Shown here: piece by piece, positions 1 through 64,000 of the stretch
Layout of the letters: every line of letters starts with the position of its first letter
How positions within the stretch are numbered: position 1 is the first letter of the stretch
From: Bugula neritina
Taxonomy: Eukaryota > Animalia > Bryozoa
Direction: 5' to 3'
DNA length: 64,000 nucleotides
Assembly: GCA_964035545.1 (NCBI GenBank)
Contig: OZ037765.1
Coordinates: 34,471,504-34,535,503 of the forward strand
Notes under the pieces: model-generated
The model's input: the letters and a program-made list of their open reading frames with translations, nothing else
What the model was told of the DNA's origin: nothing
The model's database searches: none
Made by a program: the position numbers and the translations under genes

Positions 1-993
1 ATCTACAACAACAGTGTATAGGGAAATTATTAGTATTACGAAATCTGTTTTGGCTTACTTTGCTATGCCAGTATTCTGACTTAGTTTTGTTATAATCAAC
101 TATGTCGGCAGTTAAAACTGAGGGTGATTTCATCAAAGGTGGACATTGCTGAGGCCTTAGAACATCAAATCAACCAGTGCTGTTACTTGGTTGTATTGTA
201 AAGCAGTAGTGAGAGCATAGCACACTATCACAGTCACTGAGCTGCAATGACAGTATGTAAGGCACGTCAAAACACTAGCCTAGTCTCTGTTAGTATGTAG
301 AGCAGTAGCACAGTTACAGCAGTCACACCACCCCTCTCTATCCTGTCTACCAAGTACAGAGGTTGCAATAATGATAATCATTTCATGATTTAGTTTTAAA
401 TCAATGCATACTATTAAATACATTCTCATAGTCTAATGTAATAAATTATAAAAAAGTTGTTTAACATGCACATTACAAGTGCATTAGCCTACGCTAACTA
501 TAAATTATTTGCTTGTGTACCCGCACTATTATTTTATTTTAAATTTGTAAAACAGTAGCTTTTTACTCTGTCACATATTCATCTGCATTGGATTTAAATG
601 CACAGCTATTAGCAATAGATAATGTAAAAATTTTGTATAAAAATGAGTATTAGCATGTAGTGCCTTGCATGTGGGTCTATATTGTTTTGACGTGCCTTAT
701 ATAAGATAATATAATAGAACTGACGAGTTTGGTGTAGCCACTGTCATTGCAGCTCAGCGACTGTGATAGTGTGCTATGCTCTCACTACTGCTTTACAATA
801 CAACCAAGTAACAGCACTGGTTGATTTGATGTTCTAAGGCCTCAGCAATGTCTACCTTTGATGAAATCACCCTCAGTTTTAACTGCCGACATAGTTGATT
901 ATAACAAAACTAAGTCAGAATACTGGCATAGCAAAGTAAGCCAAAACAGATTTCGTAATACTAATAATTTCCCTATACACTGTTGTTGTAGAT
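1..993. mobile_element. Long inverted repeat / foldback or MITE-like element (left end probably outside window)
   Basis: 1-254 is a near-perfect reverse complement of 740-993. A second short inverted pair lies at ~255-274 / ~682-701. The spacer is AT-rich and non-coding. Confidence 0.75.
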
Positions 994-1632
994 GACTACA
1001 GCAGGAACAGACTATAAAACTCAACCCAAAAGGGGTGTGTGCCAACTCTAAAATATCACCATTATAGCTTAAATAAAACTCTACATTTTCAAATGCAAAT
1101 GCATTATTAGGCCAATCAGATACAAACATCAACTTATCGTGTGAAATCCTGCCAATCAGAATTGTTTAAAAGCTGCCAAGCTTCAAGTCTACCCAACTGC
1201 CAAAAACAACCAGCTCATTCACCACTATGTCAATAAAAAAACCATTAAATGTGTTTGCCAAAACAGCTGGGGTTGTGGTCAAACTGCACCAGGGTATTTG
1301 TGCAAGAATAAAAATTTTAATTGCATTTTTTGAGCACTTAATTTAAACATTTTGAAAAATGAACTCATGGTTCATAAATTTAAGATATGAAATAAAATAA
1401 TGCATGTAATAAAAGTTGCACAGCTATTTTCTAAAAGTATGCATTTTGCATTTGAACTTGCAGAAGTTTATATAAGTTATAGTGGTGAGTATTCTAGAGT
1501 TGGTACAAGGTACTAAATGTACCAAATTTACATCGTCTATTAGCATAATCAGGCAACAACCTGAAGAGTGATACTGAGGGGAAGTGTTACTGCAGCCACT
1601 TCTGTATGCTACGCCTTTTATTTCTCATTCAG

Positions 1633-4500
1633 ACAAAGACGTGGAAGCAGGAGCACCTCTAGTCAATCAAGGCTACCCGCCCCAACAGCCACAAGTTTTA
1701 ATCGTAGGAGCCCAGGTAACGGTGATTGATCTAATTTAAAGTTGTTAGCAGTTGAAACCATTATGATAAATGAGGTACGTTCCACCTTTCTGCAGAGTCT
1801 GAAGTAGCTGCTATGAGACGGTGATAAGTACAGTGTATACAGTGTGTGTGTTCTACCATCATCTGTGTGAAATGGTAAATATATGGTGCCTGCAGATTAG
1901 CCTGTGTTGCGATGGTGGGCGTGTTCTATAGAATATTTGCTGCTGAGCAGTACTAAGACAATAATATTATTGTAGTAGTAGCATGAAGGCAGTTGGTTAG
2001 TATAATGTAGCACACAAGTGTCCTTAGTTCGTGTTCTATGAAAGCAGAAACTCCCGGCAGAAAGGCACTAGCTATTGGAAGCCTAAGACTAAAAATAAAA
2101 TCGAAAGTCCAACCCTCTCTCCCAACTATCCATCTTCTGGTTTACAAATGGTCACCTAGCAACTACGTTCATATGTTAATGTAACCTCCAGAGTATGCAA
2201 CCTCCTGCAGCCCCTACCAAGGGGCTATGTTATGCTGCTCAACTGGAATAGAACAAATCGGACAACTCCAAACAATATGCAAAACTAATAAACATTGTTA
2301 TGAAGATGGTGCAAAAATACAGTGAATAGTACAGGCTTCAGCCTAGCAGTTTAAATAAACATATAAATAATATAGTAACTTAAATGTAGTGGCATTAGAA
2401 TAATTATAGTTAGAATCTTAATTATTTAAATGACTTCATTTAACTGCCAGCATAAAGCATCTCTGTTAGTGTCACCATATTGATTAGTCTAGTCTGCTAT
2501 ATCATCGAGAACACCACATATCATGGACTTCGATGAAACTTGACTATAAAACTGCTAGCTGCCAATTTTCGGGTACAAAAAGTATTTCTGAATATGATTT
2601 AAAACTTTTAATTATACTTTTTTTGACAAATTATCTACTCTCCAAACTCCCTCAGTTGCAAGATAAAAGTGGCAGCATGTATAGTATCACACCACTCAGT
2701 ATAATAATGCTGCCAGCAGCAAGGTCTAACTTTTTCAGACCTAAGGCTATGAAATTATATTGATTTATAACAAGAACTTGACATTGTTATTGAGTAGTTA
2801 AAGCCACACACTCGCAGTCAATGCAGATCTCAACTTAGTGCTTCAACTCTTGTTTTATCTGATGTCTATGAATGAGACCGGCTCCTTAGGGAAATGTTAG
2901 CAGCAGTAGGTTGTGTTGAAGCTGACCTGTACCACCATAAGAGCAATAATGGTGTTAGCACTGTGACCATCAGAGCATGGGGGTATCAGCACCCCTTCAC
3001 CCTTCATGTATTCAGTAGACTGCTGTGCCTCTCAGTCTAATAGTTTTGCAGCAGCACTGGTATAATATAGTATGAAGGAGAAAGAGAACGCTATAGGTGT
3101 ATCAGCCAGTAAGCCGCTCAGAGCCAGACATCAGATTGGTCTGGAGGTTGGTCTGGAGGTCTGGAGGTCTGGTCTGGAGGTTGGTCTGGAGGTCTGGTCT
3201 GGAGGTTGGTCTGGAGGTTGGTCTGGAGGTTGGTCTGGTCTGGAGGTTGATCCGGAGGTCTGGAGGTCTGAAAGCTGGTCGGAAACTAAAGGATTAAGAA
3301 TATCTGTGGTTAAATTCTCTTCACTAGTTGATTTAAAGTTTTAAATGGAAAGCAGTTGATGGTTTATGCATTGAACTGGAATATTATTTCCAGTTCAGTG
3401 GATGTATCTGTCTACTGCACATGATACTATGTTCTGACCCCAACACTGGTAGTCTGTGTAGACTGAGGTCATGTTAGCATCTTTCGTTCAATAGATGGGG
3501 ATGGTGACCTTCTGCCCCTTTATATTACAAGAAAGTTGATGACACACACAGATGCTTGTTGTATATTATGTTCTATGAATGAGAAAGTGTACTGTTACTA
3601 AAGTTATATATTTGTATTACATAATTATTTCTGTTAGTATATTCAATAACTAACACTCTGTTGGCAAGCAGTAGAAATATTTGCAGTTTGATACAGTAGT
3701 GTTTGGTAACCTTGGTGATAGGTGAATAACCTTGACCTGTACTTGTAGAGGCTGAACCACCCGGACTATCTCGGATTCTCCATATTCAACTTCCTATGCT
3801 GCTGTTGCTGCATTGGCATCGCTGCTCTCGTCAAATCTTGTTCGGTGAGAGATGCAAATGACAGAGGTGATCCCAACGCCCAGTCTCTATCCAGAGAGGC
3901 TTTGACCTTGAACAAGGTCGCTCTTGGTAGGCGGAGCTAAGCACTATCATTATGGCATATTCTAGTATATATAATATACTGTAGCTATTGTTAATTGGTC
4001 TCGTAACCACGAGAATGAATGAAATGGCATGGGAAAAACACAATCATATTGACAAGATTGTGAAACTCTGTAAATTCTCCTAAATGTGATGATAAAGTAG
4101 ATAAATAAAGAAAACCTATTTGGGTAGAGTATGTCAAATAATATAATGAAATAACATACAGCTTAATTGATGATCTACTTATTATATTGTAGAAAGACAA
4201 CTCCAAATTTGTTTATCAATTTCACACTAAAAATACTTTAGCCCAATTACAGTAAAACATTGTGCGTTGCTTTTGAAATGTTTGCATAAAAATCTGGAAT
4301 ACTAGAATTTTCAATTCAAAATTACTTCATTCAAAATGATTTATTGTCAATTAGATTAAAACTTTTGTGTGTTTACAGGTATTGGCATAGCATTCCACCT
4401 GATATGGATAGCAATCCTGGTAGCCCTTGTGGTTACTGGTATTGTGGTGCTGGGTGGTACGGCTAAGGCTCTCAACAGTTATGGTTATACCAGCGGCTAG
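1633..4500 (+). CDS. CD225/dispanin (IFITM/PRRT-like) membrane protein; first exon unresolved
   Basis: Phase-compatible exons 1633-1715, 3749-3926 and 4379-4500 give ...KDVEAGAPLVNQGYPPQQPQVLIVGAQ-RLNHPDYLGFSIFNFLCCCCCIGIAALVKSCSVRDANDRGDPNAQSLSREALTLNKVALG-IGIAFHLIWIAILVALVVTGIVVLGG...*. This matches the CD225 pattern (P-D-Y-L..S-I-F...CC...G..A...S..V......GD....S..A) followed by a C-terminal TM helix. Confidence 0.85.
3136..3272. repeat. GGTCTGGA(GGTT) short tandem repeat in dispanin intron
   Basis: Degenerate 8-12 bp units; explains ORFs 3072-3344 and 3097-3297. Confidence 0.9.
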
Positions 4501-6242
4501 ATGTCAAGGACACAGCTAAAAACTACAGCTATTCTCTGGTATTTTATTGCGTCACGTCTTGTATAACCTTGACACTGTACTGTGAACACAGAACTCAGTC
4601 TATAATATAAGAGCTAAGCCTACTGTTATCTGGTTACAATTATTACTCTTTTTAAATTTTACAGTTTTTGCAAGTTGGAAAATTTAGGTTTATAAATACA
4701 TAATGCAGACTCAATTCTCATGGAGTGTGTTGAGTTGATATAGCTAGTAATTGTGTAGCTGTCAATAAAGTAGTTGGTTATGTTATTGTCATGTCTAGTC
4801 TAATAGTTTTGCTTTGCTGTTGTTTTACAATCTGAGTAATATGAACATACACATTGTTATATCTTCCCGTTGTACAATAAATTGAACTAATATTGATTGC
4901 ATATTGATTAGCTATTGATTTGAAGTATACTTAGAATAACAGGTTACTATCACATTATACTCAGTAGCTGTGTGGTCCCTGTACCTAGGTGAAAGTGTAA
5001 ATGGGGAGTTGTGAAACCTCTGATGTATAGGCTGCATATAAAACATATTAATTTGTTAGTAAATTAGCTGATCAGGTTTTATAATAGCTTACTGGGTATT
5101 TTCCTAAATACTAATAAAATGAAGCTATTAGGAGTTGTCACATCTGCTTCAGCTGTGTACAAGAAAATCTAGAAGCATTTTTATATTAAATATAATCCCA
5201 ACACACTGCATCTTGTACAAAGGAGAATAAATTTTATGTTTCATCGTGGAGACACAATATTCTTCCTTCTGTACAAAAGAGTCTCTGTAGACTTAATATT
5301 GTTTTCAAGTTGTCTTTCCTAACATAGCTTCAGTATTACACATCTTTGTAATAGACAATACAGCAATGCATGTATTAAAGTGTGATGCTGTTTCAATACT
5401 ATACTACTACAGAAGTTGAATACTATCAGCGCATATTAGATTCTTATTTATATAACAATCATAACTAACAACTAATGTGTATTATTTACTGCATCTATAC
5501 TACATGCATGCAGGGTTTACAAGCCATCTCAACTTTGTACCTTAAAAAGTCCTGAAGACTATGTGTTTAGATAAGCTAATATATGAGCAAAAGCTGTAAA
5601 TAAAAATGATAATCAAGAAGGTAACATATTTTTAAAATTAAATAGGAATAGTGGAAAATACTGCATGAATTTATTAATATATTGAAATTAAATTGGGAGT
5701 TTGTTATTTCTTAATGTAATCAGAGCCGAAGCTAACTATATGTCTCACTAAAACACATTAAAATAATATAAAGATTATATAAAGACAAAATATAAACTTA
5801 TAGTAAATGGTTGTATTATATTTGTACTTTACTAATAACTTAAGCTATAACGTGAAGTTGTACTTTATATTTGTGTCATGTAATGCAGACGATACGGTAT
5901 AAGGGATAAATCACTTGACTGCTGTAAAAAGACGTATAGTATACTGTAACATAATATACTGAACGTGGCCAGTAGCTCATCTGCTGCTGGACTACAGTAA
6001 CAACAAACTAAATATCATGCTGCCGTGAGACAGACATTTTGGTTACCCTTATTTAGATCAGCATGAGAGTAGGAACACAAGGCAGCAACAAACTGCTGCT
6101 GTTAGGAGGACTTTTGCAGATTTAGTGGCTCAATAGCTTTAATAATATAATGTAGTCATATATTGTATTATAATGTAACATATTATACATAGTGATGCAA
6201 TAATAATAACTAAATATTTATATATGCTTTCTATTAAATATT

Positions 6243-6306
6243 TTATTGTCTATGATAATCGTCATATTATAGCCAATAATAATATGACGATTATTATAGA
6301 CAGTAA
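6243..6306. other. ~64-nt near-perfect hairpin
   Basis: tgtctatgataatcgtcatattat...ataatatgacgattattatagaca are reverse complements with one mismatch and a short loop. Confidence 0.7.
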
Positions 6307-8182
6307 GTTTATTTTGTTAGGAAACGAAATGCACCGAAGTACAAAAATAGATTTTAGGGCTCGTGCAAACCTTCAATAGACATTCCTACAATTTGTAAGA
6401 AAGGTTAAACTTATAATTGTAAATCCCGAAATGTCACATTGATTACATTCATAAAAATTATGCGCTTCTACTTGTCATTGCATAGGATGTTATTACTGGA
6501 ATGCAGTTACAATGTTATCTATAAATTGAGTCGAGCAATTACCATGTCAATCAGCATCGCTTGACTCGTCTCAACAGAGAACTTAGGGGGCGCTTCATAC
6601 GTCCCCAACCCTTGAATAATATTTTTAAATATGCAGCAATAATTAGCAGCAGAGTAATTAGAGTTTACAAGATAATGCAGGCCATTAGAGACTCAAGTAT
6701 TAACACGCATTCACTCCCTCCAGTTTCTCTGTCAGCTGAAATGATAGTCAATGTATTTCTATCATGCTAAATACATGCCAAAAACACATGCCAAAACTTA
6801 GTTAGCAATGCGTTGTTGGTATAGCCATATATTATTATTAATTGTGAGCAAAATATGTTTGTATTCTATTAAATTTCAAGTGATGTTTATAGCATCCATG
6901 TAAAATTTATTCATATTTATTTTTCAAGCTGCTATTTCGGTAGTTAAAAGCACTTTAACTTTTAACCCAAATTGGATTTACTTCAGAAATTTATAGATTT
7001 ATCATTTTCAATTCAAGTTGTGAGAATGGAAACTATACTATGCGTTGTAATCTTGTAACCAATTAGAAAGTTTGCAGCAAAATGTTTTAGATTTCAAAGG
7101 CTATCTGGTAATTAGTTTGCCACTTACACCCTCAACTTTGACTTTCAAAGTCCAACCCTGGCATTGGATACAATATTTTAAAAGATTATACTTTAATTAT
7201 TCTCAATTTGCAAGGCTTTCATCTGGAGTATAAATAGCTTACCGGGTTGTTTACTGCTGCGTGCTATTGTGTTGCTGGTCTAAAGTGAATTGCTAAGGAG
7301 CTTGCAGAGAAATCCCTCTAGCATCTCGGGATGATAAACCCTTTAACAGAACAATGTTAAACTGCTATTCGCTCACATCTCAAACTTCAACAGCCTAATC
7401 CAATATTTTCCACTTTGATCTATAACACTATCACTTTATTGGGCCGTAGGGGTAGGGGGTGGATGTAGGGGGTTGCTCATATAGGGGGATATGTGGGAGT
7501 TTATGAAGGGGTGGATGTAGGGGTGGATTTTAGGATATCAGAGTGATGTGAAAGGGGTGGGGCATATTATATTGTCAACAACAACAAAAATGGTGCAGTT
7601 GATTAGGATAAAAGTAAGGGTGTTTGTTATTTTGAGAGCTTGCAGCATAGCGTAGTAACTGCATGATATAATGATATTATACAACCATATATTGAATATT
7701 CATTACTGCCTCCTCTTCCTACTAACACAACAGTACTGTGTAAGTACATTATTTAATAGAACTTTCCCTCATGCATAGTTCTACTCTATCTAAATTTAGT
7801 ACATACAAACATTATTCTTCTTCAACATTTAGTGTTTATTTGAAATTTAGTTGTTGTTTGTTTTTATTGTCACTCTGCCCCAACAATACCACCGAGGGCT
7901 ACCTCTAGTCAGCCTCTATATCAGTACATAGTTGGATAGCCAATCACAAAGCAGCTTATTAAAAGGAAGTAAGCAGGATGATCATGTGACCAGAACTCCG
8001 CCAATGGAAGTTGATTTATAATATCGGCCTCTGCCCATGTTGGACACAACGCATTACGATAGCTATGGTAAGTATATGAATACTTGTATGAGTATATTAT
8101 ATTATAATATTATATTATTATATTATTATATTATCATACTCATTATTCGAGTATGTTGTGTTGACATAAATTTACTTGTACA

Positions 8183-8260
8183 TGTGGTGTGCGCTGTGTG
8201 TGTTGTGTGGTGTGCTGTGTGGTGTGCTGTGTGGTGTGCTGTGTGTGTGCTGTGTGTGTG

Positions 8261-8317
<57 letters not shown>

Positions 8318-8603
8318 GTGTGTGCTGTGTGTGCTGTGTGCTGTGTGTGTGTGTGTGTGTGTGTGCTGTGTGTGTGGGTGTGTGCTGTGTGTGTGTGTGT
8401 GTGTGTGCTGTGTGTGTGCTGTGTGTGTGCTGTGTGTGTGTGTGTTGTGTGTGTGCTGTGTGCTGTGTGCTGTGTGTGTGCTGTGTGTGTGTGTGTGTGT
8501 GTGCTGTGTGTGTGCTGTGTGTGTGCTGTGTGTGCTGTGTGCTGTGTGTGTGTGTGGGTGTGCGCTGTGTGTGTGCGCTGTGTGTGTGCGCTGTGTGTGT
8601 GCG

Positions 8604-8642
<39 letters not shown>

Positions 8643-8721
8643 GTGTGCTGTGTGTGTGTGTGCTGTGTGTGTGCTGTGTGTGTGCTGTGCTGTGTGTGTG
8701 CTGTGTGTGTGTGTGTGTGTG
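8183..8721. repeat. Interrupted (TG)n microsatellite
   Basis: ~540 bp of TG with C interruptions; source of five spurious CV/HT-repeat ORFs. Confidence 0.97.
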
Positions 8722-9802
8722 TTAGAGTTCCGGTTGTGAGTTGGTAGCAACAAGTCAACCAGGACTGGGCTAATTGAGGTGAGCTAATTGTAGTAAAGGG
8801 TGTCTCCTGCCTTCAGTTAGTTAGCCCAAGTGTTTTTTATTCTCTTTATTGTGTCATTTTGTCTCCTTGATTTGGAAAACTGGGGCTAATTTATATCTAG
8901 ACCTGTGACTTTGAGATATCTCGGCAGACGTGTCATGTTTCTATTCACAAATATTATGACTCATCCCCAGGTATCGAATATGGTAGCGTATTTCCTCAGA
9001 CTACTACGCTGTCCATTCATTCAGGCTATGAACAAATATGTAAAGAAAATTCAGTTGATTTCTCTAAATAAAGCTTTTTTAGAGCAATATTTGATTTTAT
9101 CAAATAAGTTACAGAGAAGAGAGGTGCTATATGTATTATCTGAGGTTGTTTCAAGTTACCTTTGCAAGGCTGCAGCCTTTGAGCCAGGGAAGTAGTTGAG
9201 TTGGACACAGCAGAGTTTATAAAAGCCTGAAAAATTAATTGATTAAGATTGTAGCACCGCATAGTTTCTATAGAGTCTATTATAAAAGCCTTAGCTTGAT
9301 AAAAGCTATAATTCTCCCACATAAACACCAGTTACTATAGGCCTCTACTTGAAAGTGTTGAGTTTCTGTTAAAATTTAGTAAAATAAGTTTCAGTAAAAT
9401 AAGTTTCAGTAAAATAAGTTTTAGTAAAATAAGTTTTAGCAAAAATAAGAATCACTACCAGTCAATTTGGTCAGTAAGTATAATAAGTTATGTTATTAGA
9501 CATTTCACACGATATGTGGTTATGATTATACCATGTTATGTTATGTCATGCTCATTCAGTATTGTTACTAACCTATAATTAACCAGCCATGGGGAATTTT
9601 ACAAAATAATATGGGGGCTCTGCTTTCAAATTTTTATTGATAAATACGTTTTTGGGAGGTAACTGTGACGTTGACCTCGACGCTTAGTGCATAATATGCT
9701 GTTAAATGGTTAGTGCATTGTTAGTTTTACATGCTGAGAATAAACAAACAATTCAAGTACAGTGTAATAATCGTTGTGGCACTGCAATTATAATGGACTA
9801 AG

Positions 9803-9843
9803 TCCCGCCCCCTTAATTTCAGGTCGTCTGCTTTAGTATATAA
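9803..9843 (+). promoter_or_regulatory. Putative neurogenin core promoter (GC box + TATA box)
   Basis: CCCGCCCC at ~9804 and TATATAA at 9837-9843, ~100 bp upstream of ATG 9943. Confidence 0.55.
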
Positions 9844-9942
9844 CAGGCACACGCTACTGTATCGATTCAAAAACCATTTAATCTCATTAGAGCAGACATC
9901 GAATTAGCTGCGTTGGGAGCACGAGACAGAAGTTACAAGGTG

Positions 9943-10945
9943 ATGGCTGAACTAAGAAATATTCTACCAAACTCTGACAGTACTGATGGCATACAGTTGA
10001 AGGCAGATCATGATGCAAATAGAAAACCAAAGCGAAGAGCCCATAGAACCAGATCTCAAGACCCAGAAGCTCTAAAGCAAATTAAAAAGTCAAGACGTCA
10101 AAAAGCTAATAACCGGGAAAGAAATCGAATGCATGACTTAAACTCTGCTTTAGACATCTTGAGAGAGCTTCTCCCCCAGGGTTGTGACTCGGAGAACAAA
10201 CTAACAAAAATTGAAACTCTGAGGTAAGTTATCCTTTATAAAATGAAAAGTAGTTCTTATTCCAATTTTTATAAAGTTTGAATATTTTTGATAAGCTGTT
10301 TTTAAACATACAATTTAAATTTACTAAACTTATCGGTCAATTTTATACACGTGACTTTTCCCAAATGATTATTACTAAAGGAAAATTTGCCATGTTGTTT
10401 TCTTAAAAGATTATGCTATTTGTGTCAAATTTAGGTAATATGTTTTATAAACTCTACGAAAAAAAGTCAATTTTCTTAGAATAAATAAATATTCCGGAAT
10501 ATTCTGTAGGTATGCGAGAAACTACATAGAGGCTTTGCGTGAAGCCTTGAGGTTGATGGATGATGGAAGTGAGACCAGCACCACGGAGGCCTCGGAGCAG
10601 AGTCCCGACTACAGTTTGACACAGGACCCAAACTATACACCTGCCTACCAAACCTACCAGCTAACAGAGTCTGATAACCAGACTCCAGCTTTCAAGCCTG
10701 AGCCATCTTGGCAATACAGTGGCGTATCCAGCTGCTCCCAATATTCCCCTCAGTACTCCCCCCAGCTGCAGTTCTCTTCTTCCTACACTCCTTACTCGTC
10801 TCCCCCCAGCAGTAACAACACCGTAGAATACTACTCGGACACTCCTATGTGTAGCCCGCAGTCCATTACAGAATATGGGAAACTCTGCGATGTAGAGGAG
10901 TTTCACCCCTCTTACGCCCCTCCATCTTATCCTAACTTTTACTAA
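9943..10945 (+). CDS. Ngn: Neurogenin-family bHLH transcription factor, 2 exons, ~238 aa
   Basis: Exons 9943-10223 and 10510-10945 (AG|gtaagt...ctgtag|G). b[32 protein letters not shown]...[22 protein letters not shown] fits the neurogenin consensus; S/P/Y-rich C-terminus. Confidence 0.92.
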
Positions 10946-11894
10946 GCTCAAATACTACAAGATTTTGTATCATGTGCAAGTTTGGTGACTTTGGCTTTAC
11001 TTTATTTTCCTCTGTTTTTACCAATTTTTAAATTTACACAGTATCGTCTTCTCCCAATCTCACCAAAGTTGCTCATAGGTGAACATTTTGAAGTACTTTT
11101 GTTATTTATTATCAAGTATGCTGTGAAACTGTGCAATGTTTGGTATTTGTGTACAAATTAACATGCAAATACTTTTCTCACTTTTATACTGCCTAAAGGA
11201 CAAATTTTAGAGGTGTGAATCTAAAATTATTATATTATTTATTTTACATTCCTATAATTGACCAAATAATTAACCCTAATCTTGTTATACATGCCTCAAA
11301 AACTGACCTTTGTCTGCATTCTGCCCACCGCTACAGCAAACGTGCCCTTTCTGATCATGTGACAGTATACTTAGCTAGTAAACTAAAACATTCTGTTTTA
11401 TTGTTTTCATCGTGTATTTGTAAATATTTTTTATCCATTGCATTATATAATATTATGGCAAGTAGTTTTTATACTTGAATATAACACTTTGTAATATAAC
11501 TACCACTATGAGTCATACTTGAATAGCATAAAAATTGATCAGCTAATAAAATTAGTCAGCATTTAGAGATATCGAGGCAGCGAGTATTGATTTACCATTA
11601 GGGGATCAACAAAAGAAATGAAAATAAAATGAGTGTCTTTCAGTTTCCCATGTGAAGGTATAGAAGGTGTAAGTAAATATTAGTCACCTTTATTTGTCCT
11701 TGGGGGTTTTGCTGAGCTTAAATAATTAAAATATGAATTGATGCATCATCCCAACCTAAACATAATTCTTTGAGTTCACAGCTGAATGGGTGAACAGAGA
11801 GAAGAGTACTGACTGTGGGAAAGTGGTTACAGGAAAAGAAAGAGAACAAGCGGAGCTTTGAGCTTATAAATTGTACATGTAATTACTACTGTGT

Positions 11895-11973
11895 GCCACC
11901 AATAGGGAGGGGAGCCACCAATAGGAAGGGGAGCCACCAATAGGGAGGAGAGGCACCAATAGGGAGGGGAGGC
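11895..11973. repeat. 4 x ~19-bp CCACCAATAGGGAGGGGAG tandem repeat
   Basis: Directly visible tandem copies. Confidence 0.85.
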
Positions 11974-13214
11974 TGGACCATAAATAAACCCTTTGATTGG
12001 CTCAGTTATAATAATGTTTTACTTTGAAACTAAACTTGCTAATAACAACAACAGAGCTTATAGTTATGTAACTTAACAAGAGACTTGCAATTTTCTAAAT
12101 ACATGTTTAATAGTATTATCCCCCCCCCCCCCTTGTAATGTTGTTGTTCTTTTTGAACCACTCTAGAGTTACCAGTCAGACTACTTTTTCTTGATATTGG
12201 TTAATTTGTAAATCTCCAATACCTGCAAGACACATTGCCTTTAACAAGCAAAAGTGATGTAAAATGTCACGGAACCTGTGCGGACAAGTGAAGCTACAAG
12301 TAAAATAATATATAGTAAAAAAAAGTAACAAATAATGTGATCATTAAATACAGTAAAGTGTAATTTACATACAAAAATTATATATTACAAAACAATAGAA
12401 TAAACAATAGAATGATTTACATATAATATTATTTTCTACTCTTGCATAATATAATATATTACTAACATACATGAAATGCAACATTATGTGTTTTTTAAGA
12501 TATTGATAATAATATAATCATATTGAGAAATGCCCCATATCACTTGTTAGAAAGTGGTGAGTGTGTAGTAGTGTGTACCAGTATTATCAAGGTACGCTCA
12601 GTACACTTAATATGCTCATCTGATACTGTAGTTTAATAATTACCATATCATTGTAACAAATAGCTGCAGTATGAAATCACATTCCCTTACTTTGTCTACC
12701 GCTGCTGCCGGGCTGCCTGCCCTGGCGTAAGAGTCAGCTATCAAGCTGTGCACGAGCTAACTTCAAAACATTGTTAATTAATTCAGCCCAGCATGTCGCG
12801 TGTTTTTTCATTCTTAGATAGATACAGGGTAGCAGCAGCTAGCTATGGTGTGCAGGTCGTAGGTGTGTTTGTTATTAAACTGTGAAGTGTGCTCAGGTCA
12901 AACAGTGCTCTGTTAATTTAAACCTGCTCAGAATTTGTGAAGACTTGTATTTTAGCGGAATATTAAATACTTGAGCACGAGTTTGGTGCTCTACCTCTTA
13001 TCGCAGCTCTGTGCTGCATATATCTGCATTTAGTACTTACAAAGTTAGATATTACAAGCTAATAACATGTTTAGCAGAAGGATTTTTATCAAGTAAAAAC
13101 AAAGAAAACTTACAGCTTTGTCAAATAATGTAAAAGCTTTGAAATATCAAAAGTTAATGGTACAAGAATAGCAGCTTCTGATTTTGTTGAAAGTTGCAAG
13201 TTTCTATGCACAAT

Positions 13215-13388
13215 GCTGTAAGCGTAACTGTAAGTGTACACTGTAAGTGTACACTGTAAGTGTACACTGTAAGTGTACACTGTAAGTGTAGCTGTAAGTG
13301 TAACCTACACAATGCTGTAAGCGTAATTGTAAGTGTAACTGTAAGTATATACACTTACAGTGTAACTGTAAGTATACACTGTAAGTAC
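13215..13388. repeat. 12-13 bp TGTAAGTGTACAC minisatellite
   Basis: Directly visible tandem copies. Confidence 0.85.
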
Positions 13389-16300
13389 AACCAATGCACT
13401 GAGCTACGCTAGCAGCATGGAGCCAGTGTAGAACTGATAAGAGAGAAAAACAACTTCAACACCTCCACTGATATTATTATTGCTTCACTACATAATTAAT
13501 GTTATTTTAAATTATTCCGATAGAGTTGAGCTTTGATTTGTGAGGTAGAAATGAGCCGTTTCACGGGAAGGTAATTACAGAGATTGGACGAGGTGATGTA
13601 AAGAAAGATGGAGACCCGCAGACGTCGGATTCTTCTGATGAAGTCTCACTTGAAACTAGACGTAGGCTGCTTCTATATGATTATATAACATGAGTTCTAG
13701 GAAACTGTCGCCAGAGATGCTATCACCATTTATTGTTATATAAAAGTTAACATATTAATACAAAGTGATAAAATCAAACTAAATTATTATTAAACTATTT
13801 TTGTATTTTGAGCTGCAATAATTCTTTAGTCCAAACCACTAACCAAACTGACAGTAATGGAACACTAATGTGTCTAATTTCTTATTATATAATTCAAATT
13901 TAGCGGTATAAAGTTAGTTTAGCTAAATTTGGCAAGAATCTTAGATATAATTCGGCTATAGATTGTGTAATAATTCTTAATTATGATGCTCTCAATGTGT
14001 GTTTAACCGTTAATGCATATAGTATTATATTTATATGCCCTTGGAAGATTTAGCACTGAATATGTTTGAATTGGGCCCCTAGATATCCAAGTACACCTTG
14101 TTTATTGTAAACAGTTGGTTTAAGAACAGTTAAAATAACAACACAAAGTGAGTATTGGACAGGCTTAGTGTCACTAGTAAATGGGGGTATTGTATAACAT
14201 AGTATCTTAAAATAATCTCAAATACTAAGAGAGGGAGATATACCCTGTAGAGTATATTGTCATAGGTACAAACTACTGCATTTAGATGTTATAAGAAGCA
14301 CCAATTTATGCATTTCTATAACTGCTTTTTGTAGTAATGCAAAATAAGAGGCATTTTCTCTTGAAAGAAAGCCCTAAATTTCATATTTTCATTACAAAAT
14401 GCTCCCTGCGTAACATATATTAATACTAGAGACAGCTAAAAAAGCTCTCTATAGCATCAAAAGTGCTGAAACGTGGAAAAATACTATTTACTCCTTTTCA
14501 GATGGTTTTAAGCTAATAAGCATTTCACAAATTTGACTAAAATATTTTTGAAAGTATTTAAAAATCTACTCTTAAATAGGATATTTCTATATTCTATTAA
14601 ATGATTCGTATTCATATAAAAAGCTGCTCCAATGTTTTCTTTAATAAATTCAATCAACTCTTAAAGCTACATCAAAGGCTTAACAAAACTATCAGTTTCA
14701 CAGTACAAGCTGTTTCAATTAAATTAATTTGTTGAGAGAAAGTTCGAACTCTTCAAGCTTCATTGAACACTATTGAGTATTTAGGGTAAACTTTCCTCCT
14801 ATAGGAAGTGTGAGGGTTCTAGCCCTTTTCTCCTCCTTTACAAGAACATAGTGGTTCAACCACAGAACTGGATATTGTGCTGAGAATACTGTCTTTATTA
14901 ATATTCATCTCTAACATTGGGCTACTTAGCTGTCTACATGCTGATGAAACGTATAATATTGTGTTGTGGACCCATTAGCACTTTTGTTCTAACTACTTCT
15001 TATGCAATACTTATTATTCTGCACTTTGGTTGTTCCTCGTGTAATTCTTATGCATACTTTTTGCTATAATTTCTCTTTGGTCACATAACTGAGGGATTTT
15101 AGCTGCCCTCCTACAGATATACTACATTATATGAATGTAGCAAATATTTGGGGTTCTTTTCTTCATTTTATTATTTGCAATGAGTTTATTTAGAGAGAAT
15201 ATCTTGAGTAACAGCTTAGCTCTGCATATTGTGTAGGTATATATTTCATAGTGAGTTATAGTAGCTTTGGATCTATAGGAATTGTACAGCTAATCAAAAG
15301 CTACATAGCACACTATTTATACTAGAGCTACCACAGTAAAACCTCAGGCTAATGTAGCAAAAATAGCCAACATTTTTCTCTTTTCCCCTTTCAAAGTGTC
15401 ATAATTGAATTTAAAAACAAAGGCCAAGTGGTTGTACAACTAATAACAGACGATTGAAGTGGATTGTGGTACAGCTGAGAGTCTCTCTACAGTTAGACTC
15501 AGCTATTAGACCTGCCGTAGTGCAGAGCAACCCTCATACGTGAAGCTGTAGAGAGAGTAGCAGAGGCCTGGGGTGATCATGTCACTGATAGTTGAATGTT
15601 ACAATTAAATACACTTATCTGGGTGTACATGTCACCTCTCTAAACAGCCCCCAGCGTCTCCATTCTACTGCCACTTGGATCATACAAACTCAACACAATT
15701 TACACGTCTTTCTGTTTGTCATAACAAGTTGAACAAATATTTCCGTGTGAGAAGAAGGTGTGAGAAAGAATGTAAGACTCCTGTTCATGGGACTATTTAA
15801 ACAGTCCTAAAATATCTTATAATATTTCTTTTATTTTTAGAACATTTCAAAGTAGACACAGATTATAAAAATATCCCATAATCAAGACAATATAAATTAA
15901 TGCTGCAGTTTCTAGGTTGTTTTAAATATTCCATATGAGGAATATTTTATAACTATACGTAGTACCATTACTGCAGTCTGCTAGGGCATTAGATGCAGTG
16001 TTACACTTCAGGGTTTGAAACAAGAATCAATATATTCAGGGGCTGCCGACTGCTTATTGGATGAGTCACATGTTATGACTCGTAATCTATTACTCATACT
16101 AAATATGAAAATACAATAATTAGATTAACTGAAAGTCTAACAGGCGTGGAGCTGTGAATTGCTATGAAGCCTTAATAATGTTACATCTTATCCACCTGAT
16201 TCACAAAAATTCAGCAGTGCATGACGTTTAAATATATTAAATTGAGCTTTTTTTAAAAAGCAGCCAGCTAAATTATTATATTCATATGAATGCAGTCAAC

Positions 16301-18991
16301 ATTGCATGCTAGCTGGTATATTTCATGAAATAATATAATCATCAATTTTTGTAATCCTTCAAATATAACCTTAAACAAATGCAATGCTTATGTAAAATAT
16401 GCCTAAAGGTACACCATTCATCAAAGTTTAGTTTTTTGCTGAAAGCTATCTCAACAGAGTTTAAAGTTACCAAACATTATGCTGAAAATATCACAGTTCA
16501 AACGCTTCCATTATAAGAAATGCAGTCTGGGAAAGACTAAGATTTCCATTTGCTAATTGCAATAAAACAGAGTAGTAATAAAGTAATGAGAAAATACTGT
16601 CTGCAGTATATTCCGTCTGCTTGGTCACAATGTGGTCATTAATTTAGGGGCCGAGTAGAGACAATCCTGCTCTACTCACTGCCCGCTCTCCGTGCTCATC
16701 TGATAAGGGTATTGTTGTTATAACACAAATTAGCTGTAATTTGCTGCAAGTGGAATTTCTTTAATTTGTCCGTGAGAGCTCAATTGAAGAGTAGCTGTTA
16801 AAGCGGAGAGATCAAAGAGCGGAGGTGAGAATCCAAACACGCGAGAGAGAAATCTTAAATTAGGAAATTTCTTGTAATAAATATAATATTACGTTAAATG
16901 ATGAGACTAATAATTGTTTTAGTAGGCGACTGTGAGTTTGCAGGGACTACGGTGTGTAGTAATTAGCTCAACTATTAGCTAACTATCAGCTGGGTTGAGT
17001 GAGCAAGTTGTTTGAAGCTGCAGGAGATAAAAAACTCAATAATATGTCGCCCTCTAGGAGATGAGTTGAAACTCTGAAGGCATAAAGGGAGACATAAAGA
17101 TTTAATATTCTAAGTTTTCTCATGTAGAACTATTTTAGTAAATGCTAAAGTGGTAATTTTTCCTTATTTTCAAAATATTTATTTAGTTGTTTTTAAAGTT
17201 ATTTATAATAATTACTGTTTATTAAAATACCAATATGCAAGGGAATTTTTATGAAGGCTCCATGTAGTAAGTGTAGGATATGTTAACAATAAAACTGAAC
17301 CTAAATACTGCATGTTGTTACGCATCCATTTATAGAATAAGCTATTAACATATTTAAAAGAAACCAGCGGCCCACTTGAATTCAATTATGTCTAACCGTG
17401 TAATGCATTACAAGGAATAATTAATGTAATTTGAAATTTGAATGAATCACTAGAAATGCTTTGAATAGAGTGAAAGCTCAAGTGGTTATCCATTTCTATC
17501 CCTAAACTCAGTGTATACAAGTATTTTATATTTACAGTTAGGACTTTGGGGTATCAAGTCATACATTTCTTTTGACGGCATCTGCTATTAGCAGTGGATA
17601 CTTCAATATTCTTATCTCTTCCTTTGCAACTCATTCAACTGGCATAGAAGTGTGCCATGAATTAGCTGAGATTGTATTTGTGTGCGCGTGCATAGAGTGC
17701 CCATATGTCTACGCTGACAGCAGTTTAAGGGGGGCTATGCATCGTCCCGCATGGATATCTAGATAAGTTTTAGTCATCCCAAATTTGAACAGATGGTTGA
17801 GTTTATCTGCAGTAGAAAAGGCATGCATTTCTTGTCACTAATTGTCAATATAACGCTAGGTTTGCACATGTTGCAATGGATTGCTTTTGTTTAGTAAATT
17901 ATATTATCTTCCATGGCTCACTTATAAATTAGCAAATATATTAGTTTATCAAATGTTTGCTTTCTTTCCACGCTGACTGCAGCAGCACCTTAGCAGTTGG
18001 CTGAACAAATCAAATTATGGCTTCCTTTATTGTGGCAATTCAAATTATTTCATTTTAACAATTGATATATATTTCGTAGACATGATGACCTAAGTTTAAG
18101 CTAACCCCTAACAAATGCTTTAAATATAATTTTTATTTTCAAAATAAAACAACAATTTGCACATATTATTTGTCTTTGATAATTATATGTCCAGACAGGT
18201 ATTGAATTAAAATCCATAAGTCTCATTAGCAAGAACTGCAGGCTAGTTTTGTTGAACTTGACCTTGTAGTGGTATACATCACATAGCCTAGGGCACACAG
18301 CCCTGGACACACCGTAGGTGAAATCATTATGTAACTGGAAACTATTCTAGATCTTGTTGGTTGGATCCAATATTTACACTCTGAGAACGTTGCAGATGTG
18401 GAGAGAGAAGCAAACAGGTGATTCACTGCAAATGAAACAACGAAATTAAGGCGCCCTTTTGCATGTAGTATAACAGCAACTACTGCTTGCTTAGTCATAA
18501 CTGAGTGCACCAGTGTAAGTGCAAGAATAGACAATTCTTGATTACAAATTTTTCCCACGTTAATTTTGAAGTCATGCTGACGTTGCATTGTATCAGTAAC
18601 TATGACGACCAGCAGACTGCCTGTGTGACACCTTGAGATTAAACTGTTTAGTTGAGGGGTTCCAACGAGAAAGACAAATCTACTATAGACTAAATATTAT
18701 CCAAGTGTAACAGATACCATATAATGGTGAGGAAGTAACTCCAAAACATATTGTGTTTAGCAATAATAATATGACAACCCTGACAGGTCTAGTAGTGTCA
18801 ACTTTAAGCTAGACTACTAAGTATTGGTATAATAATATTATATTATTGAATAACATTTAATTGTGAAATTCACACAATATAATTATAATAATATAGAAGT
18901 TAATCAGCACTTTGCTCTTGAGTATAATAATAGAAGCAAGTATCAAATACTACACATCACTATCCTTGCCTTTTCATAGTTGTATATATAG

Positions 18992-20161
18992 TATTATACT
19001 ACACTCAGTATAGTGTACATACCCTCTATGTATTATACTACACTCAGTATAGTGTACATACCCTCTATGTATTATACTACACTCAGTATAGGGTACATAC
19101 CCTCTATGTATTATATTACACTTAGTATAGGGTACATACCCTCTATGTATTATACTACACTCAGTATAGGGTACATACCCCTCTATGTATTATATTACAC
19201 TTAGTATAGGGTACATACCCTCTATGTATTATACTACACTCAGTATAGGGTACATACCCTCTATGTATTATATTACACTCAGTGTAGGGTACATACCCTC
19301 TATGTATTATACTACACTCAGTATAAGGTACATACCCTCTATGTATTATATTACACTTAGTATAGGGTACATACCCTCTATGTATTATACTACACTCAGT
19401 ATAGGGTACATACCCTCTATGTATTATATTACACTTAGTATAGGGTACATACCCTCTATGTATTATACTACACTCAGTATAGGGTACATACCCTCTATGT
19501 ATTATATTACACTTAGTATAGGGTACATACCCTCTATGTATTATACTACACTCAGTATAGGGTACATACCCTCTATGTATTATATTACACTCAGTGTAGG
19601 GTACATACCCTCTATGTATTATACTACACTCAGTATAAGGTACATACCCTCTATGTATTATATTACACTTAGTATAGGGTACATACCCTCTATGTATTAT
19701 ACTACACTCAGTATAGGGTACATACCCCTCTATGTATTATATTACACTTAGTATAGGGTACATACCCTCTATGTATTATACTACACTCAGTATAGGGTAC
19801 ATACCCTCTATGTATTATCCTACACTCAGTATAGGGTACATACCCTCTATGTATTATATTACACTTAGTATAGGGTACATACCCTCTATGTATTATATTA
19901 CACTTAGTATAGGGTACATACCCTCTATGTATTATACTACACTCAGTATAGGGTACATACCCCTCTATGTATTATACTACACTTAGTATAGGGTACATAC
20001 CCTCTATGTATTATCCTACACTCAGTATAGGGTACATACCCTCTATGTATTATCTTACACTCAGTATAGGGTACATACCCTCTATGTATTATATTACACT
20101 CAGTATATAGGGTATATACCCTCTATGTATTATATTACACTCAGTATAGGGTACATACCCC
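18992..20161. repeat. 39-bp minisatellite abutting the CatSper3 stop codon
   Basis: Unit TATAGGGTACATACCCTCTATGTATTATACTACACTCAG, ~30 copies; source of the YYTTLSIGYIPSM repeat ORFs. Confidence 0.95.
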
Positions 20162-23100
20162 TCAGTGTGAGACGGAGAGTCGGTATTTCTTAGAGATGCG
20201 TCGCTGGGACTCGGTAAGTGAGCTGCTGGACAGTTGTTTCTCCAGGTGTTCAGCTAAAGTGTTGGCCATTTCAAAGTGCAGCTGCTGTAACCTGGAAGTA
20301 GCAATGCTAGGTGACATCATGTAATACACACAAGTTGTGTTTACACAGATAAAACTTATACTTATATAGACTACTATAAGTTTCAGCACAAAAAGACGGA
20401 ATATATGTAGAGAAATGTGCTGCTGTATTAACACACATGATGACTAATTCTAATTATATATTTAGAATTTTATTAGAAAAAAGTTTCTTTATATGTTATT
20501 TTTTATCCACATCTTTTATAGGGCGCAGCAAATCAACAAGTTGGGATTTAATAAACAGAAATACTAGCAAAATGTGTCTATGTTGCTGTTGGTTGTAACA
20601 CTCAAGGTAGAAGATAACTGCTAATTTTCCAGACATACTATTGCTAGTTCATGTTTTCAGTGTAGTCATATGTTTTAGATGCATACCATTTTAAAGAAAG
20701 TAGTATCAAAGTGTATATAATTGGCTTTCCCCATCATGCACTTTACTCATTGGGGTAAATATTGGAGTTGTGTTTCTCTGCTCAGCAAGTTGAGCGTTGA
20801 GTATGTCATTCAATATAATATGTTGGAGCAAATTTTCTATTTTTGCTTTTCTGTGTTTCCGTTTAGTTTGATAGAATCAGTATATCAACGTCAATAGTGT
20901 CATTTAAACGAATCCCTTATCAGTATGAGTGGGAAAGTGTTTAATAAATAGATTAAGGAAAACAAAATGGCTCTGTGCATTGAATGATAACTCTGCAGTT
21001 ATAATAGGAAATAACCATGACATAGCTTGAATTCTAGATACAGAATAGACTAAGTACCTGAACATAGTGTTGTCCATATGATCAAGGGACGTCACCATCG
21101 TCTCAATCCAAATCAGATTGGTGCACAGGTCTGTCATCTGCACGTAGTCGTCGTGTCTCAGAGTCTTCTGGAAATCTTGTAGCATGTCGTGGAAGTTTGA
21201 GAAGTTTCCCATTTTCTACAGTAGAGCTCATTGTAGCCTAATATGCTAGTATATTGTATGAAGGTAGAGCTCATTGTAGCCTAATATGCTAGTATATTGT
21301 ATGAAGGTAGAGCTCATTGTATACTAATAATATGCTAGTATATTGTATGAAGGTAGAGCTCATTGTATACTAATATGCTAGTATATTGTATGAAGAGAGA
21401 GCTCATTGTATACTAATATGCTAGTATATTGTATGAAGAGAGAGCTCATTGTATACTAATATGCTAGTATATTGTATGAAGGTAGAGCTCATTGTATACT
21501 AATATGCTAGTATATTGTATGAAGAGAGAGCTCATTGTATACTAATATGCTAGTATATTGTATGAAGAGAGAGAGAGCTCATTGTATACTAATATGCTAG
21601 TATATTGTATGAAGAGAGAGCTCATTGTATACTAATATGCTAGTATATTGTATGAAGAGAGAGAGAGAGCTCATTGTATACTAATATGCTAGTATATTGT
21701 ATGAAGAGAGAGAGAGCTCATTGTAGCCTAATATGCTAGTATATTGTATGAAGAGAGAGCTCATTGTATACTAATATGCTAGTATATTGTATGAAGAGAG
21801 GGAGAGCTCATTGTATACTAATATGCTAGTATATTGTATGAAGGTAGAGCTCATTGTATACTAATATGCTAGTATATTGTATGAAGAGAGAGAGAGAGCT
21901 CATTGTATACTAATATGCTAGTATATTGTATGAAGAAAGAGCTCATTATATATTAATATGAAAGAGCTAAGGCTATTCTCTAGTATATGATACAGAGAGG
22001 AAATAGCCTACAGTTCTACAGCACAGAACTCACCTGCCTCTCCAGCATGCGCTTGACGTCGCTCTGTTGTCTCTTCATCATAAACTCTTTCTTATTCTTT
22101 ATTATAGCCTCTCTTTCGGCCATTTGCTGCTTCTGTATGCATCAGAAATATATTACACTATATATTACTATGTTACACTATATATTACATTACATATTAT
22201 TATACTATACTGTATTACTATATCATATATGTTACTATATGATATAATATATTGTTACATGCTATAGCTACTAATTGCTACAGTATATTATATGCTGTAG
22301 TATATTATAGTACTCAGTGTTATAATATATTACTATTATAGACTATATTACACTACCTACTATGTTTATATTATAATACTTTATAGTATATTATTATATT
22401 ACTGTAGTATGTTTTGCAATATGTAGCAATGTGCAGTGCAATTTAATGCACAACACAATTACATTAAAAACATTGTAAAACCTTGTGGTGTAGTGCAGTA
22501 TAACACAATAAAACATGTTCAGTAGTCTATTTTGTTCCAAGAGTGTAGCTGATATTGGGAGATGAAACTGTACATTTCCTGGTTGTTTATTAAACCTATT
22601 CCACAATAGTGCAACACTCCACTGTGTAATAGCAAGACATAAAATGCTGTCATCTGTCATTCTGTCATTCTGTCATGCTGTCATTCTGTCATGCTGCATC
22701 TCATGTTCCAGAAATCTGTTATTGAAGTTATGACTCATAGAAATGTGATTTACTGGGCATACTGTATCTGTTTATCTCATTTAAGAGTTGAGAAATTGAA
22801 TGTTGTAATTTGCTATCGCATTGACATTCCCTAACTCTGTCCACATCCCCCCAGTTCCTGATCTGTACTCACTAATAGCGCTTATCAGATGAATAACAAT
22901 ATTTTGTCATATCGTATGAAGTATTGATAGCAATCAGCCTCGTCAATAGCCAATATTACTAGTTAATATGACTGATATTATATATATAATATCTCCTTCT
23001 TATATTGTATTGTTTAACCAATCAGATAACGATATAAACAAAGCTGTAGGTTAAAATAGACACAATACAAGTGGTGAGCCGTGCTCAGCGTGTATTGTTA

Positions 23101-26100
23101 GTTGTCATTAGAGAGTCGACTTAGTAACTAACTAGTGCTACTGACTGATAGTTATAGTGATGACTACTAACTAGTGAGGGATGAACGACTCACTGAGAAC
23201 TGTTACTAGAGTGCTACTCAGTGTATTGTGGATAGCACAGTGTGAAGGTAAGCCGGTGAGAGTATTTTAGTTATAACATCATTACCTTTACAGTGTGTTA
23301 TATCAATATTATCGCAGCAAACAATATCAATATGAATATGCTATTTGGTCGGAGGTTTTGTTCAAAGAACGTCACAAATTTTTATTAACTGATTATAGTG
23401 TCAGCCATTATTATTTAGCCTTTAGGTGAATATAAAGTTTGCTGTTACCTTATATTAGATGTGGCATTGCATAGCACTGCTGTGCTTTAAGTTCATTGCC
23501 CTCAGCTTTTGAACAATAAGCAGGCAATGGTGTTCATACACTCCTATCTTACACTAAGTACAGTAAGTTAACTGTCCCCAGGTGGATTCTTCCAGTTCTA
23601 CACTATGATACGGAACATTGCACAAGTTGAGCCCACCAAGTTTCTACAATACGGATGTTACTGCGGACTCGGTAATTCTGGGACTCAAAGGGTCGTAGAT
23701 TGCATGGATATGTGAGTATTACAATAATGTTATAATACCATGAGATAGGAGAGAGGGTCGTAGATTGCATGGATATGTGAGTATTACAATGATGTTATAC
23801 TACAATGAGATAGGAGAGAGGGTTGTATAGTGTATATTACAACGTTATGGACAAATATTTCATGGCCTGTTCATGTCGTTAGGAAAACTAATGCCATACT
23901 TGCGCACCAGCAGTCTACCAGCTGTAGATGTGAATATAGTTACTAGTAGATCTAATCATTGGAATGCAGCAAAATACATCTTCCTCAAGCTTGTTCCTGA
24001 TATACAATAGCTTACAAAGCTCTCATACGCAACTCATTCCAATATTAAATACAGAAGCACATGGGGCAGAGATTCTTTTATATGCCAGGCAGCACTCAAG
24101 CTAAATAAACTTGTATAATAATTTTTGTTAATTGACTTCCAGCCTCAGAGACTTTTTACTCCTATTTTTAAGCCATGTATGTTACACTGTTATCATTTTT
24201 AATATCATGGGCATCGGTATTTAACACCTTTTTCTCACAACATATATCATGTTAGTGATAGAAATAAAATCAACCAATCAATCAATTAATCAATCAATCA
24301 ATCGATTATGTAACACTTTCTATGAAGAGTGGTGATATATTTCTAAAGAGTTCAAAACATGTCAAATTTCCTACTGATACAAAAAGGTGCCAAGTTGTAG
24401 ACTATGTGTAAGAAACTCCTACATGCAGGAGGTCTAACACAGTCATTGACTTGTTCGCTGCACCATGAGGTCTACAGACTCACTGCTCACAGCAGAAAGA
24501 GTGTTCGTAGGTGCGGCATTGAAGAGGCTTTAATAGTCTAAATTCTATAATTATCTACTAAGCATAGTTTGGGGTGTAGGCTGAAAGTGTTGCTACATGA
24601 TTGGTGCACTGTACTCTGTAGGTGCTGTTACCACCACGATTACTGTATAGAAGACCTCAAAGAGCCCTGTCCCAAGGAGTACAATACCTACAGTAGCACC
24701 TCCTACCAGTACAACTCAACCAATATGCAGTGCTGTGAGTAGCTTCTATGAGGTTCATATACCACGTCACGTGGTCAGTAACTCAGTTAGTGGCGAGACA
24801 ACTTTCAAGTATGTGCTTTTCCTGCGGTTCACTGCCTATATTAGGAATTGTGCTGAAGGGAAATATGAATTAGGACTTATGTTGGATTAGGGTATATGTC
24901 ATGTATTGGAGAAGGCTAGTGGTAGAAGTAGGTTTAACAAGCTGTTGGAATAAATCACGAGGTTACAGTTAGTTTCCCTTGTCTGTCTGTCTGTCTTGTC
25001 TGGTGGTAGGTAAGTATTCCTGCTGCCGCATGCTGCTGTATCGTACTGAAGTCTCAGGTGACACCTGCTATCATACTTGACAGCTTTTACAAGTCATAGT
25101 ATAACCTTTTGTCTGACATAAAATGTTAAATTAATTTTCTTTAATGATTGCTTGAAAATAGTGTTGTTTTCGCTGCTGTTTTAAGTGGTGTTTAAATGGC
25201 TGACTACGGTGTAACAACATGTGCTGCTACAGTGTCACATGTACTGCTACAGTGTGACATGTACTGTTACAGTGCCGGATCAAGACGAGTGCCGTTTTAA
25301 AGTCTGTAAGTGTGACTATGATTTTGCTCAGTGCACTAAAATATATAAGAGTCTGTACAAAGGAGATTGTGTGAGGACTAAAGACACCTTCATATGTCAG
25401 TATGTAATCTCAAACTTATATATGTCAGTACGTAATCTCAAACCTATGTATCTATGTCAGAACGTAATCTCAAACCTTCATACGTCGGTATGTAATCTCA
25501 AACCTTCATACGTCAGTACGTAATCTCAAATCTATATATGTCAGTACGTAATCTCAAATCTATATATGTCAGTACGTAATCTCAAACCTATGTATTTCAG
25601 TATGTAATCTCAAACCTATATATGACACTATGTAATCTCAAACCTATATGTGGCAATTATGTTTCCATAGCAACCAAGACAACTATACTTTACCGACCTG
25701 TCAAAAAGACTTAGTACCTGAAATGAAAGAATCAACGCGGGATGTGTGCTCTCCCTCAAAGCTTATGCCACCCGTACCGCCATCTCAGTCACTAAACAAG
25801 TCGCATATAGTTGTGACTATTCAGACGGATAAAATTGGAGGATTCACAACTCCAAATAGTGCAAACTCCTCAAGTATTTTCCTCAATTTGAATTTAACAC
25901 TAGGAGAAGCTGTGATCCTGTGTCTATTATCAGTATTACTAAACCCTGTAGTTCTGCCTTAGCTGATATAATAGTAAATTCAACTCTAGCATAATATATC
26001 AGTTTATAACTGTGAGAATTTCTACATAAAAATCTCCGCCCATTTGATAATTATTGATGCATTATTATATTATTGTATATTGATATATCATTGTTTGTTG

Positions 26101-29100
26101 ATATATTGATATAATATTTTTATTTTCGTATATGTTTTACCTATGGAGCTACTAGAGTATTCATTAATTTAGTTCATCATGCCTTTTGTCTGTAATTAGC
26201 AACTACTGTAAAGTTCTGTAACTGACTATATTTATATACTGAAGAGGTTGTTTCATATCTTATACCAAGTTAGAGACTTTTAGTCACAAAATTTCCATTT
26301 GTTAAGAATAATATTAATACTTGAGCACAAAACAGCTTTCTATAAACAATTGTTTTACCCTCATGCTATACCCTCACGTGCTATACCCTCACATGCTATA
26401 CTTTCACATGCTATACTCTCAAATGCTCTACCTTCACATGCTATACTCTCACATGCTATACCTTCACATGCTATACTTTCACATGCTATACCTTCACATG
26501 CTATACCCTCACATGCTATACCTTCACATGCTATACTTTCACATGCTATACCTTCACATGCTATACTCTCACATGCTATACCCTCACATGCTATACCCTC
26601 ACATGCTATACTCCCAGTACAGTTAGTGTATACTGAATAATTTCTTTAAATAACTTCATACCTTATAGTCGTCCGTGGCTTCATTTATATTCATAATAAC
26701 GAGTCCAATAAACACGTTGGTAAAGATGAAGTGACCAATGAAAATAAAGAGGACAGTGAATACTCTACTTCCTGTTTTATTTCGAGCATCGAGTTCCTCC
26801 TGCAAGTCAGTCCAACCTTCTACCTGCGAGAGGAAATAGTATTTACCTGCGAGAGGAAGTAGTATCTACCTGCGAGAGGAAGTAGTATCTACCTGGGATA
26901 GGAAGTAGTATTTACCTGCGATAGGAAATAGTATTTACTTGCATGATGTAATATGTACTAGCAGCTAGTTGGTGAGAACTGTTAACTTACTTCAAGACAT
27001 GAGCCGTCATGTCTTATGTAGAATATTTGTCAAGAAACATCAGATAAATCGTAAACAGATTGCTATTAAAGATTTATCAACTTAACTACGGGCAGAGGTC
27101 AATGTTTGAAGATGTAATCATTCCACTTTGATTTGACTCAATAAAATTACTTATGGACCATGAGTCAATTCTGTATACTTTATATAAATACAATGCAAAC
27201 TTTATATAACATAATGTCATTTAGTCATACAGTACTGGAGAGTAACTGCACTGTTCGATAGTTGCCATTTTTACAATATAATCTTGTGAATAAACTTTCT
27301 TCACATCAACTTGACCTTGAATTAGAGCTGATTCCTTACCGTAACAAAAGCAAACAGGGTCAGCATGGCGCTGCCTAAACTACCCCAATTCTCCTGGTCG
27401 CCATTCTCTCCAGTTCCAAATAAGTAGAACCCCAGAATACCAGATATGAATATCAGCAAAGCCATGAGGAACACCATGTTTACAAACGACTTCCTGATAG
27501 TGTCTAACAGGGCTGTCACAAGTACCTGTAACATGTGTCAACTAGCTGTAGCACCTGTAACATGTGTCAACTAGCTGTAACACCTGTAACATGTGTCAAC
27601 TGGCTGTAACACCTGTAACATGTGTCAACTAGCTGTAACACCTGTAACATGTGTCAACTAGCTGTAGCACCTGTAACATGCGTCAACTAGCTGTAACCAA
27701 TTACATTCATAAGTGCTTATATGTGTATTGATTCTGTTCACAAGAAGACAGTCTACCTCAGTGGTTCCCAACCTGGGGGGAATTCCCCCCTAGGGGGGAA
27801 TTTGGACATTTTAGGGGGGGAATTTGAATTTTGAAAAATTTACGCAATTTGTTGACGGTTTTTGAGCTCTTGCAAGTTACATGTATATGCATATCTATAA
27901 ATCTTCATCTTAGTTCATCTATTTAACCAAACCATATTCTGAAACTACTCTACCCTAACTGTTCCCTGTGCTACTTTGAATGAAGGTCAAAAATATGCAA
28001 AAACCAACAGGCCAATTTTTAGCAGCCATGCAAGTCAATCTCTATGAACTGTATACTACATACCTAGTGAATATATTTGCTACACTAAATAATCTGAACC
28101 TAAAAATGCAGGAGTGCAATCATCATATCATTGCTTTTCATAGCAGCAGCACTGTTTTTAAAGTTACACTAAAGTGGTGGCGTCTATATCCAAAACATGG
28201 TGTTTTTCCCCACACTCAATGAACTTTTATAGGAAACCTGTTCCGACTTTAAGTAAAAATGGCTCAGGTATTAATCGCACACTGGTGTTAAACCCCCCAT
28301 CCTGAACGCTTAACCTCCAACTCAAATCTGCAATGCTAATAATGAAAATTTGCCATTAAAAGTTCAGAGATATGCCTAGGAGTTTTTTGAAAAATAATCT
28401 GGAACAGGTGGTGCCCAGTAGAAATGGCACAGGTAATAATGGCACAAATAGAAAAGTAAGTAAAAATGGCACATGTTTTCAATATTGGGATCGGGGCGTG
28501 GAGCTCGAAAGAGAGGTTTGAGGTGAGGATTTTGGGTTTGTACTTGGGGTTCTGGAGTTTAATGAGAGTACGGGTTTGAACTAGGGAGTGGGGGTTTGGG
28601 GTTCAAGGGTTGGAGGCTTGGGGTGGAGGGTTTGGGGTTTTGGATTTTGAAAAATTTAAAATCAGCGTGCCATTTTTACCTACTTTTCCATTTGTACCAT
28701 TATTACCTGTGCCAATTTTACATGCACCAGCTTTACCTAAAATATTTGTGGGTTTCAAAAAGCAAACTCTTCCCACAAATAACCGACAAAGCAGAATTTT
28801 AAGGTGCCATTCAGCACCATCTACTCGTGTGAGGTAGAATTCTCATCAATTCAATGAGAAAAGAAACTGCCTTAACCTGCAGAGTGACTTAAGATGGGCC
28901 TGGTCAAACACAGAGCCAGGTTTAAGCAAGCTGGCACAAAAGCATCAAATGAAGCAATAACATTAATAATTGAACTGCTCTGTGTTTTATAACATGAAAA
29001 TAACGCAATATTACTATTATGATAATTATATTATATGCAAATATAATAGAACAAAATATATTGCATTGTATCATAATATATTCTCATTCTGTAAGTCATA

Positions 29101-30167
29101 AAATCTTTTTGCTCTTCGAAAGGGGGGAAATTAATAGTCAACATTTATGAAAGGGGGAATAGTATGAAAAAGGTTGGGAACCACTGGTCTACCTGAAGGC
29201 CTTTAATGAACGAGACCGTGCGGAGGGTACGGAAGGCTGTAAGAGCCCGAAGAACCCGCAGACCCTGGAGCCGAGGGATATCTACAGAGTTCTGAGCTCT
29301 CAGTATCTTAGCAACCATCGTAATCGTCAACACTGTCAAATCAAATATGTTGAACCAGCTTTTCCAGTAGCCAATAGGCTCGGCGTACAGCTTCATCAGA
29401 AATTCCAGACAATACACAGCTGGAAGATGAAATATCTAGTAGAATGTGCTGAGAAACTTATTGTAATAATTTTTATGTTTAGTTATGTGATTGTCTATTA
29501 ATACATTTCACAATTTCTATTTGCTTGGAGCTTACATACAGTTTTGATATTTGAATTCCTTGTTCAGATTATTGTATATTGAATATTGTATATTAAAGAT
29601 ATTGTGAATTGCATTTAGGAGCAGTACCAGAGAAATTGAGATAGGCCAAGTTCTTTGGTTTTATTACTAAAGTTTGGTTTGGGGTACGAGTTGAAATTCT
29701 CATGAAAACATAACTTCTTAATCTTATGCTACATACTCTAGAACACAGGCTTTTCTCCATTACTGCCCCTGTATACCTCGTGAATTATGATGTTGATTGC
29801 TCCTTGTTAAATTGGCAATTTGCAACACATCATATTATTTAGTGCTTAATAAAAATTTCAAGAAACTTTTTATCTGTTAAAACGGCCTAGCAGCAAAATA
29901 TAACATCACGTGACTAATTTAAGAAGTAACCCCTTTACTATCGCTGGGTGATATTCAGGAGTACAAACCTAGGAAGACCTCGTCAGCTATGAAGATGACA
30001 TACTTGAGTCTCTCCCTGTAGTCATAGCTGGTGTCAAAGGTCATCGACAGCGTATTCAGAAAGATCACAAGCATGATAGTGATGTCAAACTGACGTGACT
30101 CAGTGATGGATTTGATAAACTGATGGAAATGATAGTCAGTTCTCGGCTTTTTCTTCAGATGCACCAT
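20162..30167 (-). CDS. CATSPER3: Cation channel sperm-associated protein 3 (CatSper3), 7 exons, ~386 aa
   Basis: Exons 30167-29969, 29419-29193, 27525-27340, 26823-26662, 22132-22034, 21215-21058 and 20291-20162 are all GT-AG and in phase. Single 6-TM domain with S4 (LRVLRALTAFRTLR), pore GENGDQENWGSLGSAMLTLFAFVT-VEGWTDLQ, a coiled coil and FQKTLRHDD, all recognisably CatSper3-like. The start codon is the least certain part. Confidence 0.9.
21222..21960. repeat. ~43-bp minisatellite with variable (GA)n, fills most of a CatSper3 intron
   Basis: Unit AGAGCTCATTGTATACTAATATGCTAGTATATTGTATGAAG(AG)n. Confidence 0.93.
23181..25962 (+). CDS. Secreted-type phospholipase A2 (group I/II/V/X fold) with C-terminal extension and hydrophobic tail, ~242 aa; nested antisense in CatSper3 intron
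   Basis: Exons 23181-23247 (signal-like MNDSLRTVTRVLLSVLWIAQCEG), 23582-23711 (GFFQFYTMI..YGCYCGLG Ca2+ loop), 24622-24734 (CCYHHDYC, catalytic His-Asp), 25273-25399 (CKCD, Asp99 equivalent) and 25671-25962 (ends LGEAVILCLLSVLLNPVVLP*). The last splice junction is less certain. Confidence 0.85.
26359..26612. repeat. 15-bp TCACATGCTATACCT minisatellite
   Basis: Tandem copies; source of the SHAIP and HMLY repeat ORFs. Confidence 0.93.
27759..29186. mobile_element. Non-autonomous hAT (Charlie/Buster-like) DNA transposon
   Basis: TIRs CAGTGGTTCCCAACCT / AGGTTGGGAACCACTG with a perfect 8-bp TSD GTCTACCT (27751-27758, 29187-29194). A decayed transposase C-terminus (KRNCLNLQSDLRWAWSNTEP) lies at ~28861-28965 (+). 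Confidence 0.9.
28409..28729. mobile_element. MITE nested inside the hAT element
   Basis: ~60-bp imperfect inverted termini (AAATGGCACAGGTAATAATGGCACAAAT... / ...ATTTGTACCATTATTACCTGTGCCAATT) around a G-rich core. Confidence 0.7.
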
Positions 30168-30427
30168 GATGGTCACTCAGATATTACTCAGAATTTTATC
30201 AACCAGGTTGCTTGCTATTTAAATTCTAACATTCTAACTGTTGAAAAACATCCATAAAGAAAATGTTTGAAATAAGATGACTTTGAGTTTAACATGCCAG
30301 CAGACGTTACGTCTTGACTGATGCAATATAGTGCAAAAGAGAGCACAACTCTAGATGTTTACAGCAGTGAAGCTTGCATATAATAAACAAATAATATTAT
30401 TATTCTTATAATAATCGTGGTGATTAT

Positions 30428-30727
30428 GCTATCATATACATATATTACTATCATATAGATATATTACTATCATATACAAATATTACTATCATATACAGAT
30501 ATTACTATCATATACAAACATTGCTATCATATACAGATATTACTATCATATACAAATATTACTATCATATACATATATTACTATCATATACAAATAATAC
30601 TATCATATACAAATATTACTATCATATACAAATATTGCTATCATATACGTATATTACTATCATATACAAATATTTCTATCATATACATATATTACTATTA
30701 TATACAAATATTTCTATCATATACATA
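30428..30727. repeat. 19-bp TATTACTATCATATACAAA minisatellite
   Basis: Tandem copies just upstream of CatSper3. Confidence 0.9.
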
Positions 30728-30919
30728 TCATTATAATTTCATGAAACAGAAAAGGGCGGTCTGTATGATTAGCAACTTGGATTTTATGAAATGGCTTTAA
30801 AGCAAGCTTCTTGTAATGAACTTTATTGCAAAAGTTTTAGCCAGATAGGATACTTGAAAAACCCATCGTAATTTCTCTTTATTTTGACTACTTGAACTTA
30901 CATTTCAGTTTGTACCACA

Positions 30920-31380
30920 TGTCAATATGAGTAGGTGTCGACATGAGTATGGTGTCGACATGAGTATGGTGTCAACATGAGTAGGTGTCAACATGAGTAG
31001 GTGTCAACATGAGTAGGTGTCAACATGAGTAGGTGTCAACACGAGTAGGTGTCAACACGGGTAGGTGTCAACCTGAGTAATTGTCAATATAAGTGTCAAC
31101 ATGAGTAGGTGTCAACATGAGTAGGTGTCAACATGAGTAGGTGTCGACATGGGTAGGTGTCAACATGAGTAGGTGTCAACCTGAGTAGGTGTCCACATGA
31201 GTAGGTGTCCACATGAGTAGGTGTCAACATGAGTAGGTGTCAACACGAGTAGGTGTCAACATGAGTAGGTGTCAACATGAGTAGGTGTCAACATGAGTAG
31301 GTGTCAACACGAGTAGGTGTCAACACGGGTAGGTGTCAACCTGAGTAGGTGTCAATATAAGTGTCAACATGAGTAGGTGT
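30920..31380. repeat. 16-bp ATGAGTAGGTGTCAAC minisatellite
   Basis: ~28 tandem copies with no unique spacers. Confidence 0.93.
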
Positions 31381-31634
31381 TATAATAGTGACAGATAGTT
31401 GTATTAATAGCATTATAGGTGCATGCATCAACATCATATTCTAACCACTTGCTCCATAGTGTCATATATAATGACTATAAATTACAACATATATATATTA
31501 CAGTTATATAACATATTATAACTATCTAAAAGGTGTTTGTAATATGAGAACACTGTTCTAAATCAATGTGTTGTCAACTGGTTATAAAGTGACACATACT
31601 AAGGAACGCTGTAATAAACCAAGTAACAGTGTAA

Positions 31635-32008
31635 AGGCCTGGCCTCACGATCGTGAGAATCAAACGAAATCGTCTATTTGGCACAAAAAAACATTCGTAC
31701 TAGAAAATTTGAGGGAATTCAAACGAAATCATCTCCGTTGGGAGTACACAACTACGACGATGGACAGGAAATCACAATCGATGATAAGTACTATTTGATT
31801 GGTCAATATAATTTTAGCAACAGTAATTATTTCATTTCTACCACGTTTCTTCATTTGACAATTTTCCCCTGTTTGTATCTCGTGCAAGACTCATTCACTG
31901 ACTATTATGTGTTTTGTTCGACGAGTGTGTGGCTGGTCATAACGAGAGGATAACTCACGAAAATCTCACACGATTCCGTTTGATTCTCACGAGCGTGAGG
32001 CCAGGCCT
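31635..32008. mobile_element. PIF/Harbinger-type MITE
   Basis: ~39-bp TIRs AGGCCTGGCCTCACGATCGTGAGAATCAAACG.. / ..CGTTTGATTCTCACGAGCGTGAGGCCAGGCCT, flanked by a TAA TSD. Confidence 0.85.
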
Positions 32009-32332
32009 TAATAGTCTATAGCCTGGTGTTCTTGGTTCAGCTAGTTATGATAAAACTTAGTCTATTGTAAGAGTAACATGAGAGCTACTAGTACACCACT
32101 CAGACTATAATATATAAACTAGCAAACAGAAGTAAAACAGAATAATAGTATAAAACTGTATAACTGTGTATCATATAACATTGTTGTGTATAAACTACTC
32201 CGTAGTGTTACATGACACATCTAAACTAGAAGAACTGCATACAATATATTTGTATACAGACATAACTATGGAGCTAAGATAAACAGAACATATGAATATA
32301 TATCTAAATTGTCATTTTCTCCATAGTCTACT

Positions 32333-35300
32333 CTAAGAGTCATCTTCTCTTTTGTGGCCATTAAACCTAGGAAACAGGTAAAGTTTTCTCATATGAGTGA
32401 GAGTATCCCAGACTACAACCAGCTGTCCTCCACTCTCTAGATTTTTATCTAAGCAAACTTTTCTCACTTTAGTCTGTACCTGAAGAACAGTTAGTAAGTT
32501 CTCTTAGCTTCTGCATTAACCAATCGGAGAAAATATCACTATTCAGGCAGTTCCCATCTTCATACTCAAGATTTCAAGGAATTTAGTGAAAAGCCAATCA
32601 ATTTAGTATAGTAATGTTAGACTCACCTGTTTGAATATAGTGTAGAGGTCATGGTGACAGGCATGTTTATGCATGGAGGATACAAGAGCTCTAATCATTA
32701 GAGATCCATACACAGGGTGAACCTTTGCTATGAATGCTACAAGAAAACACACAGTATATTACACACAGTATATTACACACAGTATATTACACACAGTATA
32801 TTACACACAGTATAATACTGTATATTACACACAGTATAATACTGTATATTACACACTGTATATTTCACACAGTATATTACACACAGTATATTACTGTATA
32901 CTACACACAGTATATTACACACAGTATATTACACACAGTATATTACACACAGTATAATACTGTATATTACACACAGTATAATACTGTATATTACACACTG
33001 TATATTTCACACAGTATATTACACACAGTATATTACACACAGTATATTACACACAGTATATTACACACAGTATATTACACACAGTATATTACACACAGTA
33101 AATTACACATGTATATTACACACAGTATATTACACACAGTATAATACTGTATATTACACACAGTATATTACACACAGTATATTACACACAGTATAATACT
33201 GTATATTACACACAGTATAATACTGTATATTACACACAGTATATTACACACAGTATATTACACACAGTATATTACACACAGTATATTACACACAGTATAT
33301 TACACACAGTTTATTACACACAGTATATTACACACAGTATATTACACACAGTATATTATACACAGTATATTACACACAGTATATTACACACAGTATATTA
33401 CACACAGTATATTACACACAGTATATTACACACAGTATAATACACACAGTATATTACACACTGTATATTACACACAGTATAATACCAAGTATTACATGTG
33501 TGTTACTTACACTCCATGCTAGATTTCACTACTAGCAGGTCATCATAGTTCAGGTTATTCATAGCCTCAGCTTCTTTGTCTCCAGGAACTTTAGCAAGTG
33601 GAGGTGAGATACTCTCCCCCTCCTTTTGTGATTCTCCGATATCAAATCTGTCTATACCTCTTTGGCCATAATCACTTCTCTCTGTAATACAGATCTCATA
33701 ATATTATATTTATTTAATATGATGAGTACAAATAATTTCAAATATGTAAAAATATAGATAACTCTGAAATTGGTTATATGTAGACACACTTAATCATTTA
33801 CTAACAGTCAAGAGAACACAACTCTGAAGTAACCACAAATGTATCGACTGATTACCTCCACTACAGACTTCCAGTATAACAACCTTTGGTTTGCCAGCCA
33901 TTCCTGGGAAGTTTAAAGGGGTCAGAAGGTCATACACATCTGTTAGTTTGACTCGTTTCAGGTCTGTACCCAAGATGTGGTTGTTCAGCCCTCCATGAGT
34001 CATGATAACCAACACATGACATCCCAGATCTTCGTGTTCCTCTTTTGTCACCTCAGATTTTACAGCAGACAGCATTTCCTACAAATATTGTAGAACACAT
34101 GGCAAAAGTTTTATCAAAATTTGGAAAAATTGCTACAACTAATAAAAATACTTTTAGGAATTTAACTCCTTTTAGATAACTTTTAAACAGTAAACCAAAA
34201 TGAAATATTGTATTTAATATTCCTAATAAAACATACCTCAGCCTTCAAGTCTGTGTGTGGCACAACATCAAACTTGAGAGATTTCAACATGGCAGACATA
34301 TTCTCAACATCAACATCTGAACCTTTCCTACACAAATCTGGTCTCTTATCAAAGTTCATGTTGTTTATTATCAGAGCTCTTCCTCTTTTTCTAGTCATAG
34401 TAAACACCTGGATGTAACAGAGAAATATTTGTTACTGCTGAACTAAACAACTGGCAAGAATGTTAAATACTCGTATTAGCGTTTAATATATGAGCACCTT
34501 GTCAGTGTTTGAGAACAGCTGTCTTATCCGTGGGTTACTGGTGGGATTCAGTCTGAGTCTTATAAACTTCATGTCTTCAACTTCCTTTCCATCAGGGTAC
34601 AGATTTTCCTCATCATCAGAGAGATCACTGAGATTGTCATTGGCTGTTATTGTGGTGGTCAAGAGATCTGATTGGCTACTGTCGACGACTATAAAGTATA
34701 AACAGACTACAATAATTAGCTACACAGGGAATAAGTAAGAAATACAATATTATGATAGCTAGCAGTTTGGTATTCAGATGCAATGCAGGAACTTCTTGTG
34801 ATGAGATCTTTCAATAAAGTGAAACTTTTAAAGAACACAAGCTTGTAAAGACTGGTCACTTTGTATTCACCAGAATTAGCTGATCTTTCTTGAGCTCTTC
34901 GAACATCCAGTTCATTCACAAATTTCTCCAACTTATCAGCTTCTCGTTCAGACAGTGGTTCACCTGAAACAATGAATTGCTTGTAAATACAGTCGGGTGT
35001 CGTGAAATCACATTATTATCCTAGTTATATTGATAAATAACTCCTTTCCGAATAAATGCACACATGTGGTAAATTGCAGTAAAATATAATTTTACAGGCA
35101 CTGCACCATAATGCAAACAAACATACATGGGTAGAGCAGAGCACTTGGGATCTCCTCGTCACCACACAGAGTTGTTGAAGATCCGCTACACAGTCTGGTA
35201 CTTGGTGGGGAATGTTTCAAAGAACGAAGACACCATTGAGGTCTTTGCACTTTCTTAGGGCAAGGAAGTCCTAGCAGAAGACAGTGAGCACAGTAGCATG

Positions 35301-38300
35301 TAGTGACAGCTCTACTTGCTGTCCAAGTTTCTAGAGCATGTTTAAGGATATTGTTGTTGTTGGTGATGAGTCTCTCCCACATTCTGCTGATGTTGGCAGC
35401 ATTAGATGATACGTAGAGTGACATTTTTCTAGATTTATGGTCGTGTACCAGCTGTGTGTAGATTCCATCTTGATAGACATTGGTGCCATTTCTTCTCACT
35501 TTTATCCTGGGAGAATCACCGGGAAACAACTCCAACAAGCCAACTGTCATTTGGTGGTAGACATAGTGTGGCAGGGCTAGACCATTGAATTGTGTCTCAA
35601 CATGAAGCAGCATGTCTTTGGGTGAGGAGTAGGGAGTGCTGTAGTAATTTTTAGCAAACTGAGGTACAATGAACCATGGGTCTTCAGACTTGCTATGTAT
35701 TGGACCATGCAGCAAACGGAACGCCTGGAGCAAGCAGATAGCAACTTCAACATTCTCAGAACTGTGAAATATTGTTTCATTTTGAATCAAATAAGCAAGA
35801 AGAGATTGCATCATCAAACCAGTGTTTGTGAAATGATTAACAGATTCCTCAAAGTCCTGCTTCTCAACAGGCATCCCATCCTTTGAATAGCACGGCTGGA
35901 ACTTGTCAACTCTACCCTGCCATATGTTAGGATCATGATGATACAAGACACAGAGAAGTTTGGTAACTTCTGAAATCTTGTGGAATATGTATGGCCTGAG
36001 AAAGCTGATATCTTTATACCACAAAACTTTGCCGCAGTCATGCATGTATGTGAGGATTATGTCCAGCTGACTTGACTCAATGGTTTGAAGTTCGGTTTGT
36101 AAGTATTTCAGTATCTCATCAAAGGTGCTGTACACAGAGGGAATAGGCAGCACTTTTTTATTTACATTCTCCCAGACCAAAGGTAAAGGTTTCACAAAAT
36201 GTTGACTGCTTTGAAGAAGAGACTGTTTGATCAGGTCAAACACTTCATACATATCATCTTTCCCCACCTCATAAATGTCCTCACCAAGAAAAACTCCTTC
36301 AGTTGATTTACTGAAATGTTTGATTTGAGCAAATTCTCCACCCAATGCTTTCTCTTCGCTTATCATCTTCTCACACAGTTGATTTGAAGTTTCTAGAAAG
36401 TTCTTTCGAAGCTTCTGAAACTCTGCATTTTGAAACTTGTCTATATGTGTAAAGATAAGTTTTGGAGCACCCAGAGTTGGGTTAGCCAGATAGAGGTGAG
36501 ACATGTAATCAAAGGCTAATCTTCTAACAGCTTCTCTGTGTGTTGATTCACTTGAAATCTCCTCATACTGTTCCATGTTGACTACTATGACTGGAATACA
36601 GTTCTGTCTCAGAGTCAGTTGATAGGTGATATGGTAGACCTCCTGGCCTCCCATATCAATGACACGGAGAACTGTACCATCCACCTCCACCTCTTCAACA
36701 TTAAACACCTTTGTTGTCTCATCTCTCACAGCATCTGGCCCTCTGTTGGTCAGAACTCTCTTTCTGTCAACATTCTGTAATGTTCTGATTAGACTGGTCT
36801 TCCCAGCCATAGTATTACCCAGCACAGCTATAGTAGCAAATGGTAAGTTTCTACCAGCACCTTTAGCCAAGTCTGTGTAGTATTGTCTCACAGCATCTAC
36901 TCCTCTCTTACATACTTCTGGTGGAGGAGAGGTGAGAGCATTACAATATTTAACATGCAGTGTACGAAGTTGAGCTAGCTGTAGTATCTCAGGATCTAAG
37001 GATGTCAGGGAGTAGTTGGAGGATATATCCAGTTCCTGCAGATTACTCAGTGTGTACACAGGAGATGGTAAACTGGTGAAGTTATTCCATGATATATCCA
37101 GTTTCTCTAACTTCTGCAAACTCTGTATGCTGAGAGAAATACAAATACTGTTTTGTACAAAAATAAATAATATAATTCCATATTATACTCTATAATATAT
37201 ATTATTATAATAAATATTTAGGATACTGCAATTATATTTATAGCATTTTGTATAGATTTTATAGCTGTTAAGAGTTAACTCCCTGATGTTTGATACAAAT
37301 TGGAGCAAGTAAATGATGCAATGCATCACCCAGTAACTGTGGATTGACTAACATTATAATATACCTCAGTATAACATTATAATATATCTCAGTATAGCAT
37401 TATAATATATCTCAGTATAACATTATAATATATCTCAGTATAGTATTATAATATATCTCAGTATAACATTATATTATATCTCAGTATAATATTATATTAT
37501 ATCTCAATATAATATTATAATATATCTCAGTATAACATTATAATATATCTCAGTATAACATTATATTATATCTCAGTATAATATTATAATATATCTCAGT
37601 ATAACATTATATTATATCTCAGTATAATATTATAATACATCTCAGTATAACATTATAATATATCTCAGTATAACATTATAATATATCTCAGTATAATATT
37701 ATAATATATCTCAGTATAATATTATATTATATCTCAGTATAACATTATAATATATCTCCGTATAACATTATATTATATCTCAGTATAATATTATAATATA
37801 TCTCAGTATAATATTATAATATATCTCAGTATAACATTATAATATATCTTAGTATAACATTATAATATATCTCATAATAGACATAATTATAATATTATAA
37901 GTCACTCTGATTAGGCTAAAATATTACGTCATAAGTTTCTACACAATTATATTGACTTTATGTTTATATATTATATTTATTACAGTATCATTCTACACTA
38001 TAATATAATACACACCTGTTTGGTAGAGTTGACAGTTTACAGTTCTCCATGTACAACTCTCTCAATGATAGTAAGGATGTGAATATATTGTCAGGTAGAC
38101 CTTCAGATAGGTTATTCGCTGATATATCCAATACCTCAAGATTCTTCAGTGAAGATATGCTGTAACATAACATACAAGTAGAAAATCATGAAAGGTAATT
38201 GAACTATATACTGTACATTCTACTCAACAATATCATAAGAGGTCACTTATGAGCATTTCATAATATTATAGCAACTTTATATCCCAACATTTATCAGATT

Positions 38301-41300
38301 AAAAAGTTCCAAGTTGTCACACCATGTCTTGCTGAGTACATCTGATAGAATAGAATAGTAAAGACATGACATCACATATATTATGTATAATGATTTATAT
38401 AATGTAATTAGTTGATACAAGTCAGTTTATGTACATCACAAGAGATTAGAAGCTTCTACACAATTATTTAATAATACATTTACATATTGTATTTATTCTA
38501 GTATCATTCTACACTATATTATAATACACACCTGTTTGGTAGAGTTGACAGTTTACAGTTCCTGATGTCTAACTCTCTCAATGATAGTAAGGATGTGAAT
38601 ATATTGTCAGGTAGATCTTCTAATAGGTTATTCCATGATATATCCAATATCTCAAGATTATTCAGTGAAGATATGCTGTAACATAACATACAGGTATGAC
38701 AGTATTTACTTATATATAATCATCACATATTGGTATGCTTTAAATTGAAGCATAAATAGAAATACAATAAAGAAGGTAAATAATACAAAAGTTGTTACTA
38801 AAGCTAGTGTTATTGTGAGGGGAGATTACTCAACATTCTACTACAAGATAATATCTCACCTATGAATATAGTTTTATACCATAGCAATATAATACCTGGT
38901 CCAGTCAACATTACTGTCTACTCCAGATACCCTCAGATGTGTGAGATGAGGAAACAGTTTGTTGATATTTGGGGGAATGTCATACTCCATTCTAACATGA
39001 GTAACTGTATGATGTCTACTTATATCATTGATCTCTTCTATAGTGTAGGATGTAGTATCATTTTTCATCCATTTATCATCAGCTCCATCTATACTGGATG
39101 TGTTGAACCACACCTCGTACTTCTCTATAAAATATTCACCACTTTATAAATAATAACTTTGATATCAAATAATGGAGTGTCTCAACACTATAAACAGTGT
39201 TGAAGTAAACTTGGATATTTTATAACTTCAAAATACATTCTGTGATATATTCTGACAGGTGAAAGGGTAGCCATGTTGTTTATACTTCTGTACAGTATAT
39301 GTTATTGTATCGGTTTTGTGTTAGTGTCTGGTTGCAAGATAAGCTTTAACTACTAGCCAACTTGGCAACAGGTTTTCAAGTTTATTTACTCTCAAATCGT
39401 ACCAATATTGATGCATAGATAAACTTCTTAGCCATCACAATGCCAAAACCGATAGTTTATTCTCACAAAGAGTGTAAATATTGGTGTCTAACTGTGTGCT
39501 CGTATAATGCTAAAAATGCTCCTTTCTGGCGGTTTGGTTATGACACACTGACTCATGCAGTACAGTGAATTAGTACTAGCCCTGCCAGCTAATAATAGCT
39601 TTGGTGAAAGCTTTGAAGCCTGAAAGCTTTAATGATTGGCTGCCTGCCAATACATCTGGGTGGCATACCAATACAGTTATAATATAATATAATATAATAT
39701 AATATAATATAATATAATATAGTATAATATAATATAATACAATATATACTACACACATACTACCACATACTACATATTTCAGTTATATAATATAATATAA
39801 TATAATATAATATAATATATAATAAAGACTAACAACATAATACAGACAACATTACTACTCCCTCTGGTTACTATAGTTACTCAGTTGTTGACAGAACACA
39901 GCTGTAAGGAAAGTAAAATATAACATAATATATTTATATTTTATTCTGTACACTAACTGAAACTGTATGTAAAGGATTAACATGGTCATGTTGTTTATAG
40001 TTCTGTACTGCATGTGTTATGATATATTAATATATTAATATAATATAATACAATATAGTACAATATAATATGATGTAGGTTAGTATAATAGTTACAATAT
40101 AATGCAAATTAAATAACAACATGTTATAGTATGGGTCAACATAATATTTGTTATATAATATAATATATGTCAGTATAATAAAACAACATACTATACTATA
40201 ATTTAATATGATATGATCCGGCCACACGGCAGTGAAAGGTGACCACCACTATAATATACTATAATACAATATAATATAATATAATACAATATAATATACT
40301 ATAATACAATATAATATAATATAACATAATATAATATAATATAATATAACATAATATAATATAATATAATATAATATAACATGATATAATATGGTATAAG
40401 TCAGTATAATAGTTATAGTATAATAGTTATAATAGTTATAGTATAATAGTTAAAGTATAATAGTTATAGTATAATAGTTATAGTATGATAGTTATAGTAT
40501 GATAGTTATAATATAATAGTTATAGTATAATAGTTATAGTATAATAGTTATAGTATAATAGTTATAGTATAATAGTTATAGTATAATAGGTATAGTATAA
40601 TAGTTATAGTATAATAGTTATAGTATAATAGTTATAGTATAATAGTTAGAGTATAATAGTTATAGTATAATAGTTATAGTATAATAGTTATAGTATAATA
40701 GTTATAGTATACTAGTTATAGTATGATAGTTATAATAAATAATAGTTATAGTATAATAGTTATAGTATAATAGTTATAGTATATATATATATATAAATAA
40801 GCAGGTATATAACATTACATAATAAACACTATAACAAAACAGAACTAGGTGCAAAGTAATGAAACTGTAGATTAGAAATGTAAGAGAAGAAGTTATGTTC
40901 TCATGAGAATTTAAATGAAGAGATCTCACTCAACACTGTATATAGAAATACATGGGTGAAACTAAATCATTATAACTAACAATCAGTATATAATATTATA
41001 TAATATATAACATTATATAATAGACACCAGCAAAATATTATTCAGTTGTGGTAAAATTAGTGCAGGGTAAAAAAATGAAAATCGCATGTGTTTCTAGATC
41101 AGAAATGTAGCAAAAGAAGTTATGTTCTCGTGAGAATGTAAACCTGCACCCCAACGTATAGTTTGTTAAGAACAATAAAGAACTTAGGCTACCTCAATTT
41201 CTCCACCACTGTAACTAAATGTCATAACATATAAAAGTAAAATATAAAAGTTCTGTAGTTAGTAGTTGAAGTATTTATATCCATATAATTTACTAACCTA

Positions 41301-41394
41301 ACACAGACTGACCTGAAGGTGGAGGTGAAGGTGGAGGTGTAGATGGAGGTGTAGGTGGAGGTTTGGGTCGAAGTAGCGATTTACTTTGACCCAT
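32333..41394 (-). CDS. LRR-Roc-COR-caspase fusion protein (Roco-caspase), copy 1, 12 coding exons, ~1235 aa
   Basis: Exons 41394-41313, 39124-38896, 38675-38532, 38159-38016, 37129-35127, 34963-34871, 34688-34498, 34407-34237, 34078-33856, 33681-33511, 32736-32627 and 32479-32333: all GT-AG, phases match, 3708 nt, no internal stop. Domains in order: MGQSKS + Pro-rich, LRRs, P-loop GNTMAGKTS / DMGGQ / THID, COR-like region, then caspase (RGRALIINN, RKGSDVD, IMTHG, GKPKVVILEVCSG, TLTHMRKLYLFP). Confidence 0.88.
32748..33482. repeat. 14-bp CACAGTATATTACA minisatellite filling a caspase-region intron
   Basis: Tandem copies occupying nearly the whole 32737-33510 intron. Confidence 0.95.
35127..37129 (-). 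CDS. Large exon of copy 1: last LRRs + Roc GTPase + COR
   Basis: ORF 35092-37119 trimmed to splice sites. It carries Roco hallmarks (L..PP.EV...G..AV..Y before Roc; G1, G3 and G4 motifs; L.Y.HD.G.VLWY in COR). Confidence 0.9.
37349..37875. repeat. 23-bp CAGTATAACATTATAATATATCT minisatellite (copy-1 intron)
   Basis: Same unit as the array at 59605-64000. Confidence 0.95.
40404..40785. repeat. 14-bp TATAGTATAATAGT minisatellite, preceded by (ATAAT)n tracts from ~39680
   Basis: Tandem copies. Confidence 0.9.
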
Positions 41395-41854
41395 CCTGTA
41401 GTCACTGGTTACAGCTCTAGTTGTATTCAATAGTCTTCATTCAAAACTGTAACGACTATATACATGGTAGAATACTAGAAACTGAAGCTAGCTTTTGACA
41501 TCTCCGTAACATATCTCTACTGATACCATGTATACCAGCCATATATTATATCATATAATATACTCTAGAAAGGATGTAAAATCAAGTAACACCTGTAAGA
41601 TGATGTACTGAGAGATTTTATAACACCAAATAATGGTTGAATTCTTTTCATTTTGAGGTTAGCAAATTTTGTAGGTGTGTCCATTGCCAGCATAACTTTA
41701 CCCATTACTGTTAATTAACACAAGTCAAAGTGTAATGGCTGTGACACGCAGATGCTACCCCCCCCCATCTAGACCCTCTACCTCATCAGGAGCCATGTCT
41801 ATACACCAGTCAAGCAACTATCTTAGCCTAGGGCCACACGGTGCGTATTTTCGC

Positions 41855-42139
41855 ATGCGGAAGTTGAAATCACAAGTAGCAAAGGTGTCCACTGTGCGCG
41901 TTGAGAAAACCTTCGCACTTGTCGCTCTGCATTTTCAACGCAAGTGCGAATCGTCTCTGTCGTCGTCACCTAATTGGCTGGTAGCTATTCAGCGAGCCCA
42001 ATTTCTTTATTTAGTGCTATATTCCAGTAAATTGCGTTTTATTGAAAGCGAGTGCGATTTAAAAATGAAAGCTTTATTTATCACGCATCACTGACGCTAC
42101 AGTGGACACCTTTGCTACACGTGATTTTAATTTTCGCAT
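41855..42139. mobile_element. MITE-like inverted repeat element
   Basis: 41855-41895 (ATGCGGAAGTTGAAATCACAAGTAGCAAAGGTGTCCACTGT) is an imperfect reverse complement of 42099-42139. Confidence 0.65.
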
Positions 42140-42146
42140 AAGGGTA

Positions 42147-42845
42147 ACGGAATGGGGGGGGGGGGGCACAACGGTCATAGGGGTACAAAAAGCCGATCAA
42201 ATTGTGAGAGAACTTATTGACTTAGAGTTGTGATTTTTTTCTTTAATAAAAAGGTAATGACATAATTATTCAGCCATTGTAGTTTCAACACTTGCGGAGT
42301 ATATATGTTGAAGAGGGGAGTCAAAAACTGCTTTTATCTACTTTTTGTATATTTTTAAGACATCATTCAAGTTTTGTTATAACTTTGTACACTCAAAGGT
42401 AACAAGTCTAGCTTTTACTGATATTGTTACCATTGCTTGTCTCTACATTGTTTAACTAGTCTAATATAGAAAATTCTAAAATAAATTTTCTTTGAGCCAC
42501 ATTTATTTTCAACTTGGCCACCCGGGGCACAACGGGCCACCTGACCATTGCACCCTAGCTGATCACTGTTATTAGTTTGTTTGCTCAAATCTGCAAAATT
42601 TCAATATATTTTTTGTGTCCCACCCAGTGGCCCATTGTACCCCGTACCGGGGCACAATGGGCCGTCTTTTTTGTCATGATAATTTTTTTATTCTGAAGGT
42701 TGTGAAAACTGATACCTATAATAGACAACTGGTGTAGCATTTAGACTAGAGATTACTGAACTAGTAACTTGAAAAACAGACGAATGAGAGCAGAAAGTTC
42801 AAAATTTGGACTGTTTTGCCTCCCTCCGTTGTCCCCCACCCCTCG
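42147..42845. mobile_element. MITE with GGGGCACAACGG terminal/internal inverted motifs
   Basis: GGGGCACAACGG at ~42163, ~42524 and ~42649; inverted CCGTTGTCCCCC at ~42826. Confidence 0.55.
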
Positions 42846-44070
42846 CAAGCGCCCTCACTACACCTGGCTAGTAGACTCAGTACTAGCAAACTAGTGTATA
42901 GCTTGTTGTATTATATTAGTAATCTAAATATATTCATCCTACTACCATTACAAACTCAGTTCTCTCTCTTAAACTTGAAGCAAAATATCACTATTTTCTA
43001 GCAACTACAACACACACATTCATAACCAACAATTCTAGTAGTTTGCTCACAACTACAACAAAAGTGAACTAACTTTTCAGTCACTCACATTCATATAATA
43101 AATAAATTGTACTTACAGTGAGTTAAAATGAAGTCAGCAGGTGAGTTGAGATATTCTTCACCATCTGCGTATGTTACATAATATCCTCCATAAACTGACT
43201 TGATTATCTTCTCACTATGAGTCTAGGAAGGGATAAGTGACTTCCCTCTTAGTGTGTGCTAGTTAGTGCTGCACTGCAAGTAATAGTGTTTATATGATCA
43301 CGTGATAGGTTGTTGAAATGTATGCTCTTTGGTATTGGCTTTAGACACCTTTATAATAATGATACCCACTCAAGCTATGTATACTCTTTGGTATCAGTTC
43401 TAGTTTATAGAAGACTTTTGGCAACCAGCCAACAGGAAAACTTGCAGTTGACATACTATAGTGACAGATGTGAATAGCTGTATAGTGACTGGTAATAGAT
43501 GTAGCTATGATACTGTATACAGTTTACATGTAATATAACTACAGTATAGTCATTAGAGTATAACAATAAACATGCTAATCTCAGAATTTAGGAGAATATT
43601 GTGTTTAGACAATCAGTGAAAAAGTTGATGGCATTTAATAGGTGGCACATTTACAATATTGGGTTTGGGGAGTTGGGATGGGGGTATAGGTTTGGATTGG
43701 GGGGGTTTAGGAAAAGTTGGTCAAATAAATTCCAAATTACATTCTCACCAAAACACTCAACAGTTATTGTAAATGTCAAAAGTGGTCAAAGGTCAAGGTG
43801 ATCAGAAATCCCAAATCATTTCAGTACATACTCGCACAAAATTCATTATAAAACAAAATTGTTTAGGCATCTAATCTTAAAACGGTATGTAAATGAAAAC
43901 TAACATATATAAGAATATTTTAGTACTGCATAAGTGAAGTGTGTCAAGGATTCTTCAACTACTTATCTTTCACAATACAGTCAATAAAAATGAGATCTCA
44001 GTTATACTTTCAAAAAAGTCTTTTCTCTATATGGCCTGTCCTGATTAAATGTCTTTGAAATATTTGTCTG

Positions 44071-44594
44071 CACAGGATAGCTAAGGGCAACTTTTTAGCT
44101 GCAACTGCCTTGCTGAGGTTTACATTGTAACTGTGTAAAAATTTAGCACCAGTAAAAAAATCTCATTTAATTGTAAGCTACTATAGAATCAAAATTTAAA
44201 AACTATGTTGTGAATCTTATTTTTCCCAGTGTAACTTTTTTGGAATTTTTTCATTCTTTTGCAAAGTTATAGAAAAAAACTGCACATTTTCGGCTAATTT
44301 TGCCTCAAAAGTTGATTTTTTTATTACCAGTAAACTATCTTAGCAGGAAAACATGATATCTGAATAAAAAAGGATTGACTTTTGAATTTTATATAAATTA
44401 TGGATTTATAAGTCACAGGCTTGCTAGCTAACAGGCTATAATGACTAGCTTGGTGTTGTTGGCTGTAGTTTGATCTCAGGCTAAACAATGACAAGTAGGC
44501 AACACGCGTGCCACCCACAGAACGATTTTGTAGAAGAACTTAAACTACATTTCAATAGAAATTCTTAGTGGGATGCTCTCAACTATCCTATGTG
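44071..44594. mobile_element. Non-autonomous DNA element, second copy at ~53889-54285
   Basis: 44071-44390 aligns with 53891-54200 (CACAGGATAG(C/T)TAAGGGCAA..GCTGCAACTGCCTTGCTGAGG). Inverted terminus ..CTCAACTATCCTATGTG at ~44578-44594. Confidence 0.7.
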
Positions 44595-46202
44595 CTGCTG
44601 TTTCAGGCTAGCTAGCAAATTCGATAAACAAAAATTTGTAACTTACTATACCTTGGGGGCCACACAAATATAGCTGGAGGGCCGGATCCGCCTCCTCCCC
44701 CCCCCTCCCCACCTGTTGGACAGCCCTGGTTTATGGTATACCTTTTGTTTACATTAGCTCATATATATCAGAGTTAAGTAGTTATACAAAGTCTAAAGTC
44801 AAGGTGATAGACTTGAGATAAAACATGTGACAACTCGAATAATACGCAAGTTTTGTAGAAAATTAAGTATTTGTTATAATGGTATGCTTGATGGTGTGTG
44901 ACAGGGTGATGCTGACTTGTAATGTATTACATGTTGATTTATTTGGTACAACTACTATGAATATAAAATGATAATAACACTTTGAAATCTAGCAACTAAC
45001 TAACTGTTTAGCAATAACTTCACAAGCATTATATATAGATGCTGACTATGACAATAATAAGGAAATGCATGATTCACATAGAAGTCACTAATATAGCTAC
45101 TAATATATCTACTAATTATAGCTAATAAGATGTGAACTCTATGTGACATTATAACAGTATTCTAGGATGTTTCAAAGCTCAGTTAGACTAAACTGTTGGA
45201 TAGTTGCAATGTCACTGTCACTGACTAATTGCATAATACAAATAACTAAATACATGTAATGCCTGTTGTTAGTGTTGGTGTACTAAACAGTAGATGTGAG
45301 TATTGAGATGTAATGATAGAATATATTCTAGTACAGATTACTACTGAGTAGATTGTAGTCATGTGACTGAGTTGGTGGTTTACTGTTCTGTCAACTCAGA
45401 AGTCAACTTCAAAGGACTTGCACATGATATCAAGCAAGTCCTATGAACTTGTAACAGTGAGTCATACATATAAACACTCCAAGATATCTCTCCTCCAATA
45501 GTACAGTTAGTTACTACACGACATCACCTAGCAACACACTGTAACCTAGCAACACAGCATCACCTAGCAACACAGCATCACCTAGCAACACACTATCACA
45601 TAACAACTGCCAACTCCCAACCAGCCTGTAGAAAAGAGTTTCAGCAGCGGGTATTAAGAAACCGAGGAGAACTGTGTAGAATATATAGAGAAATGAGAAA
45701 GTGGACACATGTAATACATATTGAGGAATGGGGGAGTAACTCCACCTGTTAGAGTACATTCACACCTTCTCTGAAAGAGTTCTGAGTTTAACTCACTTCA
45801 TCATTACTTGCTGCCATTTATTCAATGCTCTTGAAGTAGAATATAAATGACTAGATTCTGAGAAGAGCCTAGAAACTCATCACAGGACAAATTGGTTTTA
45901 TGGTGCAGAGAACTTTGTGAATTTCTGCTTCAGCCAAACTAGACTCTACTGAAAACATATAAACACACCTTCAGAGCTGGTCCAGTGGGCAGTGAAGGTC
46001 AACTCCAGCATCTCCTTTGGAATCGGCATCCATAGTAAAATCAGACTAGAGGATAATTCTATAAAACATAAATTAGGTTTATATGTACTCCGTGAAACTC
46101 CGAGGTGTTAAAGAAGTTAGAAAAAAAAAGAACAATTTTCAAACCTCTAACTAAACTTACAGAAGGTTAATGCTACGATGATTTAGTACAGCTTCTCTTG
46201 AG

Positions 46203-47070
46203 TGACTCACTGAATAACCTGGTAACTCACTGAATGACCTGGTAACTCACTAAATAACCTGGTAACTCACTGAATAACCTAGTAATTCACTGAATAACCT
46301 GGTAACTCACTAAATAACCTGGTAACTCACTGAATAACCTGGTAACTCACTGAATAACCTGGTAACTCACTGAATAACCTGGTAACTCACTGAATAACCT
46401 GGTGACTCACTGAATAACCTGGTAACTCACTGAATAACCTGGTAACTCACTAAATAACCTGGTAACTCACTGAATAACCTGGTAACTCACTGAATAACCT
46501 GGTAACTCACTGAATAACCTGGTAACTCACTGAATAACCTGGTAACTCACTGAATAACCTGGTAACTCACTGAATAACCTGGTAACTCACTGAATAACCT
46601 GGTAACTCACTGAATAACCTGGTAACTCACTGAATAACCTGGTAGCTCACTGAATAACCTGGTAACTCACTGAATAACCTGGTAACTCACTGAATAACCT
46701 GGTAACTCATTGAATAACCTGGTGACTCACTGAATAACCTGGTAACTCACTGAATAACCTGGTAACTCACTGAATAACCTGGTAGCTCACTGAATAACCT
46801 GGTAACTCACTGAATAACCTGGTAGCTCACTGAATAACCTGGTAACTCACTGAATAACCTGGTAACTCACTGAATAACCTGGTAACTCACTGAATAACCT
46901 GATAACTCACTGAATAACCTGGTGACTCACTGAATAACCTGGTAAGTCACTGAATAACCTGGTAACTCACTGAATAACCTGGTAAATCACTGAATAACCT
47001 GGTAACTCACTGAATAACCTGGTAACTCACTGAATAACCTGGTAACTCACTGAATAACCTGGTAACTCAC
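46203..47070. repeat. 20-bp GGTAACTCACTGAATAACCT minisatellite starting at the NOL11 exon-6 donor
   Basis: ~43 very homogeneous copies; each carries GTGAGT on the minus strand. Confidence 0.96.
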
Positions 47071-50000
47071 GAACTCAGAATCAGCAGACAGTCTCAAACT
47101 GCCCATCATGCTCCTTAGTGTCAACTTGCTGTACTTATATGAGTGAGCCTGCAATGAGCTCTCCGTGTGAGTCAGTATGTATGGAGGTAGAAGAGTCACA
47201 GGTTTATCACCGTAGAGCTCACTGTCCAGACTCTTTAGAACCCTCGTAGTTCTGAACTTGATACTGAATATAAGTAAGACACCTACAAGACCAGCACATG
47301 TCACCATACTTGAGCTGTGACACGTCTAAACAGGTGCTATGAGTACAGCTACACTGATTGGCTTACATCTACTCACATTCAAGTAAAGGAGGCATACAGT
47401 TACAGTAAAACTACTTTACTAGAACAATCATCTTCAGAAAAGGTAAACTATACTAGCCTGTATTCGTAGAGCTGTGAGATGTTGCAATGAGAAGCTGGTC
47501 AGAGTCTAGTAGGTGAAGAGAGACACACTGAGTAGAAAACTGTGAGTTGAGAGAGGAAATAACTTTTTCAGATGTACCGGTAGAGTATAGTATCTCACCC
47601 TTACCACCTGTATAGAGTATTTCAGATAAACTGGTTATTGTAAAGGTGACGTCATACAGAGACACAGTATATATTCAATAGTATCAGACTCACTAGTAGC
47701 AATGTAATTAGACTCAGCATGAGGGACAACTCTACACACTGATGTCACATCTGTGTAGTTGAGAAACACCTGCGTAGATTTGCCAAACACCTGCTTGTCG
47801 TTGAACTGTAACTTATATACAAGGTGTTGTCCCTGAAATAACACAACAGAAACTGTAGATATTTCAACAGCAATGATGATGATGCATGTCAACAACTGTG
47901 ACACTCTACTGTGACACTCTACTGTGACACTCTACTGTGACATTCTACTGTGACACTCTACTGTGACACTCTACTGTGACACTCTACTGCGACACTCTAC
48001 TGCGACACTCTACTGCGACACTCTACTGCGACACTCTACTGCGACACTCTACTGTGACACTCTACTGTGACACTCTACTGTGACACTCTACTGTGACACT
48101 CTACTGCGTCACTCTACTGCGACACTCTACTGCGACACTCTACTGCGACACTCTACTGCGACACTCTACTGCGACACTCTACTGCGACACTCTACTGCGA
48201 CACTCTACTGCGACACTCTACTGTGACACTCTACTGTGACACTCTACTGTGACACTCCACTGCGACACCCTACTCTGACACCCTACTGTGACACTCTACT
48301 GTGACACTCTACTGTGACACTCTACTGTGACACTCTACTGCGACACTCTACTGCGACATTCTACTGTGACACTTTACTGTGACACTCTACTGAGACATTG
48401 TGACACCATACTGACACATTGTGACACCATACTGACACATTGTGACACCATACTGACACATTGTGACATCATACTGACACATTGAGATACTCACATCAAC
48501 AGTCACAATGTAGACAATCTCAGTTCTATTACTCCATCTGTAACTTTTAAACTGACTAATCTCCACGTCAGCATCTCTCAGATCTGGAGGCAGCAGATGG
48601 AGAGACAGTGAAGTGTCCTCCACATGAGACAACCAGCACACACAGTTATTAGATGTGACCACCAGTGGTTCTGTCTTCTCTACTTCTACCAGTTCAGTCA
48701 CCTCAGTTGATAACTACAACAGTTACACTTGTATTGTGAACCAATCATCATTAGGTTATCATTCTCCATATTCTATTCTCACCACTTCAACATTTCTAAT
48801 GCTATAAATATGCTCCACCAAATGATCAACAAATTGTGTTATCGTAAACATATTATTTTATAAATCACAAAACAACTGAAATATTCAAAGTGAGAAATTT
48901 ACCAGTTTCTTCTTCCAGTCCTTGTAGTTAGAAAGTTCATTTGTCCAGACACAAAGTCTCTTCTTTCCAAGATTCTCAACCAAACCAACATAATGTTCTT
49001 CTTCGCGATCATAAACCACAGGCAGACAGAAACTGCTCTCTGATTTGAGAGTACAACTTGATACTGTCTGCTGATCACTCACCTAAGTTTATCACAACTC
49101 AAACTCTAGTATTTATTAATATTCTAAACTGAAAACTACTCTCATGAACGAAGCATATAAACACATGTAGAGTTATTATTACTTTCAGTAATAATTTATT
49201 CCACAGTGAATTATATGAGAAAGAAGCTCTACTGCAGAGAATACTCATCCAGGCCGGTCAAACTCTGAAATAACTAAATTTATTTCCTCAACTCATTAGC
49301 AAAATTCTAAGATCGTTTCAAAAGCGATACAAACAACTCATCATAGCATAAATTTTAAGGCCATTTAGAATTAGTTTAGCAAATACATAAAGGCTATCTT
49401 GATTATGCATGATTTTAAATTGAACTACAGTGGTTGATTTATGATGATTACTCGATAACTAGGTATGAATAAAATAAATTTTAAAGTAATCAAAGGCTAA
49501 GTTAGTAAATGTGTGTCATCACATTTCAATACTCAATAGTAATCACTGAAATTTACTCTAAATATTTATTAGGAGTCAGTGCCATTCACCGAAAGACTTA
49601 ATTAAAAAGTTAGTATCAACCGATTTAATCCAATACTTATAGTTATTACGAATTAGTCAATTCAAAATCAAGTTGAAAAAAAATTCCTGCGTATTTACAT
49701 CGATTATCATAATAATTAATAACTGGTTGACTCGGCATCACTCAGAGCTGCATTAGCCCCATGCTGAATTGATTTTACTATTATAGCACTATTCACTTTT
49801 CAGCGATTGTGAGAGACTTTGACCAAGTGCTTAGTCAGTAAGAGTAAGTTTTTATTTAATTTTACTAAAACACTTTAACTTAGTTTCGCTTATAGTTATT
49901 GAGTTATTCATACTGTGATTATCACTATTCGTACAAATACAAGTCATGAAGTAGACTTTAACTAATAGTTAGTGTTACAGTAACTAACTAAAGTTGTGTT

Positions 50001-50635
50001 TTTACTAATCTTAGTTTAGATATACTTACACCAGTTTAAGTTACTAGAGTTAGTCAGTTACTGTTAGAAATAAACTAGATTTAGTAGGAGTTACACTAGA
50101 ACTACGAACACTAAAACTAAAAGCAAAAAAAAATTGTATGTCAAAGTCTAACTACGTAATAAGTATGACTTTTACTGCAAGTCAAAGTACAGGTCTAACC
50201 AGTCTACCACTACTGCACTGGTAGTAGTAGTAGTACTAGTAGTGGTACTACTACAACGTCTGCTGCCTCTGGACCTGGCACTGGTTACTGTTTTAGCGTT
50301 TAGTACTAGTAGTAGTATTATTAGTATTACTATTACTAGTAGTAGTTATACTTATACTAGTGTCTAGTAGTACTGTACTAGACCTAGTACAATAATTTAT
50401 TAATTATAATATTAATTATATTATATTCGTTATAATAATAATTACTCAAATTAGCATTACAGAAAAGGAAATATGCTACCTTATATATTGACATAGACTG
50501 CCTATTTGTCAAAATAACATTGCTAATGTCAAATGAAGAAAATCCCAAAAATTCCTTCGCCTTTGCAAAGGAAGCAATGGCCCAAGTATCATTTATTGTA
50601 GTTGCGGTTGTTTCACTGGTAGTACTAGTAGCCAT
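47071..50635 (-). CDS. NOL11: Nucleolar protein 11 (NOL11)-like, N-terminal ~352 aa; 3' end unresolved
   Basis: Exons 50635-50480, 49082-48903, 48713-48495, 47832-47694, 47607-47458 and 47282-47071 are in phase. IYK|VSDQQTVSS, LSTEV...TEPLVV and FSIKFRT resemble the NOL11 N-terminal region. Confidence 0.72.
47896..48490. repeat. 13-bp TGTGACACTCTAC array plus 21-bp GACACCATACTGACACATTGT array in NOL11 intron
   Basis: Tandem copies. Confidence 0.93.
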
Positions 50636-51861
50636 AACTTTTAACGCCGGGACTGCTTAGGTAGTGTTTTTATCCTGTCGTTCGCGTACTACACTTATTC
50701 ACAAATTCAGTTTTTATAGTCAAATTCACTTGTGAATTTTTTTTATAAAAACGTGCTTTTATATATAAGTTGAATGCTATTAATTTTGTTGAAAACCATA
50801 TCTGAAGCAGAGTAAATTTTTACTTAAAAGGAATACAACTCCTAAAACATTTATTGCTTGTTGCCTAAAACAGGGCTGTCCAACAGGTGGCCCCGGATGT
50901 GCCCCCCCCCTCCCGCTGACATTCATGTGACCCTCAAATGCATAATAGATAAACATGCAGCTTGCAGTACCTAATTATTGGGACTTCATTGTGTAATGAC
51001 TCACAGGCATTTGGAATAAAGTTATTTTAAATTACTGATGCTGTGGCCTCCAGCCGAAGTTAAATTTTACAATGTGGCCCTCGCCATGAAATATTTCCTT
51101 TCAGTAGCCCTCGCTATATGGTATAGAGTAGATATAGTATAGTGTACAGGGTAGATATAATATTATATATTTATAAAAACATACAATCACTTTTGATATA
51201 AAAACTGCATAAGTGGCAACTAAAAGAAATCATTAAAACCACAAACTAATAATAAACCACAACTATATATTGATTGGCTGATCACTGAGGTTTCAGTTAC
51301 AGTAGAAGTTAAAATACTGCTACAGTCTGTCAGTGTTTAACTACAAAGGCTATAATTTGATAGCTTGTACATAGCAAAGAAAAAGCTACCTATAATTACC
51401 ATCATACTTTTACATATTATATAATATAAATATTCATAAAATCCTTTTCGTAACCCATCATGTCCCTATTTATAGCAGCTAATAAACTGAAAAAGCAGTA
51501 ATGGGAAAAGTTGCTATTGATTCCATTAATAACTTAAATGTGGAGTCTAAGCATGACTTTCCACCCTCAGCTGATATTGATCAGGTCTTACAGTATGAAA
51601 TAATTACTGCTACCCAATATGTGATAACGTCTATCAACTGTTTACAAATAAATTGGTAAAACTAAAAAGCACGTATAAAAAACTTAGCAGAATAAAAATA
51701 ATGTCACAGGTACATAGAAAATATATAAACTAATAAAATTAGAAATGATTGCATAAAATCACAAGACATATGACAAGTCTGTCTAGCAGTTACAAGTATC
51801 TAGCTAATATGGCAGGTCTGTGTCTGCTGCATGTGAACACGTGATGTGCTGCAGACGTCAC

Positions 51862-54800
51862 TCACTGTGGGAGTTGTCTGCCATGGAACTTTGGAAAGAA
51901 GAAAAGTTTTCTAAGGTGAGTGAAAGTACATTCCTGACAATTAGGTACATTACCACCAGCTGCTTCATCTCCTGTCTTCTTACAATATGCAATACTGACT
52001 CGTCTAACTCTGTCTTGTATCTATAAGTATAAATATAAGAGAAATATAAAGCTGATGACTCAACACACTCCACAGTATCATACAAAGAGTAATACTGGAG
52101 TACTTACTATCCTAAACAGCTCACTAACATCTCTGTGACAGCTGTGTCTGTAGAATGTAGCCACCAGTATTCTGATAAACCAGGTACCATAATTCTCATT
52201 CCTACCAGCCTTATAAGCTGCAACATATGAAAATGAGCAGTTAAATGTGAATGTCAGACTATTATGTAAATTTGTTTATATTTAAAAATTGCAATAGCTT
52301 TATTTACATGCAACAGTTTAATTTGCACCAATAAAAGTTTCAGTCAACTCAAATATAATTTTTTTCTCACTAACTTTCTGTACTTGGCTTCACAATGTAG
52401 AAGTCATCAGCATCTAGGTGAGTGAATCTATCAAAGTGAATATTTGGAGACACATGTTGACCTGCAGAAGACTCACTCCCAGCTGTTGCAGAAGATGAGG
52501 GTAGAGGGGTTGGTGTTGGTGGTGAGACGGTGTCTGGGCTTTGTGACTGTGCAGCATTACCAAAGTCAGCTCTGCCTGTAAAAGAAATACATACAATGTA
52601 GACTCTGTGATATGATGGTGAGTAATAAGTTAGGACTGGATTCACAAACAGAACTCTATTACACAGCACTGTTTATTGAATTCTAGTTATGAGGTGTAGC
52701 TGATTTCCACATAGGCATACTCCAATAACATTAGGCATCTTGAAAATAATGATTTGTTAAATTAATTAATGTTATAGTTATAGGAAATTATGCAATCTAA
52801 CTGCTAGTTCTAGTAACATGAGGAACAACTCTGCGTTACTCACTGCCAGAACAGGCATGGAAGATGATGAGTTTGGGTTTTCCTCTCATGGCAGGAAATT
52901 TACTAGCTGAGAGTAGATCTTTGACTTCTGACAAGTTGACAGGTTTACAGTGTCTGTCATAGAAGATGTTTCCAGAAGTTCCGTGTGACATGATGACTAG
53001 AATGAACATGCCAAGATCTTTGTGGTCTCTGTGGGTGGTCTCCTTCCTCACTTCTGATAATATCTCCTGGCAGAATAAAAGTATATAATGGTGTGTAAAA
53101 CAAGTTTGAATGAGTAAATGTGTCTACGCCAAAGCCAAAGCTGCTTCAAAATTACACTATAACATTTATAACAAAGATGAACCATTAAACAGTGCTGCTG
53201 TAATAATTTTATGCATGGAATGTTATGATTCGCTGCATGTAATTATTGGTGTGGGTTATTAGCTGATGGAACACAGTGACTCTTTGTTGAGAATACTTAT
53301 TAATAAATAGATAAAAAGGTTTATACTCACTATCCTTTATTGCACTCCAATATATGTATCCAAAAATAGAAAAAGAGTTAGGGAGGATAACTCCTTACAT
53401 CACGTGGAAAACTATGTACTACTATTATTCTAGGTATAAAGGAAATAGCTATGCACTAAGTATACAAATGTCCTGGTTTGGTAGCTCCGAGTTGTGTCTT
53501 CATCTGATGCTGGCAGTAGACTGAATTCACTGATGTGAGGGCTTCCTTTTATATGTTGGGATGTAGCTAGCCTAGAAAGTTCCATGCAAATTCGAGCGAG
53601 TTCGCTCGAATTGCAGGGGATTCGCAGGGTCATAACAAAAGGTTCGCAGGAATTCGCTCGAATCGAGCGAACTTCGAAGGGAAATCCTAGTCATCTTTAT
53701 TATGTGAGCAGTCCTATGCGTAGCTAGGAACAATAACTGATCCCGTCATTACCATCATGACACTTGGCTGTTAATGGACTGGGGCTATGCAAATGGTTTA
53801 TTTAGGAAAAACACGCATTCCATGGGAATGAAAGAAATACTAGTAAGGAAATACACGCAACAATTACAATATACACAATTTTACCACACACACAGGATAG
53901 TTAAGGGCAAACTTTTAGCTGCAACTGCCTTGCTGAGGTTTGCATTGTAATCATATAAGAATTTAGTGCCAGTAAAATAAAATCTCACCTAAGTGTGCTA
54001 GAGTCAAAATTTAAAAACTCTGTTGTAGACCTTTTTTCCCCCAGTGTAACTTTCTTGGAAATTTCAATTTTCGTTTTTTTTGCAAAGTTATAGACAAAAA
54101 ACTGCCCAATTTTGGCCAATTTTGCCTGAAAAGCTGACTTTTCAGTGCCAGAAAAAATATCTCAGCAGCAAAACATGATATCTGAATAAAAATTGCACTG
54201 CTGGAATCCTGAGATATTTCTCCAGTGCAATTTTTTTCTTTCTCCGATAACTCTTCTAGATTGCCCATAAATTGGTGATTTATACACTCGATCTGATAAG
54301 AAAACTCTGCCAGGATTTCAAGCCAGCGCGCTATTTGGCTTGATGGTTCAGCCCGTCGACACAGCCATATCAAGGACGCATGGTCCGTTCTTAGCCTGAA
54401 CGTGTGTCCGTACAGGTATGGTCTAAAGTGTTTAACCGCCTTGACTACTGCCAGGAGTTCTCTCCTGGTGGTGCAGTAGTTCTTTTCAGGCGTCGACAGG
54501 GCCTTACTATGGTAAGCTACCACCACCTCGCGACCATCTTGGACTTGAGTCAGCACAGCCCCCACATTGTGGTTACTAGCATCAGTATCCAAAATGTACT
54601 CCTTCGCCGGATTAGGTTACGCCAAGATGGGCGCCTCTACCAAACGATCCTTGAGGTGGTCAAATGCCTGCTGTTCTGTCTGTGTCCACTGCCATCGCAC
54701 CCCCTTTGCTGTCAGCCGGTTTAGTGGCTGTGCAATTCCTGCGAAGTTCGGTATGTGCTGACGATAGTACCCTACCAGTCCCAGGAATGCCCGCAATTCA

Positions 54801-57800
54801 GGGAGGTCGACAGGGACAGCCCAGTCTCTCACAGCCCGTACCTTCTCGGGGTCGGTGGCGACCCCGGCTCCACCGACTACATGGCTCAGGTACTTAATCT
54901 CTTGCTGCAACAACGTGCACTTAGAGGGCTTGAGCTTCAGACCAGCAGCTCGAAGTCTGTCAAACACCTCTCTGATCCAACTGACCTGTGTGTCAAAGTC
55001 GGGGGAGATGACAATGACATCATCGAGATAGATGAGCAAGGTCTTCCAGTGCAGCCTACTCAGGACCTGCTCCATGAGTAGCTGAAAGGTGGCCGGTGCG
55101 GGCGTAAGTCCGAACATCAGTACCTTCCATTTCCAGAGCCCATCCCGCGGCCTTGTCCTGTGCATCAGGACTCAGGGGCACCTGCCAATACCCGCTTAGC
55201 AAGTCCAACGTGCTGAAGAACTTGCTACAAGCGAAGGCATCTAACGACTCATCATTCCTAAGAAGAGGGTAAGCATCCTGGATGGTCATGCTGTTCAGTT
55301 TGCGATAATCCAAGCAAAACCGCCAGCAACCATCCTTTTTTCGAACCAGGACAACTGGCGAGCTCCAAGCACCATTGGCTGGCTCAATCATGTCCTGGCT
55401 CAGAAGGTCTTGCACCTGTCTGCTCACTTCCTTCTCCTTCTCAGGACCTAACCGGCGGGTCGGCTGCCTGATAGGCACCATCCCAGCCGCCAGGGGTATC
55501 TCATGACAGATAGCCTTAGCTAGGCCCATGTCGTGATCGCCGCAACTGAACATATCTTTGTACTCAGGGAGGAGCTGCACTACTACTAGGCATTCCCGCT
55601 TGCTCTCACAGGCATCCCCGCACAATTCCACCAAGTGTTCAGGCACCGGCCCCCTGCCGTCCCTAGTGGGTACCCATCGAGCCTCGTCCGCTGTTTCCAG
55701 GGCGGGACCAACATCCTCCTCCTGTATGGAGTGGAATTTCCCCACTAGCGACCCAGCCAGCAATTCTACCGACTCCGTGAAAGGGTTTACGCACTGTACC
55801 AGAAACTCCCCCCTCTCATCCAGCCTATTCAGACTGTTGGCGAGCTGGACGCCCTCCAGTGCTCCCTCCACCACTCCTAAATTGGAGATTTCCCCACAGT
55901 TCACTCTGCAGCGAACTGTAGCCCGAGAGCGCCCAGGTACAGTACAACGCTGTACCACCTGCACTTCCACCACCAAGGGTCGGCCAAATCGGTCGACACA
56001 GGCCAGCTCACGCCCGGCAATCACCACCGCCGACTTGCTAAAGTCGATGTAGCACCTGTGTCGCTTCAGAAATGGCATGCCCAAGATGGCGTCCTCCTTG
56101 ATTGGCCAAGACGATCAGGCCATCCTAGCAGCCTGACACCAGCTGCTTCACTCAACTATTGGCAAAAAGTATTCTTTTGATACAAATACAAAATACTAAT
56201 AATCTACTAATAATACAATTATTAATACAATTAACACACTATGAAAAACCCTTACAATATCACAGCTAGCTACAGCCTGGGGATAATCAACTACAGGAAA
56301 GGATAAGAAATTGATACAGTAACCTGTTTACTCAGGTCAAACAGAGGATCATCTTCATTGGCTACAACAAATCCCATGTCTTTCAACAGAGTTTTGATGT
56401 TAACATAGTCGATGTATGAACCATCTCGGGTTGCCTCAGTCAGTTCACTGCCATCATCTCTAAAGAATCTCTCATTGTTTATGATCATGACACGACCTCT
56501 AACAGGGTTACTCATCGCATAAACCTGTAAACCAATCAATTTTATCTTACTAAGAGTAGACAACAGAAAACGGGCTAATCAAATCAAGTATGAAATGTAA
56601 TAGAAATTAAATGAAAAGCCAAAGTATCAAAAAAATATTAATCAATGATCTAAAAAGAAATCAAAGAACTTGTTTTACCTGTCGGTGGTTGTCAAACAGC
56701 TGTTTTACTGGTTCATTGTTGGTAGGTTTCAGCTGCATACCCTCAACCTGAGATATAAAAGGTTCAAAGTCATCTTTAGTGAAATCAGCATATCCTTCTT
56801 CTTCTATATCAGAGCATTCACTGATGTTGTCGTCTTCAACAAGGACTGAGGCAGTTTGAGTTAACAAACTCTTTTCTCCACCCATCTCTAAAATAAAACA
56901 AAAGGTGATATATTCAGTGCTAAGTAACAGATACTAAATATCAAAATGACTGTAAACAATGAACAGAATCAATATTTGAGTGTTTTTCTGTCAATAATTA
57001 TACAAATAAATTACAACAATTGAAGGTGTGTGAGTTTTTGCAGAGAGCCTATATAACTGAGGGTCATGAGTTCTTGTCTATTGCTGTTTACATATGACTG
57101 AGCTCAGGCAAAGGGTGCTACTTTTAACAGTAACAATTTATGATAGACAACTGATCATACCAGAAACAGTTGAAGCAGTCCCTTCTCTTGCAGATCTCAG
57201 TTTGGTGACACATTCTTTTATGTTATCAGCTTCTTCTGGAGAGAGAGGACTGCCTGGAGAATGAAAAACTGTCAGTTACCACAAAAATCATTACAATAAT
57301 AGAAGTTGATAAATAAACCACAGAGAAATCAACTGTTTTATTGAAATAAAATTAGACGTACATGGATACAGAAAAGCACTGGGTATCTCCTCATCACCAC
57401 ACAGGGTTGTTGAAGATCCGCTGCACAGTCTGGGACTTGTTGGGGTAGAATGTTTCAAAGAGCGAAGACACCACGGAGGATTGAGTACTTTGTTAGGACA
57501 AGGAAGTCCTAGCAAAAGACAGTGAGCACAGTAGCATGTAGTGACTGGTCTACTCGCTGACCAAGTTTCTAGGACATGTCTAAGGATGTTGTTGTTGGTG
57601 GTGATGAGTCTCTCCCACATTCTGCTGATATTGGCAGCATTAGATGACACGTGGAGTGACACTTTTCGAGATTTGTAGTCGTGTACCAGCTGTGTGTAGA
57701 TACCATCTTGATAGACATTGGCGCCATTTTTCTTCACTTTAATCACAGCAAATTCATCGCAAAACAACTCTAGCAAACCAACATTCATCTGCTGGTAGAC

Positions 57801-59367
57801 ATATTGTGGTAGCGCTAAGCCATTGAATTGGGTTTCAACTCGAAGAAGCATATTCTTTGGCGAAGAGTAAGAGGTATTAAAGAAGTCATTAGCAAACTGA
57901 GGAACAATAAAACATGGCTCCTTGAAATCAGCAGGTAAAGGACCATATAACAAACGGAATGTGAGGAGCAAGCAAACAGCAACTTTTACATCTTCCAGAC
58001 TGGTAAATGGTGTTTCTTGTTTAACCAGATGAGTGAGAAGACATTGCATCATCAAACCAGTCTCAGTGAAATGATTAACAAATCTCTCAAAGTCTTCTTT
58101 TTCAACAGGCATCCCATCCTCTGAAAAATATGGCTGGAACTTGTCAACTCTACTCTGCCATATGCTAGGATCATGATGATACAAGACACAGAGAAGTTTG
58201 GTGACTTGTGAAATCTTGTGGAATATGTATGGCCGGAGAGAGCTGATATCTTTATACCACAAGACTTTGCCGCAGTCATGCATGTATGTGAGGATTATGT
58301 CCAGCTGACTCGATTCAATTTGTTGAAGTTCGGTTTGCACATATTTCAGTATCTCATCAAAGGTGCTGTACACAGAGGGAATAGACAGCACTTTTTCATT
58401 TACTTCCTCCCAGACCAAAGGTAAAGGTTTCACAAAATGGTGACTGCTTTGAAGAAGAGACTCTTTGATCAGGTCAAACACTTCATACTTATCATCTTTC
58501 CCCACCTCATAAATTTCCTCACCAAGAAAGACTTCTTCAGTTGATTCACTAAAATGTTTGATTTGAGCAAATTCTCCACCCAATGCTTTCTCTTCTTTAA
58601 TCATCTCTTCACACAGCTGATTGGAAGTGTCTAGAAAGTTCGTTCGAAGCTCCTGGAATTCCACATTTTGAAACTTATCTTTATGTGTGAAGATAATTTT
58701 TGGAGCACCCAGGGTTGGGTTAGCCAAGTAGAGGTGAGACATGTAATCAAAGGCTAATCTTTTAACAGCTTCTCTGTGTGTTGATTCATTTGAAACCTCT
58801 TCGTACTGTTCCATGTTGACTACTATGACTGGAATGCAGTTCTGTCTCAGTGTCAGTTGATAAGTGATATGATAGACTTCCTGGCCTCCCATATCTATGA
58901 GACGGAGTACTGTACCATCCACCTCCACCTCTTCAACATTAAACACCTTTGTTGCCTCATCTCTCACAGCATCTGGTCCTCTGTCGGTCAGAACTCTCTT
59001 TCTGTCAGCATTCTGTAATGTTCTGATTAGACTGGTTTTTCCAGCCATCGTATTACCCAGCACAGCTATAGTAGCGAATGGAAGACTTCTACCAGCTCCT
59101 TTAGCCAAGTCTGTGTAGTATTGTCTCACAGCATCTACTCCTCTCTCACATACTTCCAGTGGAGGAGAGGTGAGAGCATTACAATTTTTAACATACACTG
59201 TACGAAGTTGAGTTAGCTGTAATATCTCAGAATCTAAGGATGTCAAAGAGTAATTGGAAGATATATTCAGTTCTTGCAGATTAGTCAGTGTGTACACAGG
59301 AGATGGTAAATTGGTGAAGTTACTTGACGATATGTCCAGTTCTTTTAACTTCTGTAGAATCTGTATG
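51862..59367 (-). CDS. LRR-Roc-COR-caspase fusion protein, copy 2 (5' exons beyond window end)
   Basis: Exons 59367-57362, 57253-57161, 56887-56679, 56524-56324, 53066-52844, 52575-52375, 52217-52108 and 52020-51862 are GT-AG, in phase and have no stops. Motifs: GNTMAGKTS / DMGGQ / THKD; caspase RGRVMIINN, IMSHG, GKPKLIIFHACSG, GRNENYGTWFI, RKLFFFP. Confidence 0.88.
53570..53690. mobile_element. Small palindromic element (TTCGCTCGAA/TCGAGCGAA motifs, CTAG ends)
   Basis: CpG-rich, self-complementary ~120 bp in an AT-rich intron. Confidence 0.45.
54286..56130 (-). mobile_element. Decayed Ty3/Gypsy LTR-retrotransposon pol fragment (protease remnant, RT, RNase H)
   Basis: ILGMPFL; SSPVVLVRKKDG.WRFCLDYRKLN; LDLLSGYWQV; YLDD; DTDAS..NYCTTRRELLA..TDHASL. 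Frameshift near 55150, stop at 54617, no integrase or LTRs; GC-rich relative to the flanks. Confidence 0.93.
57362..59367 (-). CDS. Large exon of copy 2: LRRs + Roc GTPase + COR
   Basis: ORF 57291-59486 trimmed to splice sites; close paralog of 35127-37129. Confidence 0.9.
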
Positions 59368-59604
59368 CTGACAAAAATACAATTGTTGTTTTGAATAGGC
59401 CTTTGTATAAACATATAAATAATAAAATTCCATAATATACTTTGTAATATAATACCACTGTAGTAAATATATAAGATTCTCTGCAATTTCTATTGTTTAG
59501 TAATTATATTTTATAGCTGCTTGAAGTTACACTCCCTGGTATTTGATGGAATAAGGCAGGTTAATTATACAATGCATCACACAGTAACTGTTTATTGACT
59601 ACCC

Positions 59605-62600
59605 TTATAATATATCTCACTATACTATTACAATATATCGCAGTATAATATTATAATATATCTCAGTATAACATTACAATATATCGCAGTATAATATTAT
59701 ATTATATCTCAGTATAACATTATAATATATCTCAGTATAACATTATATTATATCTCAGTATAACATTACAATATATCTCAGTATAACATTATATTATATC
59801 TCAGTATAATATTACAATATATCTCAGTATAACATTATAATATATCTCAGTATAATATTAAAATATATCTCAGTATAACATTATATTATATCTCAGTATA
59901 ACATTATAATATATCTCAGTATAACATTATAATATATCTCAGTATAACATTATAATATATCTCAGTATAATATTATATTATATCTCAGTATAGTATTATA
60001 ATATATTTTAGTATAACATTATAATATATCTCAGTATAATATTATATTATATCTCAGTATAATATTATAATATATCTCAGTATAATATTATAATATATCT
60101 CAGTATAACATTATAATATATCTCAGTATAACATTATAATATATCTCAGTATAATATTACAATATATCTCAGTATAACATTATATTATATCTCAGTATAA
60201 CATTATAATATATCTCAGTATAACATTATAATATATCTCAGTATAACATTATATTATATCTCAGTATAACATTATAATATATCTCAGTATTATATTATAA
60301 TATATCTCAGTATAATATTATAATATATCTCAGTATAATATTATATTATATCTCAGTATACATTATATTATATCTCAGTATAACATTATAATATATCTCA
60401 GTATAATATTACAATATATCTCAGTATAATATTATAATATACCTCAGTATAACATTATATCATATCTCAGTATAACATTATAATATATCTCAGTATAACA
60501 TTATAATATATCTCAGTATAATATTATAATATATCTGAGTATAACATTATATTATATCTCAGTATAACATTATAATATATCTCAGTATAACATTATCATA
60601 TATCTCAGTATAACATTATATTATATCTCAGTATAACATTATAATATATCTCAGTATAACATTATAATATATCTCAGTATAACATCATATTATATCTCAG
60701 TATAATATTATAATATATCTCAGTATAACATTATAATATATCTCAGTATAATCTTAAAATATATCTCAGTATACATTATATTATATCTCAGTATAACATT
60801 ATAATATATCTCAGTATAACATTATAATATATCTCAGTATAACATTATAATATATCTCAGTATAATATTATATTATATCTCAGTATAGTATTATAATATA
60901 TTTTAGTATAACATTATAATATATCTCAGTATAATATTATATTATATCTCAGTATAATATTATAATATATCTCAGTATAATATTATAATATATCTCAGTA
61001 TAACATTATAATATATCTCAGTATAACATTATAATATATCTCAGTATAATATTACAATATATCTCAGTATAACATTATATTATATCTCAGTATAACATTA
61101 TAATATATCTCAGTATAACATTATAATATATCTCAGTATAACATTATAATATATCTCAGTATTATATTATAATATATCTCAGTATAATATTATAATATAT
61201 CTCAGTATAACATTATATTATATCTCAGTATAATATTATAATATATCTCAGTATAACATTATAATATATCTCAGTATAATATTACAATATATCTCAGTAT
61301 AATATTATAATATACCTCAGTATAACATTATATCATATCTCAGTATAACATTATAATATATCTCAGTATAACATTATAATATATCTCAGTATAATATTAT
61401 AATATATCTGAGTATAACATTATATTATATCTCAGTATAACATTATAATATATCTCAGTATAACATTATCATATATCTCAGTATAACATTATATTATATC
61501 TCAGTATAACATTATAATATATCTCAGTATAACATTATAATATATCTCAGTATAACATCATATTATATCTCAGTATAATATTATAATATATCTCAGTATA
61601 ACATTATAATATATCTCAGTATAATCTTAAAATATATCTCAGTATACATTATATTATATCTCAGTATAACATTATAATATATCTTAGTATAATATTATAA
61701 TATATCTCAGTATAATATTATAATATATCTCAGTATAATATTATAATATATCTCAGTATACATTATATTATATCTCAGTATAACATTATAATATATCTTA
61801 GTATAACATTATAATATATCTCAGTATAATATTACAATATATCTCAGTATAATATTATAATATACCTCAGTATAACATTATAATATATCTCAGTATAATA
61901 TTATAATATATCTCAGTATAACATTATAATATATCTTAGTATAATATTATAATATATATCAGTATAACATTATAATATATCTCAGTATAATATTATATTA
62001 TATCTCAGTATAATATTATAATATATCTCAGTATAATATTATAATATATCTCAGTATAACATTATAGTATATCTCAGTATAACATTATAATATATCTCAG
62101 TATAATATTACAATATATCTCAGTATAACATTATAATATATCTTAGTATAATATTATATTATATCTCAGTATAACATTACAATATATCTCAGTATAACAT
62201 TATAATATATCTCAGTATAACATTATAATATACCTCAGTATAACATTATATTATATCTCAGTATAATATTATAATATATCTCAGTATAATATTATATTAT
62301 ATCTCAGTATAACATTATAATATATCTCAGTATAACATTATATTATATCTCAGTATAACATTATATTATATCTCAGTATAACATTATAATATATCTCAGT
62401 ATACATTATAATATATCTCAGTATAACATTATAATATATCTCAGTATAACATTATAATATATCTCAGTATAACATTATAATATATCTCAGTATAACATTA
62501 TAATATATCTCAGTATAATATTATAATATATCTCAGTATAACATTATAATATATCTCAGTATAATATTATAATATATCTCAGTATAACATTATAATATAT

Positions 62601-64000
62601 CTCAGTATAACATTATAATATATCTCAGTGTAATATTATATTATATCTCAGTATATCATTATAATATATCTCAGTATAGTATTATAATATATCTCAGTAT
62701 AACATTATAATATATCTCAGTATAGCATTATAATATATCTCAGTATAACATTATAATATATCTCAGTATAGCATTATAATATATCTCAGTATAACATTAT
62801 ATTATATCTCAGTATAACATTATATTATATCTCAGTATAACATTATAATATATCTCAGTATAACATTATAATATATCTCAGTGTAACATTATAATATATC
62901 TCAGTATAATATTATATTATATCTCAGTATAGTATTATAATATATCTCAGTATAACATTATAATATATCTCAGTATAACATTATAATATATCTCAGTATA
63001 ATATTGTAATATATCTCAGTATAACATTATAATATATCTCAGTATAACATTATAATATATCTCAGTATAACATTATATTATATCTCAGTATAATATTAAA
63101 ATATATCTCAGTATAACATTATAATATATCGCAGTACAACATTATAATATATCTCAGTATAACATTATAATATATCTCAGTATAACATTATATTATATCT
63201 CAGTATAACATTATATTATATCTCAGTATAACATTATAATATATCTCAGTATAACATTATAATATATCTCAGTATAATATTATAATATATCTTAGTATAA
63301 CATTATATTATATCTCAGTATAGTATTATAATATATCTCAGTATAACATTATAATATATCTCAGTATAACATTATAATATATCTCAGTATAATATTGTAA
63401 TATATCTCAGTATAACATTATAATATATCTCAGTATAACATTATAATATATCTCAGTATAACATTATATTATATCTCAGTATAACATTATAATATATCTC
63501 AGTATAATATTATAATATATCTCAGTATAATATTATATTATATCTCAGTATAACATTATAATATATCTCAGTATAACATTATAATATATCTTAGTATAAC
63601 ATTATAATATATCTCAGTATAACATTATATTATATCTCAGTATAATAATATAATATATCTCAGTATAACATTATATTATATCTCAGTATAATATTATAAT
63701 ATATCTCAGTATAACATTATATTATATCTCAGTATAACATTATAATATATCTCAGTATAACATTATATTATATCTTAGTATAATATTATAATATATCTCA
63801 GTATAATATTATAATATATCTCAGTATAATATTATAATATACCTCAGTATAACATTATAATATATCTCAGTATAATATTATAATATAATATCTCAGTATA
63901 ACATTATAATATATCTCAGTATAACATTATAATATATCTCAGTATAACATTATAATGTATCTCAGTATAACATTATATTATATCTCAGTATAATATTATA
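59605..64000. repeat. >4.3-kb 23-bp minisatellite (copy-2 intron), runs off window
   Basis: Unit CAGTATAACATTATAATATATCT with variant units; some longer blocks recur (higher-order duplication). Confidence 0.97.

What the first reader, a model, noticed from the sequence alone, without database searches (positions are those of the whole stretch)
32333..41394. Intact LRR-Roc-COR-caspase fusion gene: a candidate single-chain sensor-GTPase-protease receptor
Seen: 12 exons splice with canonical sites into one 1235-aa ORF joining LRRs, a Roc GTPase with intact G1/G3/G4 motifs, COR, an acidic linker and a complete caspase (large and small subunit) keeping the His (THG) and Cys (EVCSG) dyad. The ORF track shows only disconnected pieces. 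Established: Roco proteins (LRRK, MFHAS1, DAPK1) dimerise via COR in a nucleotide-dependent way, and initiator caspases are activated by induced dimerisation, normally via separate CARD/DED adaptors. Inference: LRR ligand sensing drives a Roc-COR dimer switch and direct caspase activation, i.e. an adaptor-free inflammasome/apoptosome analogue using a GTPase instead of a STAND ATPase. I do not know of a characterised animal protein with this architecture, but I could not search databases.
Basis: partly seen in the sequence, partly recalled or inferred. Interest (0 to 1): 0.95.

Follow-up and report, generated by a model that had tools for sequence, protein, structure and literature searches.

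The report
Bryozoan LRR-Roco-caspase fusion gene
This is a real, spliced animal gene, probably of a bryozoan, that joins a variable leucine-rich-repeat surface, a Roc-COR GTPase switch and a caspase in one protein; the layout has been glimpsed in amphioxus and bacteria but no test of it was found, and here family members swap caspase tails and this copy has an altered substrate pocket.

Summary
Confirmed. Twelve GT-AG exons give a stop-free 1235-aa frame; 1240 aa is likelier, using a conserved exon-1 donor 15 nt downstream. RNA-seq contigs from four studies show the Roc-COR-to-caspase joints, though from many paralogs and none spanning the gene. A tandem paralog (59367-51862) keeps exons 5-12 and their phases. 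Exon 5 folds like LRRK1/CtRoco.

The layout is not unique: it occurs in Watersipora RefSeq proteins and at least 11 amphioxus proteins. Papers mention amphioxus 'LRRs-caspase' genes (PMC2575513) and bacterial LRR-Roc-COR-caspase (PMC8195603). I found no functional test. This scan noted the family before on other DNA of this genome.

Added here: (1) the two neighbours share an 83%-identical Roc-COR exon but carry caspases of different lineages, so tails were swapped (AU p 2.5e-6 and 1e-78); (2) this copy keeps His/Cys but has Glu and Val at the Gln283 and Arg341 positions, so Asp cleavage is doubtful; (3) a bacterial Roco monomerises on GTP, so the switch direction is open. Best reading: adaptor-free immune or cell-death receptor (0.55).

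The parts
41298..41394 (-). Gene A exon 1: ATG, Pro-rich N-terminus. Donor at 41312 (reader) or, more likely, 41297
   Evidence: homologous exon and ATG in L005 (72% over 109 nt); upstream in-frame stops; no RNA test
38896..39124 (-). Gene A exon 2: N-terminal cap region, no Pfam hit
   Evidence: 37-71% identical exons in L002, L005, L007
38532..38675 (-). Gene A exon 3: 144-nt phase-2 double-LRR cassette
38016..38159 (-). Gene A exon 4: 144-nt phase-2 double-LRR cassette (83% identical to exon 3)
35127..37129 (-). Gene A exon 5: last LRRs, Roc GTPase (G1, G3, G4), COR, Cys/His-rich end
34871..34963 (-). Gene A exon 6: post-COR helix
   Evidence: proxy model
34498..34688 (-). Gene A exon 7: acidic linker and start of the caspase module
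   Evidence: disordered in proxy model
34237..34407 (-). Gene A exon 8: caspase large subunit N-part with the Arg179-equivalent (34329-34327)
33856..34078 (-). Gene A exon 9: caspase large subunit with catalytic His (THG) and Cys (EVCSG; Glu at the Gln283 position)
33511..33681 (-). Gene A exon 10: inter-subunit linker and start of small subunit
32627..32736 (-). Gene A exon 11: small subunit; Val at the caspase-1 Arg341 position
   Evidence: weak E 0.04 alone, register confirmed by alignment
32333..32479 (-). Gene A exon 12: end of small subunit and TAG
   Evidence: 75-88% identical exons in paralogs
51862..59367 (-). Gene B: tandem paralog, exons 5-12 with the same phases, no stops; near-identical Roc-COR but a different caspase lineage (SHG, HACSG, Arg341 kept); its 5' exons lie beyond the window
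54011..56084 (-). Broken retroelement fragment (RT, RNase H; no LTRs found) inside gene B intron 8

Best explanation
The gene belongs to an expanded bryozoan family of cytosolic single-chain receptor-proteases that work like an NLR plus initiator caspase without a death-fold adaptor. Shown: one spliced frame with LRR, Roc, COR and caspase; variable numbers of LRR cassette exons with variation concentrated on the concave face; a caspase tethered by a disordered acidic linker (in a Watersipora proxy model); exchange of caspase tails between front modules. Inferred: the LRRs bind an invader or danger molecule, this changes the nucleotide state of Roc and so the COR-mediated dimer, and dimerisation brings two tethered caspase domains together to activate them. 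By analogy with CtRoco (GTP = monomer) and MASL1 (loss of GTP raises toxicity), the likeliest direction is GTP-bound monomer = off and GDP or empty dimer = on. This copy probably cuts with altered specificity or weakly.
For: Frame and motifs; RNA joints; paralog phases; fold; G1/G3/G4 kept in 46/49/47 of 49 relatives; catalytic Cys motif in all 10 Watersipora and 12 amphioxus fusion proteins checked; 2 to 6 or more LRR cassettes per gene and surface pN 0.30 vs 0.11, permutation p 0.0007; effector swap; amphioxus Rocos with caspase, glycosyltransferase, OTU or Death tails interleave in one clade; published bacterial analogue (PMC8195603); mechanisms in PMC11052575 and PMC3995007.
Against: No ligand, activity or expression-response data. 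Surface dN/dS is 0.82, so positive selection is not shown. Gene A lacks Arg341 and Gln283, and PMC11121540 treats Arg341 loss as predicting a non-functional caspase. RNA contigs are short, 88-99% alike, and come from many paralogs or strains. No dimer model was made.
Confidence: 0.55

Rival explanations
1. The family are receptor-proteases, but this copy is a regulator or helper: its caspase domain heterodimerises with an active paralog (as cFLIP does with caspase-8), for example the neighbouring gene B whose Roc-COR is 83% identical and so may pair with it.
For: Val at Arg341 and Glu at Gln283. Ile at 341 in L002, L005 and in expressed contigs while L007, L009, L013 keep Arg. Shared COR between A and B.
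Against: His, Cys and the Arg179-equivalent are all kept across the A-type caspases, which are 75-89% identical; known pseudo-caspases usually lose the Cys (own knowledge).
Confidence: 0.25
2. The proteins act in endogenous programmes (allorecognition between colonies, polypide regression, metamorphosis) and not in sensing microbes.
For: Colonial bryozoans show allo-incompatibility (mentioned in PMC8195603). Contigs were found in many RNA runs of one organism.
Against: Cassette-type LRR variation and effector swapping resemble invader-driven systems (PMC11378527, PMC8195603). No direct data either way.
Confidence: 0.15
3. Annotation artefact: a Roco gene and a caspase gene lie side by side and are transcribed apart.
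For: No single contig spans Roc to caspase. Some Watersipora models end before the caspase (P0038, P0121).
Against: Introns of 90-182 nt between the modules, joints seen in 3-4 studies, same order and phases in gene B and caspase exons downstream in all 12 distinct loci fetched, full-length models in two other lineages.
Confidence: 0.03

Closest known systems
Amphioxus 'LRRs-caspase' hybrid genes (Zhang et al. 2008, PMC2575513); e.g. XP_002614028, XP_035697785
   Same: LRRs and caspase in one chain, proposed as a shortcut from recognition to apoptosis. Amphioxus proteins fetched here carry Roc and COR between the two.
   Different: The paper does not mention a GTPase and I could not confirm that its models are these proteins (alignment held as image). 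Amphioxus caspases keep QACRG and Arg341; about 22-27% identity to the bryozoan proteins; separate clades in both trees.
Prokaryotic AP-GTPase (Roc)-COR counter-invader proteins (Kaur et al. 2021, PMC8195603)
   Same: Variable N-terminal LRRs, Roc-COR, interchangeable C-terminal effectors that include caspase; several paralogs per genome.
   Different: Computational prediction in bacteria. Here the gene is spliced, the protease is an animal-type caspase with large and small subunits, and the LRRs are cassette exons.
MFHAS1/MASL1, LRRK1/2, DAPK1, CtRoco
   Same: LRR-Roc-COR core; fold match E about 1e-22; RefSeq names the Watersipora relatives 'MFHAS1 homolog'.
   Different: No caspase; single-copy or few genes; 12-16% identity in structural alignment.
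Brown algal LRR-ROCO genes (PMC11378527)
   Same: Expanded family, phase-2 symmetric LRR exons, proposed immune receptors.
   Different: 72-nt single-LRR exons versus 144-nt double-LRR exons; no caspase; diversifying selection reported there, not shown here.
NLR inflammasomes and the Apaf-1 apoptosome
   Same: Sensor repeat, nucleotide switch and proximity-driven caspase activation (functional logic, inferred).
   Different: STAND ATPase and separate caspase recruited through CARD/PYD/DED; here a small GTPase with the caspase fused.

Membership tests
Roco proteins | Roc domain with G1, G3, G4 motifs | tested here: met
   Pfam Roc 30.5 bits over cut-off 27; GNTMAGKT, DMGG, THID
Roco proteins | COR directly after Roc | tested here: met
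   Pfam COR-A below cut-off, but the model aligns over the whole LRR-Roc-COR of LRRK1 and CtRoco and to isolated COR 3dpt
Roco proteins | GTP binding, hydrolysis and nucleotide-dependent oligomer change | not testable with these tools
   needs biochemistry
Caspases (C14A) | Caspase fold with large and small subunit | tested here: met
   Pfam C14 in exons 8-9; PDB caspase hits for exons 8, 9, 11
Caspases (C14A) | His-Cys catalytic dyad | tested here: met
   THG and EVCSG align to SHG and QACRG of CED-3
Caspases (C14A) | S1 pocket Arg179, Gln283, Arg341 for P1 Asp | tested here: not met
   Arg kept; Glu for Gln; Val for Arg341. Watersipora and amphioxus relatives mostly keep all three
Initiator caspases | CARD or DED prodomain | tested here: not met
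   No death-fold hit in the exons scanned; exons 1, 6, 7, 10 are short low-complexity or linker pieces and were not scanned
NLR / STAND receptors | NACHT or NB-ARC ATPase | tested here: not met
   The NTPase is a Ras-like Roc
LRR-AP-GTPase-COR-effector systems (Kaur 2021) | Variable LRR + Roc-COR + interchangeable effector | tested here: met
Amphioxus LRR-Roc-COR-caspase genes | Common origin of the fusion | tested here: inconclusive
   Separate clades in both trees; single origin of the caspases not rejected (AU p 0.114, only five non-Roco caspases)

The most novel reading that the evidence does not exclude
Bryozoans use a large, recombining family of GTPase-gated single-chain caspase receptors as a main intracellular immune or self/non-self system, mixing shuffled LRR cassettes with swappable caspase tails, some of which (like this gene) have evolved a non-Asp cleavage specificity.
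Probability: 0.3. Interest if true: 0.85.

Novelty: new variant of a known kind. Interest (0 to 1): 0.62.

Why it matters
What the Roc-COR switch does is a long-standing question in the LRRK2 field. A natural Roco with a protease output gives a direct readout of which nucleotide and oligomer state is 'on'. It would also be an animal route from sensing to caspase activation that needs neither a STAND ATPase nor a death-fold adaptor, present in two distant phyla. The A-type caspases with and without Arg341 are a natural series for testing whether an animal caspase can leave Asp specificity.

Tried and rejected
The joined protein was never sent to a search or folding tool; it was translated only inside a script to check the frame, and exon pieces were concatenated locally for one tree. 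A full-length fold of gene A was therefore left out, and Watersipora XP_067947674 (350-1419) served as proxy.

The search for related loci gave nothing: alignment too divergent, no confirmed hit in metagenome contigs, none in prokaryotic genomes with the amphioxus Roc-COR. So bacterial Roc-caspase proteins were not retrieved, and that point rests on the paper.

N-myristoylation (MGQSKS) was considered, but Gly2 is not kept in the paralog L005; 11 of 50 relatives start with MG, so it stays a weak lead. Positive selection on LRR faces was not shown (dN/dS 0.82). Eight literature searches found no paper on bryozoan Roco-caspases; the library lacks most subscription journals. My first exon-2 boundary was off by one and was corrected.
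Full report
Gene model. On the minus strand twelve exons (41394-41313, 39124-38896, 38675-38532, 38159-38016, 37129-35127, 34963-34871, 34688-34498, 34407-34237, 34078-33856, 33681-33511, 32736-32627, 32479-32333) are all bounded by GT-AG and give 1235 aa without a stop. Pfam finds LRRs, Roc and the caspase domain exon by exon. COR is below the Pfam cut-off, but an AlphaFold model of exon 5 (pLDDT 86.9) matches LRRK1, CtRoco and LRRK2 over the whole LRR-Roc-COR. Exon 1 has a homologue in paralog L005 with the same ATG; there only the downstream GTTAGT donor is conserved, so 1240 aa is more likely.

Transcription. Contigs from four runs of four studies (RNA by guess or by library record) skip the 163-nt intron between COR and the linker in three runs, approximately the 182-nt intron in three, the 90-nt and 158-nt introns in all four and the 174-nt intron exactly in three; loose ends at 33511 resemble exon 11. 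The contigs are short and 88-99% alike, so they represent the family or other strains, and none spans the gene.

Family. A second gene lies 10 kb upstream on the same strand (59367-51862). It has the same eight exons and phases, no stops, and a retroelement fragment in intron 8. All twelve distinct public loci fetched show caspase exons downstream of the Roc-COR exon. The closest named relatives are Watersipora subatra RefSeq proteins at 31-39% identity, several with LRR, Roc-COR and a complete caspase. The window is therefore inferred to be another bryozoan; the species was not determined here. At least eleven amphioxus proteins from B. floridae, B. belcheri, B. lanceolatum and hybrids carry LRR, Roc, COR and Peptidase_C14.

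Tail swapping. Genes A and B are 83% identical in exon 5 but 33-47% in exons 6-12. L002 is the reverse: 52% in exon 5 and 75-86% in the caspase exons. The Roc-COR tree places A and B in one clade (SH-aLRT 99). The caspase tree places B with Watersipora caspases (99/97). Each data set rejects the other's grouping (AU p 2.5e-6; 1e-78). The simplest reading is recombination or gene conversion at the phase-1 intron after exon 5, joining an A-type front to an older caspase lineage. In amphioxus, Rocos ending in caspase, glycosyltransferase, OTU or Death interleave. Whether the bryozoan and amphioxus fusions arose once or twice is unresolved (p 0.114 with few outgroups). Rows left out: P0148 from the Roc-COR tree (degenerate P-loop); L001, L006 and L010 from the caspase tree (incomplete or duplicate).

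Sensor end. The LRRs sit in 144-nt phase-2 cassettes whose number varies from two here to six or more. Among 14 close cassettes the ten concave-face positions vary far more than the rest (pN 0.30 vs 0.11, permutation p 0.0007), with dN/dS 0.82 vs 0.46. That shows concentrated variation, not positive selection. It parallels brown algal ROCOs (PMC11378527).

Protease end. His and Cys align with those of CED-3 and the Arg179-equivalent is kept. The Gln283 position is Glu and the residue aligned to caspase-1 Arg341 is Val. All A-type paralogs have Glu; position 341 is Arg in three and Ile or Val in three distinct genes. Gene B has His at 283 and Arg at 341. A review treats Arg341 substitution as predicting loss of function (PMC11121540). 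In the Watersipora proxy model the caspase folds well and hangs from COR by a helix and a disordered acidic linker.

Mechanism. Initiator caspases are activated by dimerisation (established knowledge). GTP-bound CtRoco is an open monomer (PMC11052575) and loss of GTP makes MASL1 more toxic (PMC3995007). I infer that a ligand, or a drop in GTP loading, shifts the protein to the COR dimer and pairs the tethered caspases. The opposite direction (GTP-driven opening releases the caspase) is not excluded. None of this is tested.

Prior knowledge. Zhang et al. 2008 reported amphioxus LRRs-caspase hybrids as shortcuts from recognition to apoptosis without noting a GTPase. Kaur et al. 2021 described bacterial LRR-AP-GTPase-COR proteins with at least 24 effector types including caspase. 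I found no paper on the bryozoan family or any functional test. This scan's earlier notes report the same family on other pieces of this genome, with counts of 50-69 genes that I did not check.

Verdict. Real gene, new variant of a known but apparently untested kind. Interest 0.62.

Noticed in passing
window 36008 joined to 34409: Contigs in two runs join mid-COR directly to the exon 8 acceptor region (1598 nt skipped, 50-66 letters on the short side); could be a deleted paralog, a splice variant or an assembly artefact.
   Followed up: no
window 54011-56084 (-): Broken RT/RNase H retroelement fragment without detectable LTRs in intron 8 of gene B; the orthologous intron is short in L004 and L008.
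   Followed up: partly
window 37400-37880 and 59680-64000: The same AT-rich minisatellite of about 23 nt lies upstream of exon 5 in both genes, much expanded in B; the A/B nucleotide similarity runs through this intron.
   Followed up: no
exon 5, aa 600-750 of gene A: A/B identity drops to 54-72% in this COR stretch against 82-96% elsewhere, including third codon positions; suggests patchy gene conversion.
   Followed up: partly
L007:13529-14489: Exon 10 appears duplicated in this paralog.
   Followed up: no
P0148 (XP_067948342): Watersipora member with a degenerate P-loop but intact caspase motifs: a possible GTPase-dead variant.
   Followed up: no
P0053 (XP_013415104, Lingula anatina): LRR-Roc-COR-CARD protein: the adaptor-using counterpart of the fused form, in a related phylum.
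   Followed up: partly
P0309 (Lingula anatina): RIG-I-like helicase model carrying a caspase domain, another sensor-caspase fusion.
   Followed up: no
window about 47000-49100 (-) and 10535-10945 (+): Exon-like pieces of other genes; the 10535 ORF has no Pfam hit.
   Followed up: no

Follow-up and report, generated by a model that had tools for sequence, protein, structure and literature searches.

A predicted 16-exon LRR-Roc-COR-caspase gene in the bryozoan Bugula neritina and the tandem gene family to which it belongs

The window, i.e., the whole 64,000-nt stretch of the Bugula neritina genome that was analysed, contains part of a predicted 16-exon gene, hereafter copy 2, which lies on the minus strand and comprises ~1460 codons with an open frame throughout and AG/GT at all exon boundaries. 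Eight of the 16 exons are located inside the window (51862-59367), and the other eight are located beyond it. A leader exon is followed by seven cassettes of two LRRs each, a 2-kb exon encoding LRRs, Roc and COR (the head exon) and a tail of seven exons for an acidic linker and a complete caspase (Table 1). The limits given in the preliminary description are exact: 51862 is the last base of the stop codon, and 59367 is the acceptor of the head exon.

Table 1 Features of copy 2, its introns and copy 1. Numbering is continued beyond the window (genome coordinate = C1:34471503 + n); the LRR cassettes of copy 2 are listed in coordinate order
Feature	Coordinates	Strand	Remarks
Copy 2, leader exon	76914-76742	-	putative ATG; frame open from the leader across 16 exons
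Copy 2, LRR cassette 1	71607-71750	-	144 nt
Copy 2, LRR cassette 2	72503-72646	-	144 nt
Copy 2, LRR cassette 3	72912-73055	-	144 nt
Copy 2, LRR cassette 4	73825-73968	-	144 nt
Copy 2, LRR cassette 5	75010-75153	-	144 nt
Copy 2, LRR cassette 6	75419-75562	-	144 nt
Copy 2, LRR cassette 7	76329-76472	-	144 nt
Copy 2, LTR element in 12.2-kb intron	65933-69621	opposite to gene	beyond the window
Copy 2, 23-nt AT-rich satellite	59605 to ~65.9 kb		within 12.2-kb intron; at least 191 copies, GC 0.16; 6 kb
Copy 2, 12.2-kb intron, part inside the window	59368-64000	-	between head exon and LRR exons
Copy 2, head exon	59367-57362	-	2006 nt; donor leaves 1 nt to next exon
Copy 2, tail exon 1, class A	57253-57161	-	93 nt; phase 1 in, phase 1 out; AG/GT, open frame
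Copy 2, acidic linker exon (COR to caspase)	56887-56679	-	209 nt
Copy 2, start of caspase large subunit	56524-56324	-	201 nt; Pfam Peptidase_C14 E = 4e-4
Copy 2, LTR retroelement remnant, rearranged	53189-56256	- (gene orientation)	intron between the two large-subunit exons; GC-rich (GC 0.52)
Copy 2, catalytic exon	53066-52844	-	223 nt; Pfam Peptidase_C14 E = 4.8e-10
Copy 2, intersubunit linker and small-subunit start	52575-52375	-	201 nt
Copy 2, small-subunit exon	52217-52108	-	110 nt
Copy 2, last coding exon	52020-51862	-	159 nt; TGA stop 51864-51862
Copy 1, whole gene	32333-39068	-	layout as copy 2, but only two LRR cassettes; class-B tail
Copy 1, LRR cassette	38675-38532	-	one of two
Copy 1, LRR cassette	38159-38016	-	one of two
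Copy 1, head exon	37129-35127	-	rebuilt exon
Copy 1, tail exon	34963-34871	-	93 nt
Copy 1, tail exon	34688-34498	-	191 nt
Copy 1, tail exon	34407-34237	-	171 nt
Copy 1, tail exon	34078-33856	-	223 nt; size and phase as in catalytic exon of copy 2
Copy 1, tail exon	33681-33511	-	171 nt
Copy 1, tail exon	32736-32627	-	110 nt
Copy 1, tail exon	32479-32333	-	147 nt

With both genes rebuilt, the earlier claims of identical intron phases, three equal exon sizes (93, 223 and 110 nt) and an open frame in each copy hold; the bases carried over the seven junctions from the head exon onwards are 1, 1, 0, 0, 1, 1 and 0 in either gene. All rebuilt boundaries of copy 1, too, are AG/GT, and neither copy has an internal stop. 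The copies do lie on the same strand, but not ~10 kb apart as described, since the distance from the stop codon of copy 2 is 12.8 kb to the putative start codon of copy 1 and 14.7 kb to its head exon. As judged from the exon comparison and from matches to the Pfam families Roc, LRR and Peptidase_C14, the resemblance of the two copies exceeds chance.

Whether copy 2 possesses 5' exons had been left for later reading; a leader and seven in-phase 144-nt LRR exons are present upstream, beyond the window. The seven cassettes share the same acceptor and donor, with phase 2 on both sides, and the acceptor of the head exon is in phase with them. Differences among the cassettes fall chiefly on the x residues of the LxxLxLxxN motif, and the overall pN/pS is 1.1 among the cassettes versus 0.2 for the head. 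At the hypervariable LRR codons pN/pS is raised, although this value is biased because the codons were picked after inspection of the data.

The head exon of copy 2 encodes three LRRs, a Roc GTPase and COR-A plus COR-B, and its product ends in a short stretch rich in Cys and His. Pfam searches of the head returned Roc (30.9 bits, cut-off 27), which places it with the Roco family, together with LRR_4 and a weak COR-A match (16 bits, below the cut-off of 35). The GTPase motifs are a P-loop (G..GKT), DxxG and THxD, and residues G102, G107, K108, T137, D156, G158/G159, T225, H226 and D228 are invariant or nearly so among 45 relatives. In an AlphaFold model of the head (mean pLDDT 87.6), COR is predicted by its fold to lie directly C-terminal to Roc, as in Roco proteins. 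The best Foldseek matches to this model were LRRK1 (8e05), the Chlorobium tepidum LRR-Roc-COR protein (6hlu), LRRK2, 3dpu and 3dpt, with target-normalised TM values of 0.62-0.67 for the crystal structures 3dpu (a Roc-COR tandem) and 3dpt (a COR domain). The only prokaryotic matches to the head that we saw had 31-34% identity and covered ~28% of it. No match to NACHT or NB-ARC was present in the Pfam scan of the head, which returned only Ras-like GTPases (Roc, MMR_HSR1, Arf and Ras) and LRRs. Copy 2 was consequently rejected as an NLR/STAND member, its structural matches being Roco proteins, but it may function like an NLR without being one.

Exon by exon, the tail of copy 2 is predicted to form a caspase fold with large- and small-subunit regions in order, and its best matches, caspase-3, caspase-6 and CED-3, are those of a classical animal-type caspase. 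The putative catalytic dyad is encoded by the 223-nt exon, where His in SHG and Cys in HACSG (QACRG in canonical caspases) align with His121 and Cys163 of caspase-3, and also with ancestral caspase-6. The same catalytic residues are found in two further family members, the neighbouring gene L007 and L035. Both S1-pocket arginines are kept: the first, in the 201-nt large-subunit exon, aligns with Arg64 of caspase-3 (p17 alignment), and the second, in the 110-nt exon, where it is followed by a GTWFI motif, aligns through weak matches with the second S1 arginine of CED-3 (the Arg of its WRN motif) and of caspase-2. In HACSG, Gln is replaced by His, and Ser follows Cys; since this motif stands in place of QACXG, the Asp specificity of the copy 2 caspase, and even its protease activity, is uncertain. 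The caspase of copy 1 has EVCSG at the catalytic Cys (Glu for Gln) and is without the second S1 arginine. The 201-nt intersubunit exon of copy 2 encodes a Ser/Pro/Thr-rich linker, an Asp-rich stretch and then the start of the small subunit; it is 98% identical in L007 and 92% in L035. The 93-nt exon is conserved at 89% and 79% in the same two genes, and the 110-nt exon is 100% identical in L035. The 209-nt acidic linker exon had no Pfam family match, and its Asp-containing stretches could be candidate cleavage sites.

A central question is whether the Roco and caspase parts form one polypeptide and whether this arrangement is general. In the genome, at least 67 intact Roc-COR exons were found, a family of at least 67 genes and thus larger than the preliminary description implied. 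A caspase His-Cys exon was located downstream on the same strand at a median distance of 1.6 kb for 66 of the 67 Roc-COR exons scored. Catalytic exons of the 223-nt type number ~137, and the family may hold most caspase domains of the genome. In RefSeq, where the Watersipora relatives are named 'MFHAS1 homolog', the models XP_067947674.1 (1419 aa) and XP_067948342.1 (1413 aa) of the bryozoan Watersipora subatra both contain, in this order, LRRs, a Roc-COR head and Peptidase_C14 in a single chain. The former is collinear with the LRR, head and caspase exons of copy 2 (Peptidase_C14 E = 1.5e-36); its residues 1132-1193 are collinear with the 201-nt large-subunit exon, and residues 1340-1419 match the 110-nt and last exons in tblastn, up to the C-terminus of the protein. 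For the latter, matches in the exon order of copy 2 comprise a single cassette, the head and three of the five exons for the caspase. L035, from an independent public metagenome contig, is an intact, compact class-A gene with a layout like that of copy 2. We found no paper describing an LRR-Roco-caspase family, and such genes now carry the labels 'MFHAS1 homolog' or 'uncharacterized'.

In-frame Met codons in the linker exon and in the first caspase exon are possible starts of a caspase-only product, as expected if the Roco and caspase parts were separate but linked, either as adjacent genes or as alternative transcripts. We consider such a separation highly improbable because the head exon has no stop ahead of its donor, the phases agree at all junctions in both tail classes, 66 of 67 pairs lie in the same order on the same strand ~1-3 kb apart, the Watersipora gene models fuse both parts, and the intervening 93-nt and linker exons are conserved under purifying selection. 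The dN/dS of the head is 0.20-0.24 (copy 2 versus seven paralogues), and between the class-A tails of copy 2 and L035 synonymous differences number 39.5 and non-synonymous ones 35.5 (dN/dS 0.23, p = 2e-9). Selection on the fusion, as previously proposed, is thus visible in head and tail alike, with dN/dS of ~0.2. This value, the 66/67 pairing, the Watersipora single chains and L035 together corroborate the view of the fusion as real, duplicated and maintained.

Of the copies examined, none is more disrupted than copy 2, which has a satellite and an LTR element in its pre-head intron and a same-strand retroelement remnant in its caspase intron. Pfam RVT_1 and RT_RNaseH matched ORFs of the remnant within 54011-56084, the reverse transcriptase and RNase H being spread over three frames, while no integrase was seen in 53189-56256. 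In the same intron, L007 possesses a 7.2-kb version of the retroelement with a 164-nt terminal repeat at each end. L035 has an empty site at this position, and its alignment with copy 2 breaks at 56257 and 53188. The insertion is common to L007 and copy 2 and is therefore older than their split.

These insertions make it conceivable that copy 2 is becoming a pseudogene in which the exons are intact, but the LRR array is uncoupled from the head or the message is truncated before the catalytic exon. The pre-head intron is 12.2 kb long, compared with 0.45-1.3 kb in paralogues with a visible cassette, the head and catalytic exons are 4297 nt apart (family median ~1600), and the remnant in the caspase intron shares the strand of the gene and could cause premature transcript end. 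However, the reading frame is open in every one of the 16 exons and the splice sites are canonical, the catalytic residues are kept in copy 2 and L007, and synonymous changes are over-represented between the two. Moreover, over the final four exons of the tail (223, 201, 110 and 159 nt) these genes differ by 2.3%, as against 5.5% in the surrounding non-exon DNA (Fisher p = 0.001, with 16 exon differences only), i.e., after a split that the insertion predates, these exons changed 2.4 times less than adjacent non-coding DNA. Ongoing pseudogenization is therefore unlikely, and copy 2 indicates that family members tolerate kilobases of intronic retroelement and satellite DNA while the exons are still conserved.

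Amino-acid identity between copies 1 and 2 is 88% in the leader, 83% in the head and 33-47% in all tail exons (37% in the 93-nt exon), a step with no gradient, and nucleotide homology stops 7 nt beyond the head exon. The heavy caspase divergence noted earlier is thus real, but it does not reflect decay after local duplication: the two genes carry class-A and class-B tails, respectively, on 83%-identical heads. At the nucleotide level, each tail aligns with class A or class B, never with both, and in all A/B pairs homology stops 3-13 nt downstream of the head exon; related heads carry two or three classes of tail. The head tree requires at least five changes of tail type, four of them forced by well-supported branches, and a single clade of A-tailed genes is rejected in the AU test (p ~1e-61). 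Synonymous divergence between copy 2 and L007 is 0.27 in the head and ~0.05 in the tail. The DNA upstream of copies 1 and 2 is 83-96% identical, which marks a tandem unit. At least four times, recombination between paralogues has joined the old tail classes A and B anew to closely related heads, and the break always falls at the donor site of the head exon. The best explanation as a whole is that copy 2 probably originated by segmental duplication within a tandem array and that its head and tail have separate histories.

We favour, with reasonable though incomplete confidence, the reading of copy 2 as an intact 16-exon family member with a mosaic of head and tail that would act as a one-chain sensor, switch and effector. 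Building on the observed architecture, family size, selection and mosaic history, we infer a mechanism with a ligand, dimerisation and an immune role of the family. A ligand would be bound by the variable concave LRR face, and this binding would alter the Roc-COR module in its nucleotide state and in its self-association, by analogy with other Roco proteins. Self-association would bring two caspase domains together and might activate them as in initiator caspases; self-cleavage would probably follow in the Asp-rich linkers, with cell death or immune signalling as the outcome. The logic would resemble an NLR inflammasome collapsed into a single polypeptide.

A fused and real family could instead serve colony self/non-self recognition (fusion/rejection) or programmed tissue turnover (polypide degeneration, metamorphosis) rather than defence against pathogens. 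Tandem families of more than 60 genes are typical of pathogen receptors more than of the allorecognition loci known from animals, and the LRR-NTPase-effector logic of plants, animals and bacteria is directed mostly against invaders. Conversely, the host is colonial, bryozoans are among the colonial animals with allo-incompatibility (PMC8195603), and large, recombining, polymorphism-prone receptors with a death effector suit allorecognition as well as immunity. On balance, we regard a role of this kind as quite unlikely.

Under the favoured one-chain reading, a more far-reaching suggestion, which we put forward only tentatively, is that bryozoans possess a repertoire of one-chain death receptors that is encoded in the germline and diversified by recombination. 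More than 60 tandem genes would exchange LRR cassette exons, Roc-COR heads and caspase tails, the tails being of at least two functionally different kinds. In one of these the pocket would be of the Asp type and in the other it would be altered, with recognition specificity and protease output re-paired independently. In known animal pathways, the link from pathogen sensing to caspases runs through STAND ATPases and death-fold adaptors; if the suggestion is true, the family would be a third solution from recognition to caspase beside these two, and would parallel, in an animal, the NLR clusters of plants and the AP-GTPase conflict systems of bacteria. In this family a Ras-like Roc-COR switch is wired straight to a caspase, and the genes with this arrangement, at least 67 in number, have LRR surfaces that vary and protease tails that can be exchanged. 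The Roc-COR module is the one mutated in LRRK2 Parkinson's disease, and if the proteins work as proposed, they would offer a simple natural system for the control of an attached enzyme by the Roco GTPase cycle, as well as a case of the bacterial LRR-GTPase-COR-effector layout in large-scale animal use.

Among known systems, the Roco proteins (human LRRK1, LRRK2, MFHAS1 and DAPK1, and Chlorobium tepidum Roco) have LRR, then Roc, then COR, as in copy 2, although the head shares only 11-15% sequence identity with Roco structures in structural alignments. They carry a kinase or nothing after COR, whereas the output domain of copy 2 is a caspase, and the LRRs here, unlike theirs, are built of repeated 144-nt cassette exons. 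Vertebrates have 1-4 Roco members, compared with at least 67 here. The proposed logic is also common to NLR inflammasomes (NLRC4, NLRP1 and NLRP3 with caspase-1) and the Apaf-1 apoptosome with caspase-9, in which an LRR or repeat sensor and an oligomerising nucleotide-driven switch activate a caspase by induced proximity. However, the switch of copy 2 is a Ras-like Roc GTPase instead of a STAND ATPase, and the caspase is covalently attached, whereas in NLR systems it is recruited via CARD or PYD adaptors. In the mollusc Aplysia, Roco proteins are fused to TIR or death domains (PMC9334734); these likewise join a lophotrochozoan Roc-COR to immune signalling domains, but the effectors are adaptor domains (TIR, death-like) in few genes, while here a protease is found in at least 67 genes. 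In the amphioxus 'LRRs-caspase' hybrid genes (Zhang et al. 2008, PMC2575513), LRRs are likewise predicted to be linked directly to a caspase in an invertebrate, an arrangement interpreted there as a shortened path leading from recognition to apoptosis; QACXG is reported as kept, unlike HACSG here, the hybrids described are few and form no large tandem family, and the term 'Roc' does not occur in that paper. Bacterial LRR-AP-GTPase(Roc)-COR proteins with C-terminal effectors, including caspase, are predicted conflict systems (Kaur et al. 2021, PMC8195603). They have the same single-chain order of fast-evolving LRRs, GTPase, COR and variable effector, and the several paralogues with differing effectors per bacterial genome (PMC8195603) parallel the A and B tails described here. 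Those systems are prokaryotic and computationally predicted, whereas the present family consists of spliced animal genes with an animal-type caspase.

The exons of copy 2, the minus-strand gene at the edge of the window, and of its paralogue copy 1 were rebuilt by reading three frames around each candidate and then checking all boundaries by script, and the frame across junctions was tested by carrying the split codon only. Both ends given for copy 2 in the preliminary description (51862 and 59367) proved exact, as did the three exon sizes said to be identical (93, 223 and 110 nt), since the copy 1 series reads 2003, 93, 191, 171, 223, 171, 110 and 147 nt on the minus strand. AG/GT is present at every boundary of both genes, and there are no internal stops, so that the frame of copy 2 is open throughout, as claimed. 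Across the seven junctions, copy 1 and copy 2 alike carry over 1, 1, 0, 0, 1, 1 and 0 bases, in agreement with the proposed identity of intron phases. Open frames arising by chance are ruled out by Pfam and structural matches and by dN/dS.

Predicted coding exons of copy 2 (window positions; numbers above 64,000 continue the same numbering upstream of the gene's head)
Feature	Length (nt)	Position	Strand	Content
Leader	173	76914-76742		ATG
Seven LRR cassettes	144 each	71607-76472		two LRRs each
Head exon		59367-57362	minus	
Exon	93	57253-57161	minus	
Linker exon	209	56887-56679	minus	
Exon	201	56524-56324	minus	
Exon	223	53066-52844	minus	
Intersubunit exon	201	52575-52375	minus	
Exon	110	52217-52108	minus	
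Final coding exon	159	52020-51862	minus	TGA

A lack of 5' exons was one of the findings that, by the preliminary description, would have counted against copy 2, and these exons were found in the next 40 kb upstream of the window as a leader and seven in-phase LRR cassettes. The cassettes have a common acceptor and donor context and are in phase 2 at both ends; this phase fits the head acceptor at 59367, and the first bases of the head exon repeat the cassette start. The leader protein is 88% identical to that of copy 1 (39068-38896). With leader and cassettes, copy 2 has 1460 open codons, a length near that of the proteins of Watersipora subatra, which is also a cheilostome bryozoan. Across the seven cassettes pN/pS is 1.1 overall versus 0.2 for the head, and most of the variation falls on solvent-exposed residues, the x positions of LxxLxLxxN strands; a pN/pS of 2.1 at "hypervariable" LRR codons is biased by the choice of codons after the fact and was given no weight.

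In copy 2, cassette 7 is separated from the head by an intron of 12.2 kb, compared with 0.45-1.3 kb in paralogues with a visible cassette. The copy 2 intron contains an AT-rich satellite with a 23-nt unit (59605 to about 65.9 kb, reaching into the upstream DNA at L031:1-1900; at least 191 copies, 92% matches, GC 0.16). The equivalent place upstream of the copy 1 head (about 37300-37900) has a version of only about 0.6 kb, and the satellite has therefore grown about ten-fold in copy 2. The same intron harbors a GC-rich LTR-type element on the opposite strand to copy 2 (L031:1933-5621, or 65933-69621, plus strand), which is bounded by direct repeats of about 200 nt and has a DSG aspartic-protease motif.

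In the head, Pfam placed LRR_4 and Roc over their cut-offs. An AlphaFold model based on an alignment of 45 relatives (mean pLDDT 87.6) was compared with known structures by Foldseek, and the top ranks were taken by LRRK1, the Chlorobium tepidum LRR-Roc-COR crystal structure, LRRK2, and isolated Roc-COR and COR structures. Because Roco structures rank first, the head exon is, by its predicted fold, an LRR-Roc-COR module, despite Pfam COR-A being under its cut-off. Among the 45 head sequences, the P-loop, DxxG and THxD residues vary little or not at all. A prediction run for a COR-mediated homodimer (residues 293-666, two copies) scored 0.00, which speaks neither for nor against dimerization. 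Following COR-B, at head residues of about 600-666 (57363-57560, minus strand), a cluster of W600, C611, H613, C614, W630 and C654 is invariant or nearly so in 45/45 relatives; the cluster, where the model is weaker at 630-650, may be a small family-specific metal-binding knuckle.

The caspase was assessed exon by exon in all searches. In both copies Pfam recognized Peptidase_C14 in two exons, those of 201 and 223 nt in copy 2 and their copy 1 counterparts. When the copy 2 exons are aligned to solved structures, the 201-nt exon matches the beginning of caspase-3 p17 and has the first of the S1 arginines, and both catalytic residues, His and Cys, fall in the 223-nt exon, with HACSG in place of the pentapeptide QACRG. 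The 110-nt exon gives a weak alignment to CED-3 and caspase-2 in the region of the second S1 arginine and of the GSWFI motif. In the copy 1 caspase Glu replaces Gln and the second S1 arginine is absent, and judging by these residues the two copies probably differ in their substrate pocket.

Is the fusion, then, a trait of the whole family? The 216,009,554-base assembly (321 contigs) was searched in six frames with the copy 2 head, and the matches fell on nine large contigs. The count of copies called for in the preliminary description thus came to at least 67 Roc-COR heads, a lower bound as 67 full-length matches were scored out of 157 candidates; only two of the 67 contain an internal stop. 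Caspase exons of the 223-nt type, searched with those of both copies, number about 137 in the genome, and such an exon follows 66 of the 67 heads on the same strand, the median distance being 1.6 kb. The nearest named relatives are Watersipora subatra proteins, and an exhaustive profile search returned long proteins covering the head. According to Pfam, XP_067947674.1 (1419 aa) and XP_067948342.1 (1413 aa) carry LRRs, the head and a full Peptidase_C14 in one chain, while several shorter Watersipora models stop within the caspase. XP_067947674.1 is collinear with the LRR cassettes, head and caspase exons of copy 2 up to the final residue, and the 93-nt, linker and 201-nt intersubunit exons have no match in it. 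Eight long LRR-caspase proteins encoded on several Watersipora chromosomes came from a further search; the caspase part of the Watersipora protein matched only Watersipora in a search whose word index limits its reach, so that absence elsewhere is not implied. A compact class-A gene (the tail type of copy 2) with all exons intact is also present on L035, a 20-kb public metagenome contig. The same-strand pairs, the one-chain Watersipora proteins and L035 together bear out the claim of a real fusion in a duplicated family. The literature searched held no paper on an animal Roco-caspase family.

The preliminary description pointed to local duplication and noted heavy caspase divergence, but the history of copy 2 is not that of a simple local duplicate. 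The 13 kb upstream of copy 1 and the 10 kb upstream of copy 2 are 83-96% identical, which shows that the surrounding DNA is a tandem segmental duplication. Copies 1 and 2 have 87% nucleotide identity over a stretch that begins 0.65 kb before the head and stops 7 nt beyond it, and farther on no nucleotide alignment exists; protein identity is 83% for the head and 33-47% for each tail exon. Such a step, from 87% up to the donor to zero alignable nucleotides 7 nt later, rules out simple duplication followed by fast divergence of the caspase in place, because synonymous and intron divergence cannot give it and because it recurs in independent pairs: in six pairs of one class-A and one class-B gene (the latter with the copy 1 type of tail), homology stops 3-13 nt after the head exon. 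Tails were typed from the 1.5 kb downstream of 30 paralogue heads (L001-L030), together with the window, the upstream DNA (L031-L034) and the caspase exon tables; 14 of the 30 paralogues are of class A and 15 of class B, and none aligns to both.

The maximum-likelihood tree of heads requires at least five changes of tail class, four of them forced by well-supported branches, and a tree in which the A-tailed genes are constrained to one clade is worse by 255 log-likelihood units (AU p about 1e-61). Moreover, the copy 2 tail is 95% identical to that of L007, the next gene upstream, and synonymous divergence between these two genes is 0.27 in the head and about 0.05 in the tail, i.e., five times more in the head; the heads closest to that of copy 2 (L002 and L003) are 225-290 kb away. 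This history is most simply explained if the heads of tandem genes, being similar, recombined repeatedly by unequal crossing-over or gene conversion, and the two old tail classes would be too unlike for recombination with each other. The sizes 93, 223 and 110 nt and the phases are common to A and B, which shows that the two classes go back to a single Roco-caspase tail. One typed paralogue, L023 (G000:C1:32581055-32586046), has a head 82% identical to that of copy 2 and a tail that aligns to neither A nor B; the caspase exon closest to it lies 3.75 kb off and is only 35-47% identical, and by these alignments L023 may represent a third tail class.

The caspase intron of copy 2 contains a GC-rich block (53189-56256) in which reverse transcriptase and RNase H are encoded on the same strand as the gene, distributed over three frames. 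The same intron of L007 (head at 99169-101163), between the 201-nt and 223-nt exons, contains a 7.2-kb LTR retroelement with a 164-nt repeat at both ends. In L035 the site is empty, the alignment to copy 2 breaking at 56257 and 53188. The insertion is present in copy 2 and L007 and absent from L035; therefore, it took place before copy 2 and L007 diverged, and a rearranged remnant is what copy 2 retains. The L007 gene as a whole (L033/L034; 86375-101163, minus strand) is an intact class-A Roco-caspase with a second insertion, of 2.8 kb, in the intron that separates the 93-nt exon from the linker exon; despite the insertions, its tail exons are all open and 88-100% identical to those of copy 2.

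Selection on the family, as previously proposed, is evident in both parts of the gene. Head dN/dS is 0.20-0.24 between copy 2 and seven paralogues, with 38.5 synonymous and 33.5 non-synonymous differences from L002 (p = 1e-8), and the class-A tail differs from that of L035 by 39.5 synonymous and 35.5 non-synonymous changes (dN/dS 0.23, p = 2e-9). In the last four tail exons (223, 201, 110 and 159 nt), 16 of 693 sites differ between copy 2 and L007, compared with 55 of 1000 in adjoining non-coding DNA (Fisher p = 0.001); these small counts favor copy 2 having remained constrained after the arrival of the retroelement. The 74 residues encoded by the 223-nt catalytic exon are identical in copy 2, in its paralogue L010 and in L030 (G000:C1:35061449-35066440), a paralogue on a long branch whose head is only 70% identical to that of copy 2; either this class-A exon is under very strong constraint or it was recently converted.

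No part of the DNA resembled human sequence. Other features were observed in the window. Two clean intergenic minisatellites (95-96% matches) lie between copies 2 and 1, at 46205-47070 (20 nt, 43 copies) and 47895-48397 (13 nt, 39 copies), and the 20-nt array recurs in shorter form upstream of copy 2 (about 82.5-83.0 kb). A separate gene immediately downstream of copy 1 contributes four voltage-gated cation channel exons (26656-30176, minus strand; Pfam Ion_trans, profile positions 2-239 in order), possibly of a single-repeat CatSper- or NaV-like channel. At 8037-8758 there is a long, imperfect, strongly GC-skewed microsatellite of the (CA/TG)n type, and the ORFs of about 180-240 codons to which it gives rise on the two strands, rich in Cys/Val and in His/Thr, are spurious. 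A Ser/Pro/Tyr-rich ORF of 136 codons (10535-10945, plus strand), with no Pfam match, may be an exon of an unrelated gene.

In Roco proteins, the nucleotide state is coupled to COR-mediated self-association, and initiator caspases are activated by induced proximity. From this biology, and from that of bacterial LRR-AP-GTPase-COR proteins, we propose that a ligand bound on the LRR face would switch the Roc-COR module, that the switched module would join two caspase domains and thereby activate them, and that cleavage would probably occur in the Asp-rich linker exons. The bacterial LRR-AP-GTPase-COR proteins, which carry caspase and other effectors, are predicted conflict systems (PMC8195603). 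The nearest animal precedents are the amphioxus "LRRs-caspase" models (PMC2575513) and the Roco-TIR and Roco-death proteins of Aplysia (PMC9334734).
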